Of a stretch of DNA of 40,368 nt, positions 1-40,368 are shown in pieces (within the stretch, counting starts at the first letter, position 1; every line of letters begins with the position of its first letter). Below the pieces are notes generated by a model, which saw nothing but the letters and a program-made list of their open reading frames with translations, did not search any database and had not been told where the DNA came from. The stretch is taken from positions 1 to 40,368 of the forward strand of contig MFJN01000009.1 in the NCBI GenBank assembly GCA_001779235.1, in the 5' to 3' direction. The position numbers were made by a program, and so were the translations under genes. The DNA comes from Candidatus Gottesmanbacteria bacterium RIFCSPHIGHO2_02_FULL_40_13. Its GTDB lineage: Bacteria; Patescibacteriota; Microgenomatia; 2-02-FULL-39-11.

Positions 1-179
1 ATATCGCAGATGAAGCATTTTTAACCGGAACCGGAGCTCAGGTCGCTTGGATTGCTGAGGTTGACGGCAGGGTGATCAGTTCAAAAATAGGTACGATAAC
101 CGAAAAAATCAAGAAATTATTTTTTGATATCGTACGGGAAAAAGAGAAAAAATACTCCGGTTGGCTGACGAGGATATAG
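1..179 (+). CDS. ilvE: Branched-chain amino acid aminotransferase, C-terminal fragment (5' end outside the window)
   Basis: Frame 3 reads IADEAFLTGTGAQVAWIAEVDGRVISSKIGTITEKIKKLFFDIVREKEKKYSGWLTRI then TAG at 177-179. The EAFxTGTxAxV...VDGR pattern is typical of the class IV aminotransferase (IlvE) C-terminus. It sits beside the leu genes. Confidence 0.7.
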   Translation, partial: IADEAFLTGTGAQVAWIAEVDGRVISSKIGTITEKIKKLFFDIVREKEKKYSGWLTRI

Positions 180-323
180 ATAGATAAAAGTATTATAAGT
201 TTTTTCCCTAAATCTACTAACTACAGTTAATAACAAACTGAAGACTTTATTTGATACCACTCAATTTCCTATAAATCTCCACGATATATTATCTACAATT
301 TATCACTTAATAATTACTATAGG

Positions 324-351
324 TTGTAAAATAATATTATTTTGTTATAAT
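324..351 (+). promoter_or_regulatory. Sigma70-like promoter for the 1083-aa gene: TTGTAA, 16-nt spacer, TATAAT
   Basis: TTGTAA at 324-329 and TATAAT at 346-351. Only 10 nt (ATCCTCCATC, no Shine-Dalgarno) separate the -10 box from the ATG at 362, which suggests a leaderless or near-leaderless transcript. Confidence 0.45.
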
Positions 352-361
352 ATCCTCCATC

Positions 362-3300
362 ATGAGTAGATTTGAAGTAGCTGCATCTATTGGCTCATTA
401 TGGCATAATGAACAACCTACAGTGATTCTGTTGCTTCGGCAAGTCATAAGCGAGCAGTTAGTACTTTCCGAGCCAGTTCATGATCTATTATCACATTCTC
501 TACATGTTCGTAACTTAGCCAACGCGGTATCTATCAGGATAAATGAAAGATTTCCTCATATGGTAGACTCTGATTTAGTGGCCTCATCTGCTGTAATTCA
601 TGATTGGGGAAAATTAAAACATCAACCCACGATCAATAGACCTTATTCACATTACATCAGAACGCAACTAGATACTGCTTTGGCAGGCTTTCCAGCTATA
701 GGATCAATAGCCGGACGTCATAATTTTGGGGCGCTTCTTCGCGATGACCCGCTTCTTTTGGAACAAATGATTATAATTTATGCCGATATTCGGGCACGAA
801 GTGAGACAGTTGAAGGCGTTGTCTGCCGTCGCTATAAAACTTTAGAAAATTCATTACCCGAAATAGCTGAAAAATTGCGTGAAAGCGGTAAATATACTAA
901 AGATGATATTTTAAAAGGAAATAAAAGACTGGTTGAATTTGAAGCCATACTACGTAAGAACAATATAAATATCGATGATTTATCGGAAATACCGGACGGG
1001 CTTACTCCTAATACTAGACAATATTATAATCCATCACCTGCTTCATCCTCAGTACCTATTTATAAGACAAGCAAAGAAGAGTCCGATCAATTTCTGGCAG
1101 ACTTGCACCAATTAGACATTCTTACCTTATCAGATGAAGTATGTGCAAAATCTAATTTTATAAGATCAACCATTAAGGGAATTATTTCTGGGGATGAAAA
1201 AGCTTCAACGAGACTGGCTTTAATCGATCCATCACGTATTCCACAGTGGATAAATTTATTACGCATAAAAAACCAAAATAGAATATTAAAAGAGACAACA
1301 GAGCATCCAGATCAAAATTTTTCACTAATTTCAAATCCTAAGGTATTACATGCCGCACGCGTGAATCATATACGAGTGCTAAGAGAGGTATTTTTCCTTT
1401 CAGAAGAACCTGATTTCAGAAAAAGAATATTATCGGCAATAAGCTCATTATTCATGGGAAATGAGATTCAGGAAGATGATGTAGCATTTCACGCTGCTAA
1501 AGCCTATGGAGAAATGGTAGGAGATATGAAAGATGAGGATCGATCTTCATATTTAGAACAATTGTGGGAAGAATATAACCTAGACAAGGAATGTTCTTAT
1601 GCTCCAACAGCTCTTGAGCAATTGGCAAAACGACGTGAAGACCACGCAAAAGAATTATATAGAAGGATGTCTACCGATTTGCTTCATACTATGGGTTCGC
1701 GGGCAGTTAGTCTTTTTTCCCAAACGTTATTAAAAATAGGCGATGTGGATTTAGTAAAAGAGGTCGCCTCAAGAAGTCGGGGAGATGATGTATTAACAAA
1801 TGCCCGAGAATCAATCCGGTATGCCCAGTTACTAATTCCTCTTTTGCATGCCTCAGATATTAGGATACGAGTTGAGGCTATATCCGGTCTGGTTAACTTA
1901 CATCAGAGAACATCAAATTTATCTTTAAAACTATATATAGAAGGTTTAATTGATTTAAATCGTGTTCACAGTGTAGAACATCATAGAGAGGTTTTGGCAG
2001 CTTTAAAAGTATGTGAAGACCCTTTGGAAAAAATTGCTTTATGTCAGGTGATTGGAAAAATTTCATACGGAGAACACTCTGAATTATTACAGTCTGCGGC
2101 CGATACTTTGCTAAAAATATTAGATGAAGATATGGATAACGACGTAAAATTACAAGCTTTAATTGCGCTGGGAAGAGATGGACTTACTAGATATTTAAGC
2201 GTGGAGCAGGCATCTAAGGTTTTGGACAGCTTATGGAGGATATTCTATTTTAATCAGCAAGCCCGGAAAGTGATGCCGTATTTTATTGCAGGAATATACG
2301 CCAGTAGAAAAGATTTACCTCACATGGGTAAAGATTTGAGTAATCTAATGGAAATTGTCAGTAATGAAAATCATCCGGATAGGCAATTTCAATACGAGGC
2401 TGCAAGAGTATTTATAGGTTTGGTTGGAGCCATAGATGATGATAACGATGAAAGAATAAGATTTGCTCAGCAGGGAATACTGCAAACTCAAAATATTTCC
2501 CCGCAATTGTTTGAATTAGTATTTCAAAAGTACGTAACCAGAGTATCCAGAACTTCCCGTTTAACCACAGAGCAAAAGGCTAAAAGAATAGCAGGGAGTA
2601 TGGTCAGAAAATATATGTCTTCAGTTCAGGGTGATATGACTTCAAGATATATAACATATGATAATTTACATTCCAGCATGGTGCTGCCGGCAGGAAAATC
2701 GACCGATGTGGTGGTATTTTCTGGTACTTTTGACCCAGTACATAATGGTTCAGAGGTGGCGGCGGAAGTAGTCTCTCAGTTGGTCGGAGATGTATTTATG
2801 CAGGCAGACGATGGTAATCCAAGCAAAAATCCAAAAGCAAGAGAAATAAGAAATCAAATAATTACCAAAGCCATCGCTGACCAGCCGGGGGTATATTTGT
2901 GGAACGAGCCGCACCCTTTTGTTTACCGCAAACCTGAAGAATATGCTGAACTAAGAAGAGTTTTTAAAGATAGGACAGTATGGTTGCAGGTCGGCGAGGA
3001 TAGATTGAGACAAAGTTCATTCTACGAGGATTTCAAGAATTATGTATATCTAGTACCACATGTTGTGACAATTAGGGAAGCAAATTTTCCATCCTGTCAG
3101 TTAGAATTTAGAGACGGCATAATTGTCGGGGAGGTAGATGACAATTTACTTACGTATTTACAGACAAAACCTGATTTTATGGCAAAAATAGCCCGTTTTC
3201 ATAGAATAAAAGTAATTGGAGTACCCACAAACTTCAGTTCCACTGAAATTAAAAACCAAATACAAAGAGGAGTCTTGCGGAATGTGGATCCGTCAACAAG

Positions 3301-3613
3301 GAGGGTTATTGCACAAGTTTATGCCGATGAATCGATAGCCGATCATATCGAGCAAAGAAGGGTGATAACAGACGCCGGGGAGTTTGACAGACGACGCCAG
3401 GATGATGAATTATGGTTAATGCCTGAGGAACAAGTAGATAATTTACTCACTCAATTACCATCGATTGCAGATATACCGCCAAGAGATAAACTTTTTGTAT
3501 ATTATGATCCCATAACCGGGTATGGTTATTTATGTTATTTAAAATCCTTATCTCATAAGACTGAGAGGATAATTCAAGTTTTTAATATTAACTCAACAAG
3601 TTTGGAAGGATAA
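362..3613 (+). CDS. Large multidomain protein: N-terminal HD phosphohydrolase domain (YqeK-like), central HEAT/PBS-lyase-like helical repeats, C-terminal NadD-like (cytidylyltransferase-fold) nucleotidyltransferase domain, plus a ~100-aa tail
   Basis: Uninterrupted 1083-aa ORF. HD signature: HSLHV (aa ~45), VIHDWGK (aa ~78-84), AGRHNFG, IIIYADIRA. HEAT-like units: EDDVAFHAAKAYGEMVG, ASDIRIRVEAISGLV, DNDVKLQALIALGRDG, HPDRQFQYEAARVFIGL. NadD-like region: VVVFSGTFDPVHNGS (nt 2708-2752), NPSKNPKA, WLQVGEDRL, and NFSSTEIKNQIQRG, which matches the ISSTxIR motif. Confidence 0.75.
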   Translation: MSRFEVAASIGSLWHNEQPTVILLLRQVISEQLVLSEPVHDLLSHSLHVRNLANAVSIRINERFPHMVDSDLVASSAVIHDWGKLKHQPTINRPYSHYIRTQLDTALAGFPAIGSIAGRHNFGALLRDDPLLLEQMIIIYADIRARSETVEGVVCRRYKTLENSLPEIAEKLRESGKYTKDDILKGNKRLVEFEAILRKNNINIDDLSEIPDGLTPNTRQYYNPSPASSSVPIYKTSKEESDQFLADLHQLDILTLSDEVCAKSNFIRSTIKGIISGDEKASTRLALIDPSRIPQWINLLRIKNQNRILKETTEHPDQNFSLISNPKVLHAARVNHIRVLREVFFLSEEPDFRKRILSAISSLFMGNEIQEDDVAFHAAKAYGEMVGDMKDEDRSSYLEQLWEEYNLDKECSYAPTALEQLAKRREDHAKELYRRMSTDLLHTMGSRAVSLFSQTLLKIGDVDLVKEVASRSRGDDVLTNARESIRYAQLLIPLLHASDIRIRVEAISGLVNLHQRTSNLSLKLYIEGLIDLNRVHSVEHHREVLAALKVCEDPLEKIALCQVIGKISYGEHSELLQSAADTLLKILDEDMDNDVKLQALIALGRDGLTRYLSVEQASKVLDSLWRIFYFNQQARKVMPYFIAGIYASRKDLPHMGKDLSNLMEIVSNENHPDRQFQYEAARVFIGLVGAIDDDNDERIRFAQQGILQTQNISPQLFELVFQKYVTRVSRTSRLTTEQKAKRIAGSMVRKYMSSVQGDMTSRYITYDNLHSSMVLPAGKSTDVVVFSGTFDPVHNGSEVAAEVVSQLVGDVFMQADDGNPSKNPKAREIRNQIITKAIADQPGVYLWNEPHPFVYRKPEEYAELRRVFKDRTVWLQVGEDRLRQSSFYEDFKNYVYLVPHVVTIREANFPSCQLEFRDGIIVGEVDDNLLTYLQTKPDFMAKIARFHRIKVIGVPTNFSSTEIKNQIQRGVLRNVDPSTRRVIAQVYADESIADHIEQRRVITDAGEFDRRRQDDELWLMPEEQVDNLLTQLPSIADIPPRDKLFVYYDPITGYGYLCYLKSLSHKTERIIQVFNINSTSLEG

Positions 3614-3619
3614 AAATTT

Positions 3620-4717
3620 ATGTCCAATTTAATTGAACAAGGATGGCCTAAACCAATACTAGACAAAAATAAATTAGACCGAAAAGCTCGAATTGCAATT
3701 CGTGGCGCATTCGGGCAACTGGGAACCAGACTAATTGGAGCCTTGGGAAAACAACTGGATCTTGAAGCTACGATTGGACTGGTAAGAAGAGATCCTACAG
3801 TGGAACTGAGAGGATTTGCCGCAGTCGAAGGACATCCGGATTTACAATTATTTACCACCGATGAAAGCGAATTGGGAGCATTAAAAGATTTAGGTTTCAA
3901 TGTTGGTTTATGGACAAATGATCACTTTAGGGATGTTGATTTAATGATTGACACCACACCGCCCGGAAAAGGAGCTGATTTTGCCTATCGGTCAAGAGAA
4001 AATAATAAACCAATTATCGTGCAGTCAGGCGAAAGAGGTTTTGGCAGATTAGTTTCACCTCCTCTCATAGCCGGAGGCGAGGGGATAATTTTTGAGGCAG
4101 GAGACTGCAACGTCAATGCAATTAGTGTGGTTGGAAGTGCATTAAGTGGGATTTTAACAAGAGTCGGGGTAAATATATTAATGCAGCACGGAAGATTTTT
4201 TCACGGAAGGCTCAGAGATGAACCGGTAATATCAACATATTTTGTTTCCGGAAAACCTACCCAAGAACATTTACAACACTTGTTTCCTATTTTAGATCTT
4301 ACCGTAGGAAACATAAGCCAAGTTCCTTCTCTAAGGTATTATACTCATAACTTTGTCATGGAAACTGCGGATCTTGTAGATGCGGGTGAAGTGAGAGATC
4401 TTTTAGACAAACATCCAAGAATCAGATGTCTTCCGCATGCAACTTCAACTTACGACGTGCGGGAGTATGATAATATACTCCGTGCAGCCGGAGGCGCGAG
4501 ATTACCGCCAATTGTACCTATAATAGTTCAGGGAGGCACACCTTTTCAAAAATCTAAAACTGTTGAAATGATAGTTACAATTGATTCCAGAAGAATTACA
4601 GTTTTACCAAACATAGATGCAGCGCGAACTCTTTTATGGGGAGTAGAACCTATAGAATCAATGAGAATAACTGATGAAACTATGCACTTTGTTAAACCAC
4701 CCGATGAAATTAAGTAA
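3620..4717 (+). CDS. Rossmann-fold dehydrogenase resembling archaeal type-II glyceraldehyde-3-phosphate dehydrogenase (divergent)
   Basis: Colinear motif matches to archaeal GAPDH: IAIRGAFGQLG (dinucleotide loop), DLMIDTTPPGKGADF, PIIVQSGERG, catalytic-Cys region AGDCNVNAIS (archaeal SCNTT), VPSLRYYTHNFVMET, DKHPRIRCLP, VLPNIDAARTLL. GGAAGGA lies 9 nt upstream of the ATG, which is 7 nt after the upstream stop. Confidence 0.6.
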   Translation: MSNLIEQGWPKPILDKNKLDRKARIAIRGAFGQLGTRLIGALGKQLDLEATIGLVRRDPTVELRGFAAVEGHPDLQLFTTDESELGALKDLGFNVGLWTNDHFRDVDLMIDTTPPGKGADFAYRSRENNKPIIVQSGERGFGRLVSPPLIAGGEGIIFEAGDCNVNAISVVGSALSGILTRVGVNILMQHGRFFHGRLRDEPVISTYFVSGKPTQEHLQHLFPILDLTVGNISQVPSLRYYTHNFVMETADLVDAGEVRDLLDKHPRIRCLPHATSTYDVREYDNILRAAGGARLPPIVPIIVQGGTPFQKSKTVEMIVTIDSRRITVLPNIDAARTLLWGVEPIESMRITDETMHFVKPPDEIK

Positions 4718-4796
4718 TTTTAATTTTTATTCCCGGGCTGATGGTAGAATAAAGAATAATATATTTCGCTTAGAAATGAATTTCTTGTAATATTAA

Positions 4797-5873
4797 CTAC
4801 TTGCAATTCGAAAGAATAACTTCACCCATTTCCTTTGTCCCTAATATATTTTTCTTTTCCGTTAAGATTGTCGCAATATCTCTGGTTCTCCATCCCTCAT
4901 TAAGCGTGTCTGTCACCGCGTTGCAAATACTAACCCATTCTTTTGAGAGATGGAAACTATACTTGAGCATCATTTCCACTGAAAGAATAGCGGCAATGGG
5001 GTTTGCAATATTTTTTCCTGCTGCTTTTGGATATGAACCATGGATCGGTTCGTATAGCGCAACGCCTGAGCCGATCGATGCGGAAGGTAACATTCCTAAT
5101 GATCCTACTAAAACCGAGGCCTCATCGGTCAAAATATCGCCAAACATATTTTCAGTCAGAATGACATCAAATTGAGATGGGTTTTTGATAATCTGCATTG
5201 CAGCATTATCGACAAACAGATGATTTAATTCGATAGATGGATATTTCCGGGATATTTCCGTGACAGTTTCACGCCAGAGCCGTGAGGTTTCCAGAACATT
5301 GGCTTTATCAACAGAGGTAACTTTACCTCTTCTTGTTAAAGCCATCTCAAAGGCAACCTTGGCAACTCTGGTGATTTCATCTTTGGAGTAAATGGAAGTA
5401 TCGACAGCAGTGTTTCCTTTATTATATCTCAGTCTTGGTTTGCCAAAATAAATTCCTCCGGTTAATTCCCTAACGATTATTAAATCAACATTTACTAATC
5501 TTTCTTTCTTCAGCGGAGAAATGTTTATTAAATCCTTGTAAATTTTGACTGGGCGAAGATTTGTAAAAAGTTTTAATGATTGACGCAGTTTAAGCAAGCC
5601 CTGCTCCGGTCTGATTTTTGCTTTTGGGTCTAAATCGTATCTCGAATCGCCAATTGCTCCAAAGAGAATCGCATCGGCACTCTGACAAAGTTTCAAAGTT
5701 TCATCCGGCAGAGGACTTCCGGTTTTATCAATGGCTGTTGCGCCGATAAGTCCATATTTTAATGTAAAAACATGATGGAATTTTTCGGCAATTTTATTAA
5801 GTACATTGACAGCTTGTTCGATTACTTCCGGCCCAATTCCGTCACCTGGAAGAACTGCTATAGATTTTTTCAT
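4797..5873 (-). CDS. leuB: 3-isopropylmalate dehydrogenase
   Basis: IAVLPGDGIGPEV N-terminus, NLRP, IVRELTGGIYFG and NMFGDILTDE motifs. Last gene of the leu cluster. Confidence 0.95.
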   Translation of the reverse strand: MKKSIAVLPGDGIGPEVIEQAVNVLNKIAEKFHHVFTLKYGLIGATAIDKTGSPLPDETLKLCQSADAILFGAIGDSRYDLDPKAKIRPEQGLLKLRQSLKLFTNLRPVKIYKDLINISPLKKERLVNVDLIIVRELTGGIYFGKPRLRYNKGNTAVDTSIYSKDEITRVAKVAFEMALTRRGKVTSVDKANVLETSRLWRETVTEISRKYPSIELNHLFVDNAAMQIIKNPSQFDVILTENMFGDILTDEASVLVGSLGMLPSASIGSGVALYEPIHGSYPKAAGKNIANPIAAILSVEMMLKYSFHLSKEWVSICNAVTDTLNEGWRTRDIATILTEKKNILGTKEMGEVILSNCK

Positions 5874-5880
5874 ATATTTA

Positions 5881-6036
5881 CCCCAGCACCAGAATGCCCC
5901 GGACGTAAGTCCGCGGGATGAATGGTTTTCAAGCGGGCATTCGGTGCGGGGTTTCGCGCTCCGAATGACCGAAAGGACTGATGCCCCGACCGTAAGGTCG
6001 GGGAGCTCTTCACGATTCTGGGTCGTAAAGCAAAAG
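5881..6036. repeat. GC-rich multi-hairpin palindromic repeat element (REP/MITE-like) between leuD and leuB
   Basis: About 155 nt, clearly GC-richer than its surroundings. Hairpins: CATTCGGTGCG/CGCTCCGAATG at 5938-5967, CCCCGACC-GTAA-GGTCGGGG at 5984-6003, CCGGAC-GTAA-GTCCG at 5899-5913. Carries the CCGAATGAC arm seen in the other copies. Confidence 0.6.
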
Positions 6037-6038
6037 TC

Positions 6039-6686
6039 TTAAAACCCAACAGAATTTAGCTCGAGCATATTGTTGTTGGGTTCGGAATTAATAAATATGA
6101 ATAGCTTATGGTGATTTTCAAATTTTTTTATTTTTTCTTTATGAGCAAAAATATAGCTTAACTCATCAATTCCCTTAAGCAAACACATTTTTCTAAATGG
6201 ATCGATAGAAAAGATAAAGCATTTTTTTTGGGCTACATATACCTTTTGTCTGTCTAAATTAATCCTGATCTTTGTATCATGATTCCGTTCAATGATTTTT
6301 AAAAGTATTTCTAACTCATCGGATTTTATAATTACTGGTAATAATCCATTCTTAAGGGCATTATTATAGAAAATATCACCAAAAGAAGAAGAAATTATCA
6401 CTTTAAAACCAAAATCTTGCAAAGCCCACACTGCGTGTTCACGGCTTGATCCGCAACCGAAATTATTTCCGGCAATTAATATTTGAACTAGAGTTTGTTG
6501 AGAATAATTAAAGATACTATTTTTCTTTTTTTTGTCTTTATTATTTCGCCAATTATAAAAAAGATATTTACCCAATCCGTTTTTTTTAGTGGTTTTTAAA
6601 AATTGAGCCGGAATTATCTGATCAGTATCGACATTTTCAGATTTTATCAGTAAACAGGTTGAATTAAGCCGTGTAAATTTATTCAT
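6039..6686 (-). CDS. leuD: 3-isopropylmalate dehydratase small subunit
   Basis: DTDQIIPAQFLK and NFGCGSSREHAVWAL motifs. Start moved to ATG 6686 (MNKFTRL), which has GGAAGGA 8 nt upstream, instead of the track start at 6719. Confidence 0.9.
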   Translation of the reverse strand: MNKFTRLNSTCLLIKSENVDTDQIIPAQFLKTTKKNGLGKYLFYNWRNNKDKKKKNSIFNYSQQTLVQILIAGNNFGCGSSREHAVWALQDFGFKVIISSSFGDIFYNNALKNGLLPVIIKSDELEILLKIIERNHDTKIRINLDRQKVYVAQKKCFIFSIDPFRKMCLLKGIDELSYIFAHKEKIKKFENHHKLFIFINSEPNNNMLELNSVGF

Positions 6687-6741
6687 ATTAGATATCCTTC
6701 CAAAATTCAGCTCCAGCATGATTTTAGAAGGAGTTTAATAA

Positions 6742-8142
6742 TTATAAAAACTTTCTGACATCGGCAATTTTTCCCTCAATTGCACAAGCTGCAGCCGTGA
6801 TGGGACTGGCAAGAAATGTTCGTGCACCGGGTCCCTGTCTGCCTTCATAGTTTCGATTGCTTGTTGAGATGCAGTATTTTCCAGACGGAATTTTGTCTTC
6901 ATTCATGGCAATGCATGCCGAACAACCAGACCAACGCCACTGAAATCCGGCTTCAATAAAAATTTTGTTCAGACCTTCTTTTTCTGCCTGAAATTTCACC
7001 TGTCTTGATCCGGGGACAACTATTGCCACAACATTTCCGGATACCTTTTTTCCTTTCACAATTGCGGCGGCTTGACGCAGATCTGAGATTCTGGCATTAG
7101 TACAGCTGCCGATAAAAATATAATCTACGGAAAACCCTTCCAGAGTCCTGCCGGGTTTCAAATTCATATAAGCTAACGCTTTTTCCCGTGACATTTTTTC
7201 CTCCGGAGTTTGTGCCGTTTCAGGAGAAGGAATTTTTTCCGAAATTTTAATACCGGTCGACGGATCAGTACCCCAAGTAACTAATGGTTCAATATTATTT
7301 CCGTTAATTATTACTGATTTATCAAACTGAGCATTTTCGTCGGTTTTCAAAGTCTGCCAATAATTAATTGCTTCGTTCCACTTATTTCCCTTTGGAGTAA
7401 ATTGTCTGCCTTTCAAATATGCAAAAGTTGTCCGGTCAGGGGCGACCATTCCACATCTGGCTCCCGCTTCAATACTCATATTACAAATTGTCATTCTTTC
7501 TTCCATATTCATTTTTCTTATTAACGATCCGGAATATTCTATGGCAAATCCGGTGCCACCCTTGGTCCCTATTTTTGTTAAGACTGTTAGAATTACGTCT
7601 TTGGTGGTTACCCCTTTTCCTAATTTTCCATCTATATTAATTTCCATAGTTTTCATGGGATTTTGCAGTAAGCATTGGGAAGCAAGTACATGTTCAATTT
7701 CAGTTGTCCCGATACCAAAAGCAAGACAGCCAAATGCACCATGAGTTGAAGTATGGGAGTCACCGCAGACGATGGTCATACCCGGTTGTGTAATACCGAG
7801 TTCCGGTCCGATTACATGAACGATTCCCTGATAGGAACTATCCAAACCGTAAAGTCTAATCCCAAAATCACGGCAATTTTTTACCAGAGTATCGATTTGC
7901 ATACCCGATAATTTATCTCTAATTTCATTTTGATTAATTGTAGAAACATTGTGATCGCAAGCGGCAAAAGTTCTCTCAGGACAGCGAACCTTTAATTTTT
8001 TCTTCCGCAAATTATAAAAAGCCTGAGGCGATGTCACTTCATGAACATAATGGACATCTAAATATAATAAGGAAGGAGAATTTTTTCTCCGGAAGACCAT
8101 ATGGTTACCCCAAATTTTTTCAAAAAGTGTTTTGGCTTTCAT
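6742..8142 (-). CDS. leuC: 3-isopropylmalate dehydratase large subunit
   Basis: Aconitase-family motifs: [45 protein letters not shown]. Confidence 0.95.
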
Positions 8143-9326
8143 AAGGAAGAAATTTTATTTATTAAGGTATGATCATTATTAAATCCAATCAGAACTTTCA
8201 AATCATCATCGTTAACTTCTTTTTTCAGGTCTGCAAAATTTAAAAATTCTTTATAAAAAATGTCCAGTTTGTTTTTTGTCAAATCAACCCCCAAATTATT
8301 TAACCTGTGTTTTAGCGCTGCTCTTCCGCTTCTGGCTGTCAAAACAATTTTAGATGTATCCAGTCCGATGACTTTAGGGTCAATTATTTCGTAATTTTCC
8401 CGTCTTTTGATCACACCGTCCTGATGAATTCCTGAAGAATGAGCGAAGGCGTTCCCTCCGACAATTGCTTTATTCGGCTGCACCGGAATTCCCATGATTT
8501 CTGAGACCATCCGGCTGGTTTTATAAATTTCAAGCGTGTTTACTTGAGTATAAAAGGGCAAAGAATTGGCATAGGTATGGATGGCCATAACAACTTCTTC
8601 CAGAGAAGTGTTGCCGGCTCTTTCACCGATTCCATTAATGGTGACCTCGACCTGTTGAGCTCCGTTCATGATTCCTTGAATGGTATTTGCTGTTGCCAAA
8701 CCAAGATCGTTATGACAATGTACAGAGACACGTGCTTTGTGGATGTTGGGGACATTCTCAAATAAATACTTTATTTTTACGCCCCAGTCTTCCGGTAAAC
8801 AGTAACCGGTGGTATCCGGTATATTTACCACAGTCGCACCTGCTTTTATCGCTTCTGTAATCATTAAGACCAGAAATTGCTTATCGGCTCGTCCTGCATC
8901 TTCGGCATAAAATTCAACATCGTCAACATATTTCTTGGCGTATTTTACTGCGTTTACTGCCCTTTTTAAGATTTTTTCCCGGGTGGAATTAAATTTATAT
9001 TTTATGTGTATGTCCGATGCTCCGATTCCTGTATGAATTCTAGGGTATTTAGCGTGTTTTATAGCCTCATATGCGCAATCAATATCCCGTTTTAGAGCGC
9101 GGGTAAGTCCGCAAACAATACAGTTTTTTACTGTGCTTGCCACTTTTTCGACTGATTTAAAATCTCCCGGTGATGAAATCGGGAAACCGGCTTCTATAAC
9201 ATCCACGCCAAGTTTTTCCAGTTGTTTGGCCAATTCTACTTTCTGATCAGTATTTAGTTTTGCTCCGGGTGATTGTTCACCATCCCGCAAAGTGGTATCA
9301 AAGATGTGTATTCTTTTTTTAGACAT
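8139..9326 (-). CDS. leuA: 2-isopropylmalate synthase, short form without the C-terminal LeuA-dimer/regulatory domain
   Basis: [26 protein letters not shown] and GIGERAGN (HMGL-like TIM barrel). Ends at 395 aa just after the linker. Its stop overlaps the leuC start by 4 nt. AAGGAGGA SD 9 nt upstream of the ATG. Confidence 0.9.
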
Positions 9327-9344
9327 ATTGACTTGATCCTCCTT

Positions 9345-9455
9345 CGCTCAAATTCATCTCGTGGTTTACATCCACGCAGACGAAATTTCGCTTCGGCGGA
9401 TTATGCATCTCTACGCCTTTCCTTCGTCGCTTTGCTCCTCAGGATCGGTTAGAGC
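9345..9455. repeat. GC-rich repeat-family copy between the leu attenuator terminator and the leuA ribosome-binding site
   Basis: Locally GC-rich. CCTTCGCTC / CCTTCGTCGCT direct repeats, CGAAATTTCG palindrome, CGC-TTCG-GCG hairpin. The terminal GCTCCTCAGGATC resembles the CCTGAG arm of the other copies. Confidence 0.45.
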
Positions 9456-9460
9456 TGCAT

Positions 9461-9490
9461 AAAAAAATCTCTCTTGGTTCAAGAGAGATT
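9461..9490 (-). terminator. Intrinsic terminator (attenuator) in the leu operon leader
   Basis: Minus strand reads AATCTCTCTT-GAACC-AAGAGAGATT followed by TTTTTAT: a perfect 10-bp stem, 5-nt loop and U-run. It lies downstream of the leader ORF and upstream of leuA, with no minus-strand gene upstream for it to terminate. Confidence 0.7.
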
Positions 9491-9520
9491 ATTGGTTAAT
9501 TTGTTAATTGGATTATTGGT

Positions 9521-9610
9521 CTATTGGGCTGTTCTTGATACTCTCTCAAACCACGCTAACTCCTCCCCAAGGAGGAGAAGGGCGAGATTTAAAAAAGAGT
9601 ACCTTCTCAT
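9521..9610 (-). CDS. Leucine-rich leader peptide of the leu operon (29 aa: MRRYSFLNLALLLLGEELAWFERVSRTAQ)
   Basis: ATG at 9610 and TAG at 9521-9523. Contains 7 Leu codons, including four consecutive (CTT CTC CTC CTT). These form the 5' arm of a CTCCTCC-TTGG-GGAGGAG hairpin (9560-9577). Followed about 30 nt later by the terminator. Confidence 0.65.
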   Translation of the reverse strand: MRRYSFLNLALLLLGEELAWFERVSRTAQ

Positions 9611-9620
9611 AGTTATGATG

Positions 9621-9649
9621 ATTTTATCTTTTATTGAATTTTTTGTCAA
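9621..9649 (-). promoter_or_regulatory. Sigma70-like promoter for the leu leader and operon: TTGACA, 17-nt spacer, TAAAAT
   Basis: On the minus strand, TTGACA is the reverse complement of 9644-9649 and TAAAAT of 9621-9626. The leader ATG lies 10 nt after the -10 box. Confidence 0.55.
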
Positions 9650-9663
9650 TCTTGTGTTACAAT
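9634..9663 (+). promoter_or_regulatory. Possible divergent promoter for the methyltransferase/cutA genes: TTGAAT, 18-nt spacer, TACAAT
   Basis: Hexamers at 9634-9639 and 9658-9663, overlapping the minus-strand leu promoter back to back. Confidence 0.35.
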
Positions 9664-9681
9664 GTCTTGTAGCCGCTTTCT

Positions 9682-10308
9682 ATGCGACTCTCCAAAATAA
9701 AATTATTCGATTATTTTTATAAAGCATACCACGCGTGGCCTCTTATTTATTCAAATCTTATTCAGCTTTTATCTTTTGGCCAATGGGAGCAGTGGCAGCA
9801 ACGGGTTTTTGATGATATTTCAGGACATAAAATACTGGAAATAGGAGTAGGACCCGGCAAATTATTATTAAAACTGGTTCAAAAAGGGTATGACATTACA
9901 GGTATAGAGCTTCGTCGAGGCATGGCCTTTGAGGCTAGGCGAAGATTAAAAAGAGCCGGTTATCTCTCACAAATCTTACAGCAGAATATAGAAAAACTCC
10001 CTTTTGACAATGAAATATTTGACTGTATAGTTCTGACTTTCGTACTGGCAGAAATAACTCATCTTGAAAAAGCAATTTTGGAGATGAAAAGAGTGCTGAA
10101 AACAAACGGCAAAGTTATCATTATTGCAGGGGGTATTCCGCAGGACAATAATCTGATCGCAAGAATTCTCTTTCGGTTAGTTTCCCCGCATACTACTTTA
10201 CATCTCCAAAGAAATAACATGCAGTATTTTCACTCAGCCGGTTTTGAGGTAAAAAGAACAGATTTTGGTCCCTTCAACATCGTCAATAAAATCGTAGCTG
10301 TCAAATGA
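9682..10308 (+). CDS. Class I SAM-dependent methyltransferase
   Basis: Motif I ILEIGVGPGK. Acidic post-I and motif II/III pattern (DCIVLTFVL, LKTNGKVII). Confidence 0.8.
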   Translation: MRLSKIKLFDYFYKAYHAWPLIYSNLIQLLSFGQWEQWQQRVFDDISGHKILEIGVGPGKLLLKLVQKGYDITGIELRRGMAFEARRRLKRAGYLSQILQQNIEKLPFDNEIFDCIVLTFVLAEITHLEKAILEMKRVLKTNGKVIIIAGGIPQDNNLIARILFRLVSPHTTLHLQRNNMQYFHSAGFEVKRTDFGPFNIVNKIVAVK

Positions 10309-10616
10309 AGTGCATTTATGTTCCCTGCAAAGATCTAAGTGAAGCGGAGAAGATTTCTCTCGATTTACTCGAAAAGAAACTGGTTATCTGCGTCAACATC
10401 TTTCCTCAGGTTCGCAGTCTCTATCTTTGGAAGAAAAAAATCGAAAAATCCGATGAAACGTTATTTATCGCTAAAACAAAAAATAATCTGGTTAATAAAG
10501 CTGTTAACAGGATTAAACAAACTCATTCATACGAAACTCCGGAAATATTGATCTTATCGGCAGAAATCAGATCCAAAAGAATTACAGATTGGGTTAATGA
10601 GGAACTGGGGGAGTAA
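10305..10616 (+). CDS. cutA: Divalent-cation tolerance protein CutA
   Basis: About 100 aa. CVNIFPQVRSLYLWKKKIE...ETLFIAKT...HSYETPEILIL...WV matches the CutA1 pattern. 4-nt overlap with the upstream gene. Confidence 0.85.
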   Translation: MKCIYVPCKDLSEAEKISLDLLEKKLVICVNIFPQVRSLYLWKKKIEKSDETLFIAKTKNNLVNKAVNRIKQTHSYETPEILILSAEIRSKRITDWVNEELGE

Positions 10617-10621
10617 TCCCC

Positions 10622-10655
10622 AAGAAAAACCCCGCCAGAGGCGGGGTTTCTTCGT
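10622..10655. terminator. Bidirectional intrinsic terminator between cutA (+) and the DUF5679 gene (-)
   Basis: AAAAA-CCCCGCC-AGA-GGCGGGG-TTTCTT. GC stem at 10630-10646, flanked by an A-run and a T-run, so it can work on both strands. Confidence 0.7.
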
Positions 10656-10676
10656 TAAAAAATTCTTAAACGAACA

Positions 10677-10817
10677 TTATCCTCCGATTTTATACATTCC
10701 GGTACCGCAAGTCGGACACTTTCCTTTCAAGGCCGGTTTACCGTTTTTCATTGTTACTTTCACTGCATTTGGGTCGTCTCTCTTGGCGCGACATTTTACA
10801 CAATACATTTCTGCCAT
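10677..10817 (-). CDS. Small zinc-ribbon protein, DUF5679-like (46 aa, below the ORF-track cutoff)
   Basis: Minus strand GGGAGGTGACAATAAAA-ATG. Encodes MAEMYCVKCRAKRDDPNAVKVTMKNGKPALKGKCPTCGTGMYKIGG with CxxC...CxxC. Strong SD. Followed by the terminator at 10622-10655. Confidence 0.8.
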   Translation of the reverse strand: MAEMYCVKCRAKRDDPNAVKVTMKNGKPALKGKCPTCGTGMYKIGG

Positions 10818-10907
10818 TTTTATTGTCACCTCCCTTCAATAAAATTATTTTTTAGGCAGCGTTCATTACTAACTTGAACAGTGTGACGCTGCACAAAGGA
10901 GCACAAT

Positions 10908-10933
10908 CTAAATAATATGGACATATTATTTAG
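10908..10933. repeat. Perfect 26-nt AT-rich palindrome just downstream of the 94-aa gene
   Basis: CTAAATAATATG-GA-CATATTATTTAG, with 12-nt arms that are exact reverse complements. Confidence 0.5.
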
Positions 10934-10943
10934 AAGTGTCTCT

Positions 10944-11228
10944 TTAGCTTCCTTTAAGAACAAAATATATCACACCCTGCAGGCTGATTGCAAGGAAAGT
11001 AAATAAACTTATTCTTTTTAGATCTTTTTTAACATAACTATATTCGCTGTTGTCTGATACTGATTTGACTGACGGAACGCTCTGTTGATTAAATGTATAT
11101 TTCAATAATCCGTTAGTTTTTGAATCAATCTGAGGTAGATGATTTTGATGCTTGACAGGTTGAAAACCTAGAAGTTTTTGCCGGTGTTTTTCCGCCAGTA
11201 ATTTTTGCCTTTTAGTTTTTTTTGGCAT
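10944..11228 (-). CDS. Hypothetical small protein: basic N-terminus, one C-terminal TM helix
   Basis: 94-aa ORF. MPKKTKRQKLLAEKHRQKL, then a hydrophobic ISLFTFLAISLQGVIYFVL tail. No recognisable family. Confidence 0.5.
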   Translation of the reverse strand: MPKKTKRQKLLAEKHRQKLLGFQPVKHQNHLPQIDSKTNGLLKYTFNQQSVPSVKSVSDNSEYSYVKKDLKRISLFTFLAISLQGVIYFVLKGS

Positions 11229-11258
11229 AGGTATTCAAGCGTGAGTGAGCTTAACATA

Positions 11259-11287
11259 TTGACAGTTTCTTGTAAAGTGAGTACAAT
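11259..11287 (+). promoter_or_regulatory. Near-consensus sigma70 promoter: TTGACA, 17-nt spacer, TACAAT
   Basis: TTGACA at 11259-11264 and TACAAT at 11282-11287, about 50 nt upstream of the DUF4446 gene. Confidence 0.6.
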
Positions 11288-11337
11288 CTCGAATACATAG
11301 TTTACTCATTTCAACTAATAACTATTGATATATAATA

Positions 11338-11817
11338 ATGAATAATTTTTATATCATACTTGATATTATTTTATTCATATGGACGATCGGATTGACGGTA
11401 TATCTGATAAAGTTAAACTCTCATTATCAGGGATTGATGAAAGGTCATAGTAATGGTAATTTGACTCAGGTTCTAAATCAGATAACAAAAGAAGTAACGT
11501 TGGATCGTAAAAATATTGAACAGTTAAAGGAAAGTGTTGCAGGATTTTCTGAAGACGTCATAAGTCATATTCAAAACGTAGGGATTCTCAGGTTTAATCC
11601 CTTTGCAGATACAGGAGGAGATCAGAGTTTTATTTTGGCTATACTTGATGGGAATGACAGCGGAATAGTTCTTACATCACTTCATAGTCGGGGCACAACC
11701 CGGTGGTATGCTAAAAACGTCAGATCAGGAAAAGGAGTGGACCATGAATTATCAGAGGATGAGTTGAAGGCAATCAGAAAAACAGTTGGAATTAAATATA
11801 AAAAAACTGATAACTAA
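11338..11817 (+). CDS. DUF4446-family membrane-anchored protein
   Basis: N-terminal TM helix. LRFNPFADTGGDQSFILAILDGNDSGIVLTSLHSRGTTRWYAK...LSEDELKAI matches the recalled DUF4446 core. Confidence 0.7.
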   Translation: MNNFYIILDIILFIWTIGLTVYLIKLNSHYQGLMKGHSNGNLTQVLNQITKEVTLDRKNIEQLKESVAGFSEDVISHIQNVGILRFNPFADTGGDQSFILAILDGNDSGIVLTSLHSRGTTRWYAKNVRSGKGVDHELSEDELKAIRKTVGIKYKKTDN

Positions 11818-11834
11818 AACATTAAAATTTATTT

Positions 11835-13010
11835 ATGAAAAATAAGCTTATTCCAATTCTTGCCGGACTAGGGTTATATTTTCTATCTACGGGAATGTCA
11901 TATGCAGTTTTTAATAATCTATCCTTGAAACCATCAAATAATGAAATAACCTCTCCTCTGGGAAAAATTTCTCCGGCTGAAAAAGTAAAAAACAAAGTTG
12001 ATCCATCTATACCTCGGGATGAAGTCTGTCCTTTGAATGGTGTCATGTATACCAGGAAAGAAAAAGATATCTGGGAAACGCGCAGGCCTTTAGCAGTCAT
12101 GATAGAAAACAGTGAGGAGGCAAGACCTCAATCAGGTTTATCCAGAGCAGATATTGTCTATGAAGCACTGGCCGAGGGTTGGATTACAAGACTAATGGGA
12201 GTTTTCTATTGCAATACTCCACTCGAAAATATAACGTTTGCTCCGGTCAGATCGGCCCGAACATATTATGTCGATTGGGTATCAGAATATGATGCTTTAT
12301 ATAATCATGTAGGAGGAGCAGGAAGATGTGCGGATGATACTGTTGATGACCGTGCGAAAGCGCTGTGTCAGATTTACAGATACGGCATAAAAGATTTAGA
12401 CCAGTTTGGTATTGGTTTTCCGGATTGTTACAGAAATCCTGACAGGTTAGATCATCCGGTAGCAACAGAACATACCATGGTTTGTTTTTCGGACAATCTT
12501 TTTAAAATAGCAGACAAAAGAGGCTGGGCTAATCCGGATGAAAACGGGATATCCTGGGACAAAAATTTCAAGCAGTGGTCGTTTAAAGATGATGCCGATA
12601 AAATAGAACAGGGGAATACTCAAAATATAAAAATTGTTTTTGCGGAAGGGTATGACAGATATGACGTGGAATGGGATTACGATCAGGTATCAAATACCTA
12701 TAAACGTAAAAATGGAGGCGTAGCGCAAATAGATCTGGAAACACAGGAACAACTCGCAGTCAAAAATGTGGTAGTACAACTTACTAAACTCACCGGTCCC
12801 GTTGATGAGCATGGTCACTTTTTATATGCCACCATAGGTTCAGGGAAGGCTATTATCTTTCAGGACGGCAAGACGATGGTTGGGACCTGGAGTAAAAAAA
12901 GCAGAATTGGCCGGACAGCCTATTTCGATTCTCTGGGTAAAGAAATAAAATTCACCAGAGGTTTAATTTGGATAGAATTAATACCAAGGGAACAGCAGCT
13001 GACGTATTAA
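11835..13010 (+). CDS. DUF3048-family (YerB-like) secreted or lipoprotein
   Basis: Signal or anchor segment. RPLAVMIENSEEARPQSGLSRADIVYEALAEGWITRLMGVFY is the DUF3048 N-domain signature. Confidence 0.8.
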   Translation: MKNKLIPILAGLGLYFLSTGMSYAVFNNLSLKPSNNEITSPLGKISPAEKVKNKVDPSIPRDEVCPLNGVMYTRKEKDIWETRRPLAVMIENSEEARPQSGLSRADIVYEALAEGWITRLMGVFYCNTPLENITFAPVRSARTYYVDWVSEYDALYNHVGGAGRCADDTVDDRAKALCQIYRYGIKDLDQFGIGFPDCYRNPDRLDHPVATEHTMVCFSDNLFKIADKRGWANPDENGISWDKNFKQWSFKDDADKIEQGNTQNIKIVFAEGYDRYDVEWDYDQVSNTYKRKNGGVAQIDLETQEQLAVKNVVVQLTKLTGPVDEHGHFLYATIGSGKAIIFQDGKTMVGTWSKKSRIGRTAYFDSLGKEIKFTRGLIWIELIPREQQLTY

Positions 13011-13118
13011 AAAATTTTATGATTTAACCTGCCCCAATCCATAAAGACGGATATGGGGACAAATATAATAAAGATATTACCTTGTCCCGGATTGCAATAA
13101 TTAAGAGGAGGGATAAAT

Positions 13119-13694
13119 ATGTTGCATGATTTAATTATTTCCCGCGTCCGGGTAAAAATATTACAGCTTTTTTTTCTGAATTCTGCCAAAATTCACCACG
13201 TTAGGGCTATTGTTCGGCTTGTGGGAGAAGAAATTAACGCTGTCCGCCGTGAGCTGGCTCATTTAGAAAAATCAGGTCTTTTATCCAAGGAAAGAAGGGC
13301 CAACAGACTCTATTACGGTCTTCGTAAAGATTACCCTTTGTATTATGATCTGATGGATTTAATTGTAAAAACTTCAGCGCTCGGAGGGGATATATTAAAA
13401 AATAAGGTAAAGCTTGGAAAAGTTAAGTATGTGATGATATCCGGAAAATATGCCAGAAATAAAAATAGAGCTGTTAATGATGTGGATTTATTAATGGTAG
13501 GTAAAGTCGTCATACCAGAATTAAGTCAACTAATCCGGGCTGAGGAAGTAAGACGCGAAAGGGAAATAAATTATACAGTCATGAGCGAGGAAGAGTTTGA
13601 GTTTCGGAAAAAAAGAAGAGATCCCTTCGTAATGGATATTCTTAAAGGATCAAGGATTATGATTATTGGGGACGAAGAAGAATTAATCGGTTAA
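13119..13694 (+). CDS. Winged-helix (ArsR-like) DNA-binding protein with a C-terminal nucleotidyltransferase-like remnant
   Basis: RVKILQLFFLN...VRAIVRLVGEEINAVRRELAHLEKSGLL...RLYYGL (wHTH). C-terminal half has VNDVDLLMVGK. Strong SD (GAGGAGGG). Confidence 0.65.
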   Translation: MLHDLIISRVRVKILQLFFLNSAKIHHVRAIVRLVGEEINAVRRELAHLEKSGLLSKERRANRLYYGLRKDYPLYYDLMDLIVKTSALGGDILKNKVKLGKVKYVMISGKYARNKNRAVNDVDLLMVGKVVIPELSQLIRAEEVRREREINYTVMSEEEFEFRKKRRDPFVMDILKGSRIMIIGDEEELIG

Positions 13695-13892
13695 ATGTCA
13701 CTTATCATGAAAAAGATAATCCGGGCAGGTAAACACAGTCTGGCGGTGATAATACCCGCTGATTTTGCTCATTCTTTAGGAGTAAAATCCGGAGACAGCG
13801 TCAAGGTGACGACATCCCTGGATAAAGGATTCATGTCTGTCTTTTTCTCCGGGGCAGTACAATTAAAACTCCCGTCCTCTTCTAATAAATAA
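13695..13892 (+). CDS. AbrB/SpoVT (MazE-like) swapped-hairpin DNA-binding protein
   Basis: KHSLAVIIPADFAHSLGVKSGDSVKV is a typical SpoVT-AbrB core. Starts on the nucleotide immediately after the upstream stop. Confidence 0.7.
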   Translation: MSLIMKKIIRAGKHSLAVIIPADFAHSLGVKSGDSVKVTTSLDKGFMSVFFSGAVQLKLPSSSNK

Positions 13893-13900
13893 AAAAACAT

Positions 13901-15232
13901 ATGTTTGGCAAAAGAAAAATATTTTGGTTTATTATTGCCCTAACGATCATGGTAGCAATAGTAGATTTACCAAAAGATTACCCATTGAAATTTCGTCTTG
14001 GCCAAATTAATTTCGACAGAACCATCAGTTCTCCCAAAATTAACATAAATATCGGCAATTTTGCTGTAAATAAAGATATAGACGTTCAATTTGGTCTTGA
14101 TCTTGCCGGAGGGACTCATCTGGTTCTGGAGGCAGATATGAGCAAAGTAGAGAAGGCAGACCGTGTTAAAGCTTATGATTCTGCTAAAAATATAGTCGAA
14201 CGAAGAATTAATTTATACGGGTTAAGTGAGCCGGTAATTCAACAGTCAAAAGTGGGCGATTCATACAGAATACTGGTAGAAATTCCGGGAGTGTCAAATA
14301 TTGATCAGGCGATTGAGTTGATAGGCAAAACAGCCCAATTATCTTTTTTTGAAGAAGCAACAAAGTCGGCCAATGAGGCGACTCCTTCCTCGCTTGCGGA
14401 AATCTGGCCGATTCTCACCTCTTTGACCGGAAAAAATTTGAAAAAGGCTGAGGTGACTTTTGAACCCAATACAGGAGAGCCGCAAGTATCTTTGGAATTT
14501 GACAGCGACGGAGCTAAAATGTTTGAAGATATTACAACCCGCAATGTAGGTAAGACCGTAGCAATATTTTTAGATAACCAACTCTTATCAGCTCCAAAAG
14601 TTAATGAATCTATCACAGGAGGAAAAGCGTCGATCACGGGTAAATTTTCCCTTGATGAAGCAAAAAGATTAGCCATATCCCTGAACGCGGGCGCTTTACC
14701 TGTTCCATTAAAGGTAATAGAACAGCGTAATGTCGGCGCAACTCTCGGTCAGCAGTCGATAGAGAGGAGTGTTTTGGCTGGTATGGTAGGTTTTCTGATT
14801 ATTGCGGTTTTTATGATCGTTAATTACGGTTTATTAGGCGTCATTGCCGATACAGCCCTGATTATTTATGCTTTGATCGTTTTTGCTATTTTTAAGCTTG
14901 TTCCTGTAACTTTGACTCTAGCCGGTATTGCCGGATTTATACTGTCGATTGGTATGGCAGTTGACGCAAATATTCTTATTTTTGAAAGGATGAAGGAAGA
15001 AATAAGATGGGGTAAAGATTATCTGGTGGCCTTGAAACTTGGTTTTGACAGGGCTTTTCCCTCAATTCGTGATTCCAATATTTCATCACTCATCACTTGT
15101 GGAATTTTATACTGGTTCGGTACGGGCATAGTGAGGGGTTTTGCTTTGACCCTGGCAATAGGAATTGTGGTATCTCTGTTTAGTGCAATAACTATTACCC
15201 GTAATTTACTCAATCTGATTTATAAGGAATAA
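13901..15232 (+). CDS. secD: Protein translocase subunit SecD
   Basis: LGLDLAGGTHLVLEAD, SEPVIQQ and GALPVPLKVIEQRNVGATLG, with C-terminal 6-TM RND-like motifs. Confidence 0.9.
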   Translation: MFGKRKIFWFIIALTIMVAIVDLPKDYPLKFRLGQINFDRTISSPKININIGNFAVNKDIDVQFGLDLAGGTHLVLEADMSKVEKADRVKAYDSAKNIVERRINLYGLSEPVIQQSKVGDSYRILVEIPGVSNIDQAIELIGKTAQLSFFEEATKSANEATPSSLAEIWPILTSLTGKNLKKAEVTFEPNTGEPQVSLEFDSDGAKMFEDITTRNVGKTVAIFLDNQLLSAPKVNESITGGKASITGKFSLDEAKRLAISLNAGALPVPLKVIEQRNVGATLGQQSIERSVLAGMVGFLIIAVFMIVNYGLLGVIADTALIIYALIVFAIFKLVPVTLTLAGIAGFILSIGMAVDANILIFERMKEEIRWGKDYLVALKLGFDRAFPSIRDSNISSLITCGILYWFGTGIVRGFALTLAIGIVVSLFSAITITRNLLNLIYKE

Positions 15233-15233
15233 T

Positions 15234-16142
15234 ATGATCGATATTATCGGAAAAAAATGGTGGTTTCTGATTTTTTCAGCAGTTATCATCATACCAGGAT
15301 TGATTTCGTTAATACTCTGGGGAATAAGGCCTGCGATAGATTTTACGGGAGGAACCCTTCTTGAGTTTCAATTTCTAAATAAAGAAACCAAAATTGAGAA
15401 CAGTGATTTGCGAAGGGAACTGGAAAAAGAAGAATTAGAGATTGGGAGTATTCAACAATCCGGAGAAAATACTTTTTTAGTCAGGCTGAAATCTTTGGAA
15501 AAAGATAAAAGCCTGAAATTATTTTCAGGTTTCTCTGCAACCTATGGCGAAATAAAACAAATCCGCAGCGAGACGGTAGGTCCACTTATTGGCCAAGAAA
15601 CCGCTCAAAATTCCCTGAAAGCTATTGTTGTTGCCTCAATCGCCATTATTATTTATGTAGCTTTAGCATTCAGGCATATTCCAAAACCTTACTCATCATG
15701 GAGGTTTGGAATTTGTGCTGTGTTCGCTTTAATACATGATATTTTAGTGGTAGTAGGAATATTTTCCATTCTTGGACATTTTTATAAGGTCGAGATAGAT
15801 AGTTTATTTATCACTGCCCTTTTGACGGTCATGGGATTTTCGGTGCATGATTCAATCGTTGTTTTTGACAGAATTAGGGAGAATCTGATACATCTAACCG
15901 GCAAAGAATTTTCCCAGATCGTCAATGAATCAATTGTACAAACTCTTGCCCGATCTTTGTCTACCTCGATGACGGTAATTTTGACTCTGGTAGCTTTATT
16001 ACTCTTTGGCGGTGAATCTACAAGGTGGTTTATAGCTGCACTTCTGATTGGTATTATCTCCGGTACCTATTCTTCGATATTTAACGCCGCACCACTTCTC
16101 GTTATTTGGGAAGAACGGTCGAGGAAGAAAAGAAAGCTTTAA
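15234..16142 (+). CDS. secF: Protein translocase subunit SecF
   Basis: IDFTGGT, HDILVVVGIFS, VMGFSVHDSIVVFDRIREN. Starts 1 nt after secD. Confidence 0.9.
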   Translation: MIDIIGKKWWFLIFSAVIIIPGLISLILWGIRPAIDFTGGTLLEFQFLNKETKIENSDLRRELEKEELEIGSIQQSGENTFLVRLKSLEKDKSLKLFSGFSATYGEIKQIRSETVGPLIGQETAQNSLKAIVVASIAIIIYVALAFRHIPKPYSSWRFGICAVFALIHDILVVVGIFSILGHFYKVEIDSLFITALLTVMGFSVHDSIVVFDRIRENLIHLTGKEFSQIVNESIVQTLARSLSTSMTVILTLVALLLFGGESTRWFIAALLIGIISGTYSSIFNAAPLLVIWEERSRKKRKL

Positions 16143-17460
16143 TTTCGGCAAGAAGAAGTTCCCGGTCATTTTTTATTTTTCCCTCTTCAACTTTTGCAAA
16201 AAGCGAGGCCAGAACTTCTCCAACTTTTGGTCCCGGAGTCAATTGCAGTATTGTCATCACGTCAAACCCATTAATTTTTAAATCTGCTACGGTAAAGGCT
16301 TGTTTTTGCACTTCAATCAGCCTTTTTTTGAAAAGATCCAGCCGCCACGAGGTTTCTGTGGCTCCGCCTCCCAGGCGGTCACCAATGCGCAGATCTAAAA
16401 TATCTTTCAGGTTGTCTATGCCTGTATTTTTGATGAAGCGTCTTAGAGCTTTATCAGTTTGTCTTTCATCGACGGTAAATTGATGGTATCTGACCAGACG
16501 CCATACTTTTTCACTTTCTTTTTTGGAAAGATGAAGCCGGGAAATAATTTTTTTCACCATCGCGGCCCCGACAATTTCGTGATTGTAAAAAGTGATTACC
16601 CCCTCATCAGTCTTATTAAATACCGCAGGTTTTCCTATATCATGTAGAAGTGTAGCCAAACGAACATATGGATCTTTGGATGGACACTGGCGAAGTGATT
16701 CGATGAGATGTGTCCCAACATCATATTTGTGATGCCGGCGGGGACTTTTTTGTTCAACCCCGAAACATTTGTCCAATTCCGGCAGGATTACCGTAAGGAC
16801 CCCGCAGTTTTTAAGAAGTAAAATACCGTCCGCGGGATAATCGGAGGATAGAATTTTTATCAGTTCATCTCTGATTCTTTCCTGAGAAATCTTATTTAAG
16901 AGCCGGCTGTTTTTTTGGATGGCCGCAAAGGTATCCGCTTCGATAATAAATTGCAATTGTGTGGCAAGGCGTACTGATCTCAACATCCTGAGCGCATCTT
17001 CCTGAAATCTTTCTGAAGCGTCTCCAACCGCCCGGACCAGATGATTATTTAAATCGGTTACGCCTCCAAATAAATCTCTGATTTTAACCCCATCGAAAAC
17101 CAGAGTGTTAATGGTAAAATCTCTTCTTTTCAGATCTTCTTTGAGAGTTTTGCCCCAGATTATTTTATCCGGATGCCGGTGATTGGTGTAACCATACTCA
17201 CTGCGATATGTGGTAATTTCAAAAACTGAAGACAGACTTTTTACAGGAACACCGACGGTACCGAATTTATTATCATAATAACTGTCTTTAAAAAGACCGG
17301 TTATCTCTTCAGGTTGGGCATTGGTAGTGAAATCCCAATCCTTTGTCGCCATATTCAGAAGAAGATTTCTGACTGCTCCTCCCACAGCAAAGATTTCAAA
17401 TCCTTTTTTACTGAATTTTTTAAACACTTCTAAAACTTCTTTGGGAATCCGGTATTTCAT
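16102..17460 (-). CDS. cca: CCA-adding tRNA nucleotidyltransferase (PolyA-pol family head plus HD domain)
   Basis: FAVGGAVRNLLL, DWDFTT, RDFTINT, and the HD domain LLHDIGKP. Its 3' end overlaps the secF 3' end by 41 nt (convergent). Confidence 0.85.
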   Translation of the reverse strand: MKYRIPKEVLEVFKKFSKKGFEIFAVGGAVRNLLLNMATKDWDFTTNAQPEEITGLFKDSYYDNKFGTVGVPVKSLSSVFEITTYRSEYGYTNHRHPDKIIWGKTLKEDLKRRDFTINTLVFDGVKIRDLFGGVTDLNNHLVRAVGDASERFQEDALRMLRSVRLATQLQFIIEADTFAAIQKNSRLLNKISQERIRDELIKILSSDYPADGILLLKNCGVLTVILPELDKCFGVEQKSPRRHHKYDVGTHLIESLRQCPSKDPYVRLATLLHDIGKPAVFNKTDEGVITFYNHEIVGAAMVKKIISRLHLSKKESEKVWRLVRYHQFTVDERQTDKALRRFIKNTGIDNLKDILDLRIGDRLGGGATETSWRLDLFKKRLIEVQKQAFTVADLKINGFDVMTILQLTPGPKVGEVLASLFAKVEEGKIKNDRELLLAEIKAFFSSSTVLPK

Positions 17461-17508
17461 GATAGTATTAATTTTCTGACTAATATTATAACCTAAAGAT
17501 ATAAGATC

Positions 17509-19242
17509 ATGAATAAGTGGAAAATACTAGATGAAAGCCGTAGTACATCAAATAATTCCGGAGATGATGAAATAATTTCCATAATACTGAAAAACCGCGG
17601 CATTAAAACAAAGAAACAGATAGAGGAATTTCTCCATCCCGATCTTTCCCGCATAAACCGCAAAATATTGGGAATAAATAATAACGGCCTATTAAAAGCT
17701 CTGGAAAGAATAGAAACTGCATTGAGAAATTCGGAATCGATTGTGGTTTATACTGATTATGACGTGGACGGGTTAAGCAGCGGCGCGCTGCTTTGGGAAT
17801 GCCTATTTTCTTTTGGAGCGAAGGTTATGCCGTATGTGCCAAATAGGTTTGAAGAAGGTTATGGACTGTCGGAAAAAGGAATACTGGAGGTTAAGAAAAA
17901 ATATAAAACCTCTTTAATCATTACTGTTGACCACGGAATTTCCGCAGGCTCTAAGATCGCTTTTGCCAAAAAACAAGGAATCGATGTAATTGTTATAGAC
18001 CACCATGTAAAACCGGATAAAACTCCGGATCTTGATACTCTGGTACATACAACCATGGTTTGTGCTACTGCCTTAGTCTGGTATTTTTGTGAGGAGTTGA
18101 CGAACTACCTGAAAAAATCAACGGATCTGCAAAAAGGTAAATTTTCCCATAAAGAAAATTTGGATTTGGTGGCTTTGGCTACAGTTTGTGATTTGATTCC
18201 ACTGATTGGAGTAAACAGAATTTTCGTCAAGTTGGGACTTGTACAACTCAGGAAAAGTACGCGGGTTGGTTTAAACACATTAATAAAACATGCCGGAATT
18301 AATAAAGAAGATATTGACGCCTATGATTTAGGCCATATCATCGGACCAAGAATAAACGCCATCGGACGGTTGACTCATGCTATTGATGCACTGCGCCTTC
18401 TCTGCACCAAAGACAAAATCAGGGCTCTGGCATTATCAGAAAAATTATACACTTTGAATAAAAAAAGACAGGTAATGACAGAAGAGTCAGTTATCATAGC
18501 GAAGGATATGGCCGATGTTAAAAGCGGATTATTATTCATCAGTCATGAGAGTTTTCAATCGGGGATTATCGGGCTTATTGCCGGAAGATTGACCCAGGAT
18601 TACAATCTTCCTTCGATTGTGATAGCCAAAGGCGAAAAAATTTCCAAAGCCTCAGCCCGATCTGTAAAGAGCATCGATATTATCGCCATTCTCAGAAATT
18701 TTGAAGATATCTTGATTGATGTTGGAGGTCATCCTCAAGCAGCAGGTTTTACTGTTGAAACTTCTAAAATAGGGCTTCTTGAGTCAAGACTTGCCGCCTT
18801 TTTTCAAAATGAAAACCTGTTCAGACGAACGGATAAAAATATCCTGATTGATATGACTTTGAACCTGTCTGATATAACAGAATCTTTATATGCAAAAATG
18901 TTGCAGTTACAGCCCTTTGGAGTTGCTAATTCCGAACCTGTTTTTTTAAGTAAAAATATTACAATTGCAGGTTTTACCTTGGTCGGCCGTGAGAGAAACC
19001 ACTTAAAAATGAAGTTGAAAATCAGCGAAGAAAAAAATGATTTAATTGAAGCTATCGGATTTAAACTGGGAGAAATTGCGGGTACGTTTAAATCTGACTG
19101 TAAAATCGATACTGTTTATAGTTTGGATGAAAATAAATGGAATTCTAAAACAAGCTTGCAATTGCACCTTAAAGATGTTAGGATCTCTGAGGTTTTTTAT
19201 GAGAAAAATACCCGCTACCATGGCAACCCAGCATCCGGATAA
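17509..19242 (+). CDS. recJ: Single-stranded-DNA-specific exonuclease RecJ
   Basis: DHH motifs YTDYDVDGLSS, ITVDHGIS, VIDHH. DHHA1 motif GGHPQAAGFT. Confidence 0.9.
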   Translation: MNKWKILDESRSTSNNSGDDEIISIILKNRGIKTKKQIEEFLHPDLSRINRKILGINNNGLLKALERIETALRNSESIVVYTDYDVDGLSSGALLWECLFSFGAKVMPYVPNRFEEGYGLSEKGILEVKKKYKTSLIITVDHGISAGSKIAFAKKQGIDVIVIDHHVKPDKTPDLDTLVHTTMVCATALVWYFCEELTNYLKKSTDLQKGKFSHKENLDLVALATVCDLIPLIGVNRIFVKLGLVQLRKSTRVGLNTLIKHAGINKEDIDAYDLGHIIGPRINAIGRLTHAIDALRLLCTKDKIRALALSEKLYTLNKKRQVMTEESVIIAKDMADVKSGLLFISHESFQSGIIGLIAGRLTQDYNLPSIVIAKGEKISKASARSVKSIDIIAILRNFEDILIDVGGHPQAAGFTVETSKIGLLESRLAAFFQNENLFRRTDKNILIDMTLNLSDITESLYAKMLQLQPFGVANSEPVFLSKNITIAGFTLVGRERNHLKMKLKISEEKNDLIEAIGFKLGEIAGTFKSDCKIDTVYSLDENKWNSKTSLQLHLKDVRISEVFYEKNTRYHGNPASG

Positions 19243-20701
19243 TGCGGGCAAGCCTTATTGGCACGACAAGGCTTTCATCTCAACACTCGCGGAATTGAAG
19301 GAGTGTTATTTATGTTTTTCGGATCTCGCGATGGATGAGTATAACTGGGACTGGGAAGGAAAATTCGTTGATGAGGCGGTGGTCGACAGACTTCTCAGCA
19401 AATATTACACCTATTTCAAAAAAAATCCTTTGGGTAAAGAAAAATTTCTTACTTTCCGCATTCCCAATCCGCGGGTGGAAAAACAATTCAGGCTGGCCAG
19501 AGCCTTCATGGTAATGATTACCAGTAGTCAATTGGCAGAGAGTTTGGGTTTTAACCATCCTCCAATTTTTGAAACAATACTCCCCTTGACGGAAACAGCT
19601 GAAGAAATAATTGATATTCAGGAAGCGTTCAGGGAGATTGTCGATATTGATCACAGATTACTTAAGATGAATGATTCCATCAGATCCATCGAAATTATTC
19701 CCCTTTTTGAGCAAGTGAATGTGATTATCAGATCTTCAGAAATTTTACGGGAGTATTTCAAACTTCATAAAGCCAGATTCGGTAAATATCCCGCCTATCT
19801 CAGACCTTACTGTGCCCGGAGCGATCCGGCTCTCAATTCATCACTAGTACCCACCATGCTGGCATTAAAAATAGCCTTATCACAATTTAGGAACTTAGAG
19901 CAAGAATCAGGCATAAGGCTTTATCCTATGGTTGGCACAGGGACTCTGCCTTTCAGGGGATCGGTAACCCCTACTAACATTCAAGACGTGCTGAATGAAT
20001 ACAGGGGTGTGAAAACCATGATTTTACAAAGTGCATTCAGATATGATTTTCCCAAAAAGAAAGTAAAGACAGCCATAAACATCTTAAAACAAAGACTGCC
20101 GGAAGGAATTGCGGCTCAAATTGACACATGCACAAAAAAGAAACTTCTTAAAATAATTCCTTATTTTGAGATTCCTTACCGGGAAACCGTGGAAAAATTA
20201 GCTCCGCTGATAAATTCACTGAGCTTGTACGTCGCAAAAAGAAGGGAAAGAGTTCTACATATCGGGCTTTTCGGTTACTCGCGGGGTGTAGGAAAAGTGC
20301 ATTTACCACGGGCTATTTCTTTCACGGCCTCACTTTATTCTCTGGGAATCCCTCCTGAACTTATTGCCACAGGAAGAGGTTTAAAAAAAGCTAAGGGTAT
20401 GGGACTCACAGAAGAGATATTCCGATATTATGTCAACTTTAAAAAAGATATCATCAAGGCAGGTTATTTTTTAAATAAAAAAAATCTGGCTCGTCTTGCC
20501 TCGGATATACCCGCTTTTAAGCAGGTTATTGAGGACGTTTTTGAGATAGAAAAGCTATTAAAGGTGACACTTGGTCCCCAAGACGATATTCAAAAAGAAC
20601 ATTGCAAATTATCTGAGACTATTTATAATAGGTTAAAAAGTAAAGCCAATCCGACCAATCTTATTTCTCTGGCAGGCAGTCTAAGAAAAAGTTTAGGTTA
20701 A
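19199..20701 (+). CDS. ppcA: Archaeal-type phosphoenolpyruvate carboxylase (PepcA family)
   Basis: MRKIPATMATQHPDNA matches the characteristic archaeal-type PEPC N-terminus. About 500 aa. Start set at ATG 19199 (GAGG 6-7 nt upstream) rather than the track start 19046, which lies inside recJ. Confidence 0.8.
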   Translation: MRKIPATMATQHPDNAGKPYWHDKAFISTLAELKECYLCFSDLAMDEYNWDWEGKFVDEAVVDRLLSKYYTYFKKNPLGKEKFLTFRIPNPRVEKQFRLARAFMVMITSSQLAESLGFNHPPIFETILPLTETAEEIIDIQEAFREIVDIDHRLLKMNDSIRSIEIIPLFEQVNVIIRSSEILREYFKLHKARFGKYPAYLRPYCARSDPALNSSLVPTMLALKIALSQFRNLEQESGIRLYPMVGTGTLPFRGSVTPTNIQDVLNEYRGVKTMILQSAFRYDFPKKKVKTAINILKQRLPEGIAAQIDTCTKKKLLKIIPYFEIPYRETVEKLAPLINSLSLYVAKRRERVLHIGLFGYSRGVGKVHLPRAISFTASLYSLGIPPELIATGRGLKKAKGMGLTEEIFRYYVNFKKDIIKAGYFLNKKNLARLASDIPAFKQVIEDVFEIEKLLKVTLGPQDDIQKEHCKLSETIYNRLKSKANPTNLISLAGSLRKSLG

Positions 20702-20726
20702 TTAAAAATATTTCAAGGAGGCAGTT

Positions 20727-21926
20727 ATGAAAATTAACATTTCAGAAAGAGCTTTTAAGAGTCCGGCTTCAGCCATTAGGAAACTTGTTCCATTAGCTGA
20801 TAAAGCCAAGAAAAAAGGCATTAAAGTTTACCATTTAAATATCGGTCAACCGGACATGGCAACCCCCAAACCGATTATTAACGCAATAAAAAAATTTTCC
20901 CGCGACACTCTGGAATATGCCCCTTCTGAAGGGATTCACGAAACCATCGCAGCCTGGCAAAAATTTTACCATGATAAATCAGTAAAATTTGACCAAAGTG
21001 AAATTATTGTTACCAGCGGGGGATCAGAAGGACTTATTTTAGCTTTCTTAACTGTAACTGATCCGGGTGACGAATTGATAGTTTTTGAACCTTTTTATAC
21101 AAGTTATGCCATCATGGCAGCCATGGGCAATATAGTTCTAAAAGCTCTTCCAACTGAAGTTGAAACCGGATACCATTTTCCGCCGAAAGTGATGATTGAA
21201 AAAGCCATCAGCCGTAAAACCCGCGGTATAGTGCTCTGCAATCCTAATAACCCGACAGGCACCATGTATACATCTCAAGAGGTCAGGATGATCGCCGATA
21301 TTGCATTGAAGCATAATCTCTTCATAATTTCAGATGAGACATATCAGGAAATAGTTTTTGACGATAAAAAAGTACTGCCTTTCATGTCTTTTACAAAACT
21401 TCACAACCAACTTATCGTTGCCGACAGTGTTTCCAAAAGATTTAATTCCTGCGGAGCCCGGATCGGCTGTGTGGCCAGTAAAAATAAAGAGGTGATGGCG
21501 GCAATTATGCGTTTCGCTCAAGCAAGACTGTCAGTAGCCACAGTTGACCAACTGGCTCTTATTCCTGTACTTATCAACTCCCGCCAATATACCGAGCAGG
21601 TCAAAAAAAATTACAAAAAAAGAAGAGATATGGTAGTTTCTGAACTTCGTAAGATTAAAGGGGTTTCTTTCGTTGTTCCCGAGGGAGCATTTTATATTAT
21701 GCCCAGAATTCCGGTAGACGACAGTGATAAATTTGCCGAATTTTTACTGAATGATTTTTCCGATCACAGAGAAACTGTCATGATTGCGCCTGCAACCGGT
21801 TTTTATAAAAATCCCCAAAAAGGTAAAGATAAAATTAGAATAGCTTATGTTCTAAGCGAAGAGAAACTGCAAAGAGCTATCAGGCTTTTAGGAATGGCAT
21901 TAGAAAAGTATAATCGCAAGAAATAA
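20727..21926 (+). CDS. Class I/II PLP-dependent aminotransferase (aspartate aminotransferase-like)
   Basis: NIGQPD, CNPNNPTG, SDETYQE, and the PLP-lysine region DSVSKRFNSCGARIG. AGGAGG SD. Confidence 0.85.
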   Translation: MKINISERAFKSPASAIRKLVPLADKAKKKGIKVYHLNIGQPDMATPKPIINAIKKFSRDTLEYAPSEGIHETIAAWQKFYHDKSVKFDQSEIIVTSGGSEGLILAFLTVTDPGDELIVFEPFYTSYAIMAAMGNIVLKALPTEVETGYHFPPKVMIEKAISRKTRGIVLCNPNNPTGTMYTSQEVRMIADIALKHNLFIISDETYQEIVFDDKKVLPFMSFTKLHNQLIVADSVSKRFNSCGARIGCVASKNKEVMAAIMRFAQARLSVATVDQLALIPVLINSRQYTEQVKKNYKKRRDMVVSELRKIKGVSFVVPEGAFYIMPRIPVDDSDKFAEFLLNDFSDHRETVMIAPATGFYKNPQKGKDKIRIAYVLSEEKLQRAIRLLGMALEKYNRKK

Positions 21927-21927
21927 T

Positions 21928-23328
21928 ATGCAAAGGACGCTTACAATAGAAACGCCGGCAAAAGTTGGAGATAAGGTGCTACTTTTAGGCTGGGTTGACA
22001 AAAGACGTGATCACGGCAAGATTGTTTTTATCGATCTTAGAGACCGGAGCGGTATCATTCAGCTTGTCTTAACTGGTGAAATTCCGCGGTTAAGTCTAGA
22101 GGATGTAATTGAAGTTGAAGGAGCGGTAAAAGCTAGACCTCCCAAACTGGTAAATCCTAAAATTGCTACAGGAAATGTGGAAATAGAAGTCTTAAAGCTG
22201 ACCATAATTTCTAAATCCATAGAATTGCCTTTTCCTATTGATAATGACGGGTATGATATTGAAGAAGAGTTGCGCATGAAATACCGCTATTTGGATATAA
22301 GGAGGAGTAGAATGTTTAAAAATCTTCAATTGCGTTCACAGGTAACTAGTTTTATACGGAATTTTCTCACCAAGAAGGATTTTTTAGAGATTGAAACTCC
22401 CATGCTTACCAAAACTACACCCGAAGGCGCACGTGATTTTATCGTCCCATCCCGTCTGCAGAAAGGAAAATTTTATGCTCTGCCTCAATCTCCCCAGCAA
22501 TATAAACAGCTTTTGATGGTAGCCGGAGTGGAGAGATATTTTCAAATTGTCAGATGTTTTCGTGATGAGGATCCCAGAGCCGATAGGGCATATGGTGAGT
22601 TTACGCAACTTGACCTTGAGATGTCTTTCGTAACACAGGAAGATATATTAATACTCACTGAAGAATTATTTACTACTCTAATTGCCGAAGTTTTTCCCGA
22701 TAAGCATATCACTCAATCACCCTGGCCAAGACTGGCTCATAAAGATGTTGTACAAAAATACGGTTCAGACAAGCCGGATTTACGGCAAAACAAAAAAGAT
22801 CCCGATGAGCTGGCATTTGCCTGGATTTTGGATTTTCCGCTTTTCGCTAAACAATCTCAGGAAGATTTTTTTCACGGGTCAGGCAGTGCTAAGTTTGCGC
22901 CTTCCCATCACATGTTTACCGCGCCTCATCCTGATGATATTAAATATTTAGACAGCGATCCTTTAAAAGTCAGAGGTTTACAGCATGATTTGGTTTTAAA
23001 CGGTTATGAAGTGGGTGGAGGCAGTATCAGGATTCACCAAAACGAAATTCAGGATAAAGTTTTTGATCTAATAGGCTTTACTACGGAGCAAAAGAAACAG
23101 TTTTCTCATATGCAGACTGCATTCACGTACGGAGCACCGCCTCATGGAGGTATAGCGCCCGGTATCGACCGGTTTATGATGGCAGTTCTTAGTGAGCCAA
23201 GCGTCCGGGAAGTTATGGCTTTTCCCACATCTGCATCCGGTATAACATCCGTTATGGAAGCTCCAAGTTCTGCAAGTCCTCAGCAACTTGATGAATTAGG
23301 AATCAGAATCATAAATGCCAAAAAGTAA
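21928..23328 (+). CDS. aspS: Aspartyl-tRNA synthetase, bacterial-type core without the GAD insertion domain
   Basis: OB-fold N-terminus, motif 2 FQIVRCFRDEDPRADRAYGEFTQLDLEMSF, YGSDKPDLR, HHMFTAP, motif 3 GGIAPGIDRFMM. Only 466 aa. Confidence 0.92.
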   Translation: MQRTLTIETPAKVGDKVLLLGWVDKRRDHGKIVFIDLRDRSGIIQLVLTGEIPRLSLEDVIEVEGAVKARPPKLVNPKIATGNVEIEVLKLTIISKSIELPFPIDNDGYDIEEELRMKYRYLDIRRSRMFKNLQLRSQVTSFIRNFLTKKDFLEIETPMLTKTTPEGARDFIVPSRLQKGKFYALPQSPQQYKQLLMVAGVERYFQIVRCFRDEDPRADRAYGEFTQLDLEMSFVTQEDILILTEELFTTLIAEVFPDKHITQSPWPRLAHKDVVQKYGSDKPDLRQNKKDPDELAFAWILDFPLFAKQSQEDFFHGSGSAKFAPSHHMFTAPHPDDIKYLDSDPLKVRGLQHDLVLNGYEVGGGSIRIHQNEIQDKVFDLIGFTTEQKKQFSHMQTAFTYGAPPHGGIAPGIDRFMMAVLSEPSVREVMAFPTSASGITSVMEAPSSASPQQLDELGIRIINAKK

Positions 23329-24286
23329 ATATATTCCCAAAATATTAAAGTATCAATGGAAAATTCTATGGTTTTTCTTGATCACTGTTTTTTTATTATT
23401 AAATCCTTCAGCAAATATTTATTTTCATCCTGTCGACCTGGCTCAAGGATTAACTCTTTCTCCCGATTCTGATTTACCGGAACCTCCCCCAATTCCGATC
23501 AAAATAACCGATAATGATATACCTCAAATCAGCGCCGAAGCCGTATTAATTAAAGATGTTCCATCAGGTATAGTTTTATATTCCAAAAATTCCAGAGAGA
23601 TATATTCACCTGCTTCAACTACGAAGATTGTCACTGCTTTGGTTGCTTTGGACTATTATCATCTTGATGACGTTCTGACAGTTCAATCAGACAATATACA
23701 AGGCAGAGTTATGGGTCTTGTCAAAAAAGAAAAAATTACTTTTGAAGCCTTACTCTATGGTATGTTAGTTCATTCAGCCAATGATGCCGCATATGCAATA
23801 GCTGAGAACTACCCGGGAGGTTTGACGAAGTTTGTTGAAAAAATGAATGATAAAGTTATTGATTTAGGACTCACCAATACTCATCTGACCAATCCGGCCG
23901 GTTTTGATGACAAAAACCACTTTTCCACCGCCGAAGATCTGGTAAAAGTTTCACTGTACGGCTTAAATAATAAATTATTTTCCAAAATTGTCAGCACCAA
24001 AAGAATTGTAGTGTCAGATGTGACATATTCATATTTTCATGATTTGATAAACGTCAATGAATTACTTGGTAAAATCGCGGGAGTGGCCGGAGTCAAAACA
24101 GGGCAGACCGAAAACGGGGGAGAAATTTTAATATCTGAGGTTAAGAAAAATGATACCTTAGTAATCATTGCCGTGCTTAAAAGCAAGGAAAGATTCGCTG
24201 ATACGGAAAAACTGATAAACTATATCTATACCAATTATAATTGGTTACCATTAAATAACCTTATTCCAACCATTCAGGCGAAATAG
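23315..24286 (+). CDS. D-alanyl-D-alanine carboxypeptidase (S11, PBP5/6-like)
   Basis: SxxK (ASTTK), SxN (SAND) and KTG (KTGQT) motifs. N-terminal TM/signal segment. Overlaps the aspS 3' end by 14 nt. Confidence 0.85.
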   Translation: MPKSKYIPKILKYQWKILWFFLITVFLLLNPSANIYFHPVDLAQGLTLSPDSDLPEPPPIPIKITDNDIPQISAEAVLIKDVPSGIVLYSKNSREIYSPASTTKIVTALVALDYYHLDDVLTVQSDNIQGRVMGLVKKEKITFEALLYGMLVHSANDAAYAIAENYPGGLTKFVEKMNDKVIDLGLTNTHLTNPAGFDDKNHFSTAEDLVKVSLYGLNNKLFSKIVSTKRIVVSDVTYSYFHDLINVNELLGKIAGVAGVKTGQTENGGEILISEVKKNDTLVIIAVLKSKERFADTEKLINYIYTNYNWLPLNNLIPTIQAK

Positions 24287-25325
24287 CAGGAAGATACGCC
24301 GCAAAATCATTATCCCCTTCAAAGACGAAAATCGGTTGCAGGTATGGTTGCGGTTCTTCGCTGTCATAGTAAGCTAAATATATTTTACGAATAATGATAG
24401 CATCTAATTTTTTGTTATTTCCTAATCTGGAAATCAGAGCATAACCGTCTACTAAATCTTTCCACGCCTGTTGGCCGGACCGCAGCGGATAGGTTGCGAA
24501 ATTATTGTAGTCAATCGGCCAATTAGCGTATGATAATTCGATCACCGGAGATTTTATTTGCGAGGAAAAAGTATAAAGAGCGTAATTATAGCTTTCTCCA
24601 AATACCGGCGAAACTATTTTCATTTTATCCAAATCATTTCTGTTGAAATTTACACGTACTGCTTGGATATCAGACTGACTGGCTGATGATATTAATTTAT
24701 TCTGGATAGGGTCGAATTTATAGAAATTCGTGGTAATAATTCCGTTAAGGATTGTGTCATCAAAAAGACTATTTCGCCTGATAAAATTTTTGGCATCAGC
24801 TATGGTTTTTTCTTTGCTAATAATTGTTCCCTGGTTAAAGACCGCAGACGGATTTTTGGAATAATCATATCTTAATTTGAAATTCATACTGGCAATATCA
24901 AGAACAAGTGTACGGTTACTGTCTGCCGGATCAGTATAGTGATAAAAGGTTGAATTAATATCGTCAGGACTAAGAGTAAATTCCAGTTTCAAAGCAAATT
25001 TTTGAGCTTTGTCATCTGACAGAAAACTGGGAACTGTTTTAGGGATGGGATAAACTTTTCCTGAAGAGGTGGTTTCCGGCGGTTTTCCTTCGATATTTTC
25101 CAGGGTAAAATGCATACCTGAAGTCGACAGGCGAAAAGGAAATTGGGGAGCTGGAAGTTTATCAAATTTTACATTTGGACCGGGTATTGGAACTGGATGA
25201 GAGGCCTGCCAATTTTTTATCAGCAAGGATGTTATCCCACGAAGCAAAATAATAAATACTAAAAACCCTATTACATAAGTAATTATTTTTTTTATATAGA
25301 TAGATGTTTCGGTTAGACTGGACAT
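24261..25325 (-). CDS. Hypothetical membrane-anchored protein
   Basis: 354-aa ORF with one N-terminal TM helix (YVIGFLVFIILLRGITSLLI). No recognised domain. Convergent 26-nt overlap with the carboxypeptidase gene. Confidence 0.55.
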   Translation of the reverse strand: MSSLTETSIYIKKIITYVIGFLVFIILLRGITSLLIKNWQASHPVPIPGPNVKFDKLPAPQFPFRLSTSGMHFTLENIEGKPPETTSSGKVYPIPKTVPSFLSDDKAQKFALKLEFTLSPDDINSTFYHYTDPADSNRTLVLDIASMNFKLRYDYSKNPSAVFNQGTIISKEKTIADAKNFIRRNSLFDDTILNGIITTNFYKFDPIQNKLISSASQSDIQAVRVNFNRNDLDKMKIVSPVFGESYNYALYTFSSQIKSPVIELSYANWPIDYNNFATYPLRSGQQAWKDLVDGYALISRLGNNKKLDAIIIRKIYLAYYDSEEPQPYLQPIFVFEGDNDFAAYLPAISPEWLE

Positions 25326-25425
25326 ATTTTTTAAATAGCTGGCAAACGATTCCTTAATTTAGTATAAAATAAAGCATATGATAGAATCAATCTATGTTTA
25401 CATTGAAAGATAGAAAGGAGCGAAT

Positions 25426-26880
25426 GTGAATAATATCAGGGTACGTATAGCTCCGTCTCCGACAGGGGAAGATTTGCATATAGGCAATGTTTATACAGCA
25501 CTTCTTAATTTCATCTTTGCATGCAAATATCACGGAAAGTTCATCGTCAGAATAGAGGATACAGATAGGACAAGATTGGTTCAGGGATCTATGGCGAGGA
25601 TATTGAAAACACTGCACTGGTTTGGTTTGAATTATGATGAAGGGCCCGATATCGGCGGCCCTTATGGACCTTATATTCAGTCAGAACGCCTGGACCTTTA
25701 CAAGCACCATGCTGAAGAATTGGTGAGGAAAGGATTTGCCTATTATTGTTACTGTACACCGGGTGATTTGGAACAAATGCGGCAGGAGCAGATAGCAGCC
25801 GGAAAGCCGACGCTTTACGACGGCAGATGCAAACAAGACAAAGAACAAAGAACAGAAAACCCACCTTCGTTAAAGCTACGACGGGCAAGCAGAGAACAAA
25901 AATATGTTATTAGATTAAATGTTCCGGATGACGGCACTACAGAGTTTAATGATCTGATTCGGGGGAAAGTCAGTTTTCAAAATAGGCTCATCGACGACCA
26001 GGTATTGTTAAAATCCGACGGCTTTCCCACTTATCATCTGGCGGTAGTTGTGGATGATTGTGCTATGAAAATAACCCACGTCATCAGAGCGGAAGATTGG
26101 TTGTCCTCAACACCCAAGCATATCCTGATTTATAAATATTTAGGATTTGAACTTCCGGTTTTTGCTCATACCCCGATCTTGAGAAACCCAGACCGCAGTA
26201 AGCTATCCAAAAGAAAAAACCCTGTATGGATTTCCTGGTATAAAAGTCAGGGATATTTGCCTGAAGCTATTTTAAACCATCTTGCTTTAATGGGTTGGTC
26301 CATGCCTGAGAACTGGAGTGGTAAAACTAATGGTGTGGAAATATTCACGATCGATGAGATGATTAAATATTTCGAGTTAAAGGATGTGAAGACAGTCGGT
26401 CCGGCTTTTGATTTGAAGAAACTGGATTGGATAAACGGTGAATATATCAGAATGACTAATAACTCAAAACTTACAACCCAAATCTATGAATTTTATGATA
26501 AAAAATATCCTCTCGAGCTGATTACCAGGACGACTCCTTTAATTAAAGAACGGATAAAAAAACTATCGGACTATTTTATACTTTGTCAATTTTTCTTTGA
26601 GGCACCGAAGGAATACGAAATACCTCTTTCGGATAAATTATCTCTGGTGAAAGATATTGTTAATAGTTTAAAAATGCTGAATACGTGGAAAGCAGATAAA
26701 ATTGGTGAAAATATGCTGAACTTGGCAACGAGCCTGAATATAAAAAACAGCGAGTTTTTTATGATTTTAAGGGTTGCTATCACAGGCAAAAAAATTTCAC
26801 CCCCCCTTAATGAATCCATGGAAATACTTGGTAAAAAAGAGGTAATAGACCGTCTTAATAATCTAACTTTATCCAAATAA
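25426..26880 (+). CDS. gltX: Glutamyl-tRNA synthetase
   Basis: RIAPSPTGEDLHIGN (HIGH) and KLSKRK (KMSKS). GTG start with AAGGAG 5 nt upstream. Confidence 0.93.
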   Translation: MNNIRVRIAPSPTGEDLHIGNVYTALLNFIFACKYHGKFIVRIEDTDRTRLVQGSMARILKTLHWFGLNYDEGPDIGGPYGPYIQSERLDLYKHHAEELVRKGFAYYCYCTPGDLEQMRQEQIAAGKPTLYDGRCKQDKEQRTENPPSLKLRRASREQKYVIRLNVPDDGTTEFNDLIRGKVSFQNRLIDDQVLLKSDGFPTYHLAVVVDDCAMKITHVIRAEDWLSSTPKHILIYKYLGFELPVFAHTPILRNPDRSKLSKRKNPVWISWYKSQGYLPEAILNHLALMGWSMPENWSGKTNGVEIFTIDEMIKYFELKDVKTVGPAFDLKKLDWINGEYIRMTNNSKLTTQIYEFYDKKYPLELITRTTPLIKERIKKLSDYFILCQFFFEAPKEYEIPLSDKLSLVKDIVNSLKMLNTWKADKIGENMLNLATSLNIKNSEFFMILRVAITGKKISPPLNESMEILGKKEVIDRLNNLTLSK

Positions 26881-26942
26881 CACCTATTCAAGCGATAGGG
26901 CGAAGTCACTAATTATCTTATCAAAGAATATTGTAGGTCTTC

Positions 26943-26999
26943 GCCACAAAGGGCCGTATTCATAAATAACGTAAACGTTATTTATGAACGAGCCCATAG
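26943..26999 (+). repeat. Intercistronic hairpin element, family 2, copy 1 (gltX-rdgB spacer)
   Basis: GCCACAAAGGGCCGTATTC + perfect 14-bp-arm palindrome (26959-26988, TTCATAAATAACGT-AA-ACGTTATTTATGAA) + GAACGAGCCCATAG. The flanks match the copy at 40037-40088 on the opposite strand. Confidence 0.5.
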
Positions 27000-27015
27000 C
27001 ATATATTTGTGCTGT

Positions 27016-27678
27016 ATGAAAGAATTGATTATAGCAACGAGTAATTCAGGAAAGATTAGAGAAATAAAAGACATTCTGGTTGATATTCCTTTGGAAATTA
27101 AATCATTAAGTGATATTGGATTGGATGTTGATGTAGAAGAAAACGGAAAAACCTTTGAAGAAAATGCAATACTTAAAGCAAAAACTATTGGAGAAAAAAC
27201 AGGATTGTTGACACTTGCCGATGATTCCGGATTAGAAGTAGATGCGCTTGGAGGAAAACCAGGAGTAAATTCTGCAAGATATGCAGAGGGAACTGACTTG
27301 GACCGCATAAATAAGTTACTTAAGGAACTTAAAGATATTCTGAAAGAGAAACGAGCAGCTAGATTCAGATGTGTGATTGCTTTATATATTCCTCTAAGTC
27401 ATCCTGAGTCCCGATTCGATCGGGACGAAGGATCACTTATTAGCAGCGTTCAGAATGACAATGTTGAGAAAATTGTCACCTTTAAAGGAGTAAGTGAAGG
27501 TTATATAACAGAAAAGCCAGTTGGTTCAAACGGATTCGGTTATGATCCTGTTTTTTATCTTCCCGAACTTGGTAAAACCAGTGCACAGCTGACCTTAAAA
27601 GAAAAAAATAGAGTGAGCCACAGGTCAAAAGCGCTTATCAAATGCCGGGATTTCTTGACAAATTATAATTCCTTATAA
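27016..27678 (+). CDS. rdgB: Non-canonical purine NTP pyrophosphatase (RdgB/HAM1) carrying an in-frame repeat insertion
   Basis: IIATSNSGKIREI, ADDSGLEVDALGGKPGVNSARY, ARFRCVIAL, GFGYDPVF, SHRSKA. Start taken at MKELII (27016). Confidence 0.88.
   Translation: MKELIIATSNSGKIREIKDILVDIPLEIKSLSDIGLDVDVEENGKTFEENAILKAKTIGEKTGLLTLADDSGLEVDALGGKPGVNSARYAEGTDLDRINKLLKELKDILKEKRAARFRCVIALYIPLSHPESRFDRDEGSLISSVQNDNVEKIVTFKGVSEGYITEKPVGSNGFGYDPVFYLPELGKTSAQLTLKEKNRVSHRSKALIKCRDFLTNYNSL
27398..27459. repeat. GC-rich palindromic repeat copy inserted in-frame in rdgB
   Basis: GTCATCCTGAG-TCCCGATTCGATCGGGA-...-CGTTCAGAATGAC. The terminal arms are inverted repeats. Encodes SHPESRFDRDEGSLISSVQND between conserved RdgB blocks. 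Confidence 0.6.
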
Positions 27679-28533
27679 ACTTTCGTGCCAATGGGGGTTT
27701 GATTCCACCAATAATTCCAGAAAGACACTCTTACTGGTTGCGGTTTGCAGTTCTTTTCTGGCTGCCATGCCGATTTCTTTTACCATCCTCCCTTTTTCGC
27801 CGATTATCATACTTTTGTACTTCTGATCATTGGTGATAATCCGTGCTTTGATATACAGCGTCTTTTCATTTTTTGTGGTAATTTCATCAACAACACATGT
27901 TAAAGTATAAGGCACTTCTTTGCGTAAAAATAAAAATGCTTTTTCCCTGATAATTTCTGCAATAAACATCTTACTATCCACATTGAGAAGAGGGGTGGCA
28001 GGATTAGCATCTGTTATAATTTTTTCGTGAACGGGCAGTAAAGCGAAAATCTTATCCAACAGCAGGTTTAAATTTGTTTTATACAATCCGGATATTTGTA
28101 CACAGTCATCAAACTCTTCTTCCATAAATTTATAATGGGGAAAAAAGGTGGGTTTTTTTACATCAATTTTATTGACAGCCATTATCTTACGGGTTTTCAC
28201 TCTTCGTACTAAACCCAGAATTTTATTCTCTTCAAAATTCCGGTCTCTGGTATGATCAACAAGATACACCACAACAGCAGGTTTAGCATTTAATGTATTT
28301 TCCGCCTGAGGATTAATACGGGCAGAAACCGGATCCTTAACTTTGCCAAAAACACCGGGAGTGTCGATAAAAATTATCTGTCCGCGGTCATCTTCATAAA
28401 GAGCCTGTATTGAAAATCTGGTAGTCTGGGGTTTGGGAGATGTAATTGATACTTTATTTCCCAGTATATTATTTAACAGTGTTGATTTACCGCTGTTGGG
28501 CCTGCCTACAATTGCTACGTATCCTGCTTTCAT
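27673..28533 (-). CDS. era: GTPase Era
   Basis: G1 GRPNSGKST, G3 DTPG, G4 NKID, and a C-terminal KH domain (IIGEKGRMVKEIG). 6-nt convergent overlap with rdgB. Confidence 0.93.
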   Translation of the reverse strand: MKAGYVAIVGRPNSGKSTLLNNILGNKVSITSPKPQTTRFSIQALYEDDRGQIIFIDTPGVFGKVKDPVSARINPQAENTLNAKPAVVVYLVDHTRDRNFEENKILGLVRRVKTRKIMAVNKIDVKKPTFFPHYKFMEEEFDDCVQISGLYKTNLNLLLDKIFALLPVHEKIITDANPATPLLNVDSKMFIAEIIREKAFLFLRKEVPYTLTCVVDEITTKNEKTLYIKARIITNDQKYKSMIIGEKGRMVKEIGMAARKELQTATSKSVFLELLVESNPHWHESL

Positions 28534-28581
28534 AATGATTCTTATGTAATTATTCAGTTGTTACCAGTAAAGCCTGAAAAC

Positions 28582-28617
28582 CACCTCGGGGGTGGCCGAA
28601 TGGACTCCCCCGAGGTG
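28582..28617. repeat. Perfect 11-bp GC-rich hairpin in the era/membrane-protein divergent spacer
   Basis: CACCTCGGGGG-(14 nt, TGGCCGAATGGACT)-CCCCCGAGGTG. On the minus strand it is followed by GTTTTC. The loop contains a CCGAATGGAC arm-like sequence. Confidence 0.55.
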
Positions 28618-28695
28618 AAGAAATCGAAGCTGACATCGGGAAGAACTGAAATTACCTTCCATATCCTTGACAATTATACATCAGTAGCATAGGAT

Positions 28696-28953
28696 ATGAA
28701 TATTATGAAAAAGTGGTGGCAGAAATTTTACAGAAGTAATAAAGCCATGGTTTGGGCGGCAATAATTTCCGTAATTTTAACGATCGGAATATTAATTAAA
28801 GTTCCTGATGAAGTGACACGTTTCACTTTGATTATGCCGATTTTTGCAGGTTTTATACTTTTTTCCATCCTGATTACTCCAGACGAAGAGCTGGATGGCG
28901 ATTTTGTCAAAAACGAAGAATCCAAAAAAGCTCCTCTCAAAAAGAAAATCTAA
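28696..28953 (+). CDS. Small hypothetical membrane protein (2 TM)
   Basis: 85-aa ORF with two hydrophobic segments. TTGACA-17-TAGGAT lies immediately upstream. The true start may be the second ATG at 28705. Confidence 0.45.
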   Translation: MNIMKKWWQKFYRSNKAMVWAAIISVILTIGILIKVPDEVTRFTLIMPIFAGFILFSILITPDEELDGDFVKNEESKKAPLKKKI

Positions 28954-28956
28954 AAT

Positions 28957-29712
28957 ATGCCCCTGAATTTTTCCGGATCGATTTTATTGTTATCCAGTTT
29001 CCTGCTGGGGTTGCGTCACGGTATAGATTGGGATCACATCGCGGCAATCTCTGATATTTCAGGTTCCTGCGACAGCAGGAGGCAGGGAATTATTTTTGGA
29101 TCAGTTTACGCTTTGGGACATGCGGCCGTGATCATAATTATAGGTTTGCTGTCTGTTATGATCGGTATAAATCTGCCAAGCTGGGTAGATAGAATAATGG
29201 AGCCAATTGTAGGTTTAACCTTAATATTACTTAGTATTTGGCTTTTTGTAAGCATTTACCTGCATGGCAGGAATTTTAAAATAAAAAGCCGATGGATGAT
29301 TCTCTTTACATTTCTCCGGAAAATTTATATCTATTTCCATAATAAAATCAACCATCATCATAAAAAAGAAATGGTATTTTATGATTATCCCTATGGTTTA
29401 GGAATGGCCTTTTTGATCGGAATTATTCACGGTATTGGAGCGGAAACCCCCTCACAGGTATTACTTTTTATTACAGCAGCAGGAATTGGCGGAGAGTTAA
29501 TCGGAGCTGTTTTTGTAACTGTATTTGTTTTTGGGTTATTAATCTCCAATTCCGTTATCACACTTGTTATCAGTTATGGTTATTTAAATAAAAATAATAA
29601 TTCCAACTTCAGACTAGTCCTGGGTACTTTAACTGCTGTTTTTAGTTTTTTTATCGGGATTTTATTTCTCTTCGGTAAGGTTTTTTATTTACCTGTTTTG
29701 TTGGGAGGATAA
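28957..29712 (+). CDS. NiCoT-like (HoxN/NixA-related) nickel/cobalt-type metal transporter, short form
   Basis: GLRHGIDWDHIAAISD matches the NiCoT HX4DH signature. The second half has IHGIGAETPSQV (GxDTxxE-like). Multi-TM. Confidence 0.6.
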   Translation: MPLNFSGSILLLSSFLLGLRHGIDWDHIAAISDISGSCDSRRQGIIFGSVYALGHAAVIIIIGLLSVMIGINLPSWVDRIMEPIVGLTLILLSIWLFVSIYLHGRNFKIKSRWMILFTFLRKIYIYFHNKINHHHKKEMVFYDYPYGLGMAFLIGIIHGIGAETPSQVLLFITAAGIGGELIGAVFVTVFVFGLLISNSVITLVISYGYLNKNNNSNFRLVLGTLTAVFSFFIGILFLFGKVFYLPVLLGG

Positions 29713-30456
29713 ACTGGTGACACTGCTCAGTAAATTTACCAGAAGTAGAGTAGAAAGAAACAAATCAGGGCCAAATATTCTAAGAGTCATAAAAATTATA
29801 TAGACCGCGAGCATCATTAGTGGAGAACCGTATTTCCAGAAGCGGAATATTTTTGTTGTCATGGGTTCGGTCAACATTACGAAGGCGAAAAAAAGGAGTG
29901 ATCCGTCAGACATCAGAAGAAACGCAGGTTGAAGGCCGGTTGTAAGAATCAGATAAATAAATATCCCTCCCAAAAAAATTAGTGGTATATGAAGTCTTCG
30001 CAGCCGATTTAAAACAGGTAAGAGGAAGATAAGGGGCAAGGCATAAATATTTACGGTAATTACTGACCACCAGGAGATTGATGATTGGAATAAAACAGAG
30101 GAAACAAACAAACCGAACGCCGCAGGATTGAAGATATGATTCCCTTTTATCCTGATAAAATGTTTGGAGAAAAACGCCGCAAAAACTGCAGAATACAGGT
30201 GAAATAGACCTTGGGTATCATCGAGAATAAGGCTAATTATTAATCCTGAAAGAAATGCCGAAAAAGGCAGATAAACTCTTTTTGTTCTGATAAACGTATA
30301 AATTACATCCAAGACTGAAAAAAGAAACGCACCGAGTAACGGATAAAGAATCATGTTGAAATTCGGTCTGAAAAATAGATTCAGAAACCAAATCAAAAGA
30401 AGCACGAGGCTCACCTGAAACCTGACATCCCTGAAAATTATTTTTCCTGAAATCAT
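29689..30456 (-). CDS. Polytopic membrane protein, RnfD/NqrB-like (weak)
   Basis: HIFNPAAFG and FAFVMLTEPMTT resemble the NQR2/RnfD/RnfE family motifs. 255 aa, about 8 TM. No other rnf/nqr genes nearby. Confidence 0.4.
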   Translation of the reverse strand: MISGKIIFRDVRFQVSLVLLLIWFLNLFFRPNFNMILYPLLGAFLFSVLDVIYTFIRTKRVYLPFSAFLSGLIISLILDDTQGLFHLYSAVFAAFFSKHFIRIKGNHIFNPAAFGLFVSSVLFQSSISWWSVITVNIYALPLIFLLPVLNRLRRLHIPLIFLGGIFIYLILTTGLQPAFLLMSDGSLLFFAFVMLTEPMTTKIFRFWKYGSPLMMLAVYIIFMTLRIFGPDLFLSTLLLVNLLSSVTSLSSQQNR

Positions 30457-30490
30457 GTTATTATTTTAACAGAATGAGTGAAAATACTAT

Positions 30491-30808
30491 ATGAAAATAA
30501 TCAGATTAAAAGCAGTTAAAGCTGATAATTTTTGGGATAAGTGTGTCGGTTTAATTGGAAAAGACGAAAATACTTGCCTTTATCTGGAAACCAGATTCGG
30601 TTTGCATACATTCGGTATGCGCCATATAATAGATATTTTAATTTTGGATAAAAAAGACATTGTCAGTAAAATAAAAATAAGCCTGTCCCCAAACAGATTT
30701 TTTTTCTGGAAACCGGTTTATTATAAAGTACTAGAGTTGCCTTCAGGTTTAGTCAGTAAGAAAAGTATTCAGTTCGGAGATAGAATTAATCTAAAGTTTC
30801 TTCATTAA
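30491..30808 (+). CDS. DUF192-family protein
   Basis: 105 aa. GLIGK...LYLETRFGLHTFGMRHIIDILILDKKDIV fits the DUF192 pattern by recall. Confidence 0.55.
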   Translation: MKIIRLKAVKADNFWDKCVGLIGKDENTCLYLETRFGLHTFGMRHIIDILILDKKDIVSKIKISLSPNRFFFWKPVYYKVLELPSGLVSKKSIQFGDRINLKFLH

Positions 30809-30853
30809 TAATTTAATTAAGTAAAAGTTAGATTAATTGATATAATATAATTT

Positions 30854-31822
30854 ATGTATATCCTACAAATACTGCAGTTTATAGGTATTATCTTTTTTTC
30901 CTTTGTACTTATAAAAGCAACTGATATTATTGTTGTTCACCTTAGGTCAATTGCTCGCAAAACAAATCTGGGAAGTTTTTATCTCACGGCAATAATTATC
31001 GGAATGGCTACCTCGCTCCCGGAATTATTTGTAGGAATTACATCTGCATTGGAAAATCAGCCAAATCTATCTTTAGGTAATGTGATCGGGTCAAATATTG
31101 CTGATATATCGCTGATCGTCGGTTTGGCTGCAGTTATAAGCGGATCATTAAAAATAAAAAACCATGACATCGAAGTAAAAGATCTATTGCATGCGTTCAT
31201 AGCCGGAATAATACCTTTTCTTCTTCTGCTGGATAAAACCCTGTCCAGAGTCGACGGTCTAATACTCCTCTCAATGTACGGATTTTATAATTATCTGATA
31301 TTAAACAAACGACACAGATATTTCGATGATGAAAACGGGTTTATCATCGGGTTTCTTAGAAGAATTCATCACAATCACGTCGCCAAAGATTTTATGTATA
31401 CCTTTCTGGGAATTGCGGTTATTCTGTTTAGCTCAGATATGATTGTCAGACTCGGTGCTTCATTCGCAGGGAATATGGGCATACCTATAATTTTAGTGGG
31501 ATTATTTATAGTTGCGGTCGGAACTTCTCTTCCTGAACTGGCCTTCGGAATTGAGGCGATAAAGAAAAAAGAATCGGAAATGTTTTTAGGGAATTTACTC
31601 GGTTCACTTGTGGCAAACGGAACGTTTATAATCGGTATAACTGCACTGTTAAACCCTATTACCGTTCAGGCCATATCTGAATATTACATAGCGATATTTA
31701 CTTTTATAGTTACTTTTGTAATGTTTTTTATATTCATACGTACCAAACACAGTCTTGAAAGATGGGAAGGAATTCTGCTCATCGCAGCCTATCTGATGTT
31801 TTTAATGATTGAATTTTTTTAA
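30854..31822 (+). CDS. Ca2+/Na+ antiporter (CaCA/YrbG family)
   Basis: Two alpha-repeats: ATSLPELFVGITSA...GNVIGSNIADISL and GTSLPELAFGIEA...GNLLGSLVANGTF. About 10 TM. Confidence 0.85.
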   Translation: MYILQILQFIGIIFFSFVLIKATDIIVVHLRSIARKTNLGSFYLTAIIIGMATSLPELFVGITSALENQPNLSLGNVIGSNIADISLIVGLAAVISGSLKIKNHDIEVKDLLHAFIAGIIPFLLLLDKTLSRVDGLILLSMYGFYNYLILNKRHRYFDDENGFIIGFLRRIHHNHVAKDFMYTFLGIAVILFSSDMIVRLGASFAGNMGIPIILVGLFIVAVGTSLPELAFGIEAIKKKESEMFLGNLLGSLVANGTFIIGITALLNPITVQAISEYYIAIFTFIVTFVMFFIFIRTKHSLERWEGILLIAAYLMFLMIEFF

Positions 31823-32027
31823 ACGAAAAATTTAATAGACACTTTCAGTAATCCAAATTAAATTACCCCACCCGTATTGTATATAGAGAGTTTTTTTAAG
31901 ATAAAAAAACTTTTCCTTATAATTAATTAAATTAACTCTAGATTTTAGAAGTGTTATATTTTGATTACGAGCGAAGATAATCAGTCAGATCTTAAATCAC
32001 CTTAAACGACCGTACCGGTTCTTCTCT

Positions 32028-32053
32028 GTTATCATGTTCTAGAACATGATAAC
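32028..32053. promoter_or_regulatory. Perfect 26-nt palindrome immediately 3' of the TrpR/YerC-like gene (second copy of its putative operator)
   Basis: GTTATCATGTTCT|AGAACATGATAAC. Shares the 22-nt string ATGTTCTAGAACATGATAACAT with 32513-32534. Confidence 0.5.
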
Positions 32054-32056
32054 ATT

Positions 32057-32500
32057 TTAGAATGCCTTTTGGTTACGCTTTTTTTCCTCCCACCGATCCT
32101 TGCGCCACTTTCTCCAATCACGTCCTTTAGGAGGAAAGACATCGTTGATAAAATCATCAATCTTCTGAACGAACTCATTAAGTTTTTCATTCCTCATGAT
32201 GTTTCCCGCAACCATCCGATAACCTCCTTTTCCGCTTCTCATGCTTCTACTAACTTTACTCACAGTTTCCAAACCTACTTTTAGAGTTTTAGAAATAGTC
32301 CTTTGGTCATATTTTTTTGCCAGAAGAAAAGCTATAGATATTCTTTTTGCCAACATGGTTTTTTCAGTCGGTGATAATAAATCTTCTAACAAACTCGTAA
32401 CTTCACCTCTAGACCGTACCATTCCGATACTTTCAAGAAAAACTTCATATATTCTTTCTTCAATTTCTTTTCGTAATGGAAATTTGGAGATCTGCGTCAT
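32057..32500 (-). CDS. TrpR-like / YerC-YecD family DNA-binding protein
   Basis: LLSPTEKTMLAKRISIAFLLAKKYDQRTISKTLKVGLETVSKVSRSM matches the YerC/TrpR helix-turn-helix core. Confidence 0.8.
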   Translation of the reverse strand: MTQISKFPLRKEIEERIYEVFLESIGMVRSRGEVTSLLEDLLSPTEKTMLAKRISIAFLLAKKYDQRTISKTLKVGLETVSKVSRSMRSGKGGYRMVAGNIMRNEKLNEFVQKIDDFINDVFPPKGRDWRKWRKDRWEEKKRNQKAF

Positions 32501-32512
32501 ACTTATGTTTCG

Positions 32513-32534
32513 ATGTTCTAGAACATGATAACAT
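32513..32534. promoter_or_regulatory. Putative operator overlapping the TrpR/YerC-like gene promoter
   Basis: ATGTTCTAGAACAT palindrome (32513-32526) within the 22-nt repeat. On the minus strand, TTGTTT-17-TATCAT places the -10 box directly against the palindrome. Confidence 0.5.
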
Positions 32535-32620
32535 GAATATTATTTACAAACAATAATCCGCATAGAATCATCAGAAATGTTACCGTTAAGGATTTGGCAA
32601 AGAAACTGTTATTATGAGAA

Positions 32621-32699
32621 CCCCGACTTTATGTCGGTAGAGACTGTAATATCGATTAAATCGGGATTCCCGCGCTCACTTTCGTTTGTTCGGAATGAC
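32621..32699. repeat. Partial copy of the GC-rich palindromic repeat family (3' of the hydrolase gene)
   Basis: CCGAC-TTTAT-GTCGG hairpin, ATCGATTAAATCGGGA, and GATTCCCGCGCTCACTTTCGTTTGTTCGGAATGAC, which aligns with the second arm of the copA copy. Confidence 0.45.
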
Positions 32700-32786
32700 A
32701 GAAGGTGATAAACTCGTGATCTAATAACTATAGAGGAATAGATGATTGCGTTTAAAGATTGCACCAATAGCCTACAGAGTTTCTGA

Positions 32787-33659
32787 CTAGAGATCACTTA
32801 AAAAATCCAGGACACGTTTACTGAATTCATCCGGTTTTTCCTTGTGTATATCATGAGAAGTATTTGCCAACCAGATAATCTTTGGTTCATTAGCCAGTGA
32901 ATATAAATACTCTGCGTCTTTATAATCGACATCTTGATCATTTTTAGCGGCAAAAATCAGAACATGTGTTTTTATTTTAGAAATTAATTTTTCCGGATCG
33001 AAATCAGAATAGTGACTGCCAAGCTCGATCGCAGCGGCTATTTTGATTATTGGCAAAAACAACGGAACATATAAATGTTCTCTTGCGATCTGGAAAGAGA
33101 AAAGCTTGTTAAACGAGGCATAGGGGACTGAGGCAATGACAAAATCTCCCCGTTGAGTTTTTCCGGCGGTAATAATGGCAGTTGCCGCACCCATAGATAT
33201 TCCGAAATATCCTATTTTTTTATCTTTATTTTCCGGAAGTGTTTTCAAAAAATTATATGACGCTTCTACATCTTTCCATTCTCTGGTACCAAGATGCACT
33301 CTGGACCCCGTACTTTCACCGGTAGATCTTAAGTCCATTAGTAAAACAGAATATCCGTTTTTGGTTAAATAATTGGCATGAGGTAGCATGAGAGCTTTAC
33401 CGCCATTTTTATCGGTTAATCCGTGAATTAGTATAATTACCGCCTTGGAATTAATAACAGGTGTATACCATGCTGAAATAATTTCTCCGTCTGAAGTTTT
33501 GAAACTAACGCTTTTTTTATCAAGAGGATAATTATCTATTAATTTCTGATTTAAATTGGCGTGGATATAAATTGATTGTCTGAATTTCCACCAGGTATAC
33601 AAAAAGCAAAGCAATAATAAAATAATGAGTAATAAGAATAGAAAAAAAAGATACTTCAT
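32787..33659 (-). CDS. Alpha/beta-fold hydrolase with an N-terminal membrane anchor
   Basis: HG oxyanion motif (ILIHGL), nucleophile elbow GISMGA, distal D and H (SHDIH). Confidence 0.8.
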   Translation of the reverse strand: MKYLFFLFLLLIILLLLCFLYTWWKFRQSIYIHANLNQKLIDNYPLDKKSVSFKTSDGEIISAWYTPVINSKAVIILIHGLTDKNGGKALMLPHANYLTKNGYSVLLMDLRSTGESTGSRVHLGTREWKDVEASYNFLKTLPENKDKKIGYFGISMGAATAIITAGKTQRGDFVIASVPYASFNKLFSFQIAREHLYVPLFLPIIKIAAAIELGSHYSDFDPEKLISKIKTHVLIFAAKNDQDVDYKDAEYLYSLANEPKIIWLANTSHDIHKEKPDEFSKRVLDFLSDL

Positions 33660-33773
33660 TTTTAAGAACGATAATGAATAGTTTTATTGGGATAAACTCT
33701 TTTTATGTCAAACTGTTGCCAAACGCTAAGATATTTGGTACATGTGAAAATTATAACAAATAATAAGCTTGAA

Positions 33774-33802
33774 CAAAAAAATGCTCCCGGATGAGGGGAG
33801 CA
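33774..33802 (-). terminator. Intrinsic terminator at the end of the copper-cluster operon
   Basis: Minus strand: TGCTCCC-CTCATCC-GGGAGCA followed by TTTTTTTG. Lies 24 nt after the cupredoxin stop. Confidence 0.75.
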
Positions 33803-33825
33803 CTTTTAAAATTATTAGAGTTAAA

Positions 33826-34347
33826 TTATTCTACAATTAATGTGCCGACCATGCCCATTTGGCGGTGTTGTCCGATGGCACAGTAGTACTCGTATGATCC
33901 TTTTTTACCGGCTGTAAACTCTATTGAGGTAGTTTCACCGGTTTTGACGTCAGAGCTTTTTACTTTAAATTCATCCAGATATAAGTTATGGACTTTATCC
34001 ACAGATTTGAGTAAGATTTTGATCCGATCACCTTCTTTTACAGTAATCTTATCCGGCTTGAAATAAAAAGATCCGCCTTCCATCTCTATCGTTTTGATAT
34101 TTTCAGCTACTTTTGACGCTGTTTTATCGGTAGTGAGAGTATCTGTACCATTTTGAGTTGAAGGCTCAGTTATTTCTTCATTTGCAGTTCTTTCAATTAC
34201 AGCAGGTTCACCTGTCTTTTTATTTGCGCTCATGAAATAATAACCGCCTCCGATAACCACCAAAACTATCACTGCTCCCCAAATCATAGGATTAAAGCTT
34301 TTACTTTCTGGACTTACTTGTGTATCTGCCTTTTGTGTATCTGCCAT
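33826..34347 (-). CDS. Membrane-anchored cupredoxin (blue-copper-like) protein
   Basis: Start set at MADTQK (34347), preceded by AAGGAGGA. TM helix. C-terminal VHNLYLDEF...YEYYCAIGQHRQMGMVGTLIV gives the H...C-x4-H-x2-M ligand pattern. Confidence 0.75.
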   Translation of the reverse strand: MADTQKADTQVSPESKSFNPMIWGAVIVLVVIGGGYYFMSANKKTGEPAVIERTANEEITEPSTQNGTDTLTTDKTASKVAENIKTIEMEGGSFYFKPDKITVKEGDRIKILLKSVDKVHNLYLDEFKVKSSDVKTGETTSIEFTAGKKGSYEYYCAIGQHRQMGMVGTLIVE

Positions 34348-34375
34348 TTTTAAATCCTCCTTAAATTTTATTAAT

Positions 34376-35338
34376 TTATACTCCGCACCCTCCGCCTCCT
34401 TCAACTTTTGGAAGAAGCCCCTCCGACTGCAACTCTTTATTAATCGTTCGATATCCCTGTCCGCTGGAATAGTCAATTCCTAGCACAAGTTTCGGATCTA
34501 CCTTATCCCAGGAAATATTTTTCTTTTGTTTGAAATATGTTCCCAGCTCTGCATACGTTTGAGGAAACCAGTAGGTATTAAGCGCCAAGGCTTTTTTATA
34601 AATTTCTTCTTTAGACATTCCTTGTTTTACAGCGATTTCGATAAAGCCCAGCATGGCCGCTCCGTGATTGCAGTCCGGGAAATAGGTACTATTGCCGCAG
34701 CAGGGCCGATAGATATTCTGGGCAATCTCCGTCACGATTTTTTCCTCGTCGGCAGTTAAGGGCAAAATTGGATATTTATTGAAAAGATTTCCTCCAGTTT
34801 CCCGTCCCAGAGTCCATCCGCCGGTTGAGGCAAAATTACCGACCTCATTTTTATACTGTGTGCCCATCGGTCCCTCGCTTAGGACGTTAGTTTTATTAGC
34901 AATACCGAGCGGCCAAAGAAGATTTAAAATAAGATTGGCATTTTGCTGATTTACAATGATCGGCTCATCAGACGCACTATCAAATAACCCCTTTTCAACC
35001 TCCGTAAGTCCTCCCCGTCCCTCATACAGTTTGAAAAATTTATCTTTATCTATCGCCCCATATTGAACCATTTTTACTAGAACATCTCCGTACGACACCT
35101 TTAGATTTACATTATCCGGAAATACTGATTTGGTGATTTCTTCCTGAAGTTTAGCAGGATCAGGAGTAGGTGTTGGTTGTTTTTTCAAAAAAGGTAGTGT
35201 GTAAGATATGGTTTGTGATTTAACAATAAAAAGAGGGACGAGTTTCAGAATCAGTATTGCCAGAAGTAATCCGGTAGCCAGACCCAAAAAATAACTTTTC
35301 CTGGATTTGATGCTATTAATAGCCTTTTTTGTTTTCAT
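34376..35338 (-). CDS. Membrane-anchored Cys-rich hypothetical protein (RPCCGNSTYFPDCNHG motif, GGGGCGV C-terminus)
   Basis: 320-aa ORF. N-terminal TM. Clustered Cys/His. 4-nt overlap with the upstream DsbD-like gene. Confidence 0.6.
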   Translation of the reverse strand: MKTKKAINSIKSRKSYFLGLATGLLLAILILKLVPLFIVKSQTISYTLPFLKKQPTPTPDPAKLQEEITKSVFPDNVNLKVSYGDVLVKMVQYGAIDKDKFFKLYEGRGGLTEVEKGLFDSASDEPIIVNQQNANLILNLLWPLGIANKTNVLSEGPMGTQYKNEVGNFASTGGWTLGRETGGNLFNKYPILPLTADEEKIVTEIAQNIYRPCCGNSTYFPDCNHGAAMLGFIEIAVKQGMSKEEIYKKALALNTYWFPQTYAELGTYFKQKKNISWDKVDPKLVLGIDYSSGQGYRTINKELQSEGLLPKVEGGGGCGV

Positions 35339-36144
35339 TTTTTCGCTTCCTTTAACATAATTTTAAATAATATAATAATTCCCGCAAGTACCAAAATATC
35401 TAAAATTGGATTTTGCAGTTTTCCTGATACGTTAAAAATAAAATTCCTGAGCTCTCTGCCGTATTCCATATTTGCATCCATCTTGATTTTATCTGTTAAA
35501 GCCATATAAGCAATAATGACCGAAGATATCATAAAAGTTGCTGCTGCCAGTAATTTGAGCGGTTTTTCCACACGTTTTCTGACGTTGTAAAGATACTGAT
35601 TGGTAATTTTTTCATAAAACAAAGAAAGAAAGAACAGTGGAAATACTATACCAAGAACATATACCAGAGAAACGATAAGTGAGGTAAAGATTGTAGGAGA
35701 AAGCGATGAAAGTGTAATCGCGCCAAAAAGTACCGGAGCGCAGCATGAAGAGGTAATGCCTGAAAAAAGCCCCAGAAGATAGGTTGAACCAACAGTCGTT
35801 TTTGCAGGCATGGTGAAATGGGGGAGCGGCAGCATCAATTTAGCGTCAAAAAGAGTCATTAGCCCGAGTAAAAACATAAGCAGGGCTCCCAAAAGATAAG
35901 TTGTAGTATGAAACTGGTTAAAGAAAGAAACTATTATATTCATTCCAAGTGCAACGGGCACAAGAATTGATCCTAAACCAAGAGCGAAAACAAGCGTCAG
36001 AAAGACAATCCTCCTTCTTTCTTTAAAGATTGTCCCAAGGTATGAAGGAAAAAGAAAAGTGATGCAACAGGGAGCAAAAAGTGCAACCATTCCACCTAAA
36101 AAAGAGGCGGTTAGGGAAACACCAAAAAAAATATTAAAATTCAA
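35335..36144 (-). CDS. DsbD/CcdA-like transmembrane thiol-disulfide (or metal) transfer protein
   Basis: Six to eight TM helices, with paired Cys inside TM segments (FAPCCITFLFPSYLG and SSCCAPVLFGAI), as in the DsbD_2/CcdA families. Confidence 0.6.
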   Translation of the reverse strand: MNFNIFFGVSLTASFLGGMVALFAPCCITFLFPSYLGTIFKERRRIVFLTLVFALGLGSILVPVALGMNIIVSFFNQFHTTTYLLGALLMFLLGLMTLFDAKLMLPLPHFTMPAKTTVGSTYLLGLFSGITSSCCAPVLFGAITLSSLSPTIFTSLIVSLVYVLGIVFPLFFLSLFYEKITNQYLYNVRKRVEKPLKLLAAATFMISSVIIAYMALTDKIKMDANMEYGRELRNFIFNVSGKLQNPILDILVLAGIIILFKIMLKEAKK

Positions 36145-36145
36145 T

Positions 36146-36682
36146 TTATTCTACCTCCGCTTTCACGGTAAATGTCAACTTGGGATTTTCAGGATCGTTT
36201 GTTTGCATAAAAACATCCCTTGTGACCACACCCTTTACAGGCATGATAAATGGCCTGTAGATAACATTGAGAGTAGCTTTTTTCCCCGGATCAACCGTTC
36301 CTGTCCAACTGTTCTTGGAATGCATACCGAATTCCGCACTTTTATTCCCGTCAATAGTTATCTGTCCGAAAGTACAGTCGCAGGATGAGCTTACTTTAAA
36401 AAGAGAAAGTGGTTTGGTTCCTTTGTTTTCAATTGAAAACTCTGCTGATTTCTCATCTTTTACTTTCATATTACCTAAATCGGAAAAAGCGGATGAGATT
36501 GCAACTACAGGTTTTTCTTTGTCATTTACAGAGAAACTATTTATATTCGCTGCTGTCTGACTCTGCTTTCCTTCATTAATGGAAAAAAGGACAATTAAGA
36601 CAAGGATTACTAGCGTAAATCCACCAATTATTATAAAAATCAACTTATCGGTACCCATATTACTGACCCGGGAAAGTTTCAT
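36146..36682 (-). CDS. DUF1573-domain protein (membrane-anchored, Ig-like)
   Basis: N-terminal TM. FSIENKGTKPLSLFKVSSSCDCT matches the DUF1573 N.G...L.I..v..sC.Ct core. Confidence 0.75.
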   Translation of the reverse strand: MKLSRVSNMGTDKLIFIIIGGFTLVILVLIVLFSINEGKQSQTAANINSFSVNDKEKPVVAISSAFSDLGNMKVKDEKSAEFSIENKGTKPLSLFKVSSSCDCTFGQITIDGNKSAEFGMHSKNSWTGTVDPGKKATLNVIYRPFIMPVKGVVTRDVFMQTNDPENPKLTFTVKAEVE

Positions 36683-36793
36683 ATATTCTCTCCTCCTTGA
36701 AAGGATTATACCAAGCGGATTATTAAGATATTATGAAGACCTTGAGCTATCTCCAGCACTAGTCCCGACGTGACCTCGGGGCGGTACGAGATT

Positions 36794-39700
36794 TCATTTT
36801 CCTGCAGCCATCGAACTGCTTATTCTACCAAATTCTATAAAGAAAAAAGTGAAAAAAAGCATCATGACTATCGGAGCAATCATCGAAATATAATTCCTTC
36901 TTCCCGGACGAAAATACCGAAGAAGAAGAGAATTAGAAACGACTGAAATGGAAGAAAAAGCCATAGCCAGTCCTGCTAACTCCGGTTTAAGCACCAAACC
37001 GATCGATATGAATACTCTGGCGGCAATCGGAATACCTATTACATTATAAAAGAGTGCAAAAAACATATTTTGTTTGATTTTTCCCATCGTTTCCTTTGAC
37101 AAATCAAAAGCGGTCACCACATCTCTCAGGTCATTTTTCATAATCACAATTCCACCTGCTTCCATAGCGACATCTGTTCCCGATCCCATGGAAATTCCTA
37201 CATCAGCTTGAGCCAGAGCCGGCGCATCATTAATTCCGTCGCCAACCATAGCAACTTTCTTTCCGCTCTCCTGAATCTTTTTTACCTCATTTGCTTTATC
37301 CTCGGGTAATACTTCAGCAAGTACATGGTCAATTCCTACTTCGCGGGCTATAGCTTCAGCTGTTCTTCTGTTATCACCTGTTATCATATAGACTTCAATA
37401 CTTCGTTTCTTAAGACTCGCCACCGCTTCTTTTGAAGTTTCTTTAACTGTATCTGCAACTGCGATAAGTCCGATAATTTCTTGATTTAATCCTACCATCA
37501 TTACCGTCTTCCCTTGATTCTCAAGATTTTCAAGAATGAAATTAAGTGATTGTTTAATTGTTAAATCGTTTAATTGCATCAACCTTCGATTTCCGATTAA
37601 TACCGTTGCCGTCTCTTCTCCCACTGTCATTTCTCCCATAGCGCCTTGGCCGGCGATGGCAAGGAAATTCTGTACTTCAGAAAGCTGCAAATTATCTTGA
37701 TTTGCTTTATTTACTATTGCTTCAGCTAAGGGGTGTTCAGATGATTTTTCAAGAGATGCAGCAAGGGTTAGAATGTCATTCTGAGTGAAGCGAAGAATCC
37801 CGTTGGGGTCCTTCGACTCACTTCGTTCGCTCAGGACGACATGTGACGGAATTACATCCGTCACAGTCGGTTTTCCGTTTGTTAAAGTTCCTGTTTTATC
37901 AAAAACTACAGTATTTACTTTACAGGCAGACTCCAAAGGTTCTCCTCCTTTAATAAGTACACCGTGCTCGGCGCCTTTGCCTGTTCCAACCATAAGAGCG
38001 GTAGGTGTGGCCAACCCTAAAGCACATGGACAGGCGATAACAATTACCGATGTGAAGGCCATTAAAGCAAAAGCAAGAGGAGCCCCCAAAAAGAAATACC
38101 ACACAATGAATGTCAGGATGGCAATAGCGATCACCAGAGGCACGAACCAAGCTGAAATTCTATCTGCAAAGGCCTGAATAGGGGCTTTGGAGCCTTGAGC
38201 CTCTTCAATCAGTCTTATGATTTGAGCCAGAGTTGTTTCTGAGCCGATTCGTGTTGCCACAAACTCAAAGCTACCCATTTTATTCATGGTGGCGCCGGTA
38301 ACAAAATCTCCTGCATGTTTTTCTACAGGTATACTTTCTCCGGTAAGCATTGATTCATCTACACTAGAGGACCCTTTAACTATCTTTCCATCGATTGGGA
38401 TTTTCTCTCCCGGACGAACCAAAATAATATCACCGACTTTTACTTCATCAATTGAAATATCTTCAGTACTTCCATTTCTTACGACTCTGGCAGTTTTGGC
38501 CGCCAGACCCATCAATTTTTTTATGGCATCAGATGTCTTTCCTTTTGCCCGAAGCTCAAGCCATTTCCCTAAGATGACAAAAGTGATCAGAAACGCGGCA
38601 GTTTCAAAATATAACTCCGGTATTTTGGTGCCTGTAAGACCGGTAAGCGATCCTGTTCTTATATAATAATATGCGAAATTGATAAGTGAGTAAAAATAGG
38701 CTGTTGATGTACCAATGGCGATAAGACTGTCCATGTTGAAGGTCTTCATCCTAAGAGCTGACCACATACCCTTATAAAACCTTAAACCGATAATAAACTG
38801 TACGGGGGTAGATAATATCAGGGAAAATATACCAATATAAGGCGTGAGTAAGACTTTTCCGGGTATCCAGGCTATAAAATCAAATAGCATAAAATAGAAC
38901 ATAGGGAGAGAAAGAAGAAAACTATTCATGAAGGCCTCAAAAAGATTTTTTATTTCTTTCTCTCTTTTATTCCTCTCAAACTCGGGATCATTTTCTTTAA
39001 CGACTGAAGCCAGGTATCCTGCTTTTTTCACGGCAGTAATAAGATTATCAATACTGGTGCTTTTTTCATCGTAATAAACCAGAGCTTTTTCAGCAGCGAA
39101 ATTAACGTTAGCTTTTGATACTCCTGTCACTTTTTTGAGCGACCTTTCAATAATTGCGGCACATGACGAACAATGCATGCCCGATAAGGATAAATTTGCT
39201 CTTTGCAGACTGTTTATCTGGTTTGTATCAGTCTTTACTTCGGCAGCGGCATTATTGGTTTCCGCGGAAGTTGTCTTTTGAGTAAGATTTCTGTTATCGG
39301 TATGATTTGAGGTAAAATCTAATTTATCAAACAGTTTTACTGTATCAATAGAGGATAAAAACTCTTTCAGGAAGTTTTTAACACCCTTTTGTCCTTCCGG
39401 GACGGATACTTTAGTATTTTTTTTATTTTTTACGGTGCCGTCAAAAAAAGATTTACCTTCGGAATCTTTAGAAATCCTTCCTTCTGCGATAATTTCAGAC
39501 TCGACAGAAATTTTGAAGGGCTTATTTGATTTTATAATATTTTGTTGAAATAGAACTTCGTTTTCATGGATAGATTTTCCATTGCCGTTAGTGTCAATTT
39601 TTGCCTGATAACCTGCACGTTTAACCGCATCTATCAATTCATTATGCTGGATATTTTCTTTCTCAAGAGATAGTAATGCTTTTCCGCTTTTATGATCAAT

Positions 39701-39805
39701 ATTTTCAACTTTCACTCCGGAGATTTCTGACAGTTCATCCTTAATCAGTGTTTCACACGACGTACAATGCATTCCCGAGATAGTTAGATTTATATTTTTT
39801 GACAT
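36794..39805 (-). CDS. copA: Copper-translocating P1B-type ATPase with two N-terminal HMA domains and an in-frame repeat insertion
   Basis: GMHCTSC and GMHCSSC (HMA), [30 protein letters not shown]. Confidence 0.95.
37775..37840. repeat. GC-rich palindromic repeat copy inserted in-frame in copA (66 nt, 22 codons)
   Basis: GTCATTCTGAGTGAAGCGAAGAATCC...GGTCCTTCGACTCACTTCGTTCGCTCAGGACGAC. The arms are imperfect inverted repeats. Encodes [22 protein letters not shown] between DKTGTLT...VTD and [12 protein letters not shown]. Confidence 0.65.
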
Positions 39806-39807
39806 AT

Positions 39808-40023
39808 TTATGCTTCTTGGACTTTATACGGCAGACCTTGTAGCGCTGAAGCGATATCGGAAGTTTTTAATTCATTTTCGCTTACAATCATAGTCTCTCC
39901 ATTATTTTCCTTAATAACTACATCCTTAACACCGATAATTTTCCCGACTTTTTTCTTTATCAGTTTGATGCACGCCTCACAAGTAATACCGGATATTTTT
40001 ATATTTAAGATATAATTATTCAT
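39808..40023 (-). CDS. copZ: Copper chaperone, single HMA domain
   Basis: 71 aa with GITCEAC and a ferredoxin-like fold pattern. Stop lies 2 nt before the copA start. Confidence 0.85.
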
Positions 40024-40036
40024 AGATTTTACTGTA

Positions 40037-40088
40037 CTAAAGGCTCGTTCGTCCCGCTCAGCGGGACGATTACGGCCTTTTGTGCCGC
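40037..40088 (-). repeat. Intercistronic hairpin element, family 2, copy 2 (cupredoxin-copZ spacer)
   Basis: Minus strand: GCGGCACAAAAGGCCGTAATC + GTCCCGC-TGA-GCGGGAC + GAACGAGCCTTTAG. Same flanks as 26943-26999, with a completely different GC-rich stem. Confidence 0.5.
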
Positions 40089-40095
40089 ATTCTTA

Positions 40096-40368
40096 TTAAC
40101 GGATGCGGCCCAATGCCTGGTTTTTTACCCCACAACCGCAGCCTCCACCCATACCGCACGATCCTGTTTTGACTGCTTGCGCCTGTGCAATATTGTTCTG
40201 AGGCTGGGTTAATACTTTAGTACCTTTTTCGACAACATTTATTACTCCTGTAAACATTCCCATACTACAGGAGAAAGGTATTCTTCCAGTATCAATAGGT
40301 GTAAACTCAATCACGTTTTCACCAAGGACCAGATTTTTTCGGATATTTAATTTCCGGGAAATAATACT
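40096..40368 (-). CDS. Cupredoxin_1-like copper-binding protein, C-terminal part (5' end outside the window), with a Cys/Gly-rich tail
   Basis: The frame stays open to the window edge. NLVLGENVIEFTPIDTGRIPFSCSMGMFTGVINVV is the typical FTP..G.Y.F.CsMgM..G motif. The tail is GSCGMGGGCGCGV. Confidence 0.6.
   Translation of the reverse strand, partial: SIISRKLNIRKNLVLGENVIEFTPIDTGRIPFSCSMGMFTGVINVVEKGTKVLTQPQNNIAQAQAVKTGSCGMGGGCGCGVKNQALGRIR

Follow-up and report, generated by a model that had tools for sequence, protein, structure and literature searches.

An HD-solenoid-NadD-like protein encoded next to a GAPDH-like dehydrogenase homologue in a Microgenomates CPR bacterium

The open reading frame at 362..3613 of the window (the whole 40,368-nucleotide stretch of DNA that was analysed) is a genuine gene, subject to purifying selection (dN/dS 0.17). 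Its 1083-residue product comprises an HD domain, a helical solenoid, a NadD-like domain and a short C-terminal tail, and the gene is followed by one for a divergent homologue of archaeal glyceraldehyde-3-phosphate dehydrogenase (GAPDH). The reading favoured here, tentatively and with less than even confidence, is that a scaffolded enzyme and a dedicated dehydrogenase, both encoded by a two-gene accessory operon, act together on dinucleotides of the NAD type. The features of the locus, all on the plus strand, are as follows.

324..351, plus strand: promoter-like block, with -35 TTGTAA at 324-329, a 16-nt spacer and a TG-extended -10 TATAAT at 346-351 (scan, conservation in locus L001).
362..3613, plus strand: coding sequence of the HD-solenoid-NadD-like protein, 1083 aa (homologue alignment and dN/dS).
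362..1066, plus strand: N-terminal module, aa 1-235, with a predicted HD phosphohydrolase core spanning roughly aa 40-205 (ligands, HD-family matches).
494-496 (H45), 599-604 (H80-D81), 650-652 (H97), 719-721 (H120) and 785-787 (D142), plus strand: candidate metal ligands (invariance).
1067..2686, plus strand: predicted ARM/HEAT-like alpha-solenoid spacer, aa 236-775 (AF2, Foldseek, Pfam, Firmicutes alignment).
2687..3361, plus strand: NadD-fold nucleotidyltransferase-like domain, aa 776-1000 (profiles, Foldseek, motifs).
2723-2752, plus strand: first motif, G788-TFDPVHNG-S797 (alignment).
3236-3253, plus strand: second motif, S959-STEIK964 (alignment).
3362..3610, plus strand: C-terminal tail, aa 1001-1083, 83 aa (alignment, AF2).
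3604..3610, plus strand: Shine-Dalgarno-like GGAAGGA for the partner gene, within the final codons of the big one (sequence reading).
3620..4717, plus strand: partner gene, 365 aa, divergent archaeal-type (type II) GAPDH homologue (NF003251, PDB 1b7g).

The reading frame, which begins with ATG, is exactly as described in the original prediction, and its start codon is supported by the M-S-[RV]-[FY] N-terminus common to all homologues. Six protein clusters of 1083-1089 aa can be aligned with it end to end at 42-82% identity. A seventh full-length member (1081 aa, 50% identity) and an eighth, partial one were reached via the neighbouring gene, which brings the relatives with this three-part layout to eight, all of them full-length or nearly so and 42-82% identical. 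Comparison of the window protein with the 82% relative yielded a dN/dS of 0.168 overall, and of 0.147, 0.191, 0.130 and 0.158 for the HD domain, the solenoid, the NadD-like domain and the tail, respectively. The architecture that had been proposed, an HD domain followed by a helical array and a NadD-like domain, was borne out by homologue alignments, AF2 modelling, Foldseek and profile comparisons; the order is indeed opposite to that of the known NadD-YqeK fusions, and the spacer of roughly 500-600 aa and the tail of ~100 aa proved to be 540 and 83 aa long. The Pfam and NCBIfam models expected to identify the domains were matched by the window protein only below their curated cut-offs (E-values of 1.4e-4 for HEAT_2, 0.026 for HD, 0.052 for CTP_transf_like and ~3e-4 for the NadD models), and the domains are confirmed instead by invariant ligands, profiles, Foldseek and AF2.

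The candidate ligands H45, H80-D81, H97, H120 and D142 do not vary among 6 CPR and 15 Firmicutes sequences, and this six-ligand pattern predicts a two-metal hydrolytic centre in the HD domain. The Pfam HD model (PF01966, gathering threshold 22 bits) is not reached by the window protein (15.2 bits) or by the Firmicutes protein P0010 (21.4 bits). The best matches are the generic HDIG model, TIGR00295 and the HD part of DVU_1551; searches with individual members gave E-values of 4.9e-6 for HDIG and 3.8e-7 for the DVU_1551 HD part, and a profile search of the PDB gave 1xx7 (E 0.0015). The AF2 model of the N-terminal part is poor, with pLDDT values of 27-60 over aa 1-50 and 81-120. The HD domain had originally been called YqeK-like. 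However, the YqeK model (TIGR00488 / COG1713) was matched by 0 of 20 HD-domain sequences at E<=0.1, and no YqeK chain occurs among the PDB matches at E<=10; membership of the YqeK family is rejected, the ligand pattern alone being in common. The order H, HD, H, H, D is the same as in the YqeK two-metal centre, and it is common to other two-metal HD families and not diagnostic of YqeK. In YqeK the two metals are bound by H21, H50, D127 and H83, H109, D51 (PMC13627108). The assignment of the HD domain outside the YqeK family and its poor AF2 model speak against the favoured reading.

The spacer is, according to its model, an ARM/HEAT-like alpha-solenoid. AF2 places about 30 helices at aa 238-771 with pLDDT values of 80-90, and the long helical array foreseen between the terminal domains is thus seen in both AF2 and Foldseek, the latter returning karyopherins, importin-alpha and PP2A-A (E 3e-5, probability 1.0). 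Sequence matches are sparser; where at least four PBS-lyase/HEAT-type repeats had been proposed, HEAT_2 is found in one stretch, aa 545-607 (E 1.4e-4, 22.5 bits vs a threshold of 27.7), and the PDB profile match to 4l7m is weak (E 0.036). The region is alignable with its equivalent in the Firmicutes family described below.

The model of aa 776-1083, with a mean pLDDT of only 69.6, gave NadD structures at all of ranks 1-48 in Foldseek (E 2e-6 to 2e-4, TM 0.5-0.56 on the target), and the family profile matched NadD in the PDB (E 3.5e-4). The window protein itself scores ~20 bits with NadD-type models whose curated cut-offs are 112-315 bits: 19.7 vs 112.45 with TIGR00482, 20.1 vs 150 with NF000840, and 20 vs 315 with NF005519, over model positions 3-198 only (the NadD half). 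The PF01467 score is 14.2 bits vs a threshold of 21. The motifs GxFDPxH, NPSK/PPHR loop, AIADxP, GxD and SST are common to NadD and the NadD-like domain, and AF2 adds an extra beta-hairpin at ~aa 912-922. The first His (H794), T789, D791, K822, D880 and SSTxxK do not vary within the CPR family. In the alignment T789, D791, K822 and D880 correspond to T11, D13, R46 and D109 of E. coli NadD, the roles of which have been described (PMC1249556); K stands for R in SSTxxK too. The second His of the (T/H)xGH motif is replaced, the window protein having HNGS and 8 of 8 CPR members HxG[S/T/G], and the position of the pyridine-stacking H45 of E. coli NadD varies between S, H, N and L. Because the residue equivalent to E. 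coli H19 is Ser, Thr or Gly, and the H19A mutant keeps 0.62% activity (PMC1249556), nucleotidyl transferase activity may be absent; likewise, since the H45-equivalent position is variable, the ligand may be no pyridine nucleotide at all. Both features fit the earlier view that the protein does not serve plain NAD biosynthesis, and both count against the favoured reading. As the most constrained part of the protein, the NadD-like domain is judged to be functional and not decaying. The tail, modelled by AF2 as helices and a three-stranded sheet and containing a conserved YYDPxTGxGYL, could be assigned to no fold and is specific to the CPR family.

The protein had been thought to correspond to no described protein, and the literature search indeed found no paper on the CPR protein and no published function for its Firmicutes relatives. 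Its architecture, however, is not unique, as it is homologous along its length to a database-listed family of ~1600-residue proteins (~1550-1650 aa) from Firmicutes (Clostridia/Eubacteriales), which numbers over a hundred clusters. The hhalign comparison (prob 99.95, E 1.6e-38, 851 columns) aligns residues 22-984 with template positions 157-1102, such that the HD domain, the solenoid and the NadD-like domain line up in the same order with the first ~1100 residues, which indicates a superfamily relationship. The HD ligands, the HD-to-nucleotidyltransferase spacing of ~735 aa and a Rossmann-type dehydrogenase-like gene coming next are common to both families. In contrast, the Firmicutes proteins have their own ~140-aa N-terminal extension and ~500 more C-terminal residues, in which sequence reading finds a putative phosphoribosyltransferase-like motif (VILVDDLLHKGYR) that the window protein lacks, as it stops 83 aa past the nucleotidyltransferase-like domain. 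They also retain canonical [ST]x[GS]H and ISSTxIR motifs where the window protein has HxGS, and reach E-values of 1.1e-9 with CTP_transf_like and ~1e-12 with NadD models. Database labels range from 'nicotinic acid mononucleotide adenylyltransferase' (OQB25398.1) to 'hypothetical protein' (MDD3920635.1). The Firmicutes members lie in metabolic contexts, with an NAPRTase gene directly upstream of one. Beside a relative that retains the solenoid alone (P0009) are a nadB-like gene, nadA, nadC and a gene for a PP-loop protein with a weak NAD_synthase match. Such NAD genes near relatives agree with an NAD reading; with only two such loci, chance may account for them.

The partner has a Rossmann motif (RGAFGQLG) and a catalytic-type cysteine, Cys163, in GDCNVNAI. 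It matches NF003251 with an E-value of 8.9e-19 (67.7 bits vs a cut-off of 185) and PDB 1b7g with an E-value of 1.4e-9, residues 25-359 being aligned with 4-336 and the cysteine with SCNTT. Only four partner clusters occur in 5.8 billion proteins, all adjoining this protein family. The gene follows a family member in the window, L001, L040-44 and L045, which represent four lineages, and is either 6 nt from the stop codon of the big gene or overlaps it; in the window the gap is 6 nt (3614-3619, between the stop codon and the partner ATG). Conservation of the downstream dehydrogenase gene holds in the closer half of the family and fails in the 43-44% clade, where a conserved convergent pair of 407- and 518-aa proteins takes its place. 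The Firmicutes members are followed by genes for an LDH/MDH-like Rossmann protein and an FMN_red protein, not a GAPDH-like one, and the partners of the two families, when compared, were not homologous. The co-distribution of the equally rare GAPDH-like gene with the big gene in four lineages is an observation on the side of the NAD reading; the absence of the partner from the 43-44% clade and the lack of homology between CPR and Firmicutes partners are observations against an NAD/dehydrogenase reading.

As predicted, the big gene lies between ilvE, the 3' end of which is at 3-176 (PDB branched-chain aminotransferases, E 7e-12), and leuB/leuD/leuC/leuA, which lie beyond on the minus strand. A promoter of its own, also predicted, gains support from the TTGTAA-16 nt-TGnTATAAT block, which is kept in the 82% relative (L001) despite unrelated sequence further upstream; it is not kept in the 50% relative (L040). 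The block is the top-scoring site of a promoter scan (10/12 plus TG) that overall found 18 sites vs 17.4 in shuffles. Only 10 nt separate its end from the ATG, and a transcript from it would have little or no leader.

In the favoured reading, the locus would be a two-gene accessory operon of a Microgenomates CPR bacterium (near Ca. Gottesmanbacteria). Gene 1 would place an HD phosphohydrolase, a rigid ARM/HEAT-like solenoid of ~540 residues and a NadD-fold domain on one polypeptide, the last keeping GTFDP-H, GxD and SSTxxK while having permanently lost two histidines, the second one of (T/H)xGH and the one that stacks on pyridine in NadD. Gene 2 would encode an archaeal GAPDH-type dehydrogenase that binds NAD(P) and depends on a cysteine. 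The NadD-like domain would bind, and perhaps slowly form or exchange, a pyridine/adenine-type dinucleotide or related nucleotide, and the HD domain would cleave a phosphoanhydride or phosphodiester bond of this ligand or of an aberrant analogue, by analogy with the make-and-edit logic of NadD-YqeK. The solenoid may hold the two sites together and dock the partner dehydrogenase, which would couple nucleotide cofactor handling to the partner; the docking step is conjecture.

A sensor-regulated hydrolase is the strongest of the alternatives, although we consider it unlikely. The NadD-like domain would then be dead and sense NAD, NaAD or ATP, controlling the HD domain, the only enzyme, via the solenoid. 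The loss of the second His in all eight CPR members, together with the residual activity of E. coli H19A, argues for this view, as do a more divergent relative in which the entire N-terminal motif of the NadD-like domain is gone (P0007) and one in which only the solenoid is left (P0009), and strong purifying selection fits a binding role. However, the invariance of H794, T789, D791, D880 and SSTxxK is more than binding would seem to require, the canonical motif persists in the Firmicutes relatives, and what each of the two histidines does depends on the enzyme (PMC1249556).

A housekeeping role, in which the protein is the NaMN/NMN adenylyltransferase of a reduced genome and its HD domain proofreads as in mycoplasma NadD-YqeK (PMC9426524), is improbable. 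NadD is the best sequence and fold match, and no canonical nadD was found in the 40-kb window. On the other hand, the equivalents of H19 and H45 are missing, the NadD scores stay far below the cut-offs, and the family is extremely rare. A set of 5.8 billion proteins contains 6 clusters of it, 241 million metagenome records yielded 2 loci, and no member turned up in 185,579 species representative genomes, one of which has a GltX 77% identical. The genomic site of the gene also differs between close relatives, and toxin-antitoxin modules adjoin it at three loci (PIN/PhdYeFM genes in L009, L040 and L045).

We attach a similarly low probability to reversible protein nucleotidylation, in which the solenoid would bind a target such as the GAPDH-like partner, the NadD-like domain would adenylylate it and the HD domain would remove the modification. 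A nucleotidyltransferase and an HD domain in one chain are typical of add/remove pairs, as in GlnD and likewise SpoT/RelA; moreover, long ARM/HEAT solenoids classically serve to bind proteins, and the partner gene is tightly linked. To our knowledge, however, the substrates of HIGH-motif (NadD/PPAT-type) transferases are phosphates or carboxylates of small molecules, not proteins, and the catalytic His is missing.

An accessory conflict or defence module acting on NAD or nucleotide pools is more doubtful still. The patchy distribution, the variable site with its toxin-antitoxin neighbours and the insertion of the L001 cassette inside the rplKAJL ribosomal cluster would fit such a role. However, neither the big protein nor its partner matched any PADLOC-DB 2.0 model at E<=1, no relatives were found on viral contigs, there is no nuclease, TIR, SIR2 or other effector domain, and the contexts of the Firmicutes relatives are metabolic. 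An assembly chimera or spurious reading frame is refuted by full-length homologues from independent assemblies of four sources (ENA, JGI, Logan and NCBI), by the dN/dS, by a domain order collinear with a family of another phylum and by the absence of any compositional break.

A bolder interpretation, which we regard as rather improbable, is that the CPR proteins and the ~1600-residue Firmicutes proteins form an unrecognised, phylum-spanning class of giant scaffolded enzymes, in which one solenoid builds and edits a non-canonical pyridine or adenine dinucleotide, or repairs a damaged one, for the dehydrogenase next door; the CPR branch, with its histidine-swapped site (HxGS vs SxGH), would then carry out new chemistry. 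The more than a hundred Firmicutes clusters, labelled NadD or hypothetical and apparently unstudied, offer a testable entry into unexplored nucleotide-cofactor metabolism. The family also calls for caution with automatic annotation as 'NaMN adenylyltransferase' where the key catalytic histidine is absent. CPR cofactor metabolism is poorly understood, and the locus draws attention to an accessory module that shifts from one genomic site to another.

Pairs of NadD and an HD hydrolase are themselves known and widespread, and their logic (NAD-synthesis proofreading, Ap4A turnover) has recently been worked out for small YqeK proteins. New here is the way in which the two are combined, with reversed order, another HD subfamily, a 540-residue solenoid and a conserved dehydrogenase partner. 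The NadD-YqeK fusions of mycoplasmas (NF005519/PRK07152, ~360 aa) and the nadD-yqeK gene pair of Firmicutes resemble the window protein in combining a NadD fold and the HD two-metal pattern in one functional unit. The make-and-edit (proofreading) relation of NadD-YqeK is experimentally supported (PMC9426524), and YqeK also hydrolyses Ap4A (PMC13627108). The window protein differs in its order, with the HD domain first, and is three times longer owing to a 540-aa solenoid that separates the domains and an 83-aa tail; its HD domain matches no YqeK model or structure, and its NadD-like part is without the second His of (T/H)xGH. Bacterial NadD (TIGR00482; PDB 1k4k, 1kaq, 2h29) has the same fold and shared motifs, whereas the window domain is embedded in 1083 aa, with S, T or G for H19, K for R at both basic positions and a variable H45 position. 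The partner is like archaeal type II GAPDH (NF003251, TIGR01546; PDB 1b7g, 1cf2) over its full length, in its Rossmann motif and in its catalytic Cys, but lies far below the equivalog cut-off and forms four clusters in all.

The large gene and its surroundings in the window are arranged as follows.

3–176: last 58 codons of an ilvE-type branched-chain aminotransferase gene (E 7e-12 against solved branched-chain aminotransferases)
362–3613, plus strand: the large gene, 1083 aa from an ATG start
3620–4717, plus strand: gene of a GAPDH-like partner
leuB, leuD (6039–6719), leuC and leuA: minus strand

The large gene and its partner, hereafter the cassette, lie between ilvE and leuB, and the flanks are those named in the original prediction. 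The large gene encodes a real, selected, three-module protein that belongs to a superfamily spanning two phyla. Six members of its CPR family, 1083–1089 aa long and 100, 82, 82, 44, 43 and 42% identical to the window protein, were found in 5.8 billion protein clusters and align end to end. The neighbouring gene led to two more, one full-length (1081 aa, 50% identity, locus L040) and one partial (locus L045, 55% identity over the last 405 aa), which makes eight. All CPR family proteins share the start M-S-[RV]-[FY]. The dN/dS ratio against the 82% relative is 0.168 overall, with values of 0.147 for the HD domain, 0.191 for the solenoid, 0.130 for the NadD-like domain, which is the most constrained region, and 0.158 for the tail. 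No break in GC content was seen across the gene. The reading frame is real, and an assembly chimera, considered in the original prediction, is excluded because members occur in independent NCBI, ENA, JGI and Logan assemblies.

The CPR family is very rare. Among 185,579 species representative genomes scanned with the family alignment there was no close relative; the result bears on close relatives only, since the scan depends on two exact peptide patterns and failed to detect the Firmicutes family as well. A JGI metagenome scan of 241 million records gave two loci only, both from lineages already known, and viral contigs contained no relative of the large protein.

Residues 238–771 form about 30 helices in the AlphaFold2 model (pLDDT 80–90). 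The match of this solenoid to Pfam HEAT_2 falls just under threshold. Solenoid matches dominate the Foldseek comparison of the whole model with the PDB, with karyopherins, importin-alpha, PP2A-A and further ARM/HEAT proteins at E values from 3e-5. The ARM domain of SARM1 was among them at a TMq of 0.11, which was treated as generic ARM similarity rather than as a sign of NMN/NAD sensing.

Searched exhaustively with a profile, 1.84 billion representatives yielded 224 matches. More than a hundred clusters of ~1550–1650-aa proteins match both the HD and the nucleotidyltransferase domains, again ~735 aa apart; their database names include 'nicotinic acid mononucleotide adenylyltransferase' (Firmicutes bacterium, OQB25398.1) and 'hypothetical protein' (Eubacteriales). 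When the CPR alignment was compared, profile to profile, with 14 of these Firmicutes proteins, the probability was 99.95 and the E value 1.6e-38 over 851 columns, query residues 22–984 matching template residues 157–1102 collinearly through HD domain, solenoid and nucleotidyltransferase. Since the two families are collinear, the three-part architecture is old and common to two phyla; the layout originally proposed stands. Reduced relatives also occur, one of 889 aa (P0007) with HD domain, solenoid and a degenerate nucleotidyltransferase remnant, and one of 512 aa (P0009) with the solenoid only. The Firmicutes proteins match CTP_transf_like (1.1e-9) and, over the full NadD length, NadD models (~1e-12), and retain the canonical GTFDPF[ST]x[GS]H[KR] and ISSTxIR motifs. 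Within their roughly 500 additional C-terminal residues, our reading of the sequence suggests a phosphoribosyltransferase-like VILVDDLLHKGYR motif; the C-terminal 506 aa of one member (P0010) matched no PDB sequence. None of the curated NCBIfam models covers the Firmicutes family, and literature searches for the HD–solenoid–NadD architecture found no paper on either family. The architecture is therefore undescribed, as had been claimed, with respect to the literature, but not with respect to sequence databases, where the Firmicutes relatives were already deposited. The CPR proteins are a short branch of this large uncharacterised family, with a shifted catalytic histidine (HxGS versus SxGH).

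The family profile matched E. coli-type NadD in the PDB with an E value of 3.5e-4; the alignment includes GTFDPVH.G and pairs NP-SK with PP-HR and AIADQP with AIADKP. A separate AlphaFold2 model of residues 776–1083 (pLDDT 69.6) retrieved NadD structures at all of Foldseek ranks 1–48 (E 2e-6; TM 0.5–0.56 on the target).

Active-site residues of E. coli NadD and their counterparts in the window protein.
T11: T789
D13: D791
H16: H794
H19: S797
H45: S821 (S/H/N/L within the family)
R46: K822 (invariant)
D109: D880 (invariant)
ISSTxxR: FSSTEIK

For E. coli NadD, PMC1249556 gives 0.62% residual activity in the H19A variant and a requirement for H45, R46 and D109. None of the eight CPR members has the second histidine; S, T or G stands in its place. 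The domain thus keeps the NadD fold but not the usual active-site motif, and this alteration is a stable, selected state and not decay. The expectation that the protein does not serve plain NAD synthesis holds. Residues 1001–1083 are predicted to form helices and a three-stranded sheet; this unassigned tail carries a conserved YYDPxTGxGYL motif and occurs in the CPR family only.

Direct Pfam and NCBIfam matches of the window protein are all sub-threshold, and the HD part of the full-length AlphaFold2 model has low confidence. Residues H45, H80-D81, H97, H120, E134, D142 and R144 are invariant, and K84 nearly so, in the CPR proteins and 15 Firmicutes relatives. The ligand set H45, H80-D81, H97, H120 and D142 is of the two-metal type: the succession H, HD, H, H, D recurs in two-metal HD centres, for example in YqeK, where H21/H50/D127 and H83/H109/D51 form it (PMC13627108). 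The original 'YqeK-like' label, however, was not upheld by two sequence searches, which place the domain outside the YqeK family. In an NCBIfam scan of 20 HD-domain sequences, the YqeK model matched none, whereas the HD part of DVU_1551 matched 18, TIGR00295 18 and HDIG 16. With a profile of the domain, PDB sequences yielded HD-GYP-type proteins, YfbR and the oxetanocin-like HD protein 1xx7 (E 0.0015), and no YqeK.

The partner gene begins 6 nt past the stop codon of the large gene and is preceded by the ribosome-binding sequence GGAAGGA. Its product is a divergent homologue of archaeal-type GAPDH that aligns over its full length (1b7g, residues 25–359, E 1.4e-9); the match to NF003251 has an E value of 8.9e-19, but scores 67.7 bits against a cut-off of 185. 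The catalytic Cys163, in GDCNVNAI, aligns with SCNTT, and both this cysteine and the Rossmann motif are invariant. Only four partner clusters (100, 86, 60 and 59% identity) were found among 5.8 billion proteins, all four encoded directly after a member of the large-protein family, with an 11-nt overlap at L040 and a 2-nt gap at L045. The operon with a Cys-dehydrogenase is thus conserved, and its retention in four lineages, among which identity of the large protein falls to 50%, is good evidence for a functional unit. Conservation of the downstream dehydrogenase extends to these four lineages, but not to the 43–44% clade (P0004, P0005), in which the partner gene is absent and a conserved convergent pair, encoding ~407- and ~518-aa proteins, takes its place.

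Loci of the convergent ~407/~518-aa genes and of the fused homologue described below.
L002: 11508–14280
L008: 3817–6593
L032: 1–2975

Neither protein has a Pfam, NCBIfam or PDB match, and with an hhalign probability of 0.2% the 407-aa protein was rejected as an unrecognised GAPDH-like partner. Immediately upstream of the 889-aa reduced relative, a HAD phosphatase fusion contains the C-terminal half of the 518-aa protein again; the 'SYKGLGG/GHKGLGAP' motif found there resembles, on our reading, a PLP-lysine site. At three Firmicutes loci (L035, L037, L039), the ~1600-aa gene is followed, in an apparent operon, by genes for an LDH/MDH-like Rossmann protein (335–414 aa) and an FMN_red-family protein (350–374 aa). 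The LDH-like protein has no BLAST similarity to the CPR partner and was discarded as its homologue. At L037/L038, the Firmicutes member is immediately preceded by a gene for nicotinate phosphoribosyltransferase and a 168-aa ORF. The solenoid-only relative (L029 1–9936, also L030 and L031) lies near a nadB-like gene, nadA and nadC; the same surroundings encode a 797-aa protein that has a PP-loop, GFSGDLDSAF, and matches NAD_synthase weakly (E 0.022). A 333-aa protein with a 'PPHMHLV' HIT-like motif and a 796-aa methyltransferase-like protein are encoded there as well.

The location of the cassette differs between lineages. In the 82% relative, it occupies 4090–8928 of locus L001 (GCA_964365795.1, contig CAYIRL010000010.1) and consists of a 135-aa membrane-like ORF, the large gene and the GAPDH-like gene. 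It lies on the opposite strand inside rplKAJL and splits this normally contiguous cluster, with rplJ-rplL on one side and rplA-rplK on the other. At L009, a family member is found a few kb from rplA with toxin–antitoxin genes nearby.

PIN/PhdYeFM toxin–antitoxin genes adjoining a family member.
L009: 1033–1783
L040: 1624–2306
L045: 2631–3313

The adjacency at three independent loci suggests that the pair is located in variable, accessory regions of the genome. A TTGTAA-16-TGnTATAAT block ends 10 nt 5' of the ATG and accompanies the gene in the 82% relative, which supports the promoter of its own that had been proposed, probably of the leaderless type; conservation of the block beyond this relative was not seen.

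Other features of the window are the following.

6039–6719, minus strand: leuD, with a ~95-residue C-terminal extension past the Aconitase_C match (residues 11–131 of 226), located where GC content is at its minimum for the region examined (0.286 at 6251–6750)
17509–19242: recJ region
19046–20701: archaeal-type PEP carboxylase after recJ (PEPcase_2, E 6e-131)
32057–39805, minus strand, far end: copper/metal cluster of a 1003-aa P-type ATPase with two HMA domains, a DUF1573/Ig-like protein, a cupredoxin-domain protein and two further ORFs
32057–32500: Trp-repressor-like gene

The PEP carboxylase is the second archaeal-type enzyme of central metabolism in this bacterial window, beside the GAPDH homologue. 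Its true start is probably further downstream, because a frame opening at the listed TTG shares ~200 nt with recJ and the Pfam match covers the protein only from residue 55. Rfam gave no family at gathering score on either strand of positions 1–40368; there is accordingly no tRNA, riboswitch or T-box hit, the regions 5' of the leu genes and of the two aminoacyl-tRNA synthetase genes included. The window GltX is 65–66% identical to that of Ca. Gottesmanbacteria MAGs and up to 77% identical to that of MAG records titled 'uncultured Gammaproteobacteria' (L010, CAYIFB010000004.1, and others); these labels look wrong, as the other close GltX matches are from Gottesmanbacteria and other Patescibacteria. 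On this basis the window belongs to a CPR/Patescibacteria (Microgenomates) genome.

We tentatively favour a module that handles a pyridine/adenine-type dinucleotide or a related nucleotide. The NadD-like domain would bind it and perhaps slowly form it, the HD domain would hydrolyse it or its aberrant analogues, and the solenoid would serve as a spacer and a docking surface for the dehydrogenase. A NadD-like domain that acts purely as a sensor controlling the HD hydrolase is a possible but rather doubtful alternative. A housekeeping NadD is improbable, as the family is rare, the cassette is mobile and catalytic residues are missing; nucleotidylation and de-nucleotidylation of proteins on the solenoid is given the same low standing. 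A conflict or defence module is the least probable, as a PADLOC search gave nothing and there is no viral signal. The CPR branch opens a testable question on a widespread, unstudied enzyme class. For the favoured nucleotide-handling module, hydrolysis by the HD domain is proposed by analogy with the NadD–YqeK proofreading pair (PMC9426524).

Follow-up and report, generated by a model that had tools for sequence, protein, structure and literature searches.

A type II GAPDH-like protein of a separate clade, encoded beside a giant HD-nucleotidyltransferase protein in an accessory cassette of Candidatus Gottesmanbacteria

The stretch of DNA analysed here (the window) comprises 40,368 nucleotides, i.e., positions 1 to 40,368 of contig MFJN01000009.1 from Candidatus Gottesmanbacteria bacterium RIFCSPHIGHO2_02_FULL_40_13, and contains near its start two consecutive plus-strand genes. 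The first, P0002 (362..3613), encodes a protein of 1083 residues which combines an HD domain, a helical (HEAT-like) solenoid and a NadD-like nucleotidyltransferase domain. The second, P0001 (3620..4717), starts with ATG and encodes a protein of 365 residues, whose likeness to archaeal type II glyceraldehyde-3-phosphate dehydrogenase (GAPDH) over its full length had been proposed by a sequence-only reading of this DNA and was confirmed by the work reported here. The gene junction (3604..3619, plus strand) consists of a purine-rich, SD-like GGAAGGA at 3604-3610, located within the upstream reading frame, the TAA stop codon of the latter at 3611-3613 and the 6-nt spacer AAATTT, whereby the first base of the P0001 ATG (3620) lies 7 nt past the upstream stop; both this distance and the placement of the SD within the upstream gene had been read correctly beforehand. 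The P0001 gene was concluded to be real because its homologues form three clusters at 59-86% identity and one more at 43%, and because its dN/dS is 0.17-0.18, the same value being obtained for its partner gene. Of the promoter-like sites in the region, the best one (TTGTAA, 16 nt, TG-TATAAT; 324..351, plus strand), identified by consensus match only and ending 10 nt 5' of the P0002 ATG, belongs to a type of site whose total matches were not above those in shuffles. No convincing terminator candidate was found 3' of the P0001 gene, and the sequencing runs holding the window sequence are groundwater and soil DNA metagenomes only, with no RNA run among them.

Both genes lie within an inserted cassette of ~4.6 kb (177..4796), positioned between the 3' ends of ilvE (3-176, plus strand; 83% match to residues 249-306 of the class IV aminotransferase of genome G001) and leuB (4797-5873, minus strand). 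In genome G001 and in a second genome (G002) leuB and ilvE are convergent and directly adjacent, and from this empty site the cassette was deduced to be an insertion at ilvE/leuB. It is missing from one same-genus genome, and the gene pair was found in 1 of 61 relatives and in 1 of 401 genomes of the phylum, the carrier being in each case the window genome itself (0/60 and 0/400 others). Another CPR genome (L016) holds the cassette between rplJ and rplA, i.e., inside the rplKAJL cluster. The two-gene pair is an accessory cassette and probably moves between rare CPR genomes. Its base composition matches that of the host, the search for terminal repeats around it returned only short, chance-level matches, viral contigs held no relatives of P0001 or P0002, and PADLOC-DB v2 gave no match for either protein at E <= 1. 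Toxin-antitoxin-type neighbours were seen in three contexts (PIN with AAA_14/DUF4143, DUF433/DUF5615 and PhdYeFM), and no gene adjoining the P0001 pair hints at a pathway.

The partner-linked subclade to which P0001 belongs consists of five clusters, and in each of the four lineages with readable context (the window, L006-8/L016, L001-5 and L009) the big gene is located directly upstream, which bears out the tight coupling to an HD-HEAT-NadD-like gene suggested earlier. In the window the two genes are separated by 6 nt; at the orthologous loci they are separated by 5 nt and by 2 nt or overlap by 11 nt, and both proteins diverged in parallel (86/59/60% for the GAPDH-like protein, 81/50/55% for its partner). 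Co-occurrence of the two genes holds for the P0001 subclade (4/4) and fails for P0013, a 44%-identical homologue of P0002 with no GAPDH-like gene adjacent. Scanning metagenomes yielded no match, whether the query was the subclade alignment or only P0022, the fifth member of the subclade. The idea that the pair is an unrecognised functional module hence stands, the conservation extending over rare and scattered carriers and not over related genomes.

By sequence and by fold, archaeal type II GAPDH is the nearest known family of P0001. P0001 matches NCBIfam NF003251 (E 9e-19), a phmmer search of the PDB aligned its residues 25-359 with 1b7g (E 1.4e-9), and a profile built from its clade matched 1b7g, 2yyy, 2czc and 1cf2 over ~340 residues (E 2e-35 to 4e-23), the next best match after these archaeal GAPDHs being E4PDH/type I at 4e-8. 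AF2 modelling from four close homologues alone was unusable (pLDDT 44), and an alignment of 81 sequences was used instead, which gave a model with a pLDDT of 94.8 that shows the two domains of the GAPDH fold collinearly along the entire chain. Using this model, Foldseek, likewise in agreement with the sequence searches, returned the archaeal GAPDHs 2czc, 1b7g, 1cf2 and 2yyy as the top four (TM 0.73-0.80), followed by type I GAPDH, E4PDH and ASADH (TM 0.53-0.63), with the list being filled by proteins belonging to the GapDH-like superfamily and not by an unrelated Rossmann family; this fold match is partly built in, as the alignment contained true GAPDHs. P0001 shares with this superfamily the G29/G32/G35 loop and the placement of Cys163 where a helix begins (163-174 in the model). 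Common to P0001 and archaeal type II GAPDH (NF003251/TIGR01546; cd18127) are the DxTP, QxGE and NIDAxR blocks, the position of the nucleophilic Cys and the Rossmann loop glycines, but the identity amounts to only ~18% and the scores of 67.7 bits (NF003251, cut-off 185) and 45.2 bits (TIGR01546, cut-off 232.9) are below both cut-offs. Pfam Gp_dh_N and Gp_dh_C did not match P0001.

The homologues of P0001 make up a clade of about 46 clusters, named 'GDC' in this analysis. The phylogeny envisaged by the earlier reading splits 46 GDC rows from 35 canonical rows by a branch of length 1.6 (SH-aLRT 97) and places P0001 outside canonical type II GAPDH; judged by its sequence, P0001 is not a canonical GAPDH and belongs to a separate clade. 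On contig 57 the host genome encodes a type I GAPDH of its own that carries SCTTN, and this gene is the only PF02800 match of this genome, and a canonical GAPDH was found in 3/5 other genomes carrying a GDC member. As a further difference to archaeal type II GAPDH, P0001 is operonic with a giant HD-NTase protein and is not the glycolytic enzyme of its genome. Public annotations name GDC members glyceraldehyde-3-phosphate dehydrogenase in DPANN and CPR genomes. In nine loci of stand-alone GDC members no recurrent neighbour was found, and P0002 showed no similarity to any of the neighbouring proteins; a HEAT_2 protein beside L018 and FMN_red beside L036 are single cases. As other GDC members stand alone, the GDC enzyme appears to have no intrinsic need for the big protein.

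Comparison of the active-site residues revealed which of the GAPDH features are kept. The dinucleotide-binding loop G29-A-F-G32-Q-L-G35 (GxxGxxG; 3704..3724, plus strand) exceeds the GxGxxG of type II GAPDH by one residue, and its three glycines are conserved to >=90% among 81 sequences. The P-loop Gly, D111, Q135, N331 and D333 are conserved in both the GDC and the canonical clades, which argues for a predicted working NAD(P) site. Within Asp162-Cys163 (GAC TGC; 4103..4108, plus strand) Cys163 is the counterpart of Cys140 and Asp162 replaces Ser139; the alignment of GDCNVNA with SCNTT, from which a retained candidate catalytic Cys had been proposed, was reproduced, with Cys being present in 46/46 GDC clusters and Asp in 37/46. 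Thr142 is replaced by Val165 in P0001, Asn141 alone of these neighbours being retained, as Asn164, in its subclade.

In type II GAPDH, His219 serves as general base, and His193/His194 (SHH) together with Arg167/Arg168 form the phosphate sites (PMC12041015). The position of His219 is taken by Tyr241 in P0001 (TAT; 4340..4342, plus strand), a correspondence on which the pairwise and the 81-sequence alignments agree, and is Tyr in 46/46 GDC clusters and His in 31/35 canonical clusters. The positions of Arg167/Arg168 read M188-Q189-H190 in P0001 and M-Q-H/Y across the GDC clade, and no His193/His194 pair was found at P0001 212-217. The divergence of the SHHGPDV region, already suspected, is in fact the lack of any counterpart in P0001; as a refinement, SHH constitutes a phosphate site and not the base, and the base His219 is itself also replaced. 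Since His219, Arg167/Arg168 and His193/His194 are all lost, GAPDH activity proper is unlikely. The RRxxDP phosphate-binding segment is replaced by a strand and loop (M188-Q189-H190...F193-F194-H195-G196-R197-L198-R199-D200-E201-P202-V203; 4181..4228, plus strand) which carries a subclade-specific basic cluster, H195/R197/R199, that may serve as an anion site. The N-terminal extension (3620..3682, plus strand) was confirmed in its existence and corrected in its length, as it comprises ~21 residues relative to 1b7g/1cf2 instead of 24; it contains an invariant W9-P10-x-P12-I13, is missing from type II GAPDH and from other GDC members, which align from residue 17-22 on, and may be involved in docking.

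Within the GapDH superfamily, activating and substrate-binding residues were re-invented several times with retention of fold and Cys (PMC12041015). Fold and Cys are likewise common to P0001 and the superfamily members E4PDH, ASADH, ArgC/LysY and archaeal malonyl-CoA reductase, but in none of these does Tyr occupy the place of His219 together with an Asp preceding the Cys, and their sequence and fold scores to P0001 are far below those of type II GAPDH.

The domains of P0002 were identified by weak Pfam and NCBIfam matches (HD 43-143, HEAT_2 545-607, NadD-like 782-1000). The NadD-like domain scores ~20 bits as compared to NadD cut-offs of 112-315, and its motif GTFDPVHNGS departs from the (H/T)xGH of NadD; two separate, better NadD-like genes (~110 bits) are located elsewhere in the host genome. 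An HD (YqeK-like) phosphohydrolase joined with a NadD-like nucleotidyltransferase is also found in the nadD-yqeK gene pair and in NadD-YqeK fusions (NF005519), which occur in Firmicutes and mycoplasmas (PMC9426524). P0002 differs from these in its reversed domain order, in HxGH reading HNGS and in its size of 1083 residues with a ~600-residue helical spacer. To our knowledge, NadD-YqeK has no dehydrogenase partner.

Distant homologues of P0002 were found in Firmicutes, namely 'cytidyltransferase-related domain proteins' of 1560-1640 residues (L023-L026), whose HD and NTase domains are homologous to and collinear with those of P0002 and have the same spacing, whereas about 170 N-terminal and about 550 C-terminal residues are extra. 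In 4/4 loci the gene of the big protein is directly followed by that of an LDH-like Rossmann protein; this partner is LDH/MDH-like and not GAPDH-like as in the P0001 cassette, and the Firmicutes module possesses a third gene, FMN_red, beyond the two of the CPR cassette. As the Firmicutes homologues precede an unrelated dehydrogenase-fold protein, the combination of a giant HD-NTase protein with a dehydrogenase-fold partner was recognized as a recurring module. The Firmicutes relatives sit among housekeeping genes. A homology of the Firmicutes partner to the GDC clade was considered and ruled out (hhalign probability 1%). Literature searches returned no report on the GDC clade or on the two-gene module.

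The interpretation which we favour, and to which we give an about even chance of being right, is that P0001 is a neofunctionalised paralogue of type II GAPDH, i.e., a Cys-based NAD(P) oxidoreductase with another substrate, which is paired with P0002, probably in a complex. According to this model, the previously undescribed GDC clade would have retained the nucleophile Cys163 along with the loop that binds NAD(P) and the entire two-domain fold, with the general base His219 having been swapped for the invariant Tyr241 and both phosphate sites having been lost. The residues retained suggest that P0001 most likely is an NAD(P)-dependent oxidoreductase working through a cysteine thiohemiacetal/thioester, whereby its substrate would be something else than glyceraldehyde-3-phosphate and phosphate. 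The five-cluster subclade would subsequently have acquired the WPxPI N-terminal extension and the basic cluster H195/R197/R199, and P0001 would follow P0002 in an operon of two translationally coupled genes, the pair being predicted to pass between rare CPR genomes as an accessory unit of 4.6 kb. From gene coupling and co-inheritance we infer that both proteins act together, whereby a (di)nucleotide made or trimmed by the big protein may be bound by the dehydrogenase as cofactor or substrate. Because the residues of GAPDH chemistry are lost and the genes travel together as a cassette, the pair probably has a role outside those described.

A bolder form of this model, which we put forward tentatively and regard as rather doubtful, holds that GDC represents a new catalytic type of the GAPDH superfamily (Cys/Tyr, with Asp, and no phosphate sites) and forms the redox half of a new two-protein machine, in which an unusual (pyridine) dinucleotide, or a nucleotide-linked aldehyde or acid, is constructed or edited by P0002. 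Such a machine would have arisen independently with a GAPDH-like partner in CPR and with an LDH-like partner and a flavoprotein in Firmicutes.

With its His base gone, P0001 could also have lost catalysis. P0001 may then be a non-catalytic, dinucleotide-binding pseudoenzyme, which regulates its giant partner and senses either NAD(P)(H) or what the NadD-like domain produces; with both anion sites gone as well, the Rossmann loop retained and the gene tightly coupled to that of a protein with NadD-like and HD domains, such a function is conceivable, and the occupation of the same place in Firmicutes by a different Rossmann fold is what would be expected if dinucleotide binding is what matters. 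We nevertheless consider it unlikely, as Cys163 and Tyr241 are invariant in 46/46 clusters, partnerless members included, which fits an active site better, and as N331 and D333, which lie close to the nicotinamide pocket, are conserved. Improbable to a slightly higher degree is a role of the cassette in conflict or defence, of anti-phage or addiction type, in which NAD or nucleotide pools are manipulated, instead of that of a metabolic pair of enzymes: the extremely patchy distribution, the insertion at unrelated sites, the rplKAJL cluster included, and the toxin-antitoxin-type neighbours agree with it, but neither protein showed a nuclease, Sir2 or TIR domain or any other effector, PADLOC matches and viral relatives are lacking, the Firmicutes relatives have housekeeping surroundings and the base composition is that of the host. 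That P0001 is a genuine, diverged phosphorylating GAPDH or GAPDH/E4PDH-type enzyme, by which the cassette would supply itself with NAD(P)H or 1,3-bisphosphoglycerate, is very improbable, because the best sequence and fold matches to type II GAPDH, the kept Cys163 and (in the subclade) Asn164 and the public annotations are outweighed by scores far under both curated cut-offs, the invariant Tyr for His219, the missing Arg167/Arg168 and His193/His194, the long branch separating the clade and the canonical GAPDH in the same genome and in 3/5 other carriers.

If P0001 indeed is a neofunctionalised oxidoreductase paired with P0002, the GAPDH label given to the GDC clade in databases for DPANN and CPR is probably wrong, and this label would inflate the glycolytic capacity inferred for these reduced organisms. 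An invariant Cys-Tyr that stands where Cys-His was would add one more case to the independent active-site re-inventions of the GapDH superfamily, and would bring a new substrate with it. An unstudied, nucleotide-linked redox module, clonable as a compact 4.6-kb cassette, would then be indicated by the strict association with the giant HD-NTase protein, which has a parallel in Firmicutes, where the dehydrogenase partner is non-homologous.

P0001, the 365-aa product of the ATG-initiated reading frame at 3620-4717 (forward strand, 365 codons), has a type II GAPDH fold in which the dinucleotide loop and the cysteine are conserved and the base and anion sites replaced, and it is strictly operon-coupled to and co-inherited with P0002, the 1083-aa HD-solenoid-NadD-like partner (362-3613, forward strand, 1083 codons, TAA stop at 3611-3613). 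That the P0001 gene is real follows from sequence comparison, as homologous clusters with 86, 60 and 59% identity and P0022 with 43% were identified in other metagenomes and its dN/dS amounts to 0.17-0.18 against the 86% orthologues, with an equal value for the P0002 gene; an opposite-strand ORF of 108 codons (3574-3900) was unsupported and disregarded. The sequence-only reading had placed the ATG close behind the upstream stop with an SD inside the upstream gene, and both the 6-base spacer and a purine-rich GGAAGGA (3604-3610, within the P0002 gene) were read. As this junction is too short to accommodate a terminator or a second promoter, and as the region's best promoter-like match (TTGTAA, 16 nt, TG-TATAAT; 324-351) lies 5' of the partner gene, a single operon is the simplest reading. 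The promoter-like site is of the extended -10 type; it ends 10 nt 5' of the P0002 ATG and no SD was found between the two (324-362), which suggests a leaderless or very short-leader P0002 transcript.

A Pfam search with P0001 gave nothing beyond a sub-threshold DapB_N match, and the NCBIfam type II GAPDH models matched with E-values of 9e-19 and 7e-12, with scores of 67.7 and 45.2 bits as compared to cut-offs of 185 and 232.9. In phmmer against the PDB four archaeal GAPDH structures were retrieved and nothing else, 1b7g being matched over residues 25-359. An hmmsearch over a representative library of 1.84 billion proteins yielded 102 proteins, whereby the full-length matches fell cleanly into canonical type II GAPDH (35 clusters) and a clade of about 46 clusters including P0001, here named GDC. 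Canonical members carry GY-GTIGKR in the dinucleotide loop, QGGE in the second block, SCNTT as Cys motif, RRAxDP in the phosphate segment, the PSHH His pair, TTLMH in the His219 segment and ENIDAIR in the C-terminal block, whereas GDC members carry GxxGxLGxR, QSG, (R)QGDC, MQ(Y/H), no SHH, xxYY and LPNIDAxR, respectively. In a maximum-likelihood tree rooted on the type I GAPDH of the same genome, a long branch (length 1.6, SH-aLRT 97) separates the 46 GDC rows from the remaining ones, and among the GDC rows P0001 clusters with P0004, P0005, P0006 and P0022 (SH-aLRT 100). The AlphaFold2 model of P0001, whose 81-sequence alignment includes true GAPDHs, reached a pLDDT of 94.8 and a pTM of 0.93, and Foldseek placed the four archaeal GAPDH structures on top (TM 0.73-0.80, E about 1e-20), with type I GAPDH, E4PDH and ASADH lower (TM 0.53-0.63). 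Likewise, E-values of the GDC clade profile were 2e-35 to 4e-23 for type II GAPDH structures, the next families being E4PDH and type I GAPDH at 4e-8. Profile and structure searches thus rule out an unrelated Rossmann family as best match, and the proposed archaeal type II GAPDH relationship stands.

In the Methanothermus fervidus enzyme (1CF2), Cys140 serves as nucleophile and His219 as base, possibly assisted by Asn141, while one phosphate site is formed by Ser139, Asn141, Arg167, His193 and His194 and the substrate-phosphate site by Arg167 and Arg168 (PMC12041015). Residues were mapped onto P0001 by pairwise alignment and by the 81-sequence alignment. The candidate catalytic cysteine named at the outset is retained as Cys163 (46/46 GDC clusters), and His219 (His in 31/35 canonical clusters) corresponds to Tyr241, a Tyr in 46/46 of GDC. 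Ser139 is replaced by Asp162 (Asp in 37/46) and Thr142 by Val165, while Asn141 is kept as Asn164 in the P0001 subclade only, the rest of GDC possessing Ile, Leu or Val. Arg167/Arg168 fall on M188-Q189-H190, where the two alignments are one register apart and neither offers an Arg, and the His193/His194 pair is absent from residues 212-217, confirming the altered SHHGPDV region. As His193 and His194 belong to the phosphate site of 1CF2, the SHHGPDV motif is, by alignment, that phosphate site, and the catalytic base is lost in P0001 as well. The Gly-rich loop, D111, Q135, N331 and D333 are common to P0001 and the canonical enzymes, so that the NAD(P) pocket appears intact; the NADP-determining Lys33 position is Arg56 in P0001 and variable in the subclade. 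A basic cluster, H195/R197/R199 in FFHGRLRDEPV, is invariant in, and particular to, the P0001 subclade and may constitute a new anion site.

In every P0001-subclade locus with readable context a gene of approximately 1081-1083 aa, a P0002 homologue, lies directly upstream, so that the pair proposed earlier is conserved there. The junction is a 6-nt gap in the window (100% identity), a 5-nt gap in L006-8 and L016 (86% identity to P0001), a 2-nt gap in L009 (60%) and an 11-nt overlap in L001-5 (59%), and the P0002 homologues diverge in parallel (81-82%, 55% and 50%, respectively). The expectation that the pair would be found in related genomes failed, as homologues were identified in 0/60 relatives and in 0/400 genomes sampled evenly across the phylum (320 genera). 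The big gene is also absent near other GDC members (two Micrarchaeota genomes, a Woesearchaeota MAG, a Methanosarcinales MAG, Colwellbacteria, Kerfeldbacteria and two further bacterial contigs), which share no common neighbour and lack the N-terminal extension, their alignment beginning at residue 17-22. Beside P0013, 44% identical to P0002 (L012-15), a GAPDH-like gene is absent and two genes of 407 and 518 aa lie opposite; in L012 (8220-14280; also L013-L015) the homologue has 1086 aa and these genes are convergent and without Pfam match. The L012 homologue adjoins DUF5654 and serS, as does the cassette (the P0002 and P0001 genes) in L002, in reversed orientation. In the Micrarchaeota MAG JAHFGR01 two GDC paralogues (L017 3647-4801; L018 3306-4421) and a canonical GAPDH occur in one DPANN genome, the divergent neighbour of the L018 copy being a 396-aa HEAT_2-repeat protein dissimilar to P0002.

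The NadD-like domain of P0002 possesses HNGS in place of HxGH and scores about 20 bits, and two separate NadD-like genes of about 110 bits each, just below the TIGR00482 cut-off of 112.45, are encoded elsewhere in the genome (contig 63, 5785-6324; contig 1, 27425-27967); judged by these features, the domain is not the housekeeping NadD. The HD (40-200) and NTase (780-910) domains of P0002 match 1560-1640-aa Oscillibacter and Lachnospiraceae proteins collinearly and with equal spacing. In 4/4 loci examined (L023 7001-13936; L024 7001-14574; L025 4973-11073; L026 6001-13048), the gene directly after the giant encodes 384-415 aa weakly matching Ldh_1_N, and in the three loci with room a 346-353-aa FMN_red protein comes next. 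The LDH-like protein was considered as a GDC homologue and rejected, as the two are not homologous. A dehydrogenase-fold partner thus recurs with such giant proteins, its fold being exchanged, which is the strongest argument for functional pairing. The Firmicutes arrangement of HD/cytidylyltransferase-like giant, LDH/MDH-like and FMN_red proteins itself looks like a conserved three-gene module, apparently unstudied.

It is suggested that catalysis still proceeds through a thiohemiacetal or thioester on Cys163, which Tyr241 or Asp162 may activate, and that hydride passes to or from NAD(P), the substrate being other than glyceraldehyde-3-phosphate plus phosphate. The NTase and HD domains of P0002 would supply or process a (di)nucleotide linking both activities, and the WPxPI extension may dock P0001 on the P0002 solenoid. 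That P0001 is instead a dinucleotide-sensing pseudoenzyme subunit is considered unlikely.

The flanks of the cassette differ wholly among loci, with PIN and AAA_14/DUF4143 upstream in L001, DUF5654, DUF433/DUF5615 and serS downstream in L002, PhdYeFM downstream in L009 and rplJ and rplA on either side in L016. The L016 cassette (4090-8928; GCA_964365795.1, CAYIRL010000010.1; 82% and 86% identity), accompanied by a 135-aa ORF without Pfam match, interrupts a normally invariant ribosomal-protein cluster. The C-terminal 58 residues of a class IV aminotransferase (IlvE) are encoded by 3-176 of the window and share 83% identity with the IlvE of G001, a genome from the same genus. As leuB and ilvE are convergent and abut without cassette in G001 (L030, G001:C4; 4-nt overlap) and in the same-family genome G002 (L031, G002:C26), 177-4796 is, by this comparison, a clean 4.6-kb insertion between their convergent 3' ends. 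No terminal repeats, integrase, transposase or other mobility genes were seen at the cassette borders and neither gene was found on viral contigs; the GC content is the same as in the host, with a slightly lower GC3. The patchy distribution, the insertion sites and toxin-antitoxin neighbours would fit a conflict or defence cassette, a reading that is quite unlikely, given that PADLOC gave no hits for either protein, that no effector domain was detected and that the relatives in Firmicutes have housekeeping genes as neighbours.

That P0001 is a true GAPDH is very improbable; by its residues, it is not one. The search for another GAPDH in the genome revealed a normal type I gene on contig 57 (342 aa, SCTTN motif), and a canonical GAPDH accompanies the GDC member in 3/5 other genomes tested, the two without being small CPR assemblies. 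A description of the GDC clade or of the two-gene module was not found in the literature searched, and no Cys/Tyr clade beside GapDH_II appears in a 2025 review covering the GapDH superfamily (PMC12041015). Fold and superfamily of P0001 are familiar, its active-site make-up and partner new. Public records name GDC members such as P0128 (Woesearchaeota MAG, L035) and P0032 (JGI, L036) glyceraldehyde-3-phosphate dehydrogenase, even though His219 and the phosphate-site residues are missing from both; the GAPDH label on GDC members probably reflects systematic mis-annotation across DPANN and CPR genomes.

Follow-up and report, generated by a model that had tools for sequence, protein, structure and literature searches.

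Attenuation of transcription by a translating ribosome requires tight coupling between transcription and translation as well as a finely tuned leader, and in the leu leader of E. coli the run of Leu codons uses CUA, a rare Leu codon. The initial annotation of the locus described here, which read a Leu-codon attenuator upstream of leuA, took this mechanism to be proteobacterial, with Firmicutes using T-boxes. That view is too narrow. Leader-peptide attenuators have been described in Actinobacteria (PMC1262725, PMC4046766) and suggested in flavobacteria (PMC9723704), and in Staphylococcus aureus and Listeria monocytogenes a Leu/Ile/Val-rich attenuator peptide upstream of ilv-leu controls branched-chain biosynthesis through terminator read-through (PMC5794164, PMC5864092). 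The actinobacterial LEU element (Seliverstov et al. 2005; PMC1262725) has been described as a pseudoknot in which Leu codons pair with the leuA Shine-Dalgarno sequence, often without an obvious terminator. We found no report in the literature of a leader-peptide attenuator of this type in the CPR group.

The window, by which we mean the whole 40,368-nt stretch of DNA that was analyzed, carries a leuA-leuC-leuD-leuB operon on its minus strand, and the candidate attenuator lies in the divergent gap 5' of this operon, the adjoining gene being divergent (Table 1). The genome had been called CPR-like, in agreement with the closest named LeuA proteins, which are labelled Candidatus Gottesmanbacteria and Roizmanbacteria. 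All four operon products scored above the cut-off for NCBIfam equivalog or subfamily models. LeuA, which lacks the C-terminal LeuA_dimer regulatory domain, reached 618.8 bits against NF002086 (cut-off 532), covering profile positions 3-383 of 516.

The element lies where the transcribed leader of a biosynthetic operon is expected, with a promoter on one side and the first gene on the other. The reported TTGACA-17-TAAAAT promoter is present at 9649..9621 and matches the consensus at 11/12 positions, a score shared by only three other sites when both strands of the 40-kb window are scanned. Related leaders have a TTGACA/TTGCAA-type hexamer at the equivalent relative position.

Table 1. Features of the leu leader and the downstream operon in the window
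Feature	Positions	Strand	Remarks
-35 hexamer TTGACA	9644..9649	minus	leader promoter
-10 hexamer TAAAAT	9621..9626	minus	17-nt spacer to -35
Leader ORF, 29 codons + TAG	9521..9610	minus	peptide MRRYSFLNLALLLLGEELAWFERVSRTAQ; ATG 9610..9608, stop 9523..9521
Regulatory Leu codons	9569..9592	minus	codon 7 TTA, 9 CTC, 11-14 CTT CTC CTC CTT
Segment 1, 5' strand of anti-antiterminator hairpin	9571..9603	minus	codons 3-14; from minimum-free-energy folds and helix conservation
Segment 2, 3' strand of anti-antiterminator hairpin	9537..9566	minus	includes antiterminator strand UGGUUUGAGAGAG (9553..9541)
Linker	9491..9536	minus	G-poor, A/C-rich, unpaired in folds; contains leader stop codon in window genome
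Segment 3 as antiterminator partner	9475..9487	minus	CUCUCUUGAACCA; terminator 5' arm, loop, and first 2 nt of 3' arm
Intrinsic terminator	9461..9490	minus	11-bp stem, 3-nt loop (9490..9466), seven T (9467..9461)
Second structured leader element, 134 nt	9327..9460	minus	between terminator and leuA; fold z = -5.8
Hairpin A of second element	9460..9403	minus	
Hairpin B of second element	9401..9336	minus	closing stem holds leuA Shine-Dalgarno GGAGGA (9342..9337)
leuA, 2-isopropylmalate synthase, short form	8139..9326	minus	HMGL-like and HCS_D2 domains only
leuC	8142..6742	minus	rest of regulated operon (4797..8142)
leuD	6719..6039	minus	rest of regulated operon (4797..8142)
leuB	5873..4797	minus	rest of regulated operon (4797..8142)

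The 29-aa ORF with 7 Leu, four of them consecutive, was also confirmed. The Leu residues stand at codons 7, 9, 11-14, and 18, the consecutive ones (11-14) being encoded at 9580..9569, and the short ORF is thus enriched in codons for the end product of the operon. The -10 box ends 10 nt 5' of the leader ATG, so that the predicted start site would leave a 5' untranslated region of ~3 to 5 nt without a Shine-Dalgarno sequence. In related leaders, the -10-to-ATG spacing, measured by eye, is 6 to 13 nt, and it is this short distance, together with the missing Shine-Dalgarno sequence, that makes the leader ORF near-leaderless. Such a start fits the habits of the source genome, in which a Shine-Dalgarno-like motif precedes only 10/29 genes and several genes have a -10 box just 5' of the ATG. 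The nearest relatives (L172 and L001) have a 17-aa leader peptide, and the longer peptide of the window results from a TAA-to-TTA change at the stop of that version. Across the leaders, CUY makes up 58/64 of the Leu codons in or near the run, compared with 30% of Leu codons in the long ORFs of the window; CUC accounts for 7% of Leu codons here. Part of this bias could be due to the structural need of CUCCUCC:GGAGGAG pairing.

Each of the RNA helices proposed initially exists, with different extents. The CUCCUCC:GGAGGAG hairpin forms just the apical part of a longer one (9603..9537), in whose outer stem codons 4-9 pair with GGUUUGAGAGAGUAU. An anti-antiterminator overlaps the regulatory codons, with a suitably placed stop codon. 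The antiterminator strand, first given as GAGAGAG, forms a 13-bp rather than a 7-bp helix, UGGUUUGAGAGAG pairing with CUCUCUUGAACCA, and this helix and the terminator are mutually exclusive. The terminator, an intrinsic one with a U-run, separates the ORF from the first structural gene and has a stem of 11 bp and not 10, the first two T of the seven-T run closing the stem. Its hairpin energy is -13.1 kcal/mol, and it outranks every other terminator-like site of the whole window; counted together, such sites are no more numerous than in shuffled sequence. The G-poor, C/A-rich linker could also suggest Rho-dependent termination, a reading that was set aside in view of the conserved, canonical intrinsic terminator.

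The predicted fold of the 161-nt leader has an energy of -48.2 kcal/mol, with a z score of -5.3 relative to dinucleotide shuffles. When the alternative 1:2/3:4 and 2:3 structures of the window leader were compared, the order of stability was 1:2 > 2:3 > 3:4. Across 10 Gottesman-type leaders, the 1:2 hairpin ranged from -19 to -38 kcal/mol, the 2:3 duplex from -15 to -21, and the 3:4 hairpin from -9 to -13; the exception to the order was L004, with a 1:2 hairpin (-19.0) marginally weaker than its 2:3 duplex (-19.6). In the minimum-free-energy folds of these leaders, codons 3-10 are the pairing partner of segment 2, and the Leu codons extend from codon 4 to codon 14. Antiterminator complementarity in the window leader had a z score of -4.3. 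Over 18 leaders, it ranged from -1.9 to -6.4 (mean, -3.9; 300 dinucleotide shuffles each), and no more than 3/300 shuffles reached the observed score in 17 of the 18, L030 being marginal (13/300).

Without a ribosome, the terminated state of the window leader is favored by 9 kcal/mol (-46.9 versus -37.9). The effect of a ribosome was computed by explicit comparison of the two states; treating it as a mask that shortens the transcript was not discriminating, as the terminator 5' arm finds an upstream partner even when no ribosome is present. Placing a ribosome footprint on Leu codons 7-14 narrows the gap to 1.3 to 4 kcal/mol, the terminator state still being slightly favored. An attenuator model therefore needs kinetic trapping, with the outcome presumably set by competition between the two helices as they form. 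A ribosome stalled at codons 12-14 might not prevent ~9 to 11 bp of the outer 1:2 stem from still forming around it.

Relatives do not lack a Leu-rich mini-ORF and terminator. On the contrary, about 20 related Patescibacteria loci have both ahead of leuA, in the same layout, the named relatives being Gottesman-, Roizman-, and Dojkabacteria. Close relatives are present in samples such as SRR22387800, SRR25508634, and ERZ27254745. A scan for an ATG-initiated ORF of 8 to 45 aa containing LLL and followed by a terminator within 120 nt found this signature upstream of leuA in 19/20 CPR loci, all compared loci having been selected through LeuA; the remaining one, L178, was recognized by eye. The same signature gave no other match in 337 kb (both strands). 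The leader ORFs of relatives are 14 to 25 aa long and always start with ATG. Peptides and stems differ between relatives, yet the reading frame and the Leu run persist through wholesale sequence change, and the pyrimidine run stays in the Leu frame in every clade, over at least seven sequence-unrelated leader types. L166 carries a 21-nt insertion, which is in frame. In most leaders, the stop codon tracks segment 2, lying 2 to 7 nt before it or inside it, and in the window and L174 the ORF passes through segment 2. The invariant ATG, the kept frame, the in-frame insertion, and the tracking of segment 2 by the stop codon are indirect signs that the leader ORF is translated.

Conserved Leu runs and covariation had been named as signs to look for, and the Leu runs are indeed kept. 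In an alignment of 10 leaders, GGTTTGAGAG within segment 2 is invariant, and the antiterminator helix is paired in 94.4% of cells, compared with 27 to 60% when the partner is slid by 1 to 3 columns; the terminator is paired in 87.6% of cells within the clade. Across related loci, changes in the antiterminator are matched by changes in the terminator. From clade to clade, the two antiterminator strands are replaced jointly, with GGUUUGAGAG facing CUCUC..ACC in one, GGGCGGG facing CCCGCC in another, and CGGGAGG with CCUCCCG and UUUCAGGCGG with CCGCCUGAAA in others, the clades with full swaps being not alignable column by column. Covariation did not extend to the closest clade: segment 2 is almost invariant there, so that every antiterminator change seen was one-sided, without a compensatory double change. 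The codons of the run also follow the operon. Leu-only runs precede leuA-first operons, and the mixed Ile/Val/Leu leaders MHILSSYIIVLLINR and MKHNGSILVLLITR precede operons with ilv genes, the ORFs ahead of leuA having been read as including ilvB and ilvN on the basis of their length and order.

The likeness to the enterobacterial leu leader (leuL, RF00512) noted initially is functional rather than homologous. Both have a promoter, an ORF with four consecutive Leu codons, exclusive 1:2/2:3/3:4 pairings, an intrinsic terminator just 5' of leuA, and a rare Leu codon in the run, here CUC. There is, however, no sequence or structure homology, and the Leu_leader model was not among the Rfam matches at E ≤ 10 in 9250..9750. 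The window leader further differs in its ORF, which lacks a Shine-Dalgarno sequence and lies so close to the predicted transcript start, in an antiterminator that also covers the terminator loop, and in codons that are CUY, not CUA, while the CPR leaders have an unstructured linker of 31 to 55 nt between segments 2 and 3 (A-rich in relatives; counted by eye).

The actinobacterial leuA leaders, such as C. glutamicum cg4015 with four Leu codons, likewise come from a phylum outside the Proteobacteria and have a Leu-run mini-ORF directly 5' of leuA (PMC4046766, PMC1262725), but compared with the LEU element the window element has a textbook terminator and antiterminator. The S. aureus and L. monocytogenes ilv-leu leaders resemble the ILV-type leaders of L009 and L028; they differ in preceding a long ilv-leu operon and acting with CodY, and there is no sequence similarity. 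T-box riboswitches likewise serve amino acid genes through a terminator/antiterminator choice that depends on tRNA charging, whereas the window leader, at 150 nt with the ORF counted in, is much too short for one and lacks both a specifier loop and a T-box motif. Outside the CPR, the most similar LeuA proteins are from Bacteroidota (64 to 68% identity), and several of these loci have a short ORF and terminator upstream, for example ..VIILGIILLGLLQTPA in L019, L023, L051, and L087. Their peptides, however, mix Ile, Leu, Val, and Gly and are not Leu-only, their stems are unrelated, and no promoter of the leader type is evident, so the CPR leader did not simply travel with the gene. A metagenome scan with a CPR LeuA alignment gave, among the matches listed, LeuA proteins of 53 to 68% identity and Bacteroidota-like appearance, and no CPR-type Leu leader was found among those matches.

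Taken together, we consider it highly probable that the leader is a ribosome-mediated, leader-peptide attenuator that senses Leu-tRNA and controls transcription of leuA-leuC-leuD-leuB. The initial reading held up on every sequence-based test (position, stability order, complementarity, and conservation). The switch is proposed to tie expression of the operon to the supply of charged tRNA-Leu. Transcription would begin a few nucleotides 5' of the leader ATG, and the mini-ORF would be translated as a near-leaderless message. With Leu plentiful, the ribosome would pass codons 7-14. In the window genome, it would continue across segment 2, and in most relatives it would stop 2 to 7 nt before segment 2 or inside it. 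Because of where the nonstalled ribosome runs or stops, segment 2 would be either covered or re-paired with segment 1, and the 11-bp terminator would form, so that RNA polymerase releases a ~150-nt transcript. A shortage of Leu-tRNA, chiefly of the CUY reader, would make the ribosome stall in codons 7-14 and hold segment 1. This would leave UGGUUUGAGAGAG free to pair with CUCUCUUGAACCA once the latter is made; with the 5' arm, the loop, and the start of the 3' arm of the terminator thereby buried, polymerase would read into leuA. With no translation at all, 1:2 and 3:4 would form, resulting in termination.

The best explanation is thus a new, lineage-specific instance of a well-known kind of attenuator. 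As the mechanism is textbook, the gain lies in taxonomic reach and variant details and not in a new principle. A conserved, co-varying leader family in Gottesman-, Roizman-, and Dojkabacteria-like genomes suggests that these uncultured, reduced-genome CPR bacteria regulate their own leucine synthesis by tRNA charging instead of simply scavenging leucine. It would also offer a natural case of a sensing ORF without a Shine-Dalgarno sequence, and a signature (near-leaderless ATG, CUY run, antiterminator, and terminator) for annotating amino acid regulons in CPR metagenome bins. The window LeuA has no leucine-binding regulatory domain, and if it is not feedback inhibited, the RNA switch may be the main leucine control.

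It is conceivable, though improbable, that the terminator/antiterminator switch is real but is set by the binding of a small ligand, a protein, or, in T-box fashion, an uncharged tRNA to the 5' hairpin, with the Leu frame a by-product of a pyrimidine-rich strand. The absence of a Shine-Dalgarno sequence 5' of the leader ATG would agree with this, but many genes of the source genome lack one anyway. CUCCUCC is required for pairing with GGAGGAG whether or not it is read as codons, and GGUUUGAGAG is invariant within the clade, as a binding site might be. A nonribosomal switch does not, however, account for the invariant ATG, a Leu frame held in so many unrelated leader types, the in-frame insert of L166, the placing of the stop codon relative to segment 2, or the change to Ile/Val/Leu codons in leaders of ilv-containing operons. 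Rfam gave no match at gathering score in the whole window, and at E ≤ 10 in 9250..9750 only noise. This included a weak PyrR-like layout (score, 20.4 bits; gathering score, 54; E = 2), and a PyrR-type attenuator was rejected since the alignment rests on a generic hairpin-plus-terminator shape below gathering score. Other matches were whalefall-1 (19 bits, on the simple CUCCUCC/GGAGGAG hairpin) and, as the only ones of leader type, Phe_leader (17.3 bits against 55; span 9460..9509, covering the terminator) and serC (13.2 bits against 35). No T-box (RF00230), specifier loop, or T-box motif was found in the leader at any threshold used.

Even less credit attaches to the idea that the promoter-to-terminator unit is an independent small gene for a hydrophobic peptide or small RNA, always ending at 9461, and that leuA is transcribed from a separate promoter within 9460..9327. 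The terminator and leuA are 134 nt apart in the window, and a CATAAT directly after TG (GAGATGCATAATCC) in the intervening DNA is a possible weak -10 box, but no site on the minus strand of this stretch passes the promoter scan. In L001, L162, L173, L177, and L002, the leuA ATG lies 0 to 5 nt past the U-run, which leaves no room for a separate leuA promoter. A conserved antiterminator would be purposeless if termination were constitutive, and the peptide is not conserved outside the Leu run. The idea that a promoter-like site, a Leu-rich ORF, and a palindrome came together by chance in AT-rich intergenic DNA is effectively refuted by the comparative data, for although LLLL is common by itself (it occurs 17 times when the window is translated in six frames) and promoter-like hexamer pairs are about as frequent as in shuffles, the site joins one of the few 11/12 promoters to the single best terminator in 40 kb, and the full combination stands upstream of leuA in 19 to 20 of 20 related loci and nowhere else in the 337 kb.

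Downstream of the candidate attenuator, the second structured element (9460..9327) is present in part of the lineage, and its place between the terminator and leuA counts against the attenuator reading. Targeting this element in L165, L166, and L169, Rfam gave only a spurious mir-320 match. No other copies of the 134-nt element were found in the window, the compared loci, or plasmids, so it is not a repeat within reach. MAFFT with RNAalifold yielded no consensus structure for six second-element hairpins, the sequences being too divergent to align. In the predicted fold, the closing stem of hairpin B buries the leuA ribosome-binding site. We offer only tentatively, and think unlikely as a whole, the wider proposal that Patescibacteria (CPR) have their own widespread family of near-leaderless attenuators, with 5'-end-dependent initiation and essentially one tRNA (the Leu CUY reader) being read, backed in part of the lineage, including the window, by this second, previously undescribed RNA as an independent translational checkpoint or ligand sensor. 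The element is absent from L001, L162, L173, and L177 and present in L172, L165, L166, L169, and L174. Its first 12 nt, ATGCAGCTCTAA, are a relic of the leuA start seen in relatives.

The region upstream of leuA is best explained as a ribosome-mediated Leu leader-peptide transcription attenuator, a reading that sequence evidence makes very probable and that invokes the same mechanism as the enterobacterial leu, trp, and his leaders. The initial annotation had proposed such an attenuator, and our analysis supports this with corrections to the terminator, the antiterminator, and the taxonomic premise. Its promoter, Leu-rich mini-ORF, and hairpin were each located on the minus strand, between 9649 and 9521. 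The terminator is likewise present as a stem with a U-run, although the stem has 11 pairs, not 10, and the CUCCUCC/GGAGGAG helix exists but forms just the tip of a longer hairpin, at whose base codons 4-9 are predicted to pair with GGUUUGAGAGAGUAU. For the 161-nt leader, the predicted folding energy is -48.2 kcal/mol (z = -5.3 versus dinucleotide shuffles). The downstream products LeuA, LeuC, LeuD, and LeuB matched NCBIfam equivalog or subfamily models above cut-offs. The leader agrees with the functional class of leader-peptide attenuators in every feature that sequence can test. No Rfam family matched the window at gathering score, and the leader region gave nothing above noise at E<=10, which is expected because leader-peptide attenuators arise and diverge fast.

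Features of the leuA leader in the window and in related loci (L numbers, chosen through LeuA similarity)
Feature	Position	Strand	Details
-35 box	9649..9644	minus	TTGACA; 17-nt spacer to -10
-10 box	9626..9621	minus	TAAAAT; ten nt further, then ATG at 9610
Leader ORF	ATG 9610, TAG 9523..9521	minus	peptide MRRYSFLNLALLLLGEELAWFERVSRTAQ; Leu codons 7 (TTA), 9 (CTC), 11-14 (CTT CTC CTC CTT), 18 (TTA)
5' hairpin	9603..9537	minus	long; tip CUCCUCC/GGAGGAG
Linker		minus	G-poor, unpaired, between 5' hairpin and terminator
Terminator	9490..9461	minus	AAUCUCUCUUG-AAC-CAAGAGAGAUU + U-run; 11-pair stem, 3-nt loop
Second element	9460..9327	minus	134 nt, U-run to leuA ATG
Hairpin B	9401..9336	minus	closing AUCC.CC/GG.GGAU pairs leuA Shine-Dalgarno GGAGGA (9342..9337)
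leuA	9326..8139	minus	395 aa, short form
Methyltransferase gene	9682..10308	plus	divergent; bounds gap on other side
Leader peptide, L001, L172			MRSNSLLNLALLLLGEV
Leader peptide, L162			MRNNSLLNLALLLLGEG
Leader peptide, L173, L177			MRSNSLLNLALLLLGEG
Leader peptide, L002			MKNLFLLNLFLLLPGEF
Leader peptide, L003			MRNLTLSSLDLLLQRRFLMV
Leader peptide, L004			MRNLTLSSLNLLLGEDF
Leader peptide, L005			MKNLLLSNAALLLEDV
Leader peptide, L165			MNRLTLSNLDLLLLGEDL
Leader peptide, L166			MQKQVLLNPCLPAGRLGLLLLGEAL
Leader peptide, L169			MGKLTLSNLDLLLLGEVI
Leader peptide, L174			MQNFTLLNLDLLLLGEVLWFERVIN
Leader peptide, L178			MKKLLLLNLIGLLLEEI
Leader peptide, L007			MIKNLSLNLLLNLTNLNRWGR
Leader peptide, L008			MKMLSISNSLLLLTPTWAGA
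Leader peptide, L024			MKNLTLNFDLLLNPTWAGA
Leader peptide, L018			MVLQIDNQSLALLLSAGFRR
Leader peptide, L171 (Dojkabacteria)			MKKTTSNNTGLLLNPKT
Antiterminator, L008, L024			GGGCGGG with CCCGCC
Antiterminator, L007			AGGUGGGG with CCCCGCCU
Antiterminator, L171			CGGGAGG with CCUCCCG
Antiterminator, L018			UUUCAGGCGG.GAGAA with UUCUC.CCGCCUGAAA
Insert, L172	~1040-1181
Insert, L166	2372-2500
Insert, L165	2363-2500
Insert, L169	2360-2500
Insert, L174	1340-1500

LLLL runs are not rare in the window (17 occurrences in a six-frame translation), and promoter-like and terminator-like sites total about as many as in shuffled sequence. The 9649 promoter matches at 11 of 12 positions and is one of only four such sites in 40 kb, and no other terminator-like site of the window scores as well as the one at 9490. 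An automatic scan of 337 kb, both strands, for an ATG ORF of 8-45 aa containing LLL with a terminator within 120 nt recovered this combination ahead of leuA in 19 of the 20 related loci (the twentieth, L178, was recognized by eye) and nowhere else. Within positions 1..40000, U-run terminator-like hairpins showed no excess over shuffled sequence (observed versus shuffled, 23 vs 16 and 16 vs 15), and the leader terminator was the only strong one; genes here seem seldom to end in a canonical intrinsic terminator.

The nearest LeuA proteins are from Patescibacteria (candidate phyla radiation, CPR), with named matches in Candidatus Gottesmanbacteria and Roizmanbacteria, followed by Bacteroidota at 64-68% identity. 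Some metagenome bins among the nearest matches are labelled "uncultured Gammaproteobacteria," which we take to be wrong because they show the same synteny. All CPR loci with leuA as the first gene have the same layout upstream, so the Leu runs, mini-ORF, and terminator that the initial annotation proposed to look for in relatives are kept. Beyond the Leu run, the peptides show no conservation; all leader ORFs begin with ATG, every leader has a pyrimidine run in the Leu frame, and a 21-nt insertion in the L166 leader ORF keeps the frame. Codon 18 is TTA in the window and TAA in L172 (91% LeuA identity) and L001, and the 29-aa peptide of the window is, by sequence comparison, a local variant; the L174 ORF independently runs through segment 2 as well. 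In L009 and L028, leuA is preceded by two ORFs, about 565 and 130-160 aa long, which we read from size and order as putative ilvB and ilvN. The leaders there precede the operon's first gene and encode ILV-type peptides (MHILSSYIIVLLINR and MKHNGSILVLLITR, respectively), so that the regulatory codons track the operon's apparent product.

Of the 516 positions of its model, the window's LeuA spans only 3-383, and it lacks LeuA_dimer, the C-terminal domain whose binding of leucine brings about feedback inhibition. Both short (380-395 aa) and long (about 499 aa) forms occur among relatives, and the leader accompanies both.

The GAGAGAG/CUCUCUU antiterminator suggested initially holds and extends to 13 continuous pairs between UGGUUUGAGAGAG (9553..9541) and CUCUCUUGAACCA (9487..9475), the latter taking in the terminator 5' arm and loop plus two bases at the start of the 3' arm. 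The initial annotation had also suggested comparing the alternative folds. In ten Gottesman-type leaders, energies were -19 to -38 kcal/mol for 1:2 (segments 1 and 2 being the 5' and 3' strands of the anti-antiterminator hairpin), -15 to -21 kcal/mol for 2:3 (the antiterminator, segment 3 being the terminator 5' side), and -9 to -13 kcal/mol for 3:4 (the terminator). This is the order of the classical model; L004 alone departs from it, its 2:3 duplex (-19.6) being slightly more stable than its 1:2 hairpin (-19.0). The minimum-free-energy fold has segment 2 paired to codons 3-10. Dinucleotide shuffling of the upstream region gave weaker antiterminator duplexes than those observed (z -1.9 to -6.4, mean -3.9). 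In 17 of the 18 leaders, no more than 3 of 300 shuffles were as stable as the real duplex; L030 was marginal (13/300). In a 10-sequence alignment, antiterminator columns were 94.4% paired, falling to 27-60% when the partner was slid by 1-3 columns, and the terminator was 87.6% paired. Since GGUUUGAGAG does not vary within the Gottesman-type clade, antiterminator changes there affect only one strand (G-U to A-U or G-C); leaders of different clades differ in both strands at once.

For the window without a ribosome, the terminated structure (-46.9) is better than the antiterminated one (-37.9) by 9 kcal/mol, and a 30-nt ribosome footprint on any Leu codon from 7 to 14 lowers this gap to 1.3-4 kcal/mol. 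As the antiterminator 3' strand is transcribed ahead of the terminator 3' arm and also occupies the terminator loop, we infer that the antiterminator wins kinetically. Leu codons are spread across codons 4-14, the whole of segment 1, and a stall at any of them would remove the anti-antiterminator. In most relatives, segment 2 contains the stop codon or begins 2-7 nt after it, and a terminating ribosome would cover segment 2; in the window and L174, the ribosome would instead translate across it. With either arrangement, plentiful Leu would prevent the antiterminator. Among the traits that set these leaders apart from textbook attenuators is the linker between segments 2 and 3, which is 31-55 nt, A-rich, and unstructured; the start context, Leu codon bias, and leuA spacing described next are others.

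In leaders measured by eye, only 6-13 nt separate the end of the -10 box from the leader ATG, and no Shine-Dalgarno precedes it, from which we predict a leaderless or near-leaderless sensing ORF. Gene starts in the window are in keeping with this: an SD-like motif is present in only 10 of 29 genes, and several genes (starts such as 362, 11338, 30854, and 17509) show a -10 box of the TATAAT type within a few nt upstream of the ATG, which suggests that leaderless mRNAs may be frequent in this genome. Counted across leaders, Leu codons within or beside the runs are mostly CUU or CUC (58 of 64); these two make up 30% of Leu codons in window genes (CUC alone, 7%). This bias points to one tRNA-Leu species as the putative sensed molecule, and may be partly structural because CUCCUCC must pair with GGAGGAG. 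In L001, L162, L173, L177, and L002, the leuA ATG lies 0-5 nt past the U-run, with the terminator 3' arm GAGAG at the Shine-Dalgarno position, and the terminator may also mask translation initiation.

The second element, between terminator and leuA, is predicted to form two stable hairpins (z = -5.8). Right after the U-run (9449..9460, minus), ATGCAGCTCTAA, now a 3-codon ORF, is what remains of a former leuA start, which still reads ATGCAGCAAAAA in the relatives L162 and L173; the present start and its Shine-Dalgarno came in with the inserted element. Some close relatives have comparable two-hairpin inserts at the same position and others do not. These are 110-165 nt, GC-richer, and strongly structured, and their second hairpin buries the ribosome-binding region. 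L172 has hairpin A in common with the window, its hairpin B differing in sequence and closing with AUCCGCC/GGCGGAU. L166 and the window share CUGCGUGGAYGUARACCACGAG, and the L165, L169, and L174 inserts share ACGGRUGAYGCGA...GCGGCAGGACCCGUAAAUUA. We found no Rfam match for the window element or the L165, L166, and L169 inserts, no other copy in the window, the related loci compared, or plasmids, no alignable consensus structure for the hairpins across loci, and no promoter-like site passing the scan within 9460..9327.

An extra ORF lies between terminator and leuA in L178 (259-483; a called 74-aa gene with no Pfam match), and L005 has a ~430-nt ATG-started stretch there (~540-965), a candidate ORF. 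Short GC-rich palindromic hairpins are inserted at differing leader points in different lineages: in L166 (~2255-2275, the in-frame 21-nt insertion in the leader ORF), in the L178 terminator loop, between promoter and leader ATG in L024, and in the interior of the L174 second element. It seems that small hairpins insert readily in these genomes.

The premise that the mechanism is bound to Proteobacteria was too narrow, as leader-peptide attenuation is described or predicted in Actinobacteria (PMC1262725), including a C. glutamicum leuA leader with four Leu codons (PMC4046766, PMC3890552), in S. aureus (PMC5794164) and Listeria (PMC5864092), and in flavobacteria (PMC9723704). Full-text searches found no paper on it in Patescibacteria/CPR, which is weak evidence, subscription journals being outside its coverage. 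The leader is a new, lineage-specific example of a textbook principle; new and testable are its taxonomic setting, the near-leaderless sensing ORF, and the second RNA element. Among Bacteroidota, loci whose LeuA comes closest outside the CPR (L019, L023, L051, L066, L085, L087, and L127) carry an ILV-type leader peptide (for example, MNRQVIILGIILLGLLQTPA) and terminator some 150-280 nt ahead of leuA; these branched-chain attenuators form a family of their own.

Elsewhere in the window, a 29-nt near-perfect palindrome, TGTTATCATGTTCTAGAACATGATAACAT, occurs at 32027..32055 and 32506..32534, flanking an ORF of the Trp-repressor family (32057..32500, minus, 147 aa; PF01371); the pair may represent operator sites or a small cassette. 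An archaeal-type phosphoenolpyruvate carboxylase gene (19046..20701, plus; PF14010 PEPcase_2, E = 6e-131) adjoins genes for an aminotransferase and an Asp/Asn/Lys-type class II tRNA synthetase.
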